A program made the translations under genes and the position numbers. 33,900 nt of DNA, taken from Rickettsiales bacterium. Lineage in GTDB: Bacteria; Pseudomonadota; Alphaproteobacteria; Rickettsiales; UBA3002. How positions within the stretch are numbered: the first letter of the stretch is position 1; every line of letters begins with the position of its first letter. The stretch is from positions 1 to 33,900 of the forward strand of contig CANEUT010000002.1 in the NCBI GenBank assembly GCA_947441895.1, given 5' to 3'. Below are positions 1-33,900 of this stretch, one piece after another. The notes under the pieces are model-generated. The model ran no database searches, had not been told where the DNA came from, and saw nothing but the letters and a program-made list of their open reading frames with translations.

Positions 1-603
1 AGAATCTATAAGAACGGGGAATCCGCCGAGTGGACATATCTGCGCTGTTGGAAGCCTGACGATGCTGAGAAAATCATGTGGGTCAGAGAAGACAGCGTGC
101 TGGAACAGGTTGCCGATATTTTCAATCACCTCGGGATCAAAAATCCTGAGATGCTTCAGAATGTCGTGGATTACATCAAGGAAACCAACCGCGCTAAAAA
201 GGCGTTTCATAATCAGGAAGTCGGGCAGCTGAAAAAGCAGCATACCGAGATTCAGGACAAACTCGACAGGTTGGTGGATTTACGGCTGGAGGGGGAGATC
301 ACCAAGGAGGAGTTTGAAACCAAGAAGAACCGACTGAAGGATCGGCAGTACGAACTCGACCAATTGATCCTGACGTACGACAAAGCAGACGACCAGTTCA
401 CAAAGACGCTCTGTGCCTTGCTTACCATCGCTTCGGACAGTGATAAAATCTGGTTAGGTTCGACGATTTCGGAAAAACGCGAGTTGCTGAATTTCGTATT
501 TGCGAACCTACAGCTAAAAGGTGCAACCCTTTGTTATGAATTAAGAAAACCATTTGATAAGATGCTCAATCAAGCTGATTGTATCAAATGGCGGAAGCTG
601 TGA
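1..603 (+). CDS. recombinase, C-terminal portion (5' end outside the window); resembles the coiled-coil/C-terminal region of large serine recombinases
   Basis: Frame 1 is open from base 1 (RIYKNGESAEWTYLRCWKPDDAEKI precedes the listed Met at 76) to TGA at 601-603. A charged heptad-like stretch (QLKKQHTEIQDKLDRLVDLRLEGEITKEEFETKKNRLKDRQYELDQL) is followed by an EKRELLNFVFANLQLKG tail. The catalytic domain is not in the window, so the family call rests on resemblance only. The last 15 nt overlap the 3' end of tRNA-Ser. Confidence 0.55.
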   Translation, partial: RIYKNGESAEWTYLRCWKPDDAEKIMWVREDSVLEQVADIFNHLGIKNPEMLQNVVDYIKETNRAKKAFHNQEVGQLKKQHTEIQDKLDRLVDLRLEGEITKEEFETKKNRLKDRQYELDQLILTYDKADDQFTKTLCALLTIASDSDKIWLGSTISEKRELLNFVFANLQLKGATLCYELRKPFDKMLNQADCIKWRKL

Positions 604-678
604 GATTCGAACTCACGGAGGAGTTGCCCCCTCGGCAGTTTTCAAGACTGCTGCCTTAAACCACTCGGCCAAGCTTCC
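589..678 (-). tRNA. tRNA-Ser (anticodon UGA), class II, CCA encoded
   Basis: The reverse complement reads GGAAGCTTGGCCGAGTGGTTTAAGGCAGCAGTCTTGAAAACTGCCGAGGGGGCAACTCCTCCGTGAGTTCGAATCTCACAGCTTCCGCCA. It has acceptor stem GGAAGCT/AGCTTCC and anticodon stem GCAGT/ACTGC around loop CTTGAAA (anticodon TGA). It also has a long variable arm, T arm GTGAG-TTCGAAT-CTCAC and a 3' GCCA. Confidence 0.9.
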
Positions 679-720
679 GTATAAAATTTGCCTTTCGGCG
701 ACCTTAAAACCTTCCAACCT

Positions 721-767
721 TCACCCGTTTTCAAGACCGGTTCCTTAAACCACTCGGCCACCTGTCC
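721..767 (-). pseudogene. 5' half of a second tRNA-Ser(UGA) (acceptor 5' strand through anticodon arm), lacking T arm and 3' acceptor strand
   Basis: The reverse complement reads GGACAGGTGGCCGAGTGGTTTAAGGAACCGGTCTTGAAAACGGGTGA. The D arm is identical to the intact tRNA-Ser and the same CTTGAAA anticodon loop is present. The acceptor strand is different (GGACAGG), and no GTTCGAATC T arm or complementary 3' strand follows. Confidence 0.6.
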
Positions 768-830
768 GTTTAAACCGTGGGGAGTGGCCTCACGGTTTAA
801 TGAGTTGTCTTCATGCGCCAGACGGCTGGC

Positions 831-863
831 ACTCGGCCACCTGTCCATTCCATGCGAAACGTG
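831..863 (-). repeat. 33-bp direct repeat, copy 1: tRNA-Ser 5' fragment (GGACAGGTGGCCGAGT) plus 17 nt of its upstream flank
   Basis: ACTCGGCCACCTGTCCATTCCATGCGAAACGTG is identical to 993-1025. It shares the GGACAGGTGGCCGAGTGG start with the fragment at 721-767. Confidence 0.8.
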
Positions 864-874
864 CATAGGATATT

Positions 875-901
875 TGCCGCCTCGCGGCAACGGCAGTTTT
901 T
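875..901 (+). terminator. possible intrinsic terminator (weak)
   Basis: Stem TGCCG (875-879) pairs with CGGCA (891-895), with an inner TTGCCGC/GCGGCAA pairing option. It is followed by G then TTTTT (897-901). No obvious + strand gene ends immediately upstream. Confidence 0.3.
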
Positions 902-965
902 CTTGCTGTTGACTGCTGCGTGGATTCGGGTCTGCTGACCCTCACCCTGCGGGCGCTTCGCGTCC

Positions 966-985
966 AAAATGCCTGCTGGCATTTT
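966..985. terminator. symmetric A/T-flanked hairpin, possible bidirectional terminator
   Basis: AAAATGCC-TGCT-GGCATTTT is a perfect 8-bp inverted repeat. Only 3 G:C pairs, so it is a weak hairpin. Confidence 0.3.
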
Positions 986-992
986 GCAAACC

Positions 993-1025
993 ACTCGGCC
1001 ACCTGTCCATTCCATGCGAAACGTG
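993..1025 (-). repeat. 33-bp direct repeat, copy 2: tRNA-Ser 5' fragment plus upstream flank
   Basis: Identical to 831-863. Here the tRNA-like part extends to GGACAGGTGGCCGAGTGGTTTG and then diverges into a hairpin (966-985). Confidence 0.8.
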
Positions 1026-1041
1026 AGGAAAAAACCTCACG
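1022..1041 (-). terminator. probable intrinsic terminator of the PEBP gene
   Basis: On the minus strand, CGTGAGG-TTTTTT-CCTCACG (7-bp perfect stem) is followed by TTTCG. It lies 13 nt after the stop codon at 1054-1056. Confidence 0.5.
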
Positions 1042-1053
1042 ATCATTTCTTCC

Positions 1054-1710
1054 TTACTGCCCCGCGTGCGGATTATAAAGCGTATATGTGCCCACCACTT
1101 CACCTTTTGCCAACGTATGTTTCATGGCGGCGGCGCGCACCTGCTTGGCGGTGGCATTCTCGGGCAGCCTCAGGCTTCGCACATCCAGCGCCCGCACCTC
1201 AAAATGGTAATGGTGCAGCCGTTCGTCGTTCCATGGCGGGCAGGGGCCGCCATATTCATGCACATCGGCATAACCGGCAAGATCGCTGGCGGCGGGCATG
1301 GCAATGGTAATTTCGCGGTCACCACCGGGCAGGCCCTTAATTTTGCGGGGAATATCGGCCAGACCCCAGTGATAGAAAACCTGCCGCTTTGCATCGGGGG
1401 CAATGGTGACGCCCTCTTTTCCGGCATGGCTGAAATCAGCCGGCACATCGGGGTCGAACATGGTGACCACAAACGATTTGGTATCTTTTGGTGCACCCGA
1501 CCAGTTAATAGCGGGGCGAAAATTCTCACCTTTTTCGCTTTTGCCATCCTCCGTCGCCTTGCACAGCGCAAACGTGGCGGGAATGGGTTTGCCGTGGGTG
1601 ATGCCCTCCACGGTGACCTTCAATTTGGCAGGTTTAAGCGGTGCGGCGGCGTGGGCTGTGCCTGCAAAAGCAAGGGCACACGCAATGGCAGTGCGGAACA
1701 TAAAACGCAT
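1054..1710 (-). CDS. YbhB/YbcL-family PEBP (Raf-kinase-inhibitor-like) protein, secreted/periplasmic
   Basis: 218 aa with an N-terminal signal peptide (MRFMFRTAIACALAFAGTAHA). PEBP signatures are DPDVP, YHWGLADIP and GPCPP...HHYHFEVRALD. GAGGAAG lies 5 nt upstream of the ATG. Confidence 0.85.
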   Translation of the reverse strand: MRFMFRTAIACALAFAGTAHAAAPLKPAKLKVTVEGITHGKPIPATFALCKATEDGKSEKGENFRPAINWSGAPKDTKSFVVTMFDPDVPADFSHAGKEGVTIAPDAKRQVFYHWGLADIPRKIKGLPGGDREITIAMPAASDLAGYADVHEYGGPCPPWNDERLHHYHFEVRALDVRSLRLPENATAKQVRAAAMKHTLAKGEVVGTYTLYNPHAGQ

Positions 1711-1948
1711 GATAACTTCCTCATATTCGGGTAGGTTGCTTCACTAGCGGTTTTATAAAACAAATTCAATCGCTGGATTGGGGCTTGCCAAGCGCCATTG
1801 GTTCCAGTAGATAGCTCCCTCTTTTGAAACAGGGGCGCTTTAAGTGCCTTGTTTTGGTGACGCGGGGTGGCGTAAGTCCCTCGAAGCGTTGCGAAGGGGG
1901 AAGCAGCCCTAATAATCTGTTTCCGGCATAGCCGGTATTTATTGGTGA

Positions 1949-2025
<77 letters not shown>

Positions 2026-2184
2026 ACCCATTGATTTCAAGATATCCCAAGAAGTTCCAAAACCCAAATATTTTCATAGGGTTATCCGATATTCGTTGTC
2101 CCACTGATTTCCAGGGTTAACCGGTTTGTACCCTGCTTTTTAGGGTACGGGATAGGGTGCAGCATTGTGGTTCGGAGAATTGGG

Positions 2185-3714
2185 CTACCCTCTACCCTCG
2201 CTGGCGCTATCAATGGGGAATCTTGCTACAGTGCCTCGCGCTTCCATTTCCCGCTTTTTCATTTCGCCTGCCAGCACACCGGGAATGGTTGGTGTATCGT
2301 TGATGCTTATCAGCGATTTGCTCAAGGGTTTGAAGCCTTTCCCGACAAGCTGCTCTGCCGCACGGTAGAGGGCGCCAGCACGCTCGCGAGTATAGTAGCG
2401 CTCATCGACCGAGGCGGGATCCTGTTTGCCTAACAGGTCTGCTTTATACTCTAGCTCACGCACACGCATCCCTTCCAATTCCTGCACGGGGATAAGATGA
2501 GGATCGCTGGTGGGTGAAGCAGGATTACGGTCAATGATTGCGGGGGCAAGTCCTACATGGTCTTCCGCACTCGGGGTGAATTGTCGTGCAATAGAGCGGT
2601 AAGTGAAGCGAGCAGCAGCTTTAGCCAGCTCCTTCTCGGCGCTGGTTTTTGCTATTTCAAACAAGTCTGGCAATCGTTTCTCGACGCGCTGAATACTGGA
2701 TATCACTTCGTGATCGCTAGAAAGGTCGAGCCGTGCAAATTGAGTGTATTTACCATCTGGGTGCAGACGACGCGAGAGTGCATCGGTCGAACTATCCGCT
2801 GCATTGCGTTGTAAATAGCGCTGTCCCTCGACGGATTCGAGGGTTTTTACGAAAGGATGTAAGAAGGTGCCTTCCATCTCAGTACGGTGATACACGTCCA
2901 TCAGGTTTTTGGTCTCGGGCGCAAGTGTTAACGGAAAATCAGGCAGCTGCGAAATTTCGTCCATGCTTTTCTCAATCGCTACCATGCGCGTTTTAATGCG
3001 TGCAACAAGGGGGGCATCACCGTTTTTCGTATCCACAGGTGTATCCAGTGCGGCATCGCGTATCTGGGCGATATATTGATGAAAAAGCTCAGGCTTTCCC
3101 TGCTCAATTGCATATACCGCGAGTTGGCAGCAGAAGGGGAAGATGCGATCCTCGACCGCATTTTTCTTTTGCCTAATAATAGCTGCATCAGCTGGCGCCA
3201 TATTGAACATATCGGACGCAGTGGTCAGCTCGAAGATGGTTTCACCCATATCGTGAATCCAGGCACCGAGCAGCGCATCGCGGCGCAGCTTATTGGTAGC
3301 GTCTGACATGGTGTTTTTAAATATCGCGCCACTATTTTCGAACACTGTTTGGACAATATTCATCACCTGCTTGCTGTGGCCTGCGGTGCTGTCGGCACGC
3401 ATGGGAGGCATATTATTCATGCCTACAAAACGCGGTACTTCGGCCAGCGCATGGTCGATGAGGCTCAGCATCATCAGGCTGCGGTCATGGCCATCGGTTG
3501 GCAGGCCAATATCCAGCCCCGCATTCATGCTGGCGTTAAAGCAATACCAGCCCCGCCAGGGCATGGTTTTTGCGGCATAACCAGTGCGCTTAAAAATAAA
3601 GTCCCGACGATTGGATGTTCCTTGCGGAAAACGGTTCGGGTTCTGTGCATCATTGATACAAAAATCCTCAAGCTCTTGGGGCTTAAATGCTGCGCTTGCA
3701 GATATTTTTTTCAT
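2185..3714 (-). CDS. HD-domain phosphohydrolase (YfbR-like/HD_3-type core) with long N- and C-terminal extensions
   Basis: 509 aa. The metal-binding pattern is ...STAGHSKQVMNIV...(about 40 aa)...LLGAWIHDMGETIFELTTASDMF...KKNAVEDRIF, i.e. H...HD...D/E as in YfbR-type 5'-deoxynucleotidases. The HD codons lie at 3250-3255. The rest of the protein has no motif I recognise. Confidence 0.7.
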   Translation of the reverse strand: MKKISASAAFKPQELEDFCINDAQNPNRFPQGTSNRRDFIFKRTGYAAKTMPWRGWYCFNASMNAGLDIGLPTDGHDRSLMMLSLIDHALAEVPRFVGMNNMPPMRADSTAGHSKQVMNIVQTVFENSGAIFKNTMSDATNKLRRDALLGAWIHDMGETIFELTTASDMFNMAPADAAIIRQKKNAVEDRIFPFCCQLAVYAIEQGKPELFHQYIAQIRDAALDTPVDTKNGDAPLVARIKTRMVAIEKSMDEISQLPDFPLTLAPETKNLMDVYHRTEMEGTFLHPFVKTLESVEGQRYLQRNAADSSTDALSRRLHPDGKYTQFARLDLSSDHEVISSIQRVEKRLPDLFEIAKTSAEKELAKAAARFTYRSIARQFTPSAEDHVGLAPAIIDRNPASPTSDPHLIPVQELEGMRVRELEYKADLLGKQDPASVDERYYTRERAGALYRAAEQLVGKGFKPLSKSLISINDTPTIPGVLAGEMKKREMEARGTVARFPIDSASEGRG

Positions 3715-3957
3715 ACTGGCTCATCTAAAGATTTTTTGGGTATCGTAGTGATGAAGTTCCCCGTACAACTGCCGCATGTTAGCAATTCGAAGAGTTCCTG
3801 TGTGTGAAGGTTTTGCGACATTTTGGGTTGGGGTGGTGAAAGCAAGCGCCCCCTTATCTCTCATGGCGGGCATACGATGAATGCGTCAGTTTGATGACAA
3901 CTGGTTTGCATTATTTACATGTGGTCTAGGCGTTTTGGCACACAGGGTTTCTTAAAA

Positions 3958-3973
3958 TTGTAACATTTTACAA
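3958..3973. promoter_or_regulatory. palindrome TTGTAA-N4-TTACAA in the divergent control region, candidate operator
   Basis: A perfect 6-bp inverted repeat lies 43 nt upstream of the giant ORF start, inside the 301-bp intergenic region shared with the HD gene. Confidence 0.3.
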
Positions 3974-4015
3974 GCGTTGTTTGTGCTAAGCTCATGGCAT
4001 AGGTAGGGAATCTGC

Positions 4016-7000
4016 ATGGCTTTGTTTCACGATGTCACTGCTGACTATGTTGAGCGTCCGCGCAAAGCGGCGGATGGGGCCTCTGCGCTACAAATGAGCC
4101 GCGAAGAGTTAAAGCAGCTTCACGAGAGCGGCTTGGGCGTTGCGGATACGGAAACTACCGGTCTCAAATCAGGCGAAAATGGGCTGACGGAACCAGCAGT
4201 CATTCGTGCCATGACGATTGGCGAAATCAAAGCCTACAATCGAGAGGCTAAGCGGCAAGGGTTGCCGGCGGATCAGCGTATTCCCGTGCCGCGCGGTTAT
4301 GCGGATAGCGAGCTACGCCTCATCGCGCTGCAGCATTTTGTGCTGCCAAACCGGCCGATGATCCATGACCGAGAAGACGGTCATGAACTGCCGCGCGGAT
4401 CCTATAACAGCGACCGACAGAAAGCATTTGAGTATGATATTAGTGCCTATGCGCTGGGTGTCACCGGCGCGGAGGTAGTGCGCGAGAAAGGCTATGGACC
4501 GCTGACAGACCTAAAAATTCACGGCAAGAAGGTGGAAACATTGCCGAGCTTTGTACCGCTAATGCAGAGCTTTTTACTGTTTACAGGCAAGTCAGACGTT
4601 GGTCCCAAGCAAGGCGTCGCCTATTTCAATTCTCCCTTTGATATCCCATTCCTGCGCGAATTATTTGTCGACGCGATGGCCTATGATGCAGCAAAGAAAA
4701 ACGAGCATCGCCATCATGAGCGCGCAGTTAATCGGCGTTTGCCGCAGGAGCTTGATATTGATTATCATGCTGAAACCACTACGCCGGAACAGCGCGCAAA
4801 AATCATCACGCACATTAAAAAACGCCTGCTGGATAGCGGAATTGCGCAGGAGAAAATGGCGGAATATTTTGCCCCCGCCCGCTGGCACTGTGTGCTACAA
4901 TCCTACCGCGCAGCTCATCCTGAACTGGCTGGCCATACGCTGGATGGGCTGATGAAAACAGCCGGGCTTGCGGAAGGCGATCGCGGTGCCCACTCGGCGA
5001 TTGAGGATGTGGTACTCACCGCGCGGGGTATGCTGCATCTGCTGGGGGAAGCGAAGCTGGGGCAGAATAATTTACCGGCCATGGGTGAATTACCTGGCAT
5101 GATTTTGCGCCGCAGCCATGGTGCGGGAGCAAGCAGCCACGCCGCTGAGAATGGCCGCGATGTGGTCATCACCCTGCCACATGGTAAAACCCCGCATGCC
5201 AAAGCAGTGGAGCATTGGTTACGCAGCTTTAATCGAGCCAACCCAGCCGACGAGCGGGACCCGGCGCTGAACCCGCACGGCAAGCCATGGTTCAGTCAAT
5301 TCATCGAGAATGAACAGGGTTTAAAAATCGTTGCTTCCGGTGCGGAAAAACGTCCCCTGTTTTTGTCGTTCACCAAACATCTCGGTGTCGCCTCGCATCT
5401 GCTGGATGGACGATACCCATGGCTAACCGCGCTGGAGGCGAACGACAAGCCTGGCACCTACGTGGATGTGACGGTGAATGGCGAGCACCTGCATGACGTG
5501 CCATGGAACATTTTGCGCCGTAATGTGGCTTATCTCGATAAACAACCCGCCAGCGAACGCGTTGAAATGCTGAAATTTCTTCGTGATATTGGAAAAGCCA
5601 CTGACGCACTCGGTGGCGTACTGCTGCGTGAGGAAAATGGCGTTCGTTACCTGCGCCTTTATGGCCATGTGCGCCAGCATGGCACGGTGGATATTCCGTG
5701 GCCTAAAAACGTACATCTCGCGGATGCGCAGAAAATCGTGTTCGACAATCTTGAACAGGCCGTGCGTCTTGGCATTACGCCGCATGCAGTCCGCAGTGAA
5801 TTAATGTCATCAGGCGAGGTCGAGGACGATGGCGTGCAAGACGATGATCATAAGCGCATCGTGGCAGAAAAAAAATATTCTTCCACCACGCTGGATATTA
5901 TTTCACCGCCAGATGGTAGGGCGCACATTCACCGCGAAATAACACCCGCTTTATTTCAGCTTTTTAAGGCGGGTCTGCCGTCGGACGCGCGTCATGGCAG
6001 CTTCAATCGCACGATCGATACGGTGAAATACGGCAAGCACTACACGATTGCGGTGAATAAAGTAACGCACGGATCGGACAGTTTTATTACACTTGATGGG
6101 CCACCGGAGGCCTTCGATGCATTCGTGGCGCGCCAAAAGCCTGATAGAACCTACGAGCCAATAGCAGAAAAACCGACCAATATTCTGACCGATGCAGGAT
6201 GGCTGCTCGACCGATTGCAGAAAACCCCCGGTGTGCCGAAGGATGGGGTTGAGGTAACAGCGAATAACCGCATCATCGTTCACCAGCCGCAAGGCATTAG
6301 TAGTGATGCACTGGCGCTGATGCATCATATTGGCATTCCTCACCGTGCGGCGGAGAAAGAAATCCGCTTTTCCGCCGGTGCACTGATGCAGGATGCCTTC
6401 ACCTGGTCGCTCGATATTTCACGAGCGCTAAAAAATAAAGCCTATGAAAAGGAGATGGGGGCGAATTCCATCGTCCCCAGCATCGTCAAAGGACTAAAAG
6501 ACATGAGCGAGAAGGGCGAAAGCCATAAACGCCTCGACCATGCGAAGTTCGACCCCATGCTGGGGCTACAATTGCATTACAAACCACGCAGTAGTGAGGC
6601 AGCTGAGATTATCCGTATTCCAGTAGATAAGATGCTGGCGCGGACGCTTCCCATTGGTCGTCGCCGCGTGCAACGTGTGTTTGCGCGGCTCATGCATTCT
6701 CCTAAAAAGATCGAATCCGCAAATGAGGAAATGCGTTGGGAGGTTACTTTAACACCGCTGGAACAGACGATGCTTGGCCATGCACTGGCGGAAGTTGGCA
6801 CAAGCGTAACGTGGCGGCATAACGCAAAGGGCGACCCCTGTTTCGTGATTACCGAGAGCGAACTTTCTTCGCGTGGCAACCCAATTTACCTTGCCATGCA
6901 AACGATGTCCGACCAGCTTGCGACACTGACAGAATCAACGGATGTCCCGGAATGGTATTTCAGTGCCCACCCCGAGTTGAATGGTGATCGCATTGCTTTG

Positions 7001-10000
7001 CAGCTACCCGCGCGGCCTCTGTTTGAAGCCTCTGCCGCCCCGGTTTATCAGGGTATTAGAAGTTATTTGCGCCGCATGGAACATGGTGGAGCGGGTGGCG
7101 ACAGCCTTAATAAGGGCCTGTCGCGCATCATGGGTGAGCGCAGCGGCAAAGGTGGATCGGTGCTGAAGCAGTTGGATTACGCGCTGCGTCGCGACTCGGA
7201 TGCCCAGCTTTCGATCCTGCTGAATGTCGTGGAGCAGGAAGCGCCCAAGCTACAGGCGTTACATAAACACACGCTCGATCTGGCGCGCAACATCGCACCT
7301 TCAGACAAACCCAGCCTTAAGCGAGAACTGGCGCTGAATCAGGAGATGCTGAAAGACCGCATCTGGGTGGCACACATCATTGCCGCGTGCGATGCAATGG
7401 CAGAAAAAGAGCCGGCACAGGCTGCGAATTGGATGGAAATTCGCCACAAGGCAACTGGCGTTGCTGATAAAATGGCGATTGCCATCCATGGCGCAGACCG
7501 ACTACGCGAGGCGCTGAATACCGGCGCACACACCATCGCTAATGACGGCTCACATTGGCGCAGTAGCCTTGTGGGCGCGAGTGTGAATGCACGGCTAGAT
7601 ATACTGGAGAAAGTGTATATTGAGGCAGCGCAAACGCATACACCGAATCTGGTGGAGAAATACGTCGAGAAGCAGCGCGCAACGCTGGAGCAGTTTGGCA
7701 TGCAGCAAGAGGATAAGCTGGCGGGGCTGTTGCACCCCTACCATGCGCATGCGGCGCTGCGCCTTGCCGTGCTGCATACGGTGGAACGTGATCCGCAGCG
7801 TAAACATCTGCTCGCACGCGCAGCAACCGTTGCGCTAAAAGACGCCTATGGCTTTGCACCCGATAAATCCGCTGAGTTTTTAAGGCTCTACGAAACGATC
7901 GCCGATCCGGCATCCAATCCCGCGCAATGCAAGCAAGCGGGCGAGGTGTTTGTTGCTGGTATTCCAAGTTTCAACGAAGATGCCTATTGGCTGCCGATGC
8001 AATTGTTCGGCAAGGCGAAAGAAGGCGATCTGACTAAATCCCAGCGCGCAGAGCTACCTGCTATCATCGCCAAAGAGGTAAAAAAAGCGTATCATGAGGT
8101 AGGGCTAGCGCATCTCTACCTCGCGGCGGAAATGGCGGCGGAGCTGGAGATCGTGCGCAAAGAATTAGCGCACAAAAAACCTCGGCAGGCAAAGAATGCA
8201 GGCGTGCGCGAGAAGACATTGGAAATCGGATTGCAGCACCAGAAATCCGAAATGCTGCGCTGTTATGCAGCAAGCGGCTTTAGCACGAAGAACGCGGAAG
8301 CTGAGTTACGTGGAAAAACCCGCGCTGCCATCGAAAAACGTCCGGATTTCCTTTTACAGATGAAGAAGCATAAGGAATTTTTAAAACTTCGTGAGAATCA
8401 ACCGAAGCTGGTGGAATATAATGCCAAGCAGCAGGAAGCTATTTTGCGCGCCGCCATTACACAGGAAGGTGGGCAGAAGCGGCTGGAAGAATTTTATCAG
8501 CATAAACTGGTAGAGGAAACATCCCTTGCCAAGCAGGTGCGGGCCGTTGCTGTCAACCACCCGGATTTTGAAGCATCGCGCGCACAGGTAAATAAAGCGG
8601 CTATTCTTACAGCTAAAAATCACATGGTGGCCGAGCTGGATGATCTGGGCAAAATCGAATATCACACACGGCGCGATTTAGAGGCACTTGGGCTACTGTT
8701 GCAAGATATGGCAGTGAAGCTGCATCCCCAACTCGAAGCCACGCCAATTAAGCCGCAGCGGATGGATTTGCCCGAATTTCAGGGCTTGGCCAAGAACCCA
8801 ATTCCTGAACTCCGCGCGGCGGCGGAAAAACTCGATCGCCTGTCGTTGCACCAAGCGAAGGCAAAAATCAGCCCGAGTGAGCAGGTAACAAAGGAGGAAT
8901 ATAAGCAGCGTAGGATTTATCATTCGCTTGGCGCACTGGTAAATAAACCAGTCGACCATGTGTTGGGTGGCGCCGCTGGACCCTTGTCCCAACAAATCGA
9001 TAGCATAAAAAATACCATACCGGATTATTTCGTGCTCGATACCAGCGCGATTATTGGCTATTTCGACGTGCTACGCCATGATACCGCTCGCCCTCGTGAC
9101 ACACACGGCACGAAGCCGGATTTTGTTGGTTATCACGGCAATTTGCTGCGCCGATTGCAGGCGCTCGCTATGCCACAAGCCCATGGCACCATGCCATTGC
9201 GCATCCCCGATTATGTATTTTATGAACTCAGCGGCCTCATGCCACCAATGCTGCAAAGTGCAACAAAACATTTTGCCGCGATTGAGAAAAGTTATGCCCC
9301 GAAGCTGGAAAAAGCCCGGGGCACACGGCATGAAACATTGTTGCGCGATAAAGCCCGTGAATATCAGACGAAAATCGATGATCTCGTCGATTGGTCCATT
9401 CGCCTCGATCGGCGTCGACCACTGGATCTTAAAAGCAGCATTGGCGACCGGGTGGAGGAGTTGAATCAGCTTTTTACCATCTTCGCTTACCACCCCGAGG
9501 TGATGCTGCCCACAAAAGTTGGTACCGATTTCCAACAAAGCGCACGGGTGGAAAGTGCCGTCGTCGCGGGCATTGGGATGATCAATCGTCCGGTGACGCC
9601 CACTTATTATCGTGATGAAATAGCCAAACTAAGGATCGCTATCGCTGCGGATAAAGCTCAGCTGAAAGCAAAGCCATCCCTTGCCAATTACACGCTTTCC
9701 TTCAACGATCTGCTACAAACACCTGGGCTTGATTTTGATATCAAGCATCTGCGCATCCATTGGGGGCAGATGTATTTCATGGGGCTGATTGACGAGCATC
9801 AATATCGTAATTTCATGCGCAACATAAGCGGTGCAAAAGAAGCCAATGAACAGGGGCACGACAATAACTCGCGCTTTGTCACTTATGGCAGTCTTGTGAA
9901 CCGTACGAAGGAAACGGGGCTGACAGGATCAGGGCTGGTGAACGCAGTGAGAAATGCCCGATCTGCGCAAGTACAGGATGGCTCAAAGGAAGAAATGGTA

Positions 10001-11518
10001 AATCGTCGCAATTTAACATTTAATGAGTTGGAACGTTTTGTGCCAAAGCCTGAGCTTGATCTCGCACATGCTATAGGGCCAGCCAAGCTAACGATGGATC
10101 AGTGCATTTTTGGTGGGTTGCTACCCGGTGCCGCAATCAAACGTCACCGCGAAGGCGACGAACATATCGTGCGCGAAAACGATGCCGAGGTCGAAACATT
10201 GCGTCTCATGGCGCGCACGCTAGGCTATACGCCGCCGGAGATCATCACGAGTGGGAAAGACCGTTATGAAACCTTAAGAAATTCCCTCAAGCATCAGGGA
10301 TTTTTCGAGCGGCAGGTAACGCTGGAGGATTGTATCCGACTGCAGACAGCCTGTACTCAGGCTGATATTCCTTGCGCGAAGCTTGACCAAATCCTCGAGC
10401 ATTTACCTACGCTTTTATGCGAAAAACCAAAAAATTTGGTACAAAAAAAATTGAACGATGGCAGCGTGGACATTTCTGCGCCGTTGGAGCGTATTTTTAC
10501 TAACGCGCTTGTGCATGGGGCCCTAAGCCCGGCTCAATTCGTGGCGTTATTAGTGAAGCTTGACCCTACATCGCTCAATGTCGATCACGTGCCCATGTGC
10601 AGCATTAAGGCAGGAGGTCTCACCTTACAATTCAAACTGCGCAAACCCATAGCGCGCACCAGCACGATGCCAGCCGATCAGCTGGCAGCGGCGATTGATC
10701 CGACGACCCTTTGGTTAGAGATTCCAGACGTTTCAGCGCCACATTTTGACAGGCGGCAGAATTTCAGCGATCTGGTTAATGTTGGTCGCCACGCCCGACG
10801 TAGTGGTGCCAATTTCAGTGAAGGGCAGGCATTACTTGACCGCCTGCTGGCAGATAAATTCCGCTCCGGTGAAGCTGCACCGCAGCAGCGGCTGGTAACG
10901 GCACATGCCGCGTTCACTGAACTGTTTGGCCCTACTGAAGGTGATGCGCTATTTTTCCAGCAAATGAAGGATTTTGAATCGCGGCAGGAGCGAGGGTTCC
11001 AATCCGGCGACCATGTATCTTCCACTAAAAAACCTTCGGATTGCGCTATTGCCGCTAACCACCGCAACCGACTGATTGATCGGCGCAACAAAGGCGAAGT
11101 TTCTGTGGTAGAGGGCACGCGCAACGCGCAACGCAATGAACCGGAGGCGAAATTATGGGTCATCGGCAATGATAGCGACCTGGTGTCGGCCGAACAATAT
11201 CGCTTGCTCGCCCCGGAAACAAAAATAGCTAAAAATGGGCGTGAAAAAACGCAGGATCCCATAACGCTTGGTAAAAAGTGCGAAAGCCCAGGCATTCGTC
11301 TGCGGCCACCCGTGGCGGCGCAGCATTCGCGGTTGGTGGAGGCGCAGGGCCCAGCTTCGCAGGACGATGTGAACATCCATAACGTGCCCACCCGCGATTG
11401 GCTGGAATATGTTGGGCGTTTGAATGACATATCACCCACCGCTAAGCGGAACCCCGATGATTTTACCCATAAATACGCGAAGGCCAGTGTACCTTTCCGT
11501 ACAAAGTTTTTAGGTTAG
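4016..11518 (+). CDS. giant multidomain protein (2500 aa): N-terminal DEDDh 3'-5' exonuclease-like module, long mostly helical/charged middle, PIN-like motifs towards the C-terminus; function unknown
   Basis: A single uninterrupted 7.5-kb ORF with AGGTAGGGA 7 nt upstream of the ATG. The DEDDh motifs are ExoI GVADTETTGL (D44, E46; nt 4145-4153), ExoII YFNSPFDIPFL (D209; nt 4640-4642) and ExoIII GAHSAIEDVVL (H326, D331; nt 4991-5008). PIN-like strings are FVLDTSAII (D1675), IPDYVFYELSG (E1737) and KGEVSVVEG...WVIGNDSDL (D2386, D2388). No Walker A motif was found by eye. Confidence 0.85.
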   Translation: MALFHDVTADYVERPRKAADGASALQMSREELKQLHESGLGVADTETTGLKSGENGLTEPAVIRAMTIGEIKAYNREAKRQGLPADQRIPVPRGYADSELRLIALQHFVLPNRPMIHDREDGHELPRGSYNSDRQKAFEYDISAYALGVTGAEVVREKGYGPLTDLKIHGKKVETLPSFVPLMQSFLLFTGKSDVGPKQGVAYFNSPFDIPFLRELFVDAMAYDAAKKNEHRHHERAVNRRLPQELDIDYHAETTTPEQRAKIITHIKKRLLDSGIAQEKMAEYFAPARWHCVLQSYRAAHPELAGHTLDGLMKTAGLAEGDRGAHSAIEDVVLTARGMLHLLGEAKLGQNNLPAMGELPGMILRRSHGAGASSHAAENGRDVVITLPHGKTPHAKAVEHWLRSFNRANPADERDPALNPHGKPWFSQFIENEQGLKIVASGAEKRPLFLSFTKHLGVASHLLDGRYPWLTALEANDKPGTYVDVTVNGEHLHDVPWNILRRNVAYLDKQPASERVEMLKFLRDIGKATDALGGVLLREENGVRYLRLYGHVRQHGTVDIPWPKNVHLADAQKIVFDNLEQAVRLGITPHAVRSELMSSGEVEDDGVQDDDHKRIVAEKKYSSTTLDIISPPDGRAHIHREITPALFQLFKAGLPSDARHGSFNRTIDTVKYGKHYTIAVNKVTHGSDSFITLDGPPEAFDAFVARQKPDRTYEPIAEKPTNILTDAGWLLDRLQKTPGVPKDGVEVTANNRIIVHQPQGISSDALALMHHIGIPHRAAEKEIRFSAGALMQDAFTWSLDISRALKNKAYEKEMGANSIVPSIVKGLKDMSEKGESHKRLDHAKFDPMLGLQLHYKPRSSEAAEIIRIPVDKMLARTLPIGRRRVQRVFARLMHSPKKIESANEEMRWEVTLTPLEQTMLGHALAEVGTSVTWRHNAKGDPCFVITESELSSRGNPIYLAMQTMSDQLATLTESTDVPEWYFSAHPELNGDRIALQLPARPLFEASAAPVYQGIRSYLRRMEHGGAGGDSLNKGLSRIMGERSGKGGSVLKQLDYALRRDSDAQLSILLNVVEQEAPKLQALHKHTLDLARNIAPSDKPSLKRELALNQEMLKDRIWVAHIIAACDAMAEKEPAQAANWMEIRHKATGVADKMAIAIHGADRLREALNTGAHTIANDGSHWRSSLVGASVNARLDILEKVYIEAAQTHTPNLVEKYVEKQRATLEQFGMQQEDKLAGLLHPYHAHAALRLAVLHTVERDPQRKHLLARAATVALKDAYGFAPDKSAEFLRLYETIADPASNPAQCKQAGEVFVAGIPSFNEDAYWLPMQLFGKAKEGDLTKSQRAELPAIIAKEVKKAYHEVGLAHLYLAAEMAAELEIVRKELAHKKPRQAKNAGVREKTLEIGLQHQKSEMLRCYAASGFSTKNAEAELRGKTRAAIEKRPDFLLQMKKHKEFLKLRENQPKLVEYNAKQQEAILRAAITQEGGQKRLEEFYQHKLVEETSLAKQVRAVAVNHPDFEASRAQVNKAAILTAKNHMVAELDDLGKIEYHTRRDLEALGLLLQDMAVKLHPQLEATPIKPQRMDLPEFQGLAKNPIPELRAAAEKLDRLSLHQAKAKISPSEQVTKEEYKQRRIYHSLGALVNKPVDHVLGGAAGPLSQQIDSIKNTIPDYFVLDTSAIIGYFDVLRHDTARPRDTHGTKPDFVGYHGNLLRRLQALAMPQAHGTMPLRIPDYVFYELSGLMPPMLQSATKHFAAIEKSYAPKLEKARGTRHETLLRDKAREYQTKIDDLVDWSIRLDRRRPLDLKSSIGDRVEELNQLFTIFAYHPEVMLPTKVGTDFQQSARVESAVVAGIGMINRPVTPTYYRDEIAKLRIAIAADKAQLKAKPSLANYTLSFNDLLQTPGLDFDIKHLRIHWGQMYFMGLIDEHQYRNFMRNISGAKEANEQGHDNNSRFVTYGSLVNRTKETGLTGSGLVNAVRNARSAQVQDGSKEEMVNRRNLTFNELERFVPKPELDLAHAIGPAKLTMDQCIFGGLLPGAAIKRHREGDEHIVRENDAEVETLRLMARTLGYTPPEIITSGKDRYETLRNSLKHQGFFERQVTLEDCIRLQTACTQADIPCAKLDQILEHLPTLLCEKPKNLVQKKLNDGSVDISAPLERIFTNALVHGALSPAQFVALLVKLDPTSLNVDHVPMCSIKAGGLTLQFKLRKPIARTSTMPADQLAAAIDPTTLWLEIPDVSAPHFDRRQNFSDLVNVGRHARRSGANFSEGQALLDRLLADKFRSGEAAPQQRLVTAHAAFTELFGPTEGDALFFQQMKDFESRQERGFQSGDHVSSTKKPSDCAIAANHRNRLIDRRNKGEVSVVEGTRNAQRNEPEAKLWVIGNDSDLVSAEQYRLLAPETKIAKNGREKTQDPITLGKKCESPGIRLRPPVAAQHSRLVEAQGPASQDDVNIHNVPTRDWLEYVGRLNDISPTAKRNPDDFTHKYAKASVPFRTKFLG

Positions 11519-11524
11519 GCGCCC

Positions 11525-13750
11525 ATGGCAGAACACATGATAAAGTTTTCCTATGCTGAGCCGAAGCGACCAAGGCCAAGCAAAATAGCAGATATACGTG
11601 CGCGCCTTAAAGAGAACGATGCGCCACTTGAGCAGCGCCTCGCCACCATGCTGGCCGACCAGCTAAAGTTGTCTGCTGATAGTTTATTGCGGCGCGACCT
11701 GATCGAACCCATGCAATATGACGATATCGTGCCGCAGGTGCAGACTGCAATGGCAGCGAATATCAAGGATTTCAGTGCAGCAGCGGAGCAGATTTGCGAG
11801 GCAATCCGCAAAGGAAAAACCATTGGTATCTCAGCAGATTATGACGCGGATGGCAATACTTCACTTGCGCTGTTCATCCGCATGTTGCGCGAATGCGGTA
11901 TGCCGCCTGAGAAAATTATTAAGCATATCCCCAACCGCGATCAGGATGGGTACGGCATCAACGAATCGGCGGTGGATGATTTTGCCGCGCACCATGTCGA
12001 CCTGATGATTACACTCGATAATGGTACACGGGCGGAGAAGCCGATCAAAAAAGCGCTGGACGCCGGGATGGAAGTGATTGTCATCGATCACCATGGCGAT
12101 GCGGGTGGAAAAACGCTGCCACCACAAGCGAAGGTGGTAAATCCAAATATCCTTGCCAATGTTACCGCCACCAAGCAATCCTCGACTCTGGAAGAAACCA
12201 AAAATCTTGCTGCTGTGGGGGTAAGCTACATGATGGCGACGGAGGTGATGGCCCGCATGAACGTGGATCGCGCGAGTGATGCGCAGCTCGACCCAAAGTC
12301 ACTGCTAGGCCTTGTGGCACTCGGCACGGTGTCGGACGTAGTGCCGATGGGTATGCTCAATCGCGCACTGGCGCGCGAGGGGATGGGGCGTATGCGTCGA
12401 GGCGAGGATAAAAACATCCTGCGTTTTATGCGCGGTGTAGGAATAGATGACCCCACCAAAATGAGTGAAAGTGATATAGCTTTCCGTCTTGGACCTATCA
12501 TCAACGCCCCGGGGCGACTGGGTGATTCGGTGGCGTGGGCGTTTCTCTCGGCCATGCAGGGCGAGGCAGAAAAGCCTGCGCTAGAGGCAGCGATTAATCA
12601 TACAGTCGATGAGTTGCACGAGGCAGCCGTTGCACTAAAATCCGAGGAGCAGAAGACAAAAGAAGCGAATATCCAAAAATGGCGTAAAGCGAACCCGGAT
12701 AAAATTCGAAGCGAGGAAAAGAATCTCTCGCCACTCTATGACACCATCCCTGAGAATCCCTACCTCGATCGGCTGATTCAATCTTCCATTGCCTGTAACG
12801 AGGAACGCAAGAATATCGAATTCCTGATGCAGCCAGAAATTCGCGCCGAAGCAAAAAAACAAAGCAACATGCCCATCCGCGTCATTGCGGGGGAAGGCTG
12901 GCACGAAGGTGTCATCGGTATCGCCGCCAGTCGAGTGAAGGAGGAGTTCGGCCTTCCTGCGGTCATTGGCAGCATTAAGCAGCTGGAAAACGGCACCTGG
13001 CAGGCTAAATTCTCTGCCCGCAGCATTCGGGTGGCGGGCTACCCCGTCGATATTGGCGCGGCCTTCGGCGCACTGGGGCCGCAACATCAGGATGACACAA
13101 CCTCCCTGTTTGCCAAAGCGGGTGGCCACCCGATGGCTGGAGGTGCCACCATTTTTGCCACAACACGGGAGGAGCTAGACGACAAAATCCGACGCTTCAG
13201 CGCCGCATTAAACGAGCGTCTCGGGCCCGATGCAGAGCGTGCCATCGCCCATCGCAGCGAGCAGATTTTTGGCACGATTGATCTTTCTTCTGTCTCCCTC
13301 AACACCGAAAAAGCTGTGGGCAGTGTTGCGGATAGGTTAAATACGCTGTTGAATGCGATTCCCCACGCCGGGCCATTTGGCGAGGCGATGCCTGCGCCCG
13401 TCGTAGCGATCCGCGGTGTGGGGATTTATCCGCCAGAAACGGGGCGCAGCGAATCGCGCCGGGGGCACCTAAATTTCGATATCAAGGGCGATCATAACCC
13501 TCTACGCATTCACTGCCGCGCCAGCCATGCAGGCGGCACGGTGTTGGCGGATCAACTACATGCACTGCAAAATGGGTTAAAGAAGGGAATCGTTGTTGGC
13601 CAACTGACGCGCAAGGCAGATGGCACGTTTCAGATGGAGGTGGAGCACGTGCTGCCCGATAACGGCCTGGCTGCCGACCCGGCTTTTACTAAATCCGGCA
13701 TTTTCGGACTGGTTGGTCTGAGCCGAGAGCAAAGCGCCCGCTCGGCCTAA
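11525..13750 (+). CDS. recJ: RecJ-like single-stranded-DNA exonuclease (DHH + DHHA1), extended 741-aa form
   Basis: DHH-family motifs appear in canonical order: ISADYDADGNTS, HIPNRDQDGYGIN, DLMITLDNGT, VIVIDHHG (DHH at 12086-12094), LVALGTVSDVVPM, LGPIINAPGRLGD. The DHHA1 motif is GGHPMAGGATI. The gene starts 6 nt after the giant ORF stop. Confidence 0.85.
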   Translation: MAEHMIKFSYAEPKRPRPSKIADIRARLKENDAPLEQRLATMLADQLKLSADSLLRRDLIEPMQYDDIVPQVQTAMAANIKDFSAAAEQICEAIRKGKTIGISADYDADGNTSLALFIRMLRECGMPPEKIIKHIPNRDQDGYGINESAVDDFAAHHVDLMITLDNGTRAEKPIKKALDAGMEVIVIDHHGDAGGKTLPPQAKVVNPNILANVTATKQSSTLEETKNLAAVGVSYMMATEVMARMNVDRASDAQLDPKSLLGLVALGTVSDVVPMGMLNRALAREGMGRMRRGEDKNILRFMRGVGIDDPTKMSESDIAFRLGPIINAPGRLGDSVAWAFLSAMQGEAEKPALEAAINHTVDELHEAAVALKSEEQKTKEANIQKWRKANPDKIRSEEKNLSPLYDTIPENPYLDRLIQSSIACNEERKNIEFLMQPEIRAEAKKQSNMPIRVIAGEGWHEGVIGIAASRVKEEFGLPAVIGSIKQLENGTWQAKFSARSIRVAGYPVDIGAAFGALGPQHQDDTTSLFAKAGGHPMAGGATIFATTREELDDKIRRFSAALNERLGPDAERAIAHRSEQIFGTIDLSSVSLNTEKAVGSVADRLNTLLNAIPHAGPFGEAMPAPVVAIRGVGIYPPETGRSESRRGHLNFDIKGDHNPLRIHCRASHAGGTVLADQLHALQNGLKKGIVVGQLTRKADGTFQMEVEHVLPDNGLAADPAFTKSGIFGLVGLSREQSARSA

Positions 13751-13820
13751 TAAGGCTCGCCGTCCGGCTTTTTACGAGGAGCTGCACGATCAGCGCGGGC
13801 GGCGCAGTTAAAGTTTGAGC

Positions 13821-13844
13821 CAAATCTGGCCCCCGCAACCAACC
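13821..13844 (+). repeat. attR-like core of island 1 / attL of the mini-island: second copy of the 24-bp repeat
   Basis: Identical to 2005-2028. Confidence 0.9.
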
Positions 13845-14031
13845 ATACTATTCGCGGCCATTCGCCCGCGTTCGAAAAACCCAAAAAATATTTATATTTA
13901 CAGAAGCTTACGCCTCAAACTCGTTCGTCTGTGGTCGTAATGGTGCGGCTGCAGCCAACCATTTTGAGGGTATATTTGTGGGTACAAACCACAGGTACCC
14001 AGATGAGGTATCTCATGACGGAGTCAGTCTG

Positions 14032-14088
14032 ATGCCACGCATGAATCGCAAGCTGACAGATATTGAGATAGCTATCATTTACACCTAG
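14032..14088 (+). pseudogene. possible remnant of a tyrosine-integrase N-terminus (17 codons)
   Basis: It translates to MPRMNRKLTDIEIAIIYT*. The KLTD-EI string resembles the start of the arm-binding domain of P4-type integrases (..LTDxEIK..). It sits where an int gene is expected, about 190 nt inside the att core and in the same orientation as the tRNA. It is very short, so this is only suggestive. Confidence 0.3.
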
Positions 14089-14154
14089 ATGGATTAGCTT
14101 TTTCTCTTGCGCTCTCTGTGCAAAAAATTGATAAAATATACAGGGGGGTGTGAT

Positions 14155-15204
14155 ATGCTAGAAGCCGAGTTGCCACAGAATGAGAATGAACGCCTTGATC
14201 TTTTGTATGGCTTAAATATTCTTGATACCCCAGTCGAGGAACGATTTGATCGTATTACTCGCCTCGTATGTAATATTTTAGATGTTCCTATTGCTGCCAT
14301 TTCATTGGTTGACGAACATCGGCAATGGTTCAAGTCCATACAGGGTTTAAAAGCTACTGAAACTGAGCGCCGCGTTGCATTTTGCGCTCATGCTATCCTC
14401 GATGAAGGATTAATGCTTGTTTCTGATGCTACAAAAGATGTGCGATTTTTAGATAATCCGCTGGTAACGGGTGACCCCAATATTCGTTTTTATGCAGGTC
14501 AGCCACTTTCTTTAGTGCCGAATATGCGTTTGGGAACCCTATGCGCTATTGATTCAAAAACGCGTGAGTTGACAAAACGTGAAGCGGACATCATGCGCGA
14601 TTTAGGACGCATGGTTGAGTCTGAGCTGCAGCTGTTATTTTTAGCCAGTTCTCAAAGAAAGCGCATCGTTTCATTTGAAAACGTAGAGCTTGATATGATG
14701 GTTGATCCCGTGACCCGTCTATGGAGCCGGAAGGGAACTTTAGAAATGCTTGAGCGTGAGTGGGATTGGGCTTGCGATGGAGGAGAGGACATCGCCTTTG
14801 CATGTGTAGGTTTATACCAGCTCACCAATGATATGAAACCAGAAGAGAGCTATCGGTTTGATGAAGCGATTACCGTGGCTTCACAAACCATTTCACGTGC
14901 ATTGGGTGTAAATGACTTAATTGGTCGTTGGAGTGATAACCAATTCATCCTCGTATTTCATGGCTATGGCGCGACTGGACTGAATCATATGATGCAGTCG
15001 ATTCAAAAAGAGCTCGAATGCCCATTTTTCCTGGAAGATGGCACTTCTGTATCATTAAAAATACGTGCTGGTGCTTTTGGTATGACTGCAAATAAAGAAG
15101 ATCGGGTTGAACGGTTAACATTGATGATGAATCAGGAGTATGAAAAAACAAGTCTTGAAATGTTACCAATTAGCGTAAATCACGCCAGTATAGTTTGGCG
15201 CTGA
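14155..15204 (+). CDS. GAF-domain protein with degenerate (probably inactive) GGDEF domain
   Basis: The N-terminal ENERLDLLYGLNILDTPVEERFDRITRL...HRQWFKS...FCAHAI is typical of a GAF sensor. The C-terminal domain has the GGDEF fold context (DPVTRLWSRKG...) but the signature reads RWSDNQF instead of GGDEF/GGEEF. ATG 14155 is preferred (CAGGGGGG 6 nt upstream) over the TTG at 14107. Confidence 0.75.
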   Translation: MLEAELPQNENERLDLLYGLNILDTPVEERFDRITRLVCNILDVPIAAISLVDEHRQWFKSIQGLKATETERRVAFCAHAILDEGLMLVSDATKDVRFLDNPLVTGDPNIRFYAGQPLSLVPNMRLGTLCAIDSKTRELTKREADIMRDLGRMVESELQLLFLASSQRKRIVSFENVELDMMVDPVTRLWSRKGTLEMLEREWDWACDGGEDIAFACVGLYQLTNDMKPEESYRFDEAITVASQTISRALGVNDLIGRWSDNQFILVFHGYGATGLNHMMQSIQKELECPFFLEDGTSVSLKIRAGAFGMTANKEDRVERLTLMMNQEYEKTSLEMLPISVNHASIVWR

Positions 15205-15236
15205 AATGCCTGTTCCGTTTTAATGGATCGGCATTT
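15204..15236 (+). terminator. possible intrinsic terminator after the GAF-GGDEF gene
   Basis: AAATGCC (15204-15210) pairs with GGCATTT (15230-15236), with an inner TCC/GGA pairing. The T-rich 3' stem runs into TTTGT. It overlaps the last base of the stop codon. Confidence 0.4.
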
Positions 15237-15327
15237 GTAAACAGGTTGTCTGGCCCAGCCTTAATTGGGGCGCCCAGTTTTCAGTTAGCAGTGTAAAATG
15301 GGCTAGCTTGGCGGTAACGTTTCAGCT

Positions 15328-15349
15328 AAATCGCGCACCCGCAACCAAC
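15328..15349 (+). repeat. third, degenerate copy of the tRNA-fMet 3'-end repeat
   Basis: AAATCGCGCACCCGCAACCAAC versus AAATCTGGCCCCCGCAACCAAC is 19 of 22 identical. Confidence 0.6.
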
Positions 15350-15372
15350 TGCGCCGTTGAGGCTTCCCACAT

Positions 15373-15888
15373 TTAATGCGACTGAATGGAGCGGGTGACG
15401 ACTCCCCAAATGGTAACGCCGGTTTCCGAATCAATAGGAATTTCGTTGAAAGCCGGATTAGCGGGCATAAGAAAAGCTTTGTTCTTTTTAACGATGAGGT
15501 ATTTCACGGTGATGGAACCATCCACCGCGGCGACGACGATTTTGCCGTGGGTGGGCTTCATTCGGCGGTTTACCACCAGCAGCGTGCCATCGGGGATGCC
15601 AGCATCGATCATGGAATCACCAGTGGCATAGGCGAGGAAGGTTTCTTCCGGATCATCCACCAGATAGCTATGCAGGTCGATATGTTCGTCTACCTGATCA
15701 TCGGCGGGCATGGGCATGCCGGCTTGCACACGGCTGGAATAAAGCGGTAACTTAATGCCGCGATTGGCAGCAAATTGTTTAATTTCATTCACCATGCTGG
15801 CGGGGACGCGAATGCGCTCAGTCACCTCACCATAGGTGCCTTTGCCTTTGGGTCTGCCAGCACCTTTTCGTACGCCACCGCGTGCCAT
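15373..15888 (-). CDS. S24-family LexA/UmuD-like autopeptidase with short basic N-terminal region
   Basis: 171 aa. There is a candidate Ala-Gly cleavage site (RVQAG/MPMP), Ser nucleophile context ATGDSMIDAGI and Lys context SITVKYL. The N-terminus is MARGGVRKGAGRPKGKG followed by a short strand-helix-like segment. No umuC/dinB gene is adjacent. Confidence 0.8.
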   Translation of the reverse strand: MARGGVRKGAGRPKGKGTYGEVTERIRVPASMVNEIKQFAANRGIKLPLYSSRVQAGMPMPADDQVDEHIDLHSYLVDDPEETFLAYATGDSMIDAGIPDGTLLVVNRRMKPTHGKIVVAAVDGSITVKYLIVKKNKAFLMPANPAFNEIPIDSETGVTIWGVVTRSIQSH

Positions 15889-16062
15889 TGCTTACTCCAT
15901 TGATTTTTGTCCCGATAATCAAACATGCACGTCATTGGCGTGCGCGTCAAGCGATTCTTTACATGTTAGGCACGGTTAACTAACAACGCCTAAGCGCTGG
16001 CCAAAGCCTGGCAAGTTCGTATAGTTGTAAACTAATACACTTTTGAAATCACGGAACATGCC

Positions 16063-17478
16063 ATGTCATTTAAATCGTCGCTGAAAATGTTGCTGACCGT
16101 TGCTGTGGTGTCGCTGGGCAGTGGCGGCGCGATGGCGAATACGGCGGGTGTCTTTCCCCAGAATGACGTGCTGAACTATCTGGAGCACGTGGTGCAGTGG
16201 CAGCGTGAAGCGTCCGTCATTGAGCCGGCCAACCATGCCCCGCGTGAGCTCATGTTTCAAGATACGGTGCGCCAGAATGCGCTGCGCGGTTTACGCGCCG
16301 GATTTAAATTTGCGCGGGCGCAAGCGTCCATCGCTCCGGCCGAGATGCTGACTGAGAACGGCGAGGCGAACCCCGCCCAACGCATGGTGCAACATGGCCG
16401 CGAGAACGATAAAAACATTGCGCAATTGCAAGCGCAGTTACGTGGTAAAATTTCAGCCGCCCAGCGTCAGCAATTGGAAGACAAACTGAAGCTTGCCCTA
16501 GCCCAACAAGATTTATTGGAAACGGTGCAGGCCAATTTTAATGCGGCGGCCAGTGGCGGTGGCGCAAGCTTTTCTGCCAAAATTGGCAATTTGCAACGCG
16601 GCATTCCGGCCATGCTCAGCGATGCCGACCCCGCCGAAGCGCAAGACCATAGCGCGGCTGCGCCGTTGGTTGCACTATCAAACAGCCTGTTCGGATTATC
16701 GGCCCAGCTGTTTGAACTCGCCCGCAAGCAGCGCGAGCTGCAAGCCTTTATGGCCAACACCGACGCGGTGGAGACGGTGGGGCGTGACATGCTGGCCAGC
16801 CTGCGCACCACACTGGATGATATCACGACATCGCAAACGGCCACCGCCGATGCGCGTGTGGCGGATTTTAAACAAGTCTCCACCGTGGTTGCACCACTGG
16901 CGGAAGCGAATGTGTGGATTAGCACCAGCAAAACCGCGCTGAAAGACTGGAATGAAACACTGGGCAACCAATTTACAAGCGTGCTGAAACAGTTTGCTGT
17001 GGCGCTTGGGTTGCTGCTGGCCATGCTGGCGGTGCCGCTGGTGCTGAGCGAAGTAGCCGCCCGTATGATTGCGCGTTATGTAAGCGACTCCAAACGGCAA
17101 CGGCAAGCGAACATGGCACGTCGCATAATGGTGGGGGTGGCGGTGGTGTTTGTGTTGCTGTTGCATTTCATCAGTGACTTTAGTTCCGTGGTGACCTTTG
17201 CCGGATTTATTACGGCAGGTTTAGCGGTGGCGTTGCAAGGCGTGTTGTTATCGTTGGTGGCGCATTTTCTGTTCTATGGTCGCTATGGTGTGCGCGCCGG
17301 TGACCGGGTGAATGTGGCTGGTGTTACCGGCGATATTGTACAGATTGGCATGGTGCGGTTTTATCTGCGCGAGCTGCACAGTAATGCTGAAGGCGTGCTT
17401 GAGCCAACGGGCAAGGTGGTGGCCTTCCCCAACTCCATTTTATTTCAGCCATCGGCCTTTTATAAATATGTTGGCTAG
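16063..17478 (+). CDS. mechanosensitive ion channel (MscS) family protein with signal peptide and coiled-coil periplasmic region
   Basis: 471 aa. The order is a signal-like N-terminus, a Gln/Ala-rich helical region, several TM segments, and then the MscS beta-domain signature GDRVNVAGVTGDIVQIGMVRFYLREL...VVAFPNS. Confidence 0.7.
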   Translation: MSFKSSLKMLLTVAVVSLGSGGAMANTAGVFPQNDVLNYLEHVVQWQREASVIEPANHAPRELMFQDTVRQNALRGLRAGFKFARAQASIAPAEMLTENGEANPAQRMVQHGRENDKNIAQLQAQLRGKISAAQRQQLEDKLKLALAQQDLLETVQANFNAAASGGGASFSAKIGNLQRGIPAMLSDADPAEAQDHSAAAPLVALSNSLFGLSAQLFELARKQRELQAFMANTDAVETVGRDMLASLRTTLDDITTSQTATADARVADFKQVSTVVAPLAEANVWISTSKTALKDWNETLGNQFTSVLKQFAVALGLLLAMLAVPLVLSEVAARMIARYVSDSKRQRQANMARRIMVGVAVVFVLLLHFISDFSSVVTFAGFITAGLAVALQGVLLSLVAHFLFYGRYGVRAGDRVNVAGVTGDIVQIGMVRFYLRELHSNAEGVLEPTGKVVAFPNSILFQPSAFYKYVG

Positions 17479-18317
17479 GGTTTTTGAATGATCACATCGC
17501 TGGGCAAAAACTCATCGACCGCAAGGGCGGGCAGGGCGCTCACTTCCTCATAATAAGGGGTGAAGTCGGGCCGGGTGCTTTCCAGTAATTGCTCGAAACT
17601 ATCGATGACAAAATAATGATGCTGATATTGGTCAATGCGATATTTCTGGCGCATGATGCGCTTCACATCATAGCCCACATGAATGGCTTCCGGGCTGAGC
17701 GAAAAAACCGATTCGCCGGGTGATGACGCAATGCCCGCGCCATAAATGCGGCGGCCCTCGGGTGTGTTAATCAGCCCAAATTCAATGGTGAACCAATAGA
17801 GCGCTTCTAAATGGCCCACATGGCCAAGCTGCTGGGCTTTCAGCCCGCCCGCGCCAAAAGCCTGACTATAATCAGCAAATAGCGGGTTCGCGAGCATGCT
17901 GACATGGCCGAACATCTCGTGAAAAATATCGGGTTCCTCCAGATAATCCACCTCATGCGGCTGGCGAATGAAGGCGGTGACAGGGAATTTACGCGCGGCG
18001 AGCAAGGCGAAAAAGGCTTCCACGGGAACAAGGCCCGGCACACAAACCAACTGCCAGCCTGTTGTTTTCATTAGTTTCTCGCTCACGCGATCAAAGTTTG
18101 GAATGCCGTCGGAGTTATCAAAATCGAGCAGCTTGATGCCTTCCAGATATTCTTTGCAGGCGCGGTTGGCCAGAATGGGCATGTTGCGCGCATAGAGATG
18201 GTGCCACATCGCGTGATCGGCTGCGGTGAATTGTTCCCACTTAAAATCAATCGTCATATCATCATGCACGTGGCTGTAATCGCCGCGCAGCTGGCCATGA
18301 TCTTCTTTTAGTGACAT
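17475..18317 (-). CDS. phhA: phenylalanine 4-hydroxylase
   Basis: 280 aa. It carries the aromatic amino acid hydroxylase core: PDIFHEMFGHVSML (2-His iron ligands), YWFTIEFGL and IYGAGIASSPGE. Confidence 0.9.
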   Translation of the reverse strand: MSLKEDHGQLRGDYSHVHDDMTIDFKWEQFTAADHAMWHHLYARNMPILANRACKEYLEGIKLLDFDNSDGIPNFDRVSEKLMKTTGWQLVCVPGLVPVEAFFALLAARKFPVTAFIRQPHEVDYLEEPDIFHEMFGHVSMLANPLFADYSQAFGAGGLKAQQLGHVGHLEALYWFTIEFGLINTPEGRRIYGAGIASSPGESVFSLSPEAIHVGYDVKRIMRQKYRIDQYQHHYFVIDSFEQLLESTRPDFTPYYEEVSALPALAVDEFLPSDVIIQKP

Positions 18318-18430
18318 ATGCTCTCCATCATTTCAGGTGAGTCTAGCCCTTTCGCAGTTGCGTGGCTAGGCCTTGCCAGTGCGTTGCACCATGGCTATGG
18401 TGGCGTCCTGTCCTTTAAAAGGAGTATCAT

Positions 18431-19537
18431 ATGCAAGCCGCAACCACTGCACTCATTGAACCCACCATCAACCCCATGGGCACCGATGGATTTGAATTCG
18501 TTGAATATGCCGCGACCGACCCCTCGGAGCTGGAAGCGCTGTTCACCAAGCTTGGCTTCAGCAAAATTGCCAAACATCGTTCGAAGAATGTGTATCTCTG
18601 GCGTCAGGGCGATATTAATTTCATTTTGAATGGTCAGCCCGGCAGTCAGGCGGAGGACTTCTTCAACGCGCATGGCCCATCGGCCAATGCCATGGCCTTC
18701 CGCGTGAAAGATGCGGCGAAAGCCATCGCCCGCGCGCGCGAACTGGGCGCAAAAGTCATTGAAAGCAAAGTGGGCCCCATGGAGCTGAACGTGCCCGCCA
18801 TTGAAGGTATTGGTGGCAGTTTGCTTTACCTTGTTGATCGCTATGGCGAGCAGTCGATTTATGACATCGATTTCGTGCCGCTGCCGGGCGTTGACCAGCA
18901 CCCCAAAGGCAATGGCCTGACGTATATTGATCACCTGACGCATAATGTCAGCCGTGGTAATATGGATAAATGGGCCCAGTTTTATGAGCATTTGTTTAAC
19001 TTCCGTGAGATTCGTTATTTCGATATCGAAGGTCACCTGACCGGCCTTAAAAGCAAAGCCATGACCAGCCCCTGCGGCAAAATTCGTATTCCCATCAACG
19101 AATCATCGGATGATAAATCGCAGATTGAAGAATTTCTGCGCCAATATAAGGGCGAGGGCATTCAGCACATTGCGCTGGGCACCGATGATATTTATGCGAC
19201 GGTTGAAAGCCTGAAGCAAAAGCAGATCATCTTCATGGATGCACCACCCGAAACCTATTATGATGGGCTGGCCAAGCGCCTGCCATGGCACTGCGAAGAC
19301 GTGGCGCGCCTCAAGCGCAACGGCATTTTAATGGATGGTGCGCCAGGCACCACTGAAGGCGCAGAGGATGGTGGCATTCTGCTGCAAATTTTCACCAGCA
19401 CCGTTATCGGCCCCATATTTTATGAGGTGATTCAGCGCAAAGGTGATGAAGGGTTTGGTGAAGGTAATTTCCGCGCGCTGTTTGTGTCGATTGAAGAAGA
19501 CCAAATTAAACGCGGCGTGTTGCAACCGAAAGGCTAA
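18431..19537 (+). CDS. hppD: 4-hydroxyphenylpyruvate dioxygenase
   Basis: 368 aa and collinear with Pseudomonas/Legionella-type HppD: [82 protein letters not shown] lies 8 nt upstream of the ATG. Confidence 0.93.
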
Positions 19538-19540
19538 GCG

Positions 19541-20689
19541 ATGAAAAAATATATAAGCTTTCCACGCGTCGCTGGCGTTTCATCACGTCAGGCGCATTGC
19601 GATTTGCCCGAGGGAACGTTCGAGCGTGAATTTGGCCGCGAGGGTTTTTTCGGCCCCACCACGCATTTGCATCATGCTCATAAACCCACCGGATGGATTC
19701 ACTGGGAAGGCGATTTGCTGCCGCGCGCGTTCGACTTGAACAAGCTGCCACAGCCCGTTTCCAGCCCATGGCATGCCACGCCGCTGTTTCACAATTCCAC
19801 CTGCAGCATGCGCTATTGGTGGCTGCGTGGAGCCATGGATCATTTGGTGACCAATGCTGATGGTGATGAGCTGCTGTTCATTCACGAAGGTCGTGGTGAT
19901 TTGTTCTGCGACTTTGGGCATCTGGCGTTTAAAGCGGGCGATTACATCACCATGCCGCGCGGCGCGAAGTGGCGAATCACGGCAGAAAGTGACGCAAAAA
20001 TTCTCCTCATCGAATCGAAATACGATGGTTATCGCCTGCCAGAAAAAGGCTTAGTGGGTGATCATGCGATTTTTGATGCGGCCATGCTCGACGTGCCAGA
20101 ATTGAACGAAGCCTATAAAGACCAGATGGATGAAAAAGAGTGGAAAGTGGTTATGCGCAGCCGCGGCAAATTCACTACCGTCACCTATCCGTTTAACCCG
20201 CTCGATGTGGTGGGCTGGCATGGCGATAATTTGCCGGTGCGCATTAACTGGCGCGATATTCGACCGCTGATGAGCCACCGCTATCACCTTGCACCATCGG
20301 CCCACACCACGTTTGTGGGCAATCGCTTTGTGGTGTGCACCTTTGTGCCACGCCCCGCCGAGATGGATCCGGGTGCGCTAAAAGTTCCGTTCTATCATTC
20401 GAACAATGATTTTGATGAGATTATTTTCTATCACCTCGGTCAGTTTTTCAGCCGCGATAATATTCACCCCGGCATGATTACTTTGCACCCCGCGGGCTTT
20501 GCTCACGGGCCGCATCCCAAAGCGTTCAAGCTGGCTGCCGAGGCCGACAAAAACCGCAAACCCACCGACCCCGCAAAAATACTCGATGAGGTGGCGGTGA
20601 TGATTGATACGCGTGAGGCGGTAGAAATTGCTAGTGAGACCGCTGAATTCGAAGATAAAAACTATGCCATGTCATGGAAGGAATCGTAA
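19541..20689 (+). CDS. hmgA: homogentisate 1,2-dioxygenase (short, about 380-aa type)
   Basis: 382 aa with cupin-type HGO motifs: FYHSNNDFDEIIFYHLGQFFSRD and ITLHPAGFAHGPHPKAF. It sits directly after hppD (3-nt gap) and before the FAH-family and maiA genes. Confidence 0.8.
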   Translation: MKKYISFPRVAGVSSRQAHCDLPEGTFEREFGREGFFGPTTHLHHAHKPTGWIHWEGDLLPRAFDLNKLPQPVSSPWHATPLFHNSTCSMRYWWLRGAMDHLVTNADGDELLFIHEGRGDLFCDFGHLAFKAGDYITMPRGAKWRITAESDAKILLIESKYDGYRLPEKGLVGDHAIFDAAMLDVPELNEAYKDQMDEKEWKVVMRSRGKFTTVTYPFNPLDVVGWHGDNLPVRINWRDIRPLMSHRYHLAPSAHTTFVGNRFVVCTFVPRPAEMDPGALKVPFYHSNNDFDEIIFYHLGQFFSRDNIHPGMITLHPAGFAHGPHPKAFKLAAEADKNRKPTDPAKILDEVAVMIDTREAVEIASETAEFEDKNYAMSWKES

Positions 20690-20690
20690 A

Positions 20691-20760
20691 TGTCATCCTG
20701 AACGAATGTGAAGGATCTCAAGCCGCATGATCAAGATTCTTCGCGTTGCTCAGAATGACA
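20691..20760. repeat. imperfect 25-26-bp inverted repeat (REP/MITE-like hairpin) between hmgA and the FAH gene
   Basis: The left arm is TGTCATCCTGAACGAATGTGAAGGAT (20691-20716). The reverse complement of the right arm (20736-20760) is TGTCATTCTGAGCAACGCGAAGAAT. The TGTCATyCTGArC...GAAGrAT arms resemble a palindromic intergenic repeat family seen in various bacteria. Confidence 0.55.
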
Positions 20761-20782
20761 TAAAACTGCAAAGGAGAAAAAC

Positions 20783-21784
20783 ATGAAACTCGCAACCTTA
20801 AAAAACGGCACGCGCGATGGTGCGCTGTATGTAGTCGATCGTGCGCTGAAGCAGGCAGTCAGCGCTGCTGGTATTGCACCAACCCTGCAAGCCGCGCTCG
20901 ATGATTGGGCGACCATCGCCCCAAAACTGACAAAACTGTACGATGATTTAAACGCGGGCAAAGCAAGTGGCGCTGTAGCGTTTGATAGTCACCAATGTGC
21001 GGCACCGCTGCCACGTGCCTATCAATGGGTTGATGGTTCGGCCTATGTCAACCATGTGGAGCTGGTGCGCAAAGCGCGCGGGGTGGAAATGCCCGCCAGC
21101 TTCTGGACAGATCCGCTGATGTATCAGGGCCTGTCGGATAGTTTCATTGGCCCGCATGATGATATTGAACTGGCCGATGAATCCTGGGGCATTGATTTCG
21201 AGGCCGAAGTTACGGTGGTGACGGATGACGTGCCCATGGCGGTCAATGCTGCTGATGCGCGCTCGCACATTAAACTTCTCATGCTGGTGAATGATGTTTC
21301 GCTGCGTTACATGGCGAAGGATGAGCTGCAAAAAGGCTTCGGTTTTGTGAACTGCAAGCCTACCTGTGCCTTCTCGCCCGTGGCCGTCACGCCGGATGAG
21401 CTGGGCGATTCATGGGATGGTGGTAAAGTGCATTTGCCACTCGTCACCCATCGTGGCGACCAGCTGTTCGGCAAGCCAAACGCAGGGGTTGATATGGTGT
21501 TTGATTTTGGCACCCTCATCGCTCACGCTGCCAAAACCCGCCGCCTCACGGCTGGCAGCATTGTGGGTTCGGGCACGGTGTCGAACAAAGATCGCAGCGT
21601 TGGATCATCCTGCATTGTGGAACAACAGACGCTGGAGAAGTTGGATACGGGTGAGGTAAAAACCCCGTTTCTGAAATTTGGCGAACAAGTGCGCATCGAA
21701 ATGTTCGATGCCACGGGTCAAAGCATTTTTGGTGCCATTCATCAAAAGCTGGTGCGTTATGCATTGGCTGCGAAAGCTGCGTAA
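20783..21784 (+). CDS. fumarylacetoacetate hydrolase family protein (likely the FAH step of the homogentisate pathway)
   Basis: 333 aa. It has an FAH-family C-terminal fold pattern (DFEAEVTVV..., GSGTVSN). The position between hmgA and maiA supports the role. AAGGAGAAAAAC precedes the ATG. Confidence 0.75.
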   Translation: MKLATLKNGTRDGALYVVDRALKQAVSAAGIAPTLQAALDDWATIAPKLTKLYDDLNAGKASGAVAFDSHQCAAPLPRAYQWVDGSAYVNHVELVRKARGVEMPASFWTDPLMYQGLSDSFIGPHDDIELADESWGIDFEAEVTVVTDDVPMAVNAADARSHIKLLMLVNDVSLRYMAKDELQKGFGFVNCKPTCAFSPVAVTPDELGDSWDGGKVHLPLVTHRGDQLFGKPNAGVDMVFDFGTLIAHAAKTRRLTAGSIVGSGTVSNKDRSVGSSCIVEQQTLEKLDTGEVKTPFLKFGEQVRIEMFDATGQSIFGAIHQKLVRYALAAKAA

Positions 21785-22426
21785 ATGAAGCTCTATAGCT
21801 ATTTTCAATCCAGCGCGTCGTATCGCGTGCGTATTGCACTGAACCTGAAGGGGCTTGCGCCGGAAATGCTGCCGGTGAATCTGGTCGCTGCCGCTCAGCG
21901 TGATGCGGCGTATGCCGCCGTAAATCCGCAAATGATGGTGCCGAGTTTAGATGTGGGGGGCAATGTCATCACCCAGTCGCTCGCCATCATGGAATATCTG
22001 GAGGAGGCGCATCCGAGTCCGCCGCTGCTGCCGAAAGACGCCATCACCCGCGCGCATGTGCGGGCATTCGCGCTGGCCATTGCCACCGATATTGCGCCGC
22101 TGGGTAATTTAAAAATCCGTAAATACCTCACCACCGGCTTTGGCATTCCCGAAGATGAGGTGAAGGTGAAATGGTTGCAGCATTGGATTGCCGATGGGCT
22201 GGCCGCGCTTGAGAAGCTGCTCGTTGCCTCGCCACACACCGGCACCTATTGCTTCGGCGATTCACCCACCATGGCTGATTGTTGCCTTATTCCGCAATTA
22301 TTCGTCGCGCGCCGGTTCGAGGTCAATCTTGCTCCATTCCCAACCATTGCCCGCATTGCTGCCACCTGTGAAGCGCACCCCGCATTCATGGCTGCACACC
22401 CCAGCAAACAGGCCGATGCAGCCTAG
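21785..22426 (+). CDS. maiA: maleylacetoacetate isomerase (zeta-class GST)
   Basis: 213 aa. The N-terminal YFQSSASYRVRIALNLKG is zeta-class SSxSxRVRIAL-like. The ATG immediately follows the upstream TAA. Confidence 0.85.
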   Translation: MKLYSYFQSSASYRVRIALNLKGLAPEMLPVNLVAAAQRDAAYAAVNPQMMVPSLDVGGNVITQSLAIMEYLEEAHPSPPLLPKDAITRAHVRAFALAIATDIAPLGNLKIRKYLTTGFGIPEDEVKVKWLQHWIADGLAALEKLLVASPHTGTYCFGDSPTMADCCLIPQLFVARRFEVNLAPFPTIARIAATCEAHPAFMAAHPSKQADAA

Positions 22427-23499
22427 CTTTTCAGCTTGATAAACAGTGCCGATCCAATGACGAATGCTCGTGCCACGTGCGCTTCATTTTTCTTCATCCA
22501 CGCGTCAGCCGCTACTTGTGGCCCATCACCAAACGCCCATTGATAATCATCGATGATTATCCAGCCACCAGGCACTACCAGCGGCATCCAATCGTCAATA
22601 TCGTGCGTGATATGCGCTAAATCATGGTTGCCATCGATATGTAAGCACGCAATATGTCCACCATAAACAGTGGTGCCGAACGCTTCACTGCTTACCGAAA
22701 ACCCAAGCTTATATTGGTGACGCAGCTGATGCGACTGGCCACGTAGGTAATTCACGCGGCCATAATAGGGCATTAAATTTATTTGAAACCCTTGAAACGC
22801 ACTTTCAAAATCAAGTTCGCGGGCTTCGGCATTGACATGTTCACCCACGCCATCTTGATGTGCGGCGGCATTTTGCCATGGGTCAATACAGAGCAGCTGG
22901 CCAATGCCATAATGGTTAGCGAGCGTAGCCAGCACATAGGCCGAACGCCCCCAAAAACTGCCAATTTCAATAATGTCACCTTTAGGGCAACTGCGCGCAG
23001 CTTCCATGAGGGCCATAATTTTTTCATCACTCGACTGGCCGTCAATCCGCAGCGCATGACTTAAAAGTGATGCTTGCTGCAAGCGGTTCAGTGCAGGCGT
23101 TTCATTTTTTATGTCAAGGCTGAAGGGTGTTTTCAGCAACGTGTCAAGCTGTGCAAAAATAGATTGCTGATAGCGAATGGTGGTCGCTGCAAAATGGTCG
23201 GACGTATCAAGCGTCACCGTTAGTTGATGTTTAGTAATAAGCGCTTTTAAGTAACGCGAAATGATGGGGTGACGGGTAAAGATTGAACCGATGTTTTTTT
23301 GTTTTATGAGGGCTAGAAAAGCATCTTCAAACGCAGCATCGGTGACGAACGGTAAAAATTCCCAGTCCTCATAAAGCGCCGCGGCAGGATCATTGATGAT
23401 GGATGATGCGCCAACAGCTTTGGTGTTCGTTGGTTGCAGACGGCGCATATGTTCAAGCGATTCAGGCGCACCACCAGGAAAAAAAAGGGTGGTGGTCAT
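22423..23499 (-). CDS. class I SAM-dependent methyltransferase (Methyltransf_24-like C-terminal domain) with unknown N-terminal domain
   Basis: 358 aa. Motifs are IIEIGSFWGRSAYVLA (motif I-like), LLCIDPW, LHIDGNHD and GGWIIIDDY. The start overlaps the upstream gene stop by 4 nt (ATGA). Confidence 0.7.
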   Translation of the reverse strand: MTTTLFFPGGAPESLEHMRRLQPTNTKAVGASSIINDPAAALYEDWEFLPFVTDAAFEDAFLALIKQKNIGSIFTRHPIISRYLKALITKHQLTVTLDTSDHFAATTIRYQQSIFAQLDTLLKTPFSLDIKNETPALNRLQQASLLSHALRIDGQSSDEKIMALMEAARSCPKGDIIEIGSFWGRSAYVLATLANHYGIGQLLCIDPWQNAAAHQDGVGEHVNAEARELDFESAFQGFQINLMPYYGRVNYLRGQSHQLRHQYKLGFSVSSEAFGTTVYGGHIACLHIDGNHDLAHITHDIDDWMPLVVPGGWIIIDDYQWAFGDGPQVAADAWMKKNEAHVARAFVIGSALFIKLKS

Positions 23500-25406
23500 C
23501 GACGATAGCTCTCTAAATTTTGTCTGATGATGTCTTTTATCAGCTGGCCAGCGCCTGAACCATAGGATTCTGCCTCAAACAGCAGGTGATTTTTGGCGGT
23601 AATTTCGTCGCACAATCGTGCGTGATACGCCTCATCATTGGCCAGTTTCACTGCCGCTATGGCATAATCTTCCAAACTGTCGGCAAGTGGCGCATCGGCT
23701 ATGCCCATGATAGAATAATAGGAAAGCACCACACGCCCACGGGCATAATTCCCCGGCATGGTAACAATGGGCAGGCCAAAGGCAAAGGCATATTGCGCCG
23801 TGGTGCCGCCACCAAAATAAATGGTGTCCAGAATGGCATCTGCCGCGCGCAGAATACTAAATAGCACTTCACGAGGTTGCCAGTTAAGGAACATCACGCG
23901 CGCCGGGTCGCATTGCTTTAGAATACGTTGCTGCAGCAAACTGCTCGATATTTGTTGGGCGAAATCATTAAACAACACAATCGTTGCATTGGCATCACGC
24001 GCAAGAATATCGCCTAACACCGCATCAAAATCGGGGTGAATTTTTTGAATGGCCATAGGGCAAATGTAAAGTTTTTTACCTTCCGGAAGACCAAGCTCGG
24101 CACGGGTTAGCCAGCGCTCAGGAGCATTCGGACGATTGAAAACCGTATCGATGCTTGGGTTGCAAAGCAGGCGTTCGGTGTAGTTTTCATTCGCGTGCGG
24201 CGGTTCATAGCTGCGCGAGGAAATCACATAATCAATCGTGTCGATGCCGGTAGTTTCGGGGTGACCTTGAAAACATGCCTGATGCGGCGCAAGCCGTGCC
24301 ATGGCCATGTAATGGGTGGTCGCATCCATGCCAATGTCAGGATAAATAATAAGGTCGAGCTTCCTATCGGCGACAACTTTATGCGCCGCACTAATGTTTT
24401 TAGGCAGTGAAACAATGGGAATACCTGCGACGATAATTTCCTGGATTTTTTCATCCATCACGTTGGCGAGGTTGAAGAATGTCACTTCAAATTCTGGCAA
24501 TCTGCTGAGATGAATCATGACATTGCGATAGCAGTTGCCAACCGAGTGGTTATGCATGTGTTTGGAGATAAACCCAATGCGAATGGCCGCATTGGGGCTT
24601 GTTATCGCCGCTTTGCAATGGGGCGCCACATAGTTAAGTTCAGGCGCGCAGAGGCGCAGCATGCGGGTGTAGCGCTGTAATAATTCTTTATTGTCGCGGT
24701 TATGAAACGCCAGCGCAAACAGTGGATGATTCGATAGCATGAGAAGATTAATGGACGGCTTTTCTTTGCTGAACCGATCGATGGATGCCGAAAAAGCCGC
24801 CCGCACAGCGTCGATTTCATCCACCGACAAATAAAAGCGCGGCATGTAGGTTTCATAAATCATGCGAAACGATGCGGGCACCCGAAATTTTTTGCAGAGT
24901 GCAGCGTAAGCGGCGTCGGCCTCTTCAAGACGGTTGTCGACTTTAAGTGCAATGGCCTGAAACTGGTGCAGCTCAACATCATTCGGGAAATTTGGAAGAA
25001 TTCTCTCTAAATAATCGGGCACCAAATGGGCCTGCTGAAAGCGCAGGTTTCTACTCACCAAAGTCGCATGAGTTCTCGCTTCATGCGGCGCCACCTGCAC
25101 TGCCAATTCAGCGATTTTTACTGCATCAATAAAATTGTTTTTGCTCTCAAGCAGTGCGCTCAGCATAATGTAACTATCGACGTAATTGGGGTCGGTGCGA
25201 ATGGCGCGCTGATAAAATTCCAAGGCCCCATCATAATGCCCAGCATTATGTAGAATAAATGCGCTTTGATAAATGGCTTCTACATGGTTGGGGTTCATTG
25301 CCAACACCTGCTGATACAAATCAAATGCCTCTTGCCCACGCTGTTTTGCAAACGCGTTTTGCGCCAGCTTTATTAATTTACGGGTCGATGGTGCAGGTTG
25401 GTTCAT
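23496..25406 (-). CDS. TPR-repeat protein fused to a GT41/SPINDLY-like (OGT-family) glycosyltransferase domain; FlmG-like candidate protein glycosyltransferase
   Basis: 636 aa. N-terminal TPR repeats are present (AFDLYQQVLAMNPNHVEAIYQSAFILHNAGHYDGALEFYQRAIRTDPNYVDSY...). The C-terminal part has GHPETTGIDTIDYVISS...NYTERLL...ICPMAIQKIHPDFD, as in COG3914-type transferases. Confidence 0.7.
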   Translation of the reverse strand: MNQPAPSTRKLIKLAQNAFAKQRGQEAFDLYQQVLAMNPNHVEAIYQSAFILHNAGHYDGALEFYQRAIRTDPNYVDSYIMLSALLESKNNFIDAVKIAELAVQVAPHEARTHATLVSRNLRFQQAHLVPDYLERILPNFPNDVELHQFQAIALKVDNRLEEADAAYAALCKKFRVPASFRMIYETYMPRFYLSVDEIDAVRAAFSASIDRFSKEKPSINLLMLSNHPLFALAFHNRDNKELLQRYTRMLRLCAPELNYVAPHCKAAITSPNAAIRIGFISKHMHNHSVGNCYRNVMIHLSRLPEFEVTFFNLANVMDEKIQEIIVAGIPIVSLPKNISAAHKVVADRKLDLIIYPDIGMDATTHYMAMARLAPHQACFQGHPETTGIDTIDYVISSRSYEPPHANENYTERLLCNPSIDTVFNRPNAPERWLTRAELGLPEGKKLYICPMAIQKIHPDFDAVLGDILARDANATIVLFNDFAQQISSSLLQQRILKQCDPARVMFLNWQPREVLFSILRAADAILDTIYFGGGTTAQYAFAFGLPIVTMPGNYARGRVVLSYYSIMGIADAPLADSLEDYAIAAVKLANDEAYHARLCDEITAKNHLLFEAESYGSGAGQLIKDIIRQNLESYRR

Positions 25407-26554
25407 GATGTGTGGTGCGACAGAATTTCATTAAGCGTTGTGGCCACATACGCCAAATGCGATGGCGGAATATCGATATAAAACGGCAGTGACACGACGG
25501 AAGCCCCAAGCTTTTCGGTGATCGATAAATCACCATGCGGATATTTGGCATAAGCGGGTTGCACATGGCAGCCTTTATCCCACCATTGACGGGCTTTAAT
25601 GCCGCGCACCTGCAATTGCGAAATCACCAAATCAGCCGCAAGGCTGGGCAGGCGAATGTTGCAGGTGGTGCTCACCGCATCTTCTGGGAACCAGAGCAAC
25701 AGATGGTGCTTTTCAGCCACTGGCGCAAGGGCTGCATTGCATTGATCGGTCACATTCACCCATTGCTGGCGACGTGCCTCCCATTGGTCGAGCGCGGCGA
25801 GCGCCACCGCCGCCGTATATTCGCTCATTTTCGAATTCACGCCGGGAATAGAAATGCGGCGGGTGTAATAACCAAAATTGGTTTGTTCCTGCACATGGCG
25901 CAGCAGCGATGTATCACGCGAGACAATGGCGGCACCTTCACCCGCGCCCAGCACTTTGGTGGCATGCAAGCTAAACACCACCGTGGTTTTGCCAAAGCTG
26001 CTGTTACGGAAGCTATCAAAGCCCGACGCGGCATCCACCACCACGGGAATGGATGTTTCGGCGGTAAATCTATCCCACGCCGCCACATCAACCGGTTTGC
26101 CGAAGGGCGCCACCACAAGCACGGCACCAATGACCCCGTTCACCTCGGTAATGCGTTTTTTCACCTCGTCCGGCGAAAGCATCCATGTGTCTTCATTCAC
26201 ATCGATGAAATAGGGCGTCATTTCTGCGGCAATGGCAGAAGCGGGGGATGCGACAAATGTCCATGAAGGCACCAGACAAAAACTATCTTTCGGCAGATTG
26301 AGCGCACGCAACACGCTGGTGAGGCCAGCCGTGGCGCTTGATGCGGTGACCACATGTTCTGCCGTGAGGCCAAAATGAGCGCCCAGGCGCTTGCGCAATT
26401 CTTGTTCCAGCGGACCAAAATTGCTGTACCAGCGCGCCGCGTCGATGCGTTTCAAATAGGGCATAATGTCGGCCGCACTTGGCAGCAGCGGCCGCATTAA
26501 ATCGACCGTTTCAAAAACCTGCTCTTGGGGCTGCGCCATCGCCTGTGCTCGCAT
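25403..26554 (-). CDS. DegT/DnrJ/EryC1/StrS-family PLP-dependent sugar aminotransferase
   Basis: 383 aa. The context of the PLP-binding lysine is VVFSLHATKVLGAGEGAAIV, and the upstream pattern is VVDAASGF. There is a 4-nt overlap with the downstream gene. Confidence 0.85.
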   Translation of the reverse strand: MRAQAMAQPQEQVFETVDLMRPLLPSAADIMPYLKRIDAARWYSNFGPLEQELRKRLGAHFGLTAEHVVTASSATAGLTSVLRALNLPKDSFCLVPSWTFVASPASAIAAEMTPYFIDVNEDTWMLSPDEVKKRITEVNGVIGAVLVVAPFGKPVDVAAWDRFTAETSIPVVVDAASGFDSFRNSSFGKTTVVFSLHATKVLGAGEGAAIVSRDTSLLRHVQEQTNFGYYTRRISIPGVNSKMSEYTAAVALAALDQWEARRQQWVNVTDQCNAALAPVAEKHHLLLWFPEDAVSTTCNIRLPSLAADLVISQLQVRGIKARQWWDKGCHVQPAYAKYPHGDLSITEKLGASVVSLPFYIDIPPSHLAYVATTLNEILSHHTS

Positions 26555-26639
26555 GTTGTTCTTCCTTACTTAAAGCCACTCGCGGCTATTAAGCAAGCCT
26601 TGTGCCGACCCGCACAACCTACTGAAGAAATTGATTTTT

Positions 26640-27461
26640 CTATTTCCAATAATCCACAAATGCTTCGGCAAAAATATACTGGAACATGGGGTCGCGGTTT
26701 TTGGCATTGGCCGCATCGATGATGGGTTTGATAACCGATGCGGGCTGCTTAAACCAAATCCACAAGCGCGACGCCACGTTATAGATGGCGCACTGATACC
26801 CATGACGTTCAAACAGAATTTGCATGGATTTGTTGGTGTAGAATGAGCAATGCACCGACAGCAAATAAAACCAATCGGGGTTTTGCGGCACATGTTCCGC
26901 CACCAGCGTGTGCAGCACCATCACGCCATCATCGCTGACGAGATGAAAAATATCATCAAGCTGCGATGAAAAGCGCAAATGCTCAAGCACTGCCGTGTGA
27001 ATCACCGTGCTGAAGGCTTTGGGCTTCAGGTCTTCGGCGCGCAAGTAACCTTGCGCGGGGTTGCTGCTATGTTCGTATTTCTCAACCGCCATGCCATGGT
27101 CTTTTTCCAAAGCGGCGACTAATTTTCCATCACCCGCGCCATAATCCAACCAGCGGCCGTTGGGCAAAAGCCCGTGCGCCGCCACATCGCCCAAAATGGC
27201 TGATTGTGCTTCAAAACGCTCGAGCCAGCGCGGGTCTTCCGGGTTTACATCGGTGCCCTGATAGAGCGATACCCATTGATTGTTCAGCTTTTCCCACTGC
27301 TCGTTGGTCATTTCATAATGGGTGCGCGAAAAAACAAAACCGCATTGCGTACATTGATCATAGTCAATGTCACCGAGTGCAAATTGTTCAAAATGCTTAC
27401 GCATAAAAGGCGCCGATGCGCCACCGCAGACGATACATGGAATTGACAAGAGAGGCTCCAT
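26640..27461 (-). CDS. class I SAM-dependent methyltransferase with N-terminal Cys4 zinc-ribbon
   Basis: 273 aa. It has CIVCGG...CTQCGF, then motif I WLDYGAGDGKL and a downstream VIHTAVLEHL. Confidence 0.75.
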   Translation of the reverse strand: MEPLLSIPCIVCGGASAPFMRKHFEQFALGDIDYDQCTQCGFVFSRTHYEMTNEQWEKLNNQWVSLYQGTDVNPEDPRWLERFEAQSAILGDVAAHGLLPNGRWLDYGAGDGKLVAALEKDHGMAVEKYEHSSNPAQGYLRAEDLKPKAFSTVIHTAVLEHLRFSSQLDDIFHLVSDDGVMVLHTLVAEHVPQNPDWFYLLSVHCSFYTNKSMQILFERHGYQCAIYNVASRLWIWFKQPASVIKPIIDAANAKNRDPMFQYIFAEAFVDYWK

Positions 27462-27521
27462 TTTCTAGTGTTCCAAACGATGCGACGCTAACATGGCTTC
27501 CACAGAAAGGCTAGCGCTTCA

Positions 27522-29261
27522 ATGCAGTTCACCCAGCTCGATAAAATGGAAACCGTTGTGGTTGAAACACAACGCAATACGTTGCTGCTTGCTGATTACG
27601 CGCCCGGCGTTCACTGCACGCCACAAGCATTTTTTAAAAAAGAAGCCGACGGTTCGGTACCGTGGGTGGTAACCCGCGTGTGCGACCATGCCGGTGGGGT
27701 GCTGCAACCCTCGCAGCATGATGCGACAAAAGCCTATTGCCCGCTGCATAATTGGGAATTTGATTTTGATAGTTTGAGTTATTCCAAAATTCCCAATCAG
27801 CCATTCGAACATCTGGTGAAAAAACCGCTGCCATTTTCGGTGGAAAATGGCGTGTTGAGTTATGAAACTGATCGCTGCATTTTGCGGGTGCCCGCATCGC
27901 TCGCGCCTGACACTTCCAAACGCACCTATGCCACGTTGCGCCACCTTACCCATGCGTCGGTGATGCTGGAGGTGGATGGCATTAAAATGCTGACTGACCC
28001 ATGGTTCGTGGGCGAATGTTTGGCTGGTGGCTGGTGGTTGAAACACCCACCCAAAGCCGATGTGTGGAAACTGCTGGATGAAGTGGATTTTCTCTATATT
28101 TCGCACAACCACCCCGACCATTTGCACCCCGAAACTTTAGCGCGTGCCCGCCGCGACATTCCCATCATTGTTCCAAAATTCCCCACCCATTCGGTGGCCA
28201 CGCCCTTGCGTGCCATGGGCTTCACCAACGTGCATGAGCTAAAACTCAAACGCCTCTATCGCGTGAATGATACCGACTTGCTCATCAGCATTTTGCCCAC
28301 GGGCGACCACCGCGATGATAGCGGTTTGTTTGTCACCAAAGGTGATTTCTCCACCGTGATGACCGTGGATTGCGTGGGCACCAATCAATATGTGCTGCCT
28401 GAAAATATCACCATGCTACTCACCAATTTTTCCTCCGGCGCATCGGGCTGGCCACTATGCTATGAGGTGGTGGGGTCACTGGATGATCGCGCGAAAGTCG
28501 TTACCAAAAACCGCGGCACGGCCATGGTAGAGGTCATGAAATACATCGCCGCCACCAAGCCCAAGGCCTATATGCCCTATGCTGGTTTCTTTGAGGAACT
28601 GGCCCTGCGTGATGCCGAAATTCGGCAATATAACGTGAAGAATCCGCCCAACGTTGTGGTTGATAAGGTGAGAGCAAAATACCCAGACATCGTGGCGGTT
28701 AACCCTTGCGAACATGACGTGATGACGTGGGAAAATGGGGCCATTTCCACTTCGAATGTCAATCAACCGCCGCTATTTACCTATGATGCGGCAACCATCG
28801 CTCACTATCTGTCCGCGCAGCGTGATTTGCTGAAGTATTTTGATTTAGAAAAAGTCGCGGAATATTTCAGCCAGTCTGAATTCAAAGACGTGCTGATTGT
28901 CTATCTGGTTTTAACCGATGACCATTACGAACCCCAGGGAAAAAGCCTGAGGCTGGATTTTTCAACCCAGCCCATTTCGCACACCGTGGTTGATAGTGCC
29001 GCTTTGCTCGCTGAATTCAACGAAGTTGAACATTTAGATGGCAAGCGCCATCTGCTCATCAAAGCACGCACCGATAGCCTGTGGCAAATTGTTTATTTTG
29101 GCCGCCCGCTGGAAGAGCTCACGCTGGGCTTTCAGTGCCGCATTAACCGCAAGCCCGACCAATATAACGCCAGCTTCTGGAAGCACTACACTACCTATGG
29201 CGCGCCCATGCTGCGCACCGGCGAAGATCATTTGCTGTATAAACTCATGGAAGGCGCTTAG
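27522..29261 (+). CDS. CMP-N-acetylneuraminic acid hydroxylase (CMAH)-like protein: Rieske [2Fe-2S] domain + MBL-like fold
   Basis: 579 aa. The Rieske motif is CDH-x16-CPLH (C54, H56, C73, H76; nt 27681-27749). Long collinear matches to animal CMAH as I recall it are LTHASVMLEVDGIKMLTDPWFVGECLAGGWWLKHPP, FLYISHNHPDHLHPETL, NFSSGASGWPLCY, YMPYAGFFEE...YNVKNPP and LGFQCRINRKPDQYNASFWKHY. Confidence 0.8.
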   Translation: MQFTQLDKMETVVVETQRNTLLLADYAPGVHCTPQAFFKKEADGSVPWVVTRVCDHAGGVLQPSQHDATKAYCPLHNWEFDFDSLSYSKIPNQPFEHLVKKPLPFSVENGVLSYETDRCILRVPASLAPDTSKRTYATLRHLTHASVMLEVDGIKMLTDPWFVGECLAGGWWLKHPPKADVWKLLDEVDFLYISHNHPDHLHPETLARARRDIPIIVPKFPTHSVATPLRAMGFTNVHELKLKRLYRVNDTDLLISILPTGDHRDDSGLFVTKGDFSTVMTVDCVGTNQYVLPENITMLLTNFSSGASGWPLCYEVVGSLDDRAKVVTKNRGTAMVEVMKYIAATKPKAYMPYAGFFEELALRDAEIRQYNVKNPPNVVVDKVRAKYPDIVAVNPCEHDVMTWENGAISTSNVNQPPLFTYDAATIAHYLSAQRDLLKYFDLEKVAEYFSQSEFKDVLIVYLVLTDDHYEPQGKSLRLDFSTQPISHTVVDSAALLAEFNEVEHLDGKRHLLIKARTDSLWQIVYFGRPLEELTLGFQCRINRKPDQYNASFWKHYTTYGAPMLRTGEDHLLYKLMEGA

Positions 29262-29268
29262 GCACCCT

Positions 29269-30891
29269 ATGCTTCGCCTGACAGAAATTAAACTGCCGCT
29301 TGACCATGCGCCGGAAGCGATTGCCGCCGCCGCTATTGCGCGGCTTGGCATTGCCGCGAAAGACATGGTTTCATGCACCGTGTTTCGCCGTGCGCATGAT
29401 GCGCGTCGTAAGTCGGCCATCATGCTCATTTATTCGCTGGATGTGGAAGTGATGAATGAAGCGGCGGTGCTCAAGCGTTTCGCGCAGGATGTGCATGTGA
29501 AGCCCACCCCCAATATCGACTATCAATTTGTTGCGCATGCACCAGATAATCTCACCTCGCGGCCCATTATCATTGGGGCGGGGCCATGCGGTTTATTCGC
29601 CGCACTGTTGCTGGCGCAAATGGGTTTTAAACCCATCATTCTGGAGCGTGGCAAACTGGTGCGCGAACGCACGAAAGACACCTGGGGTCTGTGGCGCAAA
29701 TCGGTACTGCATACCGAATCGAACGTGCAATATGGCGAAGGTGGCGCGGGTACATTTTCCGATGGAAAACTCTATAGCCAAATTAAAGACCCGCGTCATT
29801 TGGGCCGCAAAGTGCTGACCGAATTTGTGAAGGCCGAAGCGCCAGCCGAAATTCTTACCGAAGCGCACCCGCATATTGGCACGTTTCGCTTGGTAAAGGT
29901 GGTGGAAAATATGCGCGCCCGCATTGAAGCGCTTGGCGGCGAATATCGTTTTGAATCACGGGTGACCGATTTGGATATTGCAACCGACGCGCATGGCAAC
30001 CGCCGCATACGCGGGGTGATGCTGGCCAGCGGCGAACATATGGCGGCCGACCATGTGGTGCTGGCCATTGGCCATAGCGCCCGCGATACGTTCGAGCTAC
30101 TGGAAAAGCGCGGCGTCTATATCGAAGCCAAACCGTTTTCGCTGGGCTTTCGCATCGAACATCCGCAATCACTGATTGATGTGGCGCGGTTTGGTGCAGC
30201 AGCGGGCAACCGAATTTTAGGCGCGGCCGATTATAAGCTGGTGCACCATGCCAAAAACGGACGCGATGTGTATAGCTTCTGCATGTGCCCGGGCGGCACG
30301 GTGGTGGCGGCCGCGTCGGAAGAGGGGCGGGTGGTCACTAACGGCATGAGTCAATATTCGCGCAACGAGCGCAACGCCAATGCGGGCATTGTGGTGGGCA
30401 TTACACCGGAGGCAGATTATCCCGGCGGACCGCTGGCGGGTGTGGCGTTCCAACGTCGGTGGGAATCGGCCGCGTTTATCGCCGGTGGTGGCACCTATGC
30501 CGCGCCTGCCCAACGGGTGGGTGATTTTATTGCCGGTCGCGCTTCAACCTCGCTGGGGCAGGTGGTGCCGTCCTACAAACCCGGGGTGACGCCGACGGAT
30601 TTATCATCGTGCCTGCCCGATTATGCCATTACCGCTATTCGTGAAGCGCTGCCTGCGTTTGGTCGCCAAATTAAAGGCTTCGACATGGAGGATGCGGTGT
30701 TGACGGGCGTGGAAACCCGCACATCATCGCCCATTCGCATTAAACGTAACGAAAATTTGCAAAGCCTCAACACTCAGGGGTTATTTCCTGCCGGTGAGGG
30801 GGCGGGTTATGCCGGCGGCATTCTTTCAGCCGGTGTGGATGGGATTAAAATCGCCGAAGCAGTGGCGCAAAGCATGCTCGGCACGCCATAA
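29269..30891 (+). CDS. NAD(P)/FAD-dependent oxidoreductase (COG2509-type uncharacterised flavoprotein)
   Basis: 540 aa from ATG 29269 (MLRLTEIKLPLDH...). The dinucleotide-binding motif is IIIGAGPCGLFAALLLAQ. Conserved later blocks are YSFCMCPGG, VETRTSSPIRI and LFPAGEGAGYAGGI. The 29038 start in the ORF track would overlap the upstream gene by 224 nt, so it is rejected. Confidence 0.8.
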   Translation: MLRLTEIKLPLDHAPEAIAAAAIARLGIAAKDMVSCTVFRRAHDARRKSAIMLIYSLDVEVMNEAAVLKRFAQDVHVKPTPNIDYQFVAHAPDNLTSRPIIIGAGPCGLFAALLLAQMGFKPIILERGKLVRERTKDTWGLWRKSVLHTESNVQYGEGGAGTFSDGKLYSQIKDPRHLGRKVLTEFVKAEAPAEILTEAHPHIGTFRLVKVVENMRARIEALGGEYRFESRVTDLDIATDAHGNRRIRGVMLASGEHMAADHVVLAIGHSARDTFELLEKRGVYIEAKPFSLGFRIEHPQSLIDVARFGAAAGNRILGAADYKLVHHAKNGRDVYSFCMCPGGTVVAAASEEGRVVTNGMSQYSRNERNANAGIVVGITPEADYPGGPLAGVAFQRRWESAAFIAGGGTYAAPAQRVGDFIAGRASTSLGQVVPSYKPGVTPTDLSSCLPDYAITAIREALPAFGRQIKGFDMEDAVLTGVETRTSSPIRIKRNENLQSLNTQGLFPAGEGAGYAGGILSAGVDGIKIAEAVAQSMLGTP

Positions 30892-30920
30892 TTTTTATCT
30901 CAACGTCGCGGGTCAGGTGA

Positions 30921-32126
30921 TTAGTCTTGCTGCCGCAAATAGTCGATCATGCCGTTGGCGGCGGCCACACCGGTGCTGAAACAGGCCTGCAGCAAATAGC
31001 CGCCCGTTGGTGCTTCCCAGTCGAGCATTTCGCCGGCCACAAAAACGCCGGGCTTTGCTTTTAGCATAAACGCATCATTTACCGCATCACGCGCAATGCC
31101 GCCCGCGGTGGAAATGGCGCGTGCCATGCCGGTCGTGCCAGTCAGTGTTAGCGGCAGGGCTTTCAGCCGATGCGCCAAATCGTCATTCACAGAAATAGTG
31201 GGGGTTGTTTCGTGCAATAACGAAATGGCCAGTGGCGAGAAATTGGCACTGCGTAAGAACGAGCTGAGCGATTTGCTGCCGCGCATGGAAAGTTTGCTGC
31301 TGAGCGCTTCAACGCTCATGGTGGGCCGCAAATCAATGGTAATGGTTGCGGTGCCCTCGCGCGCAATGGCTTCGCGGATGGATGATGAAAGCGCGTACAC
31401 CGCGCCGCCTTCCATGCCCTGTTCGGTAATCATCGCCTCGCCCTGATGGGTGACGCCCTGATGGGTGATGGCCACCGGCTTTAACGGTTGCCCACGAAAA
31501 CGCTCGCGGAAATAGTTCGACCAGTTGGCGGTGAAGCCACAATTGGTGGGTTGCAGCGGGGTGATGGCAACGCCTTGTTCGGCCAGTATGGGCGCCCAGC
31601 CGCCGTCTGACCCAAGGCGTGGCCACGAAGCGCCGCCAAGCGCAAGCAAGGTGGCGTTGGCTTTCACCAGTGTTTCATCGGTTGGGGTTGAAAAGCGCAG
31701 CGCCGACCCACTCCAGCCCTGCCAGGTGTGGCGCGGATGATAATGCACGCCCAGCTTCTCCAGCCGTTGCAGCCATGCGCGCAGCAGCTTCACCGCTTTC
31801 ATGCTGCGAGGAAAAACGCGGCCGCTGCTGCCCACAAATGTCTCCTCACCAAGGCTTGCGCTCCACACGCATAACTGGTGCGGCGAAAAAGCGTGAATGG
31901 CCGGTGTCAGCCAAGCGGCCGCCGCGCCATAATGGGGCAAAAAATCCTCCAGCGCATCGCTATGGGTGAGGTTCAGTCCGCCACGACCAGCAATCAGCAG
32001 CTTGCGTGCCGGGCTTGGCATGCGGTCATAGACATGCACCACATAATCGTTCGTTGCCAGCACTTCGGCGGCAATAAGCGCCGCCGGGCCCGCACCAATA
32101 ATAGCAATATTGCGAATGTATTTCAT
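30921..32126 (-). CDS. BaiN/HI0933-like (TIGR03862-type) flavoprotein
   Basis: 401 aa. The N-terminal motif is IAIIGAGPAALIAAEVLA and the C-terminal motif is GVFVAGEMLDWEAPTGGYLLQACFSTG, typical of this family. Confidence 0.75.
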   Translation of the reverse strand: MKYIRNIAIIGAGPAALIAAEVLATNDYVVHVYDRMPSPARKLLIAGRGGLNLTHSDALEDFLPHYGAAAAWLTPAIHAFSPHQLCVWSASLGEETFVGSSGRVFPRSMKAVKLLRAWLQRLEKLGVHYHPRHTWQGWSGSALRFSTPTDETLVKANATLLALGGASWPRLGSDGGWAPILAEQGVAITPLQPTNCGFTANWSNYFRERFRGQPLKPVAITHQGVTHQGEAMITEQGMEGGAVYALSSSIREAIAREGTATITIDLRPTMSVEALSSKLSMRGSKSLSSFLRSANFSPLAISLLHETTPTISVNDDLAHRLKALPLTLTGTTGMARAISTAGGIARDAVNDAFMLKAKPGVFVAGEMLDWEAPTGGYLLQACFSTGVAAANGMIDYLRQQD

Positions 32127-32225
32127 GCCATCTTCTTAGCGGATTCTCATGCCAAATCAATGGAACTCCAACGGTTCAAGCGTTGGTGCCTTTCATCGTC
32201 TAACCCACGATAGATCAAAAACGCC

Positions 32226-32981
32226 TCAGAATTTATATTTTTTCAGCAGCGCGAAATAGAGGGATGCGGGAAGCAATGACAGGAACTTCAATAATAATGA
32301 AAAGCGCTTGGGGAAATGAATTTCAAATGTTTGTGATAGCAACCCGTTCATGATGAAATCGGCGGCTGCTTCGGGTGTAATGATGCAAGGCATAGCAAAA
32401 TCATTTTTCTCGGTGAGGCGCGTTTTAACAAACCCGGGATTGATGATTTGTACGGCAATATCGGTGTTGGCCAAATCAGCCTTGAGGTTTTCTGCCAGAT
32501 GAATCATCGCCGCCTTGCTTGCACCATAGCCCATGGCGGAAGGTAAGCCGCGATAGCCCGCCACACTTCCCACCAGCGCAATATGCCCGCTGCCTCGGGC
32601 GATCCATGCGGGCAAGAAAGTCGATAAAACGCGCAGGGCACCACGGAAGTTTACATCCACCATGCGCTCAACTTTTGCCAGGTCGAAATGCTGGGCATCC
32701 ATGGGCTCATAGGTGCCCGCATTATAAATAACCATATCCACCAAAGGCCATTGTTGGTTGATCGTGGCCCATGCAGCATTCACACTCACGTCATCCGTCA
32801 CATCAAGCGGCACAACCAGATGGTTGGCGGGCGCGAGTTGGCCATACAATGATTGCAAACCGATAGCGTTACGCGCTGAAAGCACCACGTTTGCGCCTGC
32901 TTTGGAAAGCGCCAACGCGAGCGCTGCACCAATCCCCTCGCTGGCACCAATCAGCCAGACATGTTTGCCAGAAAGACTCAT
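32226..32981 (-). CDS. SDR-family NAD(P)-dependent oxidoreductase
   Basis: 251 aa. Motifs are the cofactor motif LIGASEGIGAALA, NAG, and the catalytic YGASKAA (YxxxK). Confidence 0.85.
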   Translation of the reverse strand: MSLSGKHVWLIGASEGIGAALALALSKAGANVVLSARNAIGLQSLYGQLAPANHLVVPLDVTDDVSVNAAWATINQQWPLVDMVIYNAGTYEPMDAQHFDLAKVERMVDVNFRGALRVLSTFLPAWIARGSGHIALVGSVAGYRGLPSAMGYGASKAAMIHLAENLKADLANTDIAVQIINPGFVKTRLTEKNDFAMPCIITPEAAADFIMNGLLSQTFEIHFPKRFSLLLKFLSLLPASLYFALLKKYKF

Positions 32982-33508
32982 AATTTATGGAAACTAATGA
33001 CAAGTTCACCAACCGTTAAGCCAAACTTACGCATTTTAGTGCGGTTGATGAGTGTTTTATCATCCAGCAAATACATCCAGTCATCCATCGATAAGGTAAT
33101 GGTGTCGCCGCTGGCGCGTTTGGCGTTGAGCGTGTATTTCATATTCACCGTATTGCCCTTCTGGCTGCCTTGCGCCTCACCAATCACATCCCCGGCCGTG
33201 GCGGTAAAGTTGTGATCGTCGGTGAATTGAATGTTCCAGACGCGGTCTTCTTTACGGCCATCGCTGTAGTTAAAATGTTCTGTCAATGTGCCGCTATTGC
33301 CCTTCCACTTCCCCACCATGGTGACATGAAATTGTAAATCGGCCTTGCCATGCATGTCGTAAAGAATGCCCTTCGCCTCAAGCGGCCCATTTAAATACTG
33401 GCGAATATCGAGCTTGGGAGTATTGGCGGCGTAATCATCGGTGGTAATGCTGCTGCATCCCGATAGCATTAAAGCAACGGTGCTTAATGCGGTGCATAGT
33501 CTTTTCAT
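32978..33508 (-). CDS. DUF3833-family lipoprotein
   Basis: 176 aa with a lipobox (MLSGCSS). The remainder (DIRQYLNGPLEAKGILYDMHGK...DRVWNIQF...) matches my recollection of DUF3833 proteins, which often sit beside SDR/MFS genes. There is a 4-nt overlap with the SDR gene. Confidence 0.65.
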   Translation of the reverse strand: MKRLCTALSTVALMLSGCSSITTDDYAANTPKLDIRQYLNGPLEAKGILYDMHGKADLQFHVTMVGKWKGNSGTLTEHFNYSDGRKEDRVWNIQFTDDHNFTATAGDVIGEAQGSQKGNTVNMKYTLNAKRASGDTITLSMDDWMYLLDDKTLINRTKMRKFGLTVGELVISFHKL

Positions 33509-33900
33509 AAGGCTCTCCTTGGGTTATCGATGGGGCTGACGACCAGTAAGATAAGTGCGGCACATTTAAAAACACAGGGCAATAATGCATATCCTAAAGA
33601 CAGTGCGTGCAGGCCCTGTGAACTTGCGACGTTTGGCGAGTAACCGAGATAGTAAAGCGCTGGCAATGCAATACCTGCCGCGAGCGCTAAAGTAAACTTG
33701 CTAATAAAATTCCAAATACCAAATTCCAGACCACCACTGCGCTCGCGCTTGCGAATGACGTCAGCCAGAATCGATGGCAGCAGCGTTGCATCACCGCCCA
33801 GGGAAAGGCCTGAAAGGAGACAAATGACAGCGAAAGGAATACTATCGCCCGCGCCGAGGCCATAGGCCCAGACGAACGACATGATGGCCACGGCCATGGA
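33505..33900 (-). CDS. MFS/GPH-family transporter, C-terminal part (continues beyond the window)
   Basis: The frame stays open to the window edge. It contains hydrophobic TM segments (FAVICLLSGLSLGG, FTLALAAGIALPALYYLGY, LLPCVFKCAALILLVV). There is a 4-nt overlap with the DUF3833 gene. Confidence 0.6.
   Translation of the reverse strand, partial: SMAVAIMSFVWAYGLGAGDSIPFAVICLLSGLSLGGDATLLPSILADVIRKRERSGGLEFGIWNFISKFTLALAAGIALPALYYLGYSPNVASSQGLHALSLGYALLPCVFKCAALILLVVSPIDNPRRAL

Follow-up and report, generated by a model that had tools for sequence, protein, structure and literature searches.

A rare, unnamed set of predicted nuclease genes in an integrase-less islet at tRNA-fMet of a Rickettsiales bacterium

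Cis-mobilizable elements (CIMEs), defined in Firmicutes, accrete in tandem at tRNA genes (Guedon et al. 2017, PMC5704250). ISG20-like enzymes, small single-domain RNA exonucleases of the DEDDh type, can defend against phage as stand-alone proteins and show the DEDDh exonuclease as a bacterial antiviral effector (bioRxiv 10.64898/2026.06.30.735675). The window analysed here (the whole stretch of 33,900 nucleotides) is alphaproteobacterial. It contains an islet that, like a CIME, is bounded by attL/attR copies of a tRNA 3′ end, has no integration or transfer genes and shares an internal att (attI) with a second islet in tandem. Unlike for CIMEs, no cognate ICE, IME or integrase was identified, and mobilisation of the islet is putative. 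The main protein of its cargo is related in sequence to the ISG20-like enzymes only at the superfamily level. The cargo also recalls the nuclease-helicase effectors (Cas3 HD-helicase, Hachiman HamAB), as it combines several predicted nucleic-acid-degrading activities, is patchily distributed and fast-evolving, and in two relatives (L099 and L100) has an SF2 helicase partner with weak Cas3 and HamB similarity. In contrast to these effectors, the core set has no NTPase, the helicase matches are generic SF2 signals only, and neither a CRISPR array nor Cas genes are part of the set. The features are the following, in window coordinates.

1949..2025, plus strand: tRNA-Met(CAT), initiator type (C1:A72 mismatch), from ARAGORN and Rfam tRNA (59 bits)
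2005..2028, no strand: attL core, the tRNA 3′ end plus 3 nt (exact 24-nt repeat)
2185..3714, minus strand: Module A, a 509-aa HD-like protein divergent from B (HD motif, sub-threshold HD matches)
4016..5050, plus strand: Module B residues 1-345, DEDDh 3′-5′ exonuclease domain with two large insertions
5051..7465, plus strand: Module B residues 346-1150, the core that defines the family, built of repeated alpha-beta-beta-beta-alpha modules
7466..8995, plus strand: Module B residues ~1151-1660, mainly helical and little conserved (alignment, helices in the model tail)
8996..11518, plus strand: Module C, residues 1661-2500 of the giant ORF, PIN-like halves, fused to B
11525..13750, plus strand: Module D, 741 aa, a RecJ-like exonuclease whose DHH and DHHA1 domains are separated by a ~75-aa insertion
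13821..13844, no strand: attI, second exact 24-nt core copy, where both islets meet
14155..15204, plus strand: GAF-GGDEF protein, cargo of the second islet (Pfam GAF, Pfam GGDEF, translation)
15328..15349, no strand: attR, degenerate core copy and right border of the insertion (aligned with the empty site in L088)

The integration target is the tRNA-Met(CAT) gene at 1949..2025. The 24-mer CAAATCTGGCCCCCGCAACCAACC has two exact occurrences, at 2005-2028 and 13821-13844, against none expected in 100 shuffles, so the repeat of the tRNA 3′ end described in an earlier note on this DNA is real, and similarity between the arms of attI and attR extends past the core. The empty site for which that note had proposed to look was found in a conspecific metagenome contig (L088), where tRNA-Met runs straight into the sequence right of 15349; the flanks are 95% and 93% identical to those of the window, and their 22-nt overlap is the att core. 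This empty site identifies 2026-15349 as a real insertion, in which two integrase-less (CIME-like) islets lie in tandem. The 13-kb region is foreign DNA that entered the 3′ end of tRNA-fMet by site-specific recombination. The acquired unit of the earlier note was therefore a true, strain-variable insertion, with a proven extent that takes in the GAF-GGDEF islet as well.

Between the exact copies only three long ORFs were found, as had been claimed: 2185-3714(−), 4016-11518(+) and 11525-13750(+), the last beginning 6 nt past the stop of the preceding one. The leftover gaps of 156, 301 and 70 nt have no room for an integrase, and no recombinase was found anywhere inside 2026-15349, in agreement with the integrase-less island of the earlier note. 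Since the two islets keep their att sites and carry no recombinase, they fit the description of CIMEs. Transfer, replication and recombination genes are absent from the first islet, whose sole cargo is the conserved gene set A, B-C, D. The second islet is a low-GC region (GC 0.44-0.48), and the GGDEF motif of its protein is degenerate (RWSDNQF). A large serine recombinase is encoded outside the repeats, with its end at position 603 of the window. A UmuD-like SOS gene adjoins the insertion site.

The giant ORF begins with a complete DEDDh motif set, as first noticed, and D44, E46, D209, H326 and D331 proved invariant in 33 family members. The AF2 model of this domain (pLDDT 84.8) confirmed the predicted DEDDh fold, with matches to RNase T, TREX1-like, ExoI and ExoX structures (Foldseek probability ~1.0, target TM 0.55-0.65). 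Profile searches matched PADLOC DEDDh (1.7e-8) and phrog_192 (4e-11), with a Pfam score below gathering (21.4 versus 24 bits). In fold and motifs the domain is like known DEDDh exonucleases (RNase T, TREX1/Plex9.1, ExoI, ExoX, DnaQ and the CRISPR-associated DEDDh, PADLOC PDLC01247); unlike them, it has insertions of ~160 and ~115 aa and stands at the head of proteins 1600-2900 aa long, the rest of which is without known relatives. The following core (346-1150) is conserved throughout the family, with G556, W729 and R733 among the conserved residues, and was modelled at pLDDT 76.8 (~90 over residues 346-830). It had no significant Foldseek match in the PDB or BFVD and none in Pfam; judged from this model, the ~800-aa core is novel, without known relatives in the databases searched. 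Residues ~1151-1660 gave no family matches.

The PIN-like strings reported for the same protein stand at the level of motifs, from which the fold of Module C is predicted. Its two halves, LDTS...IPDxVxYE at the N-terminus and NxGE...NDSD near the C-terminus, contain acidic residues (1675, 1732, 1737, 2361, 2386 and 2388) that are invariant in 9 sequences and follow the PIN-like order. A comparison by hhalign gave P = 0.0024, and the equivalent domain of P0038 matched Pfam PIN_12 below threshold (4.4e-6). Unlike PIN_12 and other PIN-domain nucleases, Module C is under curated thresholds and its halves in the window protein lie ~600 aa apart. In L002, L003, L005, L098 and L102, Module C is encoded by a gene of its own on the opposite strand; the trio of the earlier note is thus a set of linked genes, but of four modules, the C-terminal ~840 aa being one of them.

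Module D is RecJ-like, as stated earlier, passing the Pfam thresholds for DHH (1.5e-15) and DHHA1 (5e-10) and matching PDB RecJ chains at 8e-37. Like RecJ, the 5′-3′ ssDNA exonuclease (TIGR00644; PDB 8y30, 5f54, 2zxo), it has both domains and all catalytic motifs (DYDADG, DHH and GGHPMAGG, intact). It departs from RecJ in its interdomain insertion, in its invariable linkage or fusion to the B protein, in being dispensable in the species of the window, and in its score against TIGR00644 (272.8 bits, 4e-81; 269-329 bits in the six members tested), which lies under the equivalog cutoff of 396.9 in every case.

The assignment of Module A as HD-like is weak. The window protein, whose family has 24 clusters, has no match in Pfam, NCBIfam or PADLOC; the HD domain once claimed for it stands on the invariant motif H113...H154-D155-x-x-E158 and on sub-threshold Pfam HD matches in 9 of 22 relatives. 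Dephosphorylation of dNMPs in the manner of YfbR was not borne out: the H...HDxxE motif is common to both and a small A profile aligned to YfbR (E 0.23), but these are weak generic HD signals, Module A is under every curated threshold, and a deeper profile found no PDB relative. With the DEDDh residues and the C acidic residues invariant and the DHH motifs intact, catalytic competence of the set is predicted.

An exhaustive HMM search of 1.84 billion representatives recovered about 33-40 clusters of the B family, none of them named, and no relatives of B in phage, plasmid and viral-contig collections (IMG/VR, INPHARED, PLSDB). At least 12 loci carry the gene set, and among them genes have been fused, split and inverted, so the genes do co-occur elsewhere, including as single-chain RecJ-DEDDh-core-PIN fusions in a distant branch (P0036-P0039, P0042). 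A RecJ-like gene or domain accompanies B in 9 of the 12 loci with context, the contigs of the other 3 being truncated; A-like genes adjoin B in L001, L002, L005 and L097, and the fusion protein P0036. Identities of the window to L001, L002 and L003 fall in parallel (B 56, 49 and 29%; C 58, 46 and 22%; D 66, 50 and 35%). Co-occurrence of A, B, C and D and the parallel divergence of B, C and D support the view that the genes form a unit. At one and the same locus in L002 and L102, the flanks are 73-80% identical, whereas B, C and D are just 28, 22 and 34% identical.

We tentatively propose, at somewhat less than an even chance, that the set is a new NTPase-less multi-nuclease system with a defensive role. 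No system or family name in PADLOC, Pfam or NCBIfam covers it, as the earlier note had supposed. Phage defence by stand-alone DEDDh exonucleases speaks for this reading (bioRxiv 10.64898/2026.06.30.735675), as do several marks that we count as conflict-type evolution: presence or absence of the island within one species (window versus L088), shuffled architectures and swapped partners among relatives (an SF2 helicase replaces Module C in L099 and L100), the strong divergence of B, C and D between the similar flanks of L002 and L102, the rarity of the family, and the HTH, resolvase and DUF4238 genes of the P0002 contig. Against it we count the absence, in every member, of matches to known defence families beyond the generic DEDDh model, the sub-threshold PIN and HD assignments, the set's lack of a sensor or NTPase of the kind usual in defence systems (the claim that it is P-loop-less held, with no Walker A motif in any of the three window proteins), and housekeeping neighbourhoods. 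Most other loci lie amid housekeeping genes, such as ThiC, BioB and MetK (L101), an ABC transporter (L097), or kdp and TerC (L002, L102), and the defence-island context for which a check had been suggested was not recognisable there.

Such surroundings speak for the main rival, unlikely in our judgement, in which the set is a mobile but non-immune accessory module for DNA-end processing or repair-recombination around a divergent RecJ. In mismatch repair RecJ works alongside ExoI and ExoX, and in resection with helicases; by analogy, coupled 5′-3′ and 3′-5′ ssDNA exonucleases and a PIN-like flap or nick nuclease might serve excision or resection. Every D protein is clearly a homologue of RecJ, XerD follows the RecJ-like gene in L003, as a repair role would allow, and the helicase partner of L099 and L100, the UmuD-like gene beside the site and the lack of matches in phage, plasmid and viral collections point the same way. 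However, the L088 empty site makes the set dispensable within the species, the D scores stay under the RecJ cutoff, the family is extremely rare, and proteins diverging to 22-34% identity between conserved flanks are atypical of repair genes.

Less probable by a clear step is a selfish cargo that benefits the element and not the host, either as an addiction or competition module or through a 'polyvalent' protein with helpers that counters defence or promotes entry. The att-flanked islet, its giant multi-domain protein and the MGE-like context of P0002 would suit it; the missing transfer, replication and recombination genes, the missing relatives in IMG/VR, INPHARED and PLSDB and the chromosomal position of other loci, without MGE marks, would not. 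Slightly less probable again is degradation of RNA, nanoRNA or cyclic nucleotide signals by an RNase T/Orn-like DEDDh enzyme, an NrnA/GdpP-like DHH/DHHA1 enzyme, an RNase of the PIN class and an HD phosphohydrolase, possibly linked to the GAF-GGDEF gene 400 nt downstream. RNases and phosphodiesterases occur in all four domain classes and RNase T is among the Foldseek matches, but D matches RecJ specifically and not nanoRNase models, and the GGDEF gene, with its degenerate motif, lies in a separate islet of other GC content and has no counterpart adjoining the system in the other loci examined. Chance juxtaposition without common function, or secreted nutrient-scavenging nucleases, is very improbable and already disfavoured by the repeated co-occurrence and single-chain fusions, and by the lack of signal-like hydrophobic N-termini or transmembrane segments in the window proteins of the set.

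Under the defensive reading, the products of A, B, C and D would act as one complex, a proposal drawn from the distant branch in which one polypeptide joins RecJ, DEDDh, core and PIN. The novel B core may recognise or clamp the substrate, and the PIN-like site of C would make an entry cut, after which the DEDDh and RecJ-like sites could degrade the strands from their 3′ and 5′ ends with no need for an NTPase. The HD-like protein, or the SF2 helicase in some relatives, would be an optional accessory, and the likeliest role would be to restrict nucleic acid that invades as phage, plasmid or incoming ssDNA. As judged from sequence, the rare, unnamed set on the island is most likely a new machine for defence or DNA processing.

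The nuclease genes of the window lie in an insertion at a tRNA-Met gene. The 24-mer CAAATCTGGCCCCCGCAACCAACC from the 3' end of this tRNA has two exact occurrences in the window, at 2005-2028 (attL) and 13821-13844 (attI; 24/24 nt), where none is expected by chance, and a third, degenerate copy of the core lies at 15328-15349 (attR). An exact-protein look-up with the left-flank PBP gene retrieved L088, a conspecific contig from a different metagenome. Positions 1-4568 of L088 correspond to 19921-15328 of the window (95% identity) and positions 4547-5634 to 2027-899 (93% identity). The two alignments overlap by 22 nt, which are the att core, and an intact tRNA-Met is joined straight to the sequence right of window position 15349, that is, L088 carries the empty site. 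Since the empty site confirms the boundary at 15349, the inserted unit is 2026-15349. When the left-flank PBP was used to search for an empty site in GTDB genomes, the best match was 54% identical, in an alphaproteobacterial MAG without synteny to the right flank; there is no close genome in GTDB. The features of the site are as follows.

76-603, plus strand: C-terminus of a large serine recombinase (501 aa; Resolvase, Recombinase and SHOCT domains)
589-678, minus strand: tRNA-Ser(TGA), its 3' end overlapped by the stop codon of the serine recombinase
1949-2025, plus strand: tRNA-Met(CAT), the integration target (ARAGORN and Rfam)
2185-3714, minus strand: long ORF between the exact repeats, module A (HD-like)
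4016-11518, plus strand: long ORF between the exact repeats, modules B (DEDDh domain and core) and C (PIN-like)
11525-13750, plus strand: long ORF between the exact repeats, module D (RecJ-like)
Within 13845-15349: GAF-GGDEF protein with a degenerate GGDEF motif (RWSDNQF)
15373-15888, minus strand: UmuD-like S24 peptidase bordering the att site, with no umuC adjacent

The tRNA-Met(CAT) sequence has the C1:A72 mismatch, the mark of initiator tRNA. The anticodon stem of this initiator-type tRNA contains A29:U41, so that the usual run of three consecutive G-C pairs is reduced to two. An Rfam scan detected two tRNAs and nothing else. To the right, 17475-20689 is a homogentisate-pathway cluster (phenylalanine 4-monooxygenase, 4-hydroxyphenylpyruvate dioxygenase and HgmA), an ordinary chromosomal context that is kept in L088. 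Two further metagenome contigs, L092 and L093 (93.6% identical), diverge from position ~760 onwards, right after the stop codon of the UmuD-like gene, and continue into a different ORF without a Pfam match, which points to a putative third configuration of the site.

The inserted unit consists of two islets, a nuclease islet (2029-13844) with a GC content similar to that of the flanks and a GAF-GGDEF islet (13845-15349) with a GC content of 0.44-0.48. Given its degenerate motif, the GAF-GGDEF protein is probably not an active cyclase; a look-up of this protein, made to find a site occupied by the second islet without the first, retrieved no contig other than the window's own. 5' of the core, attI and attR are similar to each other (13809-13820 and 15315-15326; TAAAGTTTGAGC and TAACGTTTCAGC) and dissimilar to the tRNA. 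The left ends of both islets also carry GGGTAC-type repeats (2141-2170 and 13965-14000), 115-150 nt from the core. Both features are candidates for the arm sites of an absent integrase common to the two islets, and we infer that two related elements accreted in tandem at tRNA-Met.

No tyrosine integrase was found inside the island. The gaps around the three long ORFs measure only 156, 301 and 70 nt and therefore leave no space for a recombinase, and outside the frames of these ORFs there are three ORFs of at least 100 aa, none with a recombinase domain. A cognate integrase was likewise not found in the 72-kb contig. The sole recombinase nearby, the large serine recombinase, was considered as the islet's integrase and rejected because its place is at tRNA-Ser, beyond the repeats, and because serine recombinases are not known to make 24-nt target duplications. 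Its region resembles another integrative element, unrelated to the islets; upstream of it in the contig (L006 962-6588) are an S24 peptidase, a DnaA_N protein and DUF6362. The earlier note had described an integrase-less tRNA island with three ORFs between copies of the tRNA 3' end, and had suggested a search for an empty site; the exact repeats, the lack of a recombinase and the L088 junction at 15349 bear this description out. The type of island is already known. Cis-mobilizable elements (CIMEs) retain att sites and have lost integration and transfer genes (PMC5704250), as have both islets, which stand in tandem at the tRNA gene in CIME-like fashion.

We then characterized the proteins of the nuclease islet. 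In module B, all of 33 sequences keep D44, E46, D209, H326 and D331, the residues of the Exo I, II and III motifs. Residues 1-860 were modelled with AlphaFold2 (pLDDT 84.8, pTM 0.86), and Foldseek matched the model to RNase T, ExoI, ExoX and a TREX1-like exonuclease with probability ~1.0. As modelled, the N-terminus of B is an RNase H-like DnaQ fold with the attributes of a DEDDh exonuclease, as had been claimed from the motifs, with the proviso that the Pfam RNase_T profile scores 21.4 bits on the window protein, below the threshold of 24, and gives weak matches in five of six relatives. The B core (residues 346-1150) is built of repeated alpha-beta-beta-beta-alpha units, is well modelled (pLDDT ~90 as far as residue 830) and has no significant Foldseek match in PDB or BFVD and none in Pfam. 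LAGLIDADG/WhiA-like and miscellaneous Foldseek matches of the core were discarded as of low probability and non-significant. PDB sequence-profile searches with B and with C gave no match. Over 80% of the giant protein is without a Pfam, PDB or BFVD match.

Module D contains DHH (58 bits) and DHHA1 (40 bits) domains, both above the Pfam cutoffs, with intact DYDADG, DHH and GGHPMAGG motifs, and matches solved RecJ chains in PDB at 8e-37. It is thus RecJ-like, as previously proposed, while the cutoff of the TIGR00644 equivalog (396.9 bits) is missed by all six D proteins tested (272.8 bits in the window, 269-329 in the other five). RecJ_OB, the OB-fold, has no match in the window D and is recorded for the D of locus L003 and for P0036, a distant B-family relative.

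The assignments of modules C and A held in part. Six acidic residues of C (1675, 1732, 1737, 2361, 2386 and 2388) are invariant in nine sequences and lie in PIN-like sequence contexts, but no PIN profile matched in the window clade, even after the C insertion was spliced out, and hhalign of C against PIN was weak (probability 12%). The equivalent domain of relative P0038 reached 4.4e-6 and 27.6 bits with PIN_12, under the threshold of 32. We term C PIN-like, a candidate rather than a demonstrated PIN nuclease. In another relative, P0039, residues ~1845-1850 read IIASAA where related proteins have IDTSS, with loss of the first acidic residue, and this PIN-like site may be inactive. For A, the metal-binding motif H113...H154-D155-x-x-E158 is invariant in 22 sequences, which sustains the HD-like character; Pfam HD nevertheless stays sub-threshold in 9 of the 22 family members (best relative 20.7 bits versus 22) and does not match the window protein. 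The YfbR-type function suggested by the earlier note was not upheld, as YfbR aligned with a small A profile at E 0.23 and a deep A profile found no PDB relative, YfbR included.

To what extent these modules belong together was judged from the B family as a whole. A word-indexed homologue search with B returned five relatives, missing most of the family, and with the C profile it returned three proteins, missing members of the alignment itself; it was replaced by an exhaustive HMM search. Among 1.84 billion cluster representatives, this search gave 40 matches at E < 1e-3, 33 of them at E < 1e-30, and no source names any B-family member. A metagenome scan with a 14-sequence B subset gave three loci. 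Across loci, A spans ~500 aa, B ~1600-1900 aa and C ~730-860 aa, next to a RecJ-like D. In the window, P0002, P0003 and P0010, the B protein ends in a fused C, and in L002, L003, L005, L098 and L102 C is a gene of its own on the opposite strand. Of the 12 loci that have context, nine contain a RecJ-like gene or domain, and the contigs of the remaining three are truncated. In a distant branch (P0036-P0039 and P0042), RecJ-like, DEDDh, core and compact PIN-like domains form a single polypeptide, and an A-like gene adjoins one of these single-chain proteins. Two loci, L099 (4115-6715) and L100 (9620-12175), have in place of C a ~860-aa SF2 DEAD-box helicase beside B, with weak similarity to Cas3 and HamB. 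L100 also has an unassigned 453-aa ORF between D and B.

From locus to locus, the divergence of B is paralleled by that of C and of D. When L002 (18315-22285) and L102 (7588-11585) are compared, their shared DUF533-TerC flanks are 73-80% identical, versus 28% for B, 22% for C and 34% for D, a divergence that could reflect a replacement hotspot or very fast evolution. Because of the co-occurrence, the single-chain fusions and the parallel divergence across loci, we regard the functional linkage of B, C and D as established by comparative evidence, and A is a frequent, not universal, partner. The idea that the cargo forms a unit is thereby extended to a gene set that recurs across loci with fusion and fission.

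This set was compared with known systems. In PADLOC-DB 2.0, A, C and D had no match to a named system and B matched only a generic CRISPR-associated DEDDh model; Pfam, NCBIfam, PHROGs and PADLOC scans of all the proteins returned only weak DEDDh and DHH/DHHA1 matches, in keeping with the earlier view that no named system covers the set. A recent preprint shows that DEDDh exonucleases acting on their own can protect bacteria from phage (bioRxiv 10.64898/2026.06.30.735675), and a literature search on DEDDh, RecJ, PIN and HD combined in defence found no description of the gene set. No B-family relative was found in the phage and plasmid collections IMG/VR, PLSDB and INPHARED, where a polyvalent protein of phages or conjugative elements would be expected. 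The cargo falls outside every named family and system checked; it has domains in common with RecJ and DEDDh exonucleases and, more loosely, with PIN and HD enzymes. We regard it as an accessory system of several nucleases that is carried by a genomic island and has a core of novel structure.

The fusion and co-occurrence of the modules lead us to propose that the set would act as one complex, in which the large novel core of B bears one endonuclease-like site together with two exonuclease sites that differ in polarity; this core would plausibly bind the substrate. The core set would run without an NTPase, and the HD-like protein or the SF2 helicase would be interchangeable accessories. Both exonuclease classes, RecJ-like and DEDDh, prefer ssDNA, which makes single-stranded or nicked foreign DNA the suggested target. 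We tentatively consider it possible, short of probable, that the set is an undescribed, NTPase-less immune machine, with RecJ-like 5'-3' and DEDDh 3'-5' exonucleases and a PIN-like endonuclease on a novel ~800-aa core that would bind nucleic acid, as subunits or in one chain, and that it may specifically destroy such DNA when it enters by conjugation or transformation or arises as phage replication intermediates.

Several observations are in line with a conflict system: a single species includes both occupied and empty sites, as L088 indicates; B, C and D of L002 and L102 have diverged far beyond their flanks; and architectures and partners shuffle between loci in a very rare family. This reading is weakened by the lack of a PADLOC system match, by the housekeeping character of several neighbourhoods and by a XerD beside D in L003. 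Its strongest competitor is an accessory module for repair or resection with RecJ at its centre. The XerD-type tyrosine recombinase in question (L003 20497-21441) follows the RecJ-like gene and scores 327.3 bits, the cutoff being 329.6; in that genome, the position of D may be like that of a housekeeping gene. Less likely are a cargo selfish to the element, a role in handling RNA or second messengers, and a set of scavenging nucleases. Neither a signal-like N-terminus nor a Walker A motif is present in the three islet proteins.

If confirmed, the proposal would add a mechanistically distinct nuclease system, with three to four hydrolytic activities of opposite polarity and no ATPase, on a scaffold without structural relatives, and would bear on how foreign or damaged nucleic acid is told apart and disposed of. 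The locus itself is a well-documented natural case, from outside Firmicutes, of a tandem island at tRNA-fMet that has att sites at its flanks and no integrase, and its matched empty site is useful for studying the mobilization in trans of such elements. The family, invisible to current annotation, represents functional dark matter that comparative genomics can sort into modules, a clean example because more than four-fifths of the giant protein is matchless and no member has been named.

Follow-up and report, generated by a model that had tools for sequence, protein, structure and literature searches.

Organization of the locus

The window, i.e. the whole stretch of DNA analysed, comprises the first 33,900 nucleotides of contig CANEUT010000002.1 (assembly GCA_947441895.1) from a Rickettsiales bacterium. 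It contains a giant ORF flanked by an orphan gene with an HD motif and by a gene for a divergent RecJ-like exonuclease, all of which locate between two direct repeats at an initiator tRNA-Met gene (Table 1). The giant ORF represents a real gene. As stated in the original prediction, its 7.5 kb are uninterrupted, and the sequence strings named there were recovered at their positions, i.e. DTETTG (aa 44–49), NSPFDIPFL (aa 205–213), HSAIED (aa 326–331), FVLDTSAII (aa 1672–1680), IPDYVFYELSG (aa 1730–1740), KGEVSVVEG (aa 2359–2367) and KLWVIGNDSDL (aa 2379–2389). An assembly artefact, which had been considered at the time, is excluded: the identical fused architecture recurs in three further independent assemblies (P0002, P0003 and the fragment P0010), with P0002 (JGI/NCBI) sharing 63 % and P0003 (Logan) 56 % identity with the giant ORF.

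Table 1 Positions of genes, domains and repeats at the locus in the window
Feature	Position	Strand	Remarks
tRNA-Met (CAT), initiator type	1949..2025	+	ARAGORN, Rfam; C1:A72 mismatch
Direct repeat, left copy	2005-2028	+	3' part of tRNA-Met
Orphan with YfbR-like HD motif	2185..3714	-	509 aa; H113, H154-D155, E158; divergent from giant ORF
Giant ORF	4016..11518	+	2500 aa; ATG start; no interruption
Predicted DnaQ-like DEDDh 3'-5' exonuclease domain	4127..5050	+	aa ~38-345; two insertions
Exo I	4145-4162	+	DEDDh head motif
Exo II	4628-4654	+	DEDDh head motif
Exo III	4991-5008	+	DEDDh head motif
Conserved mixed alpha/beta region	5051..6505	+	aa ~346-830; in all homologues
Fast-evolving helix-favouring region and linker to fused module	6506..8995	+	aa ~831-1660
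PIN-like N-terminal half	9017..9265	+	aa ~1668-1750; strand 1 D1675, strand 2 D1732, then E1737
Segment between PIN-like motif blocks	9266..11017	+	aa ~1751-2334; ~585 aa
Putative PIN-like C-terminal half	11018..11215	+	aa ~2335-2400; G2360-E2361, E2366, WVIGND(2386)SD(2388)L
Divergent RecJ-like DHH/DHHA1 exonuclease	11525..13750	+	741 aa; starts 7 nt past stop codon of giant ORF
Direct repeat, right copy, 24 nt	13821..13844	+	CAAATCTGGCCCCCGCAACCAACC; 24/24 identical to 2005-2028

The absence of an NTPase, likewise predicted, holds for the giant protein, which contains no Walker A motif (regular expression) and no Pfam NTPase; zero Pfam matches to helicase, methylase, HNH or GIY-YIG families were obtained with the whole protein and with six tiles. 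Neither a transmembrane segment nor a signal-like hydrophobic stretch was detected at a Kyte-Doolittle threshold of 1.6, the maximum being ≤1.6 in every 19-residue window, in agreement with the claimed lack of a Sec signal. About 2000 of the 2500 residues gave no significant sequence-family match. HMMER searches against PDB sequences (N-terminal tile; profiles A2, A6, A7 and A8) yielded no relevant match, and Foldseek found no fold match for the models of aa 1–850 and aa 1661–2500, which are confident in parts only.

Fusion of two subunits

Judged from alignments with its relatives, the giant ORF is a recent fusion of two subunits and not one ancestral giant protein. The first subunit (aa 1 to about 1660; giantN) and the second one (aa about 1661–2500; C-module) are encoded by separate, convergent genes in most relatives. 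In locus L001, a gene of its own on the opposite strand encodes an 829-aa protein, to which residues 1661–2500 align end to end with 45 % identity; with an 832-aa protein of locus L002 they share 21 % identity; separate convergent giantN and C-module genes were also found in L005, L007, L009, L011, L024 and L025. Since the two are fused in the window and split elsewhere (Rosetta-stone fusion), giantN and the C-module probably act together. The fusion thus provides direct genetic evidence for a cooperation of exonuclease and PIN-like subunits and points to the proteins suited for co-expression.

Exonuclease head and body of giantN

GiantN is predicted to carry an intact DnaQ-type DEDDh active site. 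The five residues in question (D44, E46, D209, H326 and D331) are all present and conserved, being invariant in 6 homologues and also in a set of 9 that extends to 20 % identity (alignments A1 and A8), and hence even where homologues are no more than 20–25 % identical; substitutions indicative of a dead domain were not found among these 9. The tile of aa 1–420 matches Pfam RNase_T (PF00929) with 28.9 bits, i.e. above the gathering score of 24, the full-length giant protein reaching 21.4 bits only. RNase_T matches were obtained for 5 of the 9 homologues (best 3.8e-8), and further matches connect the N-terminal tile to a PADLOC DEDDh model (2.3e-9) and the exonuclease domain to PHROG_192 (4e-11). 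The motif spacing, originally described as about double, is fairly described as such, because D44 to D331 span 288 aa (gaps of 165 and 117 aa) compared to 164 positions of the whole RNase_T model with all three motifs inside. The two large insertions postulated within the exonuclease domain are real, the first one being about 31 aa shorter in P0005 and P0006. AlphaFold modelled aa 1–345 with a pLDDT of 25–50, and Foldseek retrieved no RNase H-like fold match for this low-confidence model of the head.

With DnaQ and other DEDDh enzymes of the DNA polymerase III epsilon type, the head shares Exo I (DxETTG), Exo II (NxPFDxxFL) and Exo III (HSAxxD), but the giant protein differs by two family-specific insertions and by more than 1300 aa of unassignable attached sequence. 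Moreover, a polymerase, Cas or theta-subunit context, as of DnaQ-type and Cas-associated DEDDh proteins, was not found at the giant ORF.

The approximately 1300 aa earlier called unassignable indeed gave no significant family match by sequence, and the model of aa 1–850 no fold match. The region directly adjoining the head (aa ~346–830) is conserved, the alignment of all homologues running through about aa 800–840, and was modelled with a pLDDT of 70–89 (AlphaFold2 model of aa 1–850, mean pLDDT 59). It has no Pfam match, and comparison of the aa 1–850 model with PDB and BFVD by Foldseek yielded no match at E<0.001. The subsequent region (aa ~831–1660) shares 8–20 % identity with distant homologues and has no family match in Pfam tiles or in the PDB-sequence search; A, E, L, K, Q, R and M account for 54–65 % of aa 1100–1600, which is consistent with helical sequence. 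Having no P-loop or helicase domain, the giant protein differs from giant defence proteins centred on an ATPase or helicase.

PIN-like C-module

In one of its domains, the giant protein may have a PIN fold into which about 600 residues are inserted. The split PIN domain of the original prediction is partly supported, insofar as both motif blocks form the two ends of one unit of about 830 aa, which is standalone in most relatives, and as 29 sequences show little or no variation at the acidic residues picked earlier and at D1732 and E2361. The N-terminal half weakly matches Pfam PIN, with all matches below the gathering score. The C-terminal half is proposed from its invariant motifs and received no support from Pfam, PDB or hhalign. 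In C-module numbering, G700, E701 and D726 are invariant and D72, E77 and E706 nearly invariant (29 sequences), and the residue at the first candidate catalytic position is D or E. The candidate PIN residues D/E1675, E1737, E2361 and D2386, assigned to PIN elements by motif only, are invariant or nearly invariant in the same 29 sequences.

The best PF01850 match, obtained with the family consensus and restricted to the N-terminal half, scored 19.7 bits (E 0.0013) versus a gathering score of 23.6. Consensus matches ranged from E 0.0013 to 0.0043 and covered profile positions 2–48 to 2–74 of 120; the weak PIN matches are repeated and register-consistent, starting at profile position 1–2. The putative insertion was also removed in silico, and the resulting 26 spliced sequences, together with consensus designs, were searched against the Pfam PIN families. 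Splicing raised the PIN matches from 1 of 29 to several, all of them below threshold and attributable to the N-terminal half. PIN-clan matches among the 26 spliced sequences were to PIN (3), PIN_3 (1) and PIN_4 (1) and came from at most 4 distinct members, as at least one of them (AQQY...) matches both PIN and PIN_3. The C-module did not match a VapC alignment significantly (hhalign probability 0.1; hmmsearch likewise), which does not refute a PIN fold because the VapC profile, built from eight plasmid VapC genes, is narrow. PDB profile searches with the C-module found no PIN.

The AlphaFold2 model of the C-module (840 aa, 6-sequence alignment) has a mean pLDDT of 57. Values are below 50 at residues 1–23, 39–41, 59–86 and 666–840, i.e. 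at the PIN-like ends, amount to 52–55 over residues 24–58, and are mostly 65–92 over residues ~370–660, where two blocks are at 48 and 56. Foldseek gave no match to PDB at E<0.001, and the segment of about 585 aa between the motif blocks has no Pfam or PDB sequence match.

As described by Matelska et al. 2017 (PMC5499597), the first conserved acidic residue of the PIN core follows strand 1, the next is found in the helix behind strand 2, and further ones mark the N-terminus of helix 4 and the stretch following strand 4. The C-module motifs occur in the same order of catalytic positions as in VapC-like PIN domains (PF01850): D/E (D1675) behind a hydrophobic strand, Glu (E1737) in a helix behind a second strand, a conserved acid at a helix start (E2361), and hhhhxND(2386)xD(2388) after a strand. 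However, VapC-like PIN domains average about 130 aa, whereas in the C-module about 585–620 aa separate the second catalytic position from the third. Strand 2 ends with an additional conserved Asp (D1732), which is a FEN-like and not a VapC-like feature, and no antitoxin partner is present at the giant ORF.

RecJ-like and HD-like neighbours

The gene downstream of the giant ORF is predicted to encode a RecJ-like protein, not a certified RecJ orthologue, because its TIGR00644 score of 272.8 bits, distributed over two stretches, is below the equivalog cutoff of 396.9. Pfam matches comprise DHH (1.5e-15), DHHA1 (5e-10) and RecJ_OB (0.016), and the best PDB matches are RecJ structures (8e-37). In common with bacterial RecJ (TIGR00644), the protein has the DHH and DHHA1 domains and RecJ-type motifs; it differs by an extra segment between DHH and DHHA1 and by the location of its gene inside a repeat-bounded islet. 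In all loci whose flanks are long enough, the RecJ-like gene and giantN are linked.

Orthologues of the HD-like orphan adjoin the cassette in L001 (52 %) and L005 (44 %), with divergent copies in L013 and L024, and the H...HD...E motif is invariant in 5 sequences. The protein itself matches no Pfam or NCBIfam family. In PDB, the family profile best matches the 5'-deoxynucleotidase YfbR (2paq; E 0.016), of which the catalytic H33, H68-D69 and E72 align with H...HDxxE of the HD-like protein; the latter is 2.5 times longer, however, its C-terminal half being conserved and without assignment. As both stay below threshold, the PIN and HD assignments are putative.

Direct repeats at the initiator tRNA gene

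The repeats in the window enclose only the HD-like gene, the giant ORF and the RecJ-like gene. A degenerate third copy (15327–15349) closes a second islet, the cargo of which is a GAF-GGDEF gene. In L024 (28 % identity), the same core repeat (copies at 3209 and 15839; tRNA at 22635) encloses only the four cassette genes. No recombinase domain was detected in any ORF of the bounded segments in the window and L024, and tblastn with a XerC-type recombinase gave no match. Flanking repeats were found in 2 loci only and are absent from L001, L002, L005, L009 and L011; most loci have no repeats or tRNA at the cassette. The cassette would be, or would once have been, mobile as an islet at the initiator tRNA gene that has no recombinase of its own. 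Direct repeats of a tRNA 3'-end and tandem islets at one tRNA are shared with tRNA-targeted genomic islands and integrase-less cis-mobilisable islets, from which the cassette differs by the lack of an integrase in the islet or the available flanks and by repeats in 2 loci only.

A serine recombinase at 76–603 of the window belongs to a separate element at a tRNA-Ser. The 401-aa ORF at 30921–32126, considered as an integrase, was rejected, as it represents an FAD oxidoreductase, and the 1886-aa ORF of L024 was rejected as a giantN paralogue, since it shows no similarity.

The cassette could itself be the mobility machinery of an integrase-free element, the exonucleases and flap/PIN-like nuclease of which process the DNA ends, whereupon a circular or linear copy with the tRNA-Met 3' segment integrates by annealing and thereby makes the repeats. 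In two lineages, the bounded segments hold only cassette genes and no tyrosine or serine recombinase, integrases were not found in the neighbouring islets at the same tRNA either, and the distal repeat copies of the tandem islets have common island-side arms, all of which would agree with such a role. It is nevertheless improbable, considering that a recombinase encoded elsewhere can move integrase-less islets in trans, that repeats or tRNA are missing at most loci and that no transposase-like or annealing-protein domain was detected. In addition, the same site is occupied by islets the cargo of which is unrelated (the GGDEF gene; the 1886-aa orphan), so that site specificity would come from outside the cassette. 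Less probable still is a self-contained integrase-free element of the four genes, in which DEDDh head, RecJ-like exonuclease and PIN/FEN-like module would resect and trim DNA ends and which would then anneal at the initiator tRNA-Met via its own copy of the tRNA 3'-end; annealing-based insertion, if true, would add a new way of integrating at a specific site.

Distribution and gene order

The cassette of nuclease-like genes is rare and previously undescribed. Only 37 representatives of the C-module were present among 1.84 billion proteins, further word-index homologue searches added three proteins only, and all genome matches are to MAGs labelled Rickettsiales bacterium or to other alphaproteobacterial MAGs. 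A phage or plasmid origin was rejected because plasmids, phages and IMG/VR viral contigs gave no match. An SOS (LexA) box upstream was likewise rejected as a conserved feature, GTTC-N7-GTTC being present in no locus and a TGT-N8-ACA palindrome only in the window. No system was found with PADLOC-DB v2, in which a generic Cas-associated DEDDh model was the only one to match; the C-module, HD-like and RecJ-like proteins had no match there.

Despite changed order and orientation, giantN and the C-module stay linked to the RecJ-like gene and often to the HD-like gene. The order is C-module, RecJ-like, HD-like, giantN in L024, RecJ-like ... giantN, helicase in L026, and helicase, giantN in L023. A DEAH helicase gene adjoins giantN only in the latter two loci, where no PIN-like module is present in the available DNA. 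Flanking genes vary from locus to locus, those near P0002 including a resolvase and HTH proteins.

A nuclease domain on a giant orphan protein is typical of effectors, and the carriers are labelled Rickettsiales, which could suggest that host-associated bacteria secrete the giant protein as a nuclease effector or toxin and that its neighbours are unrelated or serve as immunity or helper factors. This is the least probable of the readings considered: the protein lacks a signal peptide and transmembrane segments as well as RHS, PAAR, LXG or T4SS-signal trafficking domains in Pfam, its nuclease is located at the N-terminus and not, as a toxin tip, at the C-terminus, the conserved partners are enzymes of cytoplasmic type, and the carriers encode a rich free-living metabolism.

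Proposed function

The preferred reading, with a probability of roughly 0.38, is that the giant ORF comprises two fused subunits of a conserved accessory, island-borne nuclease cassette, perhaps serving in defence. With the large non-catalytic body of giantN as a platform, the cassette products would assemble into a single multi-nuclease complex, in which the PIN-like module would cut endonucleolytically, the DEDDh head would degrade in 3'->5' and the RecJ-like enzyme in 5'->3' direction, and the HD protein would dephosphorylate the released mononucleotides. DNA as substrate is suggested by the similarities to RecJ and DnaQ; the DEAH/RHA helicase partner and the VapC-like register of the PIN motifs point to RNA. 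A role in conflict or defence against foreign nucleic acid would fit because of the cassette's place on an island, its patchy rarity and fast divergence, and the exchange of partners (PIN-like module or DEAH helicase). Against defence counts that the cassette of the window revealed neither a sensor nor an NTPase, which leaves a control of self versus non-self unexplained.

A vertically inherited core function is conceivable because the family is confined to one clade and the RecJ-like proteins diverge in a housekeeping-like manner (35–66 % identity among loci). The cassette would then be a lineage-specific housekeeping machine for DNA repair and recombination or for RNA decay (degradosome- or exosome-like), its RecJ-like protein the RecJ of the cell, and the repeats incidental remnants of other integrations. 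The RecJ catalytic domains with a hint of an OB domain, the RecJ-like identity exceeding that of giantN, as for a conserved enzyme, the five loci without flanking repeats and the resemblance of DEAH/RHA RNA helicase, 3'-5' exonuclease and PIN to exosome logic would accord with it. This explanation is somewhat less probable than the preferred one, since the RecJ-like gene lies within the repeat-bounded segment in both the window and L024, its score is well under the equivalog cutoff, gene order, orientation and neighbours vary at every locus, and the family is extremely rare. A clade-specific complex for repair or RNA decay would still represent a new partner set for RecJ.

Should the nuclease cassette indeed act as one complex, it would represent an undescribed multi-nuclease system, in its commonest form without an NTPase, and a new architecture for the DEDDh and PIN superfamilies, possibly part of a new system of defence or nucleic-acid turnover in poorly studied uncultured alphaproteobacteria. 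Combinations of a DEDD exonuclease with a PIN-like nuclease are known from MUT-7/EXD3 (DEDDy and Mut7-C) and DNA polymerase I (FEN-like 5' nuclease and DEDDy), and the exosome combines Rrp6 with the PIN domain of Rrp44 and the helicase Mtr4. No Mut7-C, FEN or RNB Pfam matches were found in the cassette proteins; there is no sequence relationship to these systems beyond superfamily, and domain order and size differ. What they have in common with the cassette is the logic of pairing a 3'-5' DEDD exonuclease with a PIN-like nuclease, to which the SF2 helicase partner of some giantN relatives adds an exosome-type likeness.

Origin of the giant ORF by gene fusion

Judging from alignment with related loci (L001 to L026), the giant ORF, borne out as one uninterrupted reading frame, is a fusion of two genes that are separate in relatives, a feature missed by the original prediction. 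Its residues 1661–2500 (C-module) match, from end to end, a stand-alone 829-aa protein of L001 whose gene lies on the opposite strand (45 % identity); identity with an 832-aa protein of L002 is 21 %. A stand-alone counterpart of residues 1 to ~1660 (giantN; 1670–1910 aa, + strand) is convergent with a C-module gene (725–835 aa, - strand) in L001, L002, L005, L007/L025, L009 and L011, and in L024 the two are separate and non-adjacent, the order being C-module (917 aa, -), RecJ-like gene, HD-like gene and giantN (+). When 1.84 billion representative proteins were searched exhaustively by HMMER, a C-module profile retrieved only 37, the full-length matches being mostly stand-alone (about 660–920 aa) and a few matches short fragments; among the 37, only the homologues P0003 and P0010 are fused. 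The fusion thus arose by inversion and joining in one subclade, and it provides genetic evidence (Rosetta-stone) that the two products act together. Since the fused architecture recurs in independent assemblies (P0002, 63 %; P0003, 56 %; fragment P0010), an assembly artefact, as originally considered, is excluded.

DEDDh head and body

All motifs quoted in the original prediction were found at their residues, and the DEDDh residues D44, E46, D209, H326 and D331, held to be intact, are invariant in all six database homologues as well as in a nine-sequence set with loci-derived members down to 20–22 % identity; neither set contains the substitutions that would mark a dead domain. A tile of the N-terminal 420 aa scored 28.9 bits, above the gathering score of 24 of Pfam RNase_T, and matched the PADLOC Cas-associated DEDDh model (2.3e-9) and PHROG_192 'DNA polymerase exonuclease subunit' (4e-11). 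The predicted active site of giantN is intact and of DnaQ type. The two large insertions proposed for the exonuclease fold are real, given a catalytic span of 288 aa versus 164 positions in the Pfam model; about 31 aa of the first are missing from P0005 and P0006. As anticipated, no NTPase was detected, Walker A and other nuclease domains being likewise absent, and there is neither an N-terminal Sec signal nor any hydrophobic segment; that the giant ORF codes for a secreted effector is highly unlikely.

Residues 346–830 are conserved across all homologues and were modelled with pLDDT 70–89, no fold match being obtained in PDB and BFVD, and residues 831–1660 are fast-evolving with many helix formers. 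The inner part of the C-module, modelled with reasonable quality, likewise gave no fold match.

The proposed split PIN domain was upheld in part. Both PIN-like motif blocks lie at opposite ends of one evolutionary unit, the C-module, in whose alignment (29 sequences) G2360, E2361 and D2386 are invariant, D1732, E1737 and E2366 nearly so, and first-strand position D1675 is D or E throughout. The order of these acidic residues equals that of the PIN core catalytic positions, which follow strand 1, lie in the helix behind strand 2, open helix 4 and follow strand 4 (Matelska et al., PMC5499597). After in silico removal of the intervening ~585 aa from 26 members and the family consensus, the spliced consensus matched Pfam PIN at 18–19.7 bits (E 0.0013–0.0043, sub-gathering), starting at profile position 1–2 in every case. 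Among the 26 spliced members, PIN was matched by three, PIN_3 by one and PIN_4 by one, these matches coming partly from the same members; as PIN was the only family matched by more than two, chance is an unlikely explanation. Only the N-terminal half contributes to the signal, comparison by hhalign with a narrow VapC alignment gave no significant score (although D1675/E1737 were placed on VapC D7/E42), and AlphaFold confidence is low precisely in the PIN-like segments. A PIN fold interrupted by ~585 aa is therefore only plausible.

Cassette partners and proposed function

The RecJ-like protein is divergent, has RecJ as best PDB matches and reaches 272.8 bits against TIGR00644, under the cutoff of 396.9; a Lys/Glu-rich segment between its two domains (residues ~345–450) splits this match into two stretches. 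Its linkage with giantN, established from gene order, is persistent: it is found wherever the flank suffices (window, contig of P0002, L001, L002, L005, L009, L011, L013, L024 and L026) despite varying order and orientation, L026 having RecJ-like gene, three small genes and giantN. The HD-like orphan, also found in L001, L005, L013 and L024, has no Pfam match; its family profile retrieved the HD 5'-deoxynucleotidase YfbR as top PDB match (E 0.016, marginal), and the invariant H113, H154-D155 and E158 align exactly with YfbR H33, H68-D69 and E72.

These domains belong to known superfamilies, and the cassette (giantN, C-module, RecJ-like and often HD-like gene) is rated as an island-borne nuclease module with an expanded DEDDh exonuclease; neither PADLOC, Pfam and NCBIfam nor the literature open to searching contained the giant-ORF architecture, the cassette or its islet context. 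In the favoured reading (probability about 0.38), the large body of giantN would act as scaffold both for its own 3'-5' exonuclease and for two partners, the PIN-like endonuclease and the 5'-3' RecJ-like exonuclease, with the HD nucleotidase performing the final step, and the complex would have an accessory role in conflict or defence. The main rival, a clade-specific repair or RNA-decay machine, appears somewhat less probable. All genome matches are MAGs labelled Rickettsiales or Alphaproteobacteria. An ~850-aa DEAH/RHA-type helicase adjoins giantN in L023 (4160–6718, +) and L026 (9629–12178, +), on opposite sides; the two helicases are 63 % identical, with Prp43/HrpB/DHX8 as top PDB matches, and no C-module was detected in the available DNA of either locus, which look like a helicase-partner variant. 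This partner and the exosome-like logic make an RNA substrate possible.

Motifs resembling TGTCACAC(T) lie 50–75 nt upstream of the giantN start in L001, L008, L009, L010, L011, L013 and L023, and also upstream of some partner genes and at L026:3350 and 9555; the window version is weaker. With one mismatch allowed, 23 occurrences were counted in 253 kb, about six of them just upstream of cassette genes, and the motif may serve as promoter or operator. The palindrome TTGTAACATTTTACAA sits in a 300-bp divergent intergenic region and lacks conservation in other loci.

Repeat-bounded islets at tRNA-Met

Features of the window
Feature	Position	Strand	Remarks
Large serine recombinase	76-603		C-terminal end of 501-aa protein (L014:5083-6588)
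tRNA-Ser	589-678	-	
Partial tRNA-Ser self-copies	629-685, 718-774, 751-784, 830-863, 992-1025		
Repeat TTGGTGACGCGGGGTGG	1854-1870, 1942-1958		17 nt, exact, direct; copy 2 overlaps tRNA-Met 5' end
tRNA-Met 3' part, direct repeat	2005-2028, 13821-13844		initiator-type; 24/24 nt
HD-like orphan	2185-3714	-	509 aa; divergent from giant ORF
TGGCACACAG	3936-3945		window version of TGTCACAC motif
Palindrome TTGTAACATTTTACAA	3958-3973		perfect, 16 bp; 43 nt upstream of giant ORF ATG
Giant ORF	4016-11518	+	2500 aa
RecJ-like gene	11525-13750	+	7 nt after giant ORF; DHH and DHHA1 domains
Second islet	13845-15349		closed by degenerate tRNA-Met copy
GAF-GGDEF gene	14107-15204		PHROG_14602, 1e-54
tRNA-Met 3' end, third copy	15327-15349		degenerate
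S24 peptidase-family protein	15373-15888	-	171 aa; LexA/UmuD-like
Orphan	16063-17478	+	471 aa; weak MscS-like C-terminus
Phe/Tyr catabolic set	17475-22426		

Between the two exact copies of the tRNA-Met 3' part, the HD-like gene, giant ORF and RecJ-like gene are located and nothing else. In L024, with a giantN only 28 % identical to that of the window, the same 15–16-nt tRNA-Met core is present three times, at the tRNA (22635), 15839 and 3209, and segment 3224–15839 contains exactly C-module, RecJ-like gene, HD-like gene and giantN. L023 likewise carries tRNA-Met, located 4.4 kb upstream and accompanied by a 54-nt repeat. Repeat-bounded islets lacking an integrase thus occur in two lineages, no recombinase being detected in these segments (window, L024) or the rest of the DNA available. 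Flanking repeats were not found in five other loci, and collections of plasmids, phages and viral contigs do not contain the cassette. An integrase-free self-mobilising element is improbable.

The serine recombinase found at the window's left edge was rejected as the cassette's, as it is part of another, prophage-like element at tRNA-Ser, which extends to the left outside the window and encodes an S24 repressor, a DnaA_N-like protein and DUF6362. The 17-nt repeat is a further indication that recombination has recurred at tRNA-Met. The GAF-GGDEF gene is the sole gene of the second islet, and 12 nt inside the second and third repeat copies resemble each other. A further integrase-less islet (L024:15874–22624) shares tRNA-Met with the cassette islet and holds a single orphan 1886-aa ORF, with a weak ClpP-like match only and no similarity to giantN; a truncated copy of its RBS and first ~25 codons is present within the left end of the cassette islet (L024:3250–3340).

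Beyond the islets, the 471-aa orphan resembles in size orphans (469 aa) 3' of the cassette on the contig of P0002; a 474-aa gene of L013 was rejected as counterpart, being a divergent HD-like paralogue. The Phe/Tyr catabolic set is complete (phenylalanine hydroxylase, HPPD, homogentisate dioxygenase, fumarylacetoacetase, maleylacetoacetate isomerase-like GST), a sign that the host is metabolically versatile and probably free-living, not a reduced endosymbiont.

Follow-up and report, generated by a model that had tools for sequence, protein, structure and literature searches.

A predicted full-length bacterial CMAH-type hydroxylase encoded beside a methyltransferase and an OGT-type glycosyltransferase

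By analyzing a 33.9-kb stretch of alphaproteobacterial DNA (hereafter the window), we found a gene whose sequence marks it as encoding a genuine, intact and full-length bacterial enzyme of the CMAH type. It is a further member of the bacterial CMAH-like genes already catalogued, and its clade is the odd one out in that family, with a methyltransferase and an OGT-type transferase linked to it. By homology to CMAH and NamH, we infer that the enzyme probably hydroxylates the N-acetyl group of a nucleotide sugar, giving an N-glycolyl group. The substrate of the clade could well be an NDP-linked N-acetylated amino-(6-deoxy)hexose, such as dTDP-4-acetamido-4,6-dideoxyhexose, although we hold this assignment tentatively; a 6-deoxy-amino-hexose is slightly more likely than a CMP-activated nonulosonic acid (NulO).

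Results

Architecture and conserved residues of the hydroxylase

The gene is an intact, ATG-started open reading frame (ORF) with the same start as in its relatives. Its features are the following.

27522..29261, plus strand: CMAH-type hydroxylase gene, 579 aa, with an N-terminal Rieske domain, a central MBL-fold metal domain and a CMAH-specific C-terminal domain (ORF, BLASTP, alignment, AF2)
27681..27749, plus strand: Rieske [2Fe-2S] ligand segment with C54, H56, C73 and H76 (26-sequence alignment, Pfam PF00355)
27936..28373, plus strand: MBL-fold catalytic domain with H144, H195-x-H197-x-D199-H200, D266 and D283 (Pfam, invariant residues, CmlA/FrsH matches)
28719..29195, plus strand: CMAH-specific C-terminal domain with R516, G536-F537-Q538, R543, P545 and F552-W553 (animal CMAH alignment)

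The Rieske domain (PF00355 at aa 47-93, 21.6 bits, cutoff 20.3) carries the motif C54-x-H56-x16-C73-x-x-H76, and its four ligands are invariant in an alignment of 26 bacterial and animal sequences. Pfam matched both Lactamase_B_3 and Lactamase_B_2 in the protein, the sequence ISHNHPDH occupies residues 193-200, and the MBL ligands H195, H197, D199, H200, D266 and D283 are invariant in the same alignment. Also, 48 near-invariant positions of the family are kept, the C-terminal block GFQ..R.P...FW is invariant in bacterial and animal members, and the AF2 model of the protein reached a pLDDT of 89.9. The sequence-only reading had described a 579-aa ORF with a Rieske CxH-x16-CxxH motif followed by an MBL-like ISHNHPDH region, which is exactly what is present. 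The CMAH blocks that it had listed (LTHA, DPW..G....GWWL.H.P, YISH.H.DH, GASG.P, Y.P.AG.F.E and GFQ.R..R.PD.Y...FW.H) proved invariant or nearly so among the 26 sequences, and their presence, as judged from the alignment, goes far beyond chance.

In BLASTP, the protein shared 27% identity over ~528 aa with source-named animal CMAH (E ~1e-48), aligning as one collinear segment (aa 53-556) with E-values of 9e-49 for the Sarcophilus protein P0137 and 2e-47 for the Lepisosteus protein P0197. Because the alignment to authentic CMAH runs collinear through the C-terminal domain, a generic Rieske + MBL fusion could be ruled out, and the earlier proposal of a full-length CMAH homologue was borne out.

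Two relatives of the enzyme are characterised, CMAH and NamH, and in both the N-acetyl group of a nucleotide sugar is the site of hydroxylation. NamH (Rv3818) of Mycobacteriales is the UDP-N-acetylmuramic acid hydroxylase, which converts UDP-MurNAc to UDP-MurNGlyc. In a reference protein of the NamH family (L089:5076-6626), an MBL domain is followed by SCP2_Rv3818 and then by a C-terminal Rieske domain; only the MBL domains align with the window protein (26% over 225 aa, E = 6e-15), and Pfam did not find SCP2_Rv3818 (PF25451) in the latter. Since the domain order differs, the window protein being Rieske-first, and PF25451 is absent, we rejected the possibility of a NamH orthologue; NamH is a distant relative with another domain order. 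The earlier claim that all bacterial homologues lack a defined substrate holds for proteins of CMAH architecture, a 2019 review having noted CMAH-like sequences in bacteria with activity confirmed for none (PMC6724515), but it overlooks NamH.

Sequence and fold searches identified the MBL-fold diiron hydroxylases FrsH and CmlA as the nearest solved folds to the catalytic domain of the AF2 model. The MBL-only matches L075-L086, including the weak actinobacterial L084 and L085, have no Rieske motif and were not counted as family members. By analogy with the characterised relatives, electrons would enter the N-terminal Rieske [2Fe-2S] cluster and then pass to the MBL-fold, probably di-iron, centre (H195, H197, D199, H200, D266 and D283). 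This centre would activate O2, and the methyl of the N-acetyl substituent on a nucleotide-activated amino sugar would be hydroxylated to give N-glycolyl.

Nonulosonic-acid genes around the family and the clade

The occurrence of CMAH-like sequences in diverse prokaryotes has already been published. Within this family, the window's clade consists of six distinct loci from alphaproteobacterial MAGs (58-100% identity), to which a metagenome scan for more members added a single new locus, partial in length. The clade is nested, with 95% bootstrap, in a group whose other members sit, for the most part, inside Leg- or Neu-type operons. Sugar genes were not found near the close outgroups L003, L004 and L011, and L004 adjoins a ring-hydroxylating dioxygenase fragment.

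We took NulO genes in the flanking sequence as a proxy for a CMP-NulO substrate. The comparison covered 60 full-length loci from outside the window's clade: 27 have one or more NeuA/NeuB/NeuC-type genes within 10 kb and 19 have all three, while 33 have no NulO genes nearby. In L010, the order LegB-LegC-GNAT-NeuC-NeuB-NTPtransferase-NeuA is followed, after 15 bp, by the CMAH-like gene at the end. With a bona fide LegC (508 bits, cutoff 420) and a NeuB/LegI-type synthase (465 bits, cutoff 400), this is a complete legionaminic-acid-type operon closed by a CMAH-like gene. A 115-aa ORF located 3' of the L010 hydroxylase is of low complexity and probably not a gene. Together, these neighbourhoods lend strong support, at the level of the family, to bacterial members acting on CMP-activated NulOs.

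For the window gene, the hydroxylation of a CMP-NulO had been proposed from the sequence alone. This proposal is sustained for the family (27 of 60 loci) but not for the gene itself, as the flanks available for the six clade loci contain no NeuA/B/C-type gene; in the window, these flanks cover 27.5 kb upstream of the hydroxylase gene and 4.6 kb downstream of it. It is possible, if short of likely, that the clade hydroxylates the N-acetyl group of a CMP-activated NulO of the legionaminic, pseudaminic or neuraminic type made elsewhere in the genome, that this sugar is perhaps methylated, and that a FlmG-like GT41 enzyme transfers it to flagellin or another protein. The NulO linkage of the family, the L010 operon and the grouping of the clade with NulO-linked members all favour such a substrate, and Pse and Leg genes are scattered in alphaproteobacteria. 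Retention of the conserved positions and of the C-terminal domain also favours it. A search for a signature of substrate shift did not set the clade apart: family-conserved positions are replaced at 5/80 in the window's clade versus 16/84 in animal CMAH, the former figure not exceeding those of NeuABC-linked clades and being lower than in animals. Since the C-terminal domain is whole and only these five positions are replaced, there is no sign in the sequence of a change of substrate class.

A methyltransferase-hydroxylase module within a variable cassette

Upstream of the hydroxylase gene lie a short intergenic region and four genes.

27462..27521, no strand: divergent intergenic region of 60 bp between methyltransferase and hydroxylase (sequence)
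26640..27461, minus strand: Methyltransf_23, a zinc-ribbon (CxxC...CxxC) class I SAM methyltransferase (Pfam)
25403..26554, minus strand: DegT-family sugar aminotransferase, best match DesI-type (Pfam, NCBIfam)
23496..25406, minus strand: TPR + GT41 (OGT/SPINDLY/XcOGT-type) protein glycosyltransferase (Pfam PF13844, PDB matches)
22423..23499, minus strand: Methyltransf_24 methyltransferase (Pfam)

The arrangement is the one claimed earlier, with a DegT aminotransferase, two methyltransferases and a TPR/GT41 transferase all on the minus strand and divergent from the hydroxylase. First, the Methyltransf_23 partner is present at all six clade loci (59-98% identity), each time in the divergent layout, with a gap of 61-235 bp. 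Its family is small, with only 66 members in 5.8 billion proteins, and its distant relatives sit in amino-sugar clusters with DegT and acetyltransferase genes, free of NeuA, NeuB or a CMAH-like gene. Second, the other genes are less constant: GT41 occurs at 4/6 clade loci, including a rearranged layout in L005, DegT at 3/6 and Methyltransf_24 at 2/6. Third, L001 and L007 carry the methyltransferase-hydroxylase pair alone, so the substrate of the clade can be made elsewhere. The hydroxylase and the zinc-ribbon methyltransferase would form a fixed two-gene module, in which the methyltransferase most likely modifies the same sugar, possibly at the new hydroxyl. Here, a five-gene accessory cassette would combine this module with the sugar aminotransferase, a TylF-like O-methyltransferase and the TPR-GT41 transferase, the last of which may put the finished sugar on a protein. 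A common origin of the adjacent methyltransferase types MT23, MT11 and MT11b was considered and rejected, as they share generic class I similarity only (hhalign probability <=73%).

The Methyltransf_24 protein shows weak similarity to TylF and rhamnosyl-O-methyltransferase. The cassette DegT scored 157-170 bits with DesI, the dTDP-4-keto-6-deoxyglucose aminotransferase, versus ~106-110 with PseC and ~98-105 with LegC, and its L002 orthologue showed the same ranking. However, the label "DesI-like" is weak, because the DegT scores are far below all curated cutoffs. L002 also contains a true RmlA (402 bits, cutoff 361) 8 kb from the cassette, in a separate and oppositely oriented gene group.

The cassette has a deviant GC content, and its place in the core genome changes from one genome to the next. 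The GC of the GT41/Methyltransf_24 block is lower (0.48-0.49) and differs from that of the methyltransferase-hydroxylase pair. Scans for promoters and terminators around the cassette, including the 60-bp intergenic region, gave signals not above shuffled expectation. Neither a conserved reductase nor a cytochrome b5 gene was found linked to the hydroxylase in the loci of the clade or the family. An FAD-dependent gene starts downstream of the hydroxylase (ATG at 29269, 7 nt past the stop codon). It was excluded as a dedicated reductase because it is a singleton among all loci, its GC differs, and in L098, an 84%-identical relative, homology stops exactly at the hydroxylase stop codon.

Such a small island, with its deviant GC and variable location and with no dedicated reductase conserved next to the hydroxylase, is what might be left around a CMAH-like gene that was acquired horizontally and is now decaying or non-catalytic, devoid of function. 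The intact ORF with the start of its relatives, the four Rieske and all MBL metal ligands that are invariant, and the conservation of the clade (58-86% identity) across six or more genomes along with an equally conserved partner gene make such a remnant very improbable. We also consider it improbable, though less so, that the substrate is other than a nucleotide sugar, be it a small metabolite with an N-acetyl group, a glycan that is lipid-linked or has already been transferred, or a C-H bond outside an acetyl group, with the GT41 and DegT genes nearby as a mere product of island packing. The solitary pairs of L001 and L007, the outgroups devoid of sugar genes (with the dioxygenase fragment in L004) and the distinct GC of the GT41/Methyltransf_24 block are consistent with this possibility, as is the chemical versatility of a fold that in CmlA and FrsH hydroxylates carrier-tethered amino acids. 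Against it, both characterised members of the superfamily use nucleotide sugars, GT41 recurs at four of the six clade loci even when rearranged, sugar clusters harbour relatives of the partner methyltransferase, and linkage across the family is overwhelmingly to sugar-nucleotide genes.

The neighbouring glycosyltransferase and the flagellin hypothesis

The 636-aa transferase combines TPRs (aa ~10-170) with a GT41 domain (aa 434-615; PF13844, 68.8 bits, cutoff 25), and its PDB matches were OGT (5e-39) and XcOGT (6e-14), as well as SPINDLY and HMW1C. QKIHP of the neighbour aligns with YKIDP of OGT and GTTA with HTTG, so that the equivalent of Lys K842 and the TT turn are kept; in OGT, we take these residues to bind the nucleotide diphosphate (donor phosphate) moiety. 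To our knowledge, all known GT41 donors are NDP-sugars.

The transferase had been called FlmG-like. FlmG has an N-terminal TPR and C-terminal GT-B layout (PMC7591256), it is reported as restricted to Caulobacterales, and a +16 Da "oxidized" form of Pse has been described on Caulobacter flagellin. Both the layout and the oxidized Pse are in line with hydroxylation of a CMP-NulO. Yet the resemblance of the neighbour to FlmG is only architectural: there are no flagellin or Pse/Leg genes in the 33.9-kb window or at the clade loci, nor any flagellar genes in the window. The plasmid-borne GT41 homologues examined, from Azospirillum, Rhizobium, Cereibacter and Ralstonia, adjoin no flagellin or Pse/Leg genes and lie in polysaccharide contexts too heterogeneous to bear on the FlmG comparison. 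From the earlier description, the TPR + GT-B layout holds; the flagellin destination is not supported for this gene, as no flagellin gene is nearby. The cassette does not read as a NulO context for this gene either, given a DegT far from PseC and LegC, a GT41 that keeps its diphosphate-binding residues, and an RmlA near the cassette of a relative. These points, the NulO-free clusters of the partner methyltransferase relatives and the confinement of FlmG to Caulobacterales stand against a CMP-NulO substrate for the clade.

Discussion

For a hexose-type substrate, we count the DegT with its best score to DesI, the RmlA of L002, the diphosphate residues of the GT41 and the resemblance of Methyltransf_24 to deoxyhexose O-methyltransferases, as well as the absence of NulO genes from 6/6 clade loci and the NulO-free clusters holding relatives of the partner methyltransferase. 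Against a hexose substrate, we count the nesting of the clade among members of Leg/Neu operons with its C-terminal domain kept, the location of the L002 RmlA in a separate, opposite gene group, the scattering of NulO genes in alphaproteobacteria, and the 33 of 60 non-clade homologues that also have no NulO genes nearby. A fuller scenario is that the clade moved from CMP-NulOs to an NDP-N-acetyl-amino-deoxyhexose and that, with the methyltransferase, it makes a sugar bearing an N-glycolyl or N-(methoxyacetyl) group (+16 Da, then +14 Da) that GT41 attaches to a protein; taken as a whole, we deem it unlikely.

N-glycolyl sugars are rare, and they matter to immunology: in humans, Neu5Gc is a xeno-antigen, and NOD2 has a potent ligand in N-glycolyl-MDP. 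Should the clade act on another nucleotide sugar, the range of chemistry known for the family would widen, and the enzyme would provide a bacterial, soluble and cytochrome-b5-independent N-acetyl hydroxylase for glyco-engineering. An NDP-amino-deoxyhexose, specifically, would add a third class of substrate to the CMAH/NamH superfamily, and we know of no description of N-glycolyl or N-(methoxyacetyl) decoration in bacterial protein glycans. If the clade still uses CMP-NulOs, the enzyme is simply one more member of a family catalogued before. Our analysis also makes the de novo synthesis of N-glycolyl NulOs by bacteria directly testable, the best operons for doing so being the Leg-type operon of L010 and a conserved gammaproteobacterial NeuABC locus.

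Comparison with known systems

Animal CMAH (EC 1.14.18.2) is built of the same three parts, in the same order, and has the same length (~580 aa), and the Rieske ligands, the HxHxDH and Asp ligands and the GFQ..R.P...FW block are invariant in both. In contrast, the window protein comes from a bacterium, and a bacterial lineage other than its own clade lies nearest to the animal enzymes; its gene has no CMP-sialic acid synthetase or NulO synthase linked in its flanks and no cytochrome b5 system, and it is paired with a methyltransferase. NamH likewise has both a Rieske and an MBL-fold domain and forms N-glycolyl on a nucleotide sugar, but has SCP2_Rv3818 where the window protein has the CMAH C-terminal domain. 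CmlA and FrsH share the HxHxDH + carboxylate metal site and O2-dependent C-H hydroxylation, whereas they have no Rieske domain and act on NRPS carrier-bound amino acids; the MBL core alone is in common (TM ~0.31-0.35 over ~315 columns).

As for the transferase, its likeness to FlmG, the Pse/Leg transferase of Caulobacter/Brevundimonas flagellin, is one of description (TPR + GT-B layout, 636 versus 596 aa), and it differs in having no flagellin or NulO genes nearby. With the OGT-type GT41 enzymes, it shares clear homology to OGT, SPINDLY and XcOGT and the signature Lys and TT residues. Finally, the hydroxylase belongs with the uncharacterised bacterial CMAH-like proteins (Simakov 2015, Peri 2017; JGI "CMP-N-acetylneuraminate monooxygenase"), from which its subclade is set apart by a context of Methyltransf_23, GT41 and DesI-like DegT instead of NeuA/B/C linkage.

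An intact CMAH-type protein in a small bacterial family

The gene under study is an uninterrupted open reading frame resembling that of CMP-Neu5Ac hydroxylase (CMAH):

27522-29261, + strand: CMAH-like hydroxylase ORF, intact, 579 aa

It carries a Rieske motif (C54-x-H56-x16-C73-x-x-H76) and the sequence ISHNHPDH (aa 193-200), and Pfam recognized a Rieske domain, barely over cutoff, together with two MBL-fold models. By using a mouse-type CMAH sequence (96% identical to a rodent entry) solely as bait, we retrieved 120 source-named animal CMAH proteins. BLASTP aligned the hydroxylase with those of Sarcophilus (P0137) and Lepisosteus (P0197) in a single collinear stretch each, covering aa 53-556 at 27% identity (E = 9e-49 and E = 2e-47, respectively). 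Also, 47 columns were invariant in an alignment of 26 bacterial and animal CMAH-type sequences, including the metal sites (the four Rieske ligands, H144, S-H195-x-H197-x-D199-H200, D266 and D283) as well as DPW, GWW, GxxGxP, P..A....E....D, KN, R516, GFQ, R543, P545 and FW. Together, these data show that the ORF, the Rieske and MBL motifs and every CMAH block listed in the sequence-only reading are real. An alignment-based AlphaFold2 model of the protein was confident (mean pLDDT 89.9, pTM 0.87). The PDB holds no CMAH structure; the closest sequence and fold matches among solved structures were CmlA and FrsH, two MBL-fold diiron β-hydroxylases. We give very little credence to the reading that the gene is non-functional.

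A large-database search returned 225 relatives, many named "CMP-N-acetylneuraminate monooxygenase" by JGI. Since an exhaustive HMMER search over 1.84 billion 50%-identity representatives yielded 129 clusters at E ≤ 1e-30, with the window's clade collapsed into one representative at this clustering level, the family is small and sporadic. Peri et al. 2017 described CMAH homologues in two green algae and 60 prokaryotes, and a 2019 review (PMC6724515) considered the activities of bacterial CMAH-like sequences unconfirmed and de novo bacterial Neu5Gc not known. The earlier statement that a defined substrate is lacking for every bacterial homologue thus holds for proteins of CMAH architecture, but overlooks NamH, a distant homologue. 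The window gene is an added member of a family already catalogued and biochemically untested, and makes the question of a bacterial N-glycolyl sugar experimentally tractable.

Neighbour-joining on 71 sequences and 528 columns, with 100 bootstraps, placed the window's gene in a clade (100% bootstrap) with five other loci (L001, L002, L005, L007 and L009), all from alphaproteobacterial MAGs, some labelled "Rickettsiales". This clade joins L003, L004, L010 and L011 (69%), then a gammaproteobacterial clade (95%). Animal CMAHs (P0123, P0137, P0175, P0197 and P0225) fall elsewhere, with Bdellovibrio, an Enterobacterales MAG, Nitrospira and Polyangia (bootstrap 87-100), apart from the proteobacterial/Bacteroidota majority; green-algal sequences lie outside this sample, so the tree does not address an algal origin.

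CMAH-like genes are linked to nonulosonic acid genes across the family

To describe genomic context, we kept 80 loci from named genomes and contigs for selected matches, called and clustered all ORFs, and identified recurrent neighbour clusters with Pfam. Leaving the window's clade aside, 60 loci were full-length, and the genes found most often beside the CMAH-like gene in these were three, a NeuC-type UDP-GlcNAc 2-epimerase, a CTP_transf_3 (NeuA-type) cytidylyltransferase and a NeuB-family synthase, with at least one of these NeuA/B/C-type genes within 10 kb in 27 loci, at least two in 22 and all three in 19. The clearest candidate seen here for a bacterial CMP-nonulosonate N-acetyl hydroxylase lies in a complete legionaminic-acid-type operon, at locus L010:

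OZ243109.1, 2600-13283, co-directional: Parvibaculaceae MAG operon for LegB-like, LegC, GNAT, NeuC, NeuB/LegI-type, CBS-NTP-transferase, NeuA and CMAH-like proteins

LegC scored 508 bits (cutoff 420) and the NeuB/LegI-type protein 465 (cutoff 400). The CMAH-like gene, 15 bp past NeuA, closes this operon and is followed by a Pyr_redox_2 flavoprotein gene.

A fixed NeuB/NeuC/NeuA locus including the CMAH-like gene is common to 10-11 gammaproteobacterial MAGs (L013-L020, L030, L035 and L036), in the order alpha-oxoamine-synthase-like aminotransferase, NeuB, NeuC, PLD-like protein, methyltransferase, NeuA, a 455-aa protein without known family, CMAH-like protein and an 863-aa protein from a cluster outside the family scan. 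With neither a DegT nor a dehydratase cluster detected near these loci, a neuraminic-type (Neu5Gc-like) product is conceivable. Given the NeuA/B/C linkage, the L010 operon and this gamma locus, hydroxylation of a CMP-activated nonulosonic acid (NulO) is well supported at the family level.

CMAH-like genes also occur in gastric non-pylori Helicobacter (H. cynogastricus, H. baculiformis, H. cetorum and H. bizzozeronii; L049, L051, L069 and L073). The three full-length loci have no NeuA/B/C-type gene within 10 kb; L073 is an 825-bp contig only.

The hydroxylase of the window's clade belongs to a small mobile cassette

In the window, the hydroxylase lies beside four genes:

22423-23499, - strand: Methyltransf_24 methyltransferase (MT24)
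23496-25406, - strand: TPR-GT41 glycosyltransferase
25403-26554, - strand: DegT aminotransferase
26640-27461, - strand: Methyltransf_23 methyltransferase (MT23)

A divergent MT23 gene was found 61-235 bp from the hydroxylase in all six clade loci. MT23 combines a CxxC…CxxC zinc ribbon with a DYGAGDG motif; its family counts only 66 proteins, and it is conserved as well as the hydroxylase (59-98% identity). TPR-GT41 is present in 4/6 loci, DegT in 3/6 (L005 has a hexapeptide acetyltransferase in its place) and MT24 in 2/6. The module is a small mobile accessory cassette: its core-genome site differs per genome (tyrosine catabolism in the window, the suc operon in the 84%-identical relative L098, alanine racemase in L007), homology between the window and L098 stops precisely at the hydroxylase stop codon, and the GC content of the GT41/MT24 block is below that of its flanks. 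The downstream FAD-dependent gene (PF21688, 29262-30891) was rejected as part of the cassette: no relative has it conserved alongside the hydroxylase, and its GC content is different and higher (0.57-0.59). Its likeliest start (ATG 29269) lies only 7 nt past the hydroxylase stop, so read-through transcription is possible.

Class I SAM methyltransferases of a different family in each case adjoin the hydroxylase in three separate clades: besides MT23, 12/60 loci outside the window's clade carry a Methyltransf_11 gene no more than 600 bp off, and the gamma clade has another methyltransferase at a distance of 2.1 kb. This pairing suggests sequential tailoring of the N-acetyl group, which would become N-glycolyl and then O-methylated by the hydroxylase and the methyltransferase in turn, with predicted shifts of +16 then +14 Da.

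Which sugar may be modified in the window's clade

The CMP-NulO substrate proposed from sequence, well supported by linkage in the family, found no such support in the clade itself: none of its six distinct loci has a NulO gene within available flanks, which for the window reach 27.5 kb upstream. The context of this subclade thus departs from the family's typical NulO linkage. Even so, we rate a CMP-NulO as only somewhat less likely than the hexose reading below: 33 of the 60 other loci likewise have no NeuA/B/C-type gene nearby, NulO genes are scattered in alphaproteobacteria, and the clade is bracketed in the tree by NulO-linked members. Moreover, the CMAH-specific C-terminal domain is wholly kept, and just 5/80 family-conserved positions are replaced (N89K, P165E, F469Y, F556Y and N558T), compared with 3/80 in the NeuABC-linked gamma clade and 16/84 in animal CMAH.

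Our leading, still tentative, reading is that the substrate is an NDP-amino-deoxyhexose. The cassette DegT scores best against DesI-type dTDP-4-keto-6-deoxyglucose aminotransferases (157-170 bits, versus about 106-110 for PseC and 98-105 for LegC), unlike the L010 DegT, an unambiguous LegC, and a true RmlA lies 8 kb away in L002. The GT41 is a genuine homologue of OGT, SPINDLY and XcOGT, keeping a Lys aligned with OGT K842 and a Thr-Thr turn, which we take to bind the donor diphosphate; to our knowledge, all known GT41 donors are NDP-sugars. A weak resemblance of MT24 to TylF and rhamnosyl O-methyltransferases points the same way. Second-tier MT23 relatives (40-48% identity) lie in DegT-plus-acetyltransferase amino-sugar/O-antigen clusters, from which NeuA, NeuB and CMAH-like genes are absent. 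We also count in favour of an NDP-hexose the viosamine-type glycosylation of P. syringae flagellin and B. cenocepacia FlmQ, a predicted flagellin glycosyltransferase. Part of the gene's value lies in the chance, well under even, that the clade uses a new substrate class. A substrate other than a nucleotide sugar is improbable.

The transferase had been called FlmG-like. FlmG, a 596-aa flagellin Pse/Leg transferase (PMC7591256), shares the TPR plus GT-B layout; however, it is reported as confined to Caulobacterales, and no flagellin gene was found in the window or beside the plasmid-borne GT41 homologues examined. The likeness is therefore an architectural analogy only. In Caulobacter crescentus, the accessible part of a preprint (bioRxiv 10.1101/2023.12.03.569772) describes flagellin pseudaminic acid forms of 359 Da and 375 Da, the latter 'oxidized' (+16 Da) with no enzyme assigned; no Caulobacter locus is among the 80 CMAH-like genome matches kept.

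Other genes in the window

2185-3714, - strand: 509-aa ORF, no family match
4016-11518, + strand: 2500-aa ORF, recognisable only around aa 171-337, where it resembles a DEDDh/RNase_T exonuclease
11525-13750, directly after the latter: 741-aa DHH/DHHA1 phosphoesterase ORF

The last two form a giant nuclease-like gene pair, with the 509-aa ORF ahead of it. A GAF-GGDEF diguanylate-cyclase-type gene (14107-15204) precedes a 471-aa ORF (16063-17478) without Pfam or PADLOC match. A tyrosine/phenylalanine catabolism set (17475-22426) comprises an aromatic amino acid hydroxylase, HPPD, a homogentisate-dioxygenase-like protein, an FAA-hydrolase-family protein and MaiA. Its dioxygenase and hydrolase steps fall to atypical family members: the former is divergent (100 bits, where TIGR01015 has its cutoff at 511) and the latter non-canonical.

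Proposed chemistry and comparison with NamH

The CmlA/FrsH fold matches and the invariant His/Asp set suggest a scheme where electrons would flow from the Rieske cluster to a metal centre in the MBL fold, probably di-iron, which would activate O2 and hydroxylate a C-H bond. Judging from the homologues CMAH and NamH, this bond would belong to the methyl group of a nucleotide sugar's N-acetyl substituent. In general terms, the protein is quite probably an N-acetyl hydroxylase of a nucleotide-activated amino sugar.

Mycobacterial NamH converts UDP-MurNAc to UDP-MurNGlyc; it combines Rieske and UlaG/MBL domains, and published descriptions treat it as distantly homologous to CMAH. We compared the hydroxylase with a NamH-family protein from plasmid pPE-7 of Nocardia sp. 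PE-7 (L089:5076-6626; gene 5076-6629), identified by the Rv3818-specific SCP2-like Pfam domain (E = 4e-48) and ordered MBL, SCP2, C-terminal Rieske. This plasmid-borne gene has a gene for UDP-N-acetylmuramate dehydrogenase (MurB) some 4 kb away. The match between the two proteins was confined to their MBL domains (26% over 225 aa, E = 6e-15), so a NamH architecture was ruled out. The window hydroxylase is of CMAH architecture, and the CMAH-specific C-terminal domain, replaced in NamH, is whole in it.
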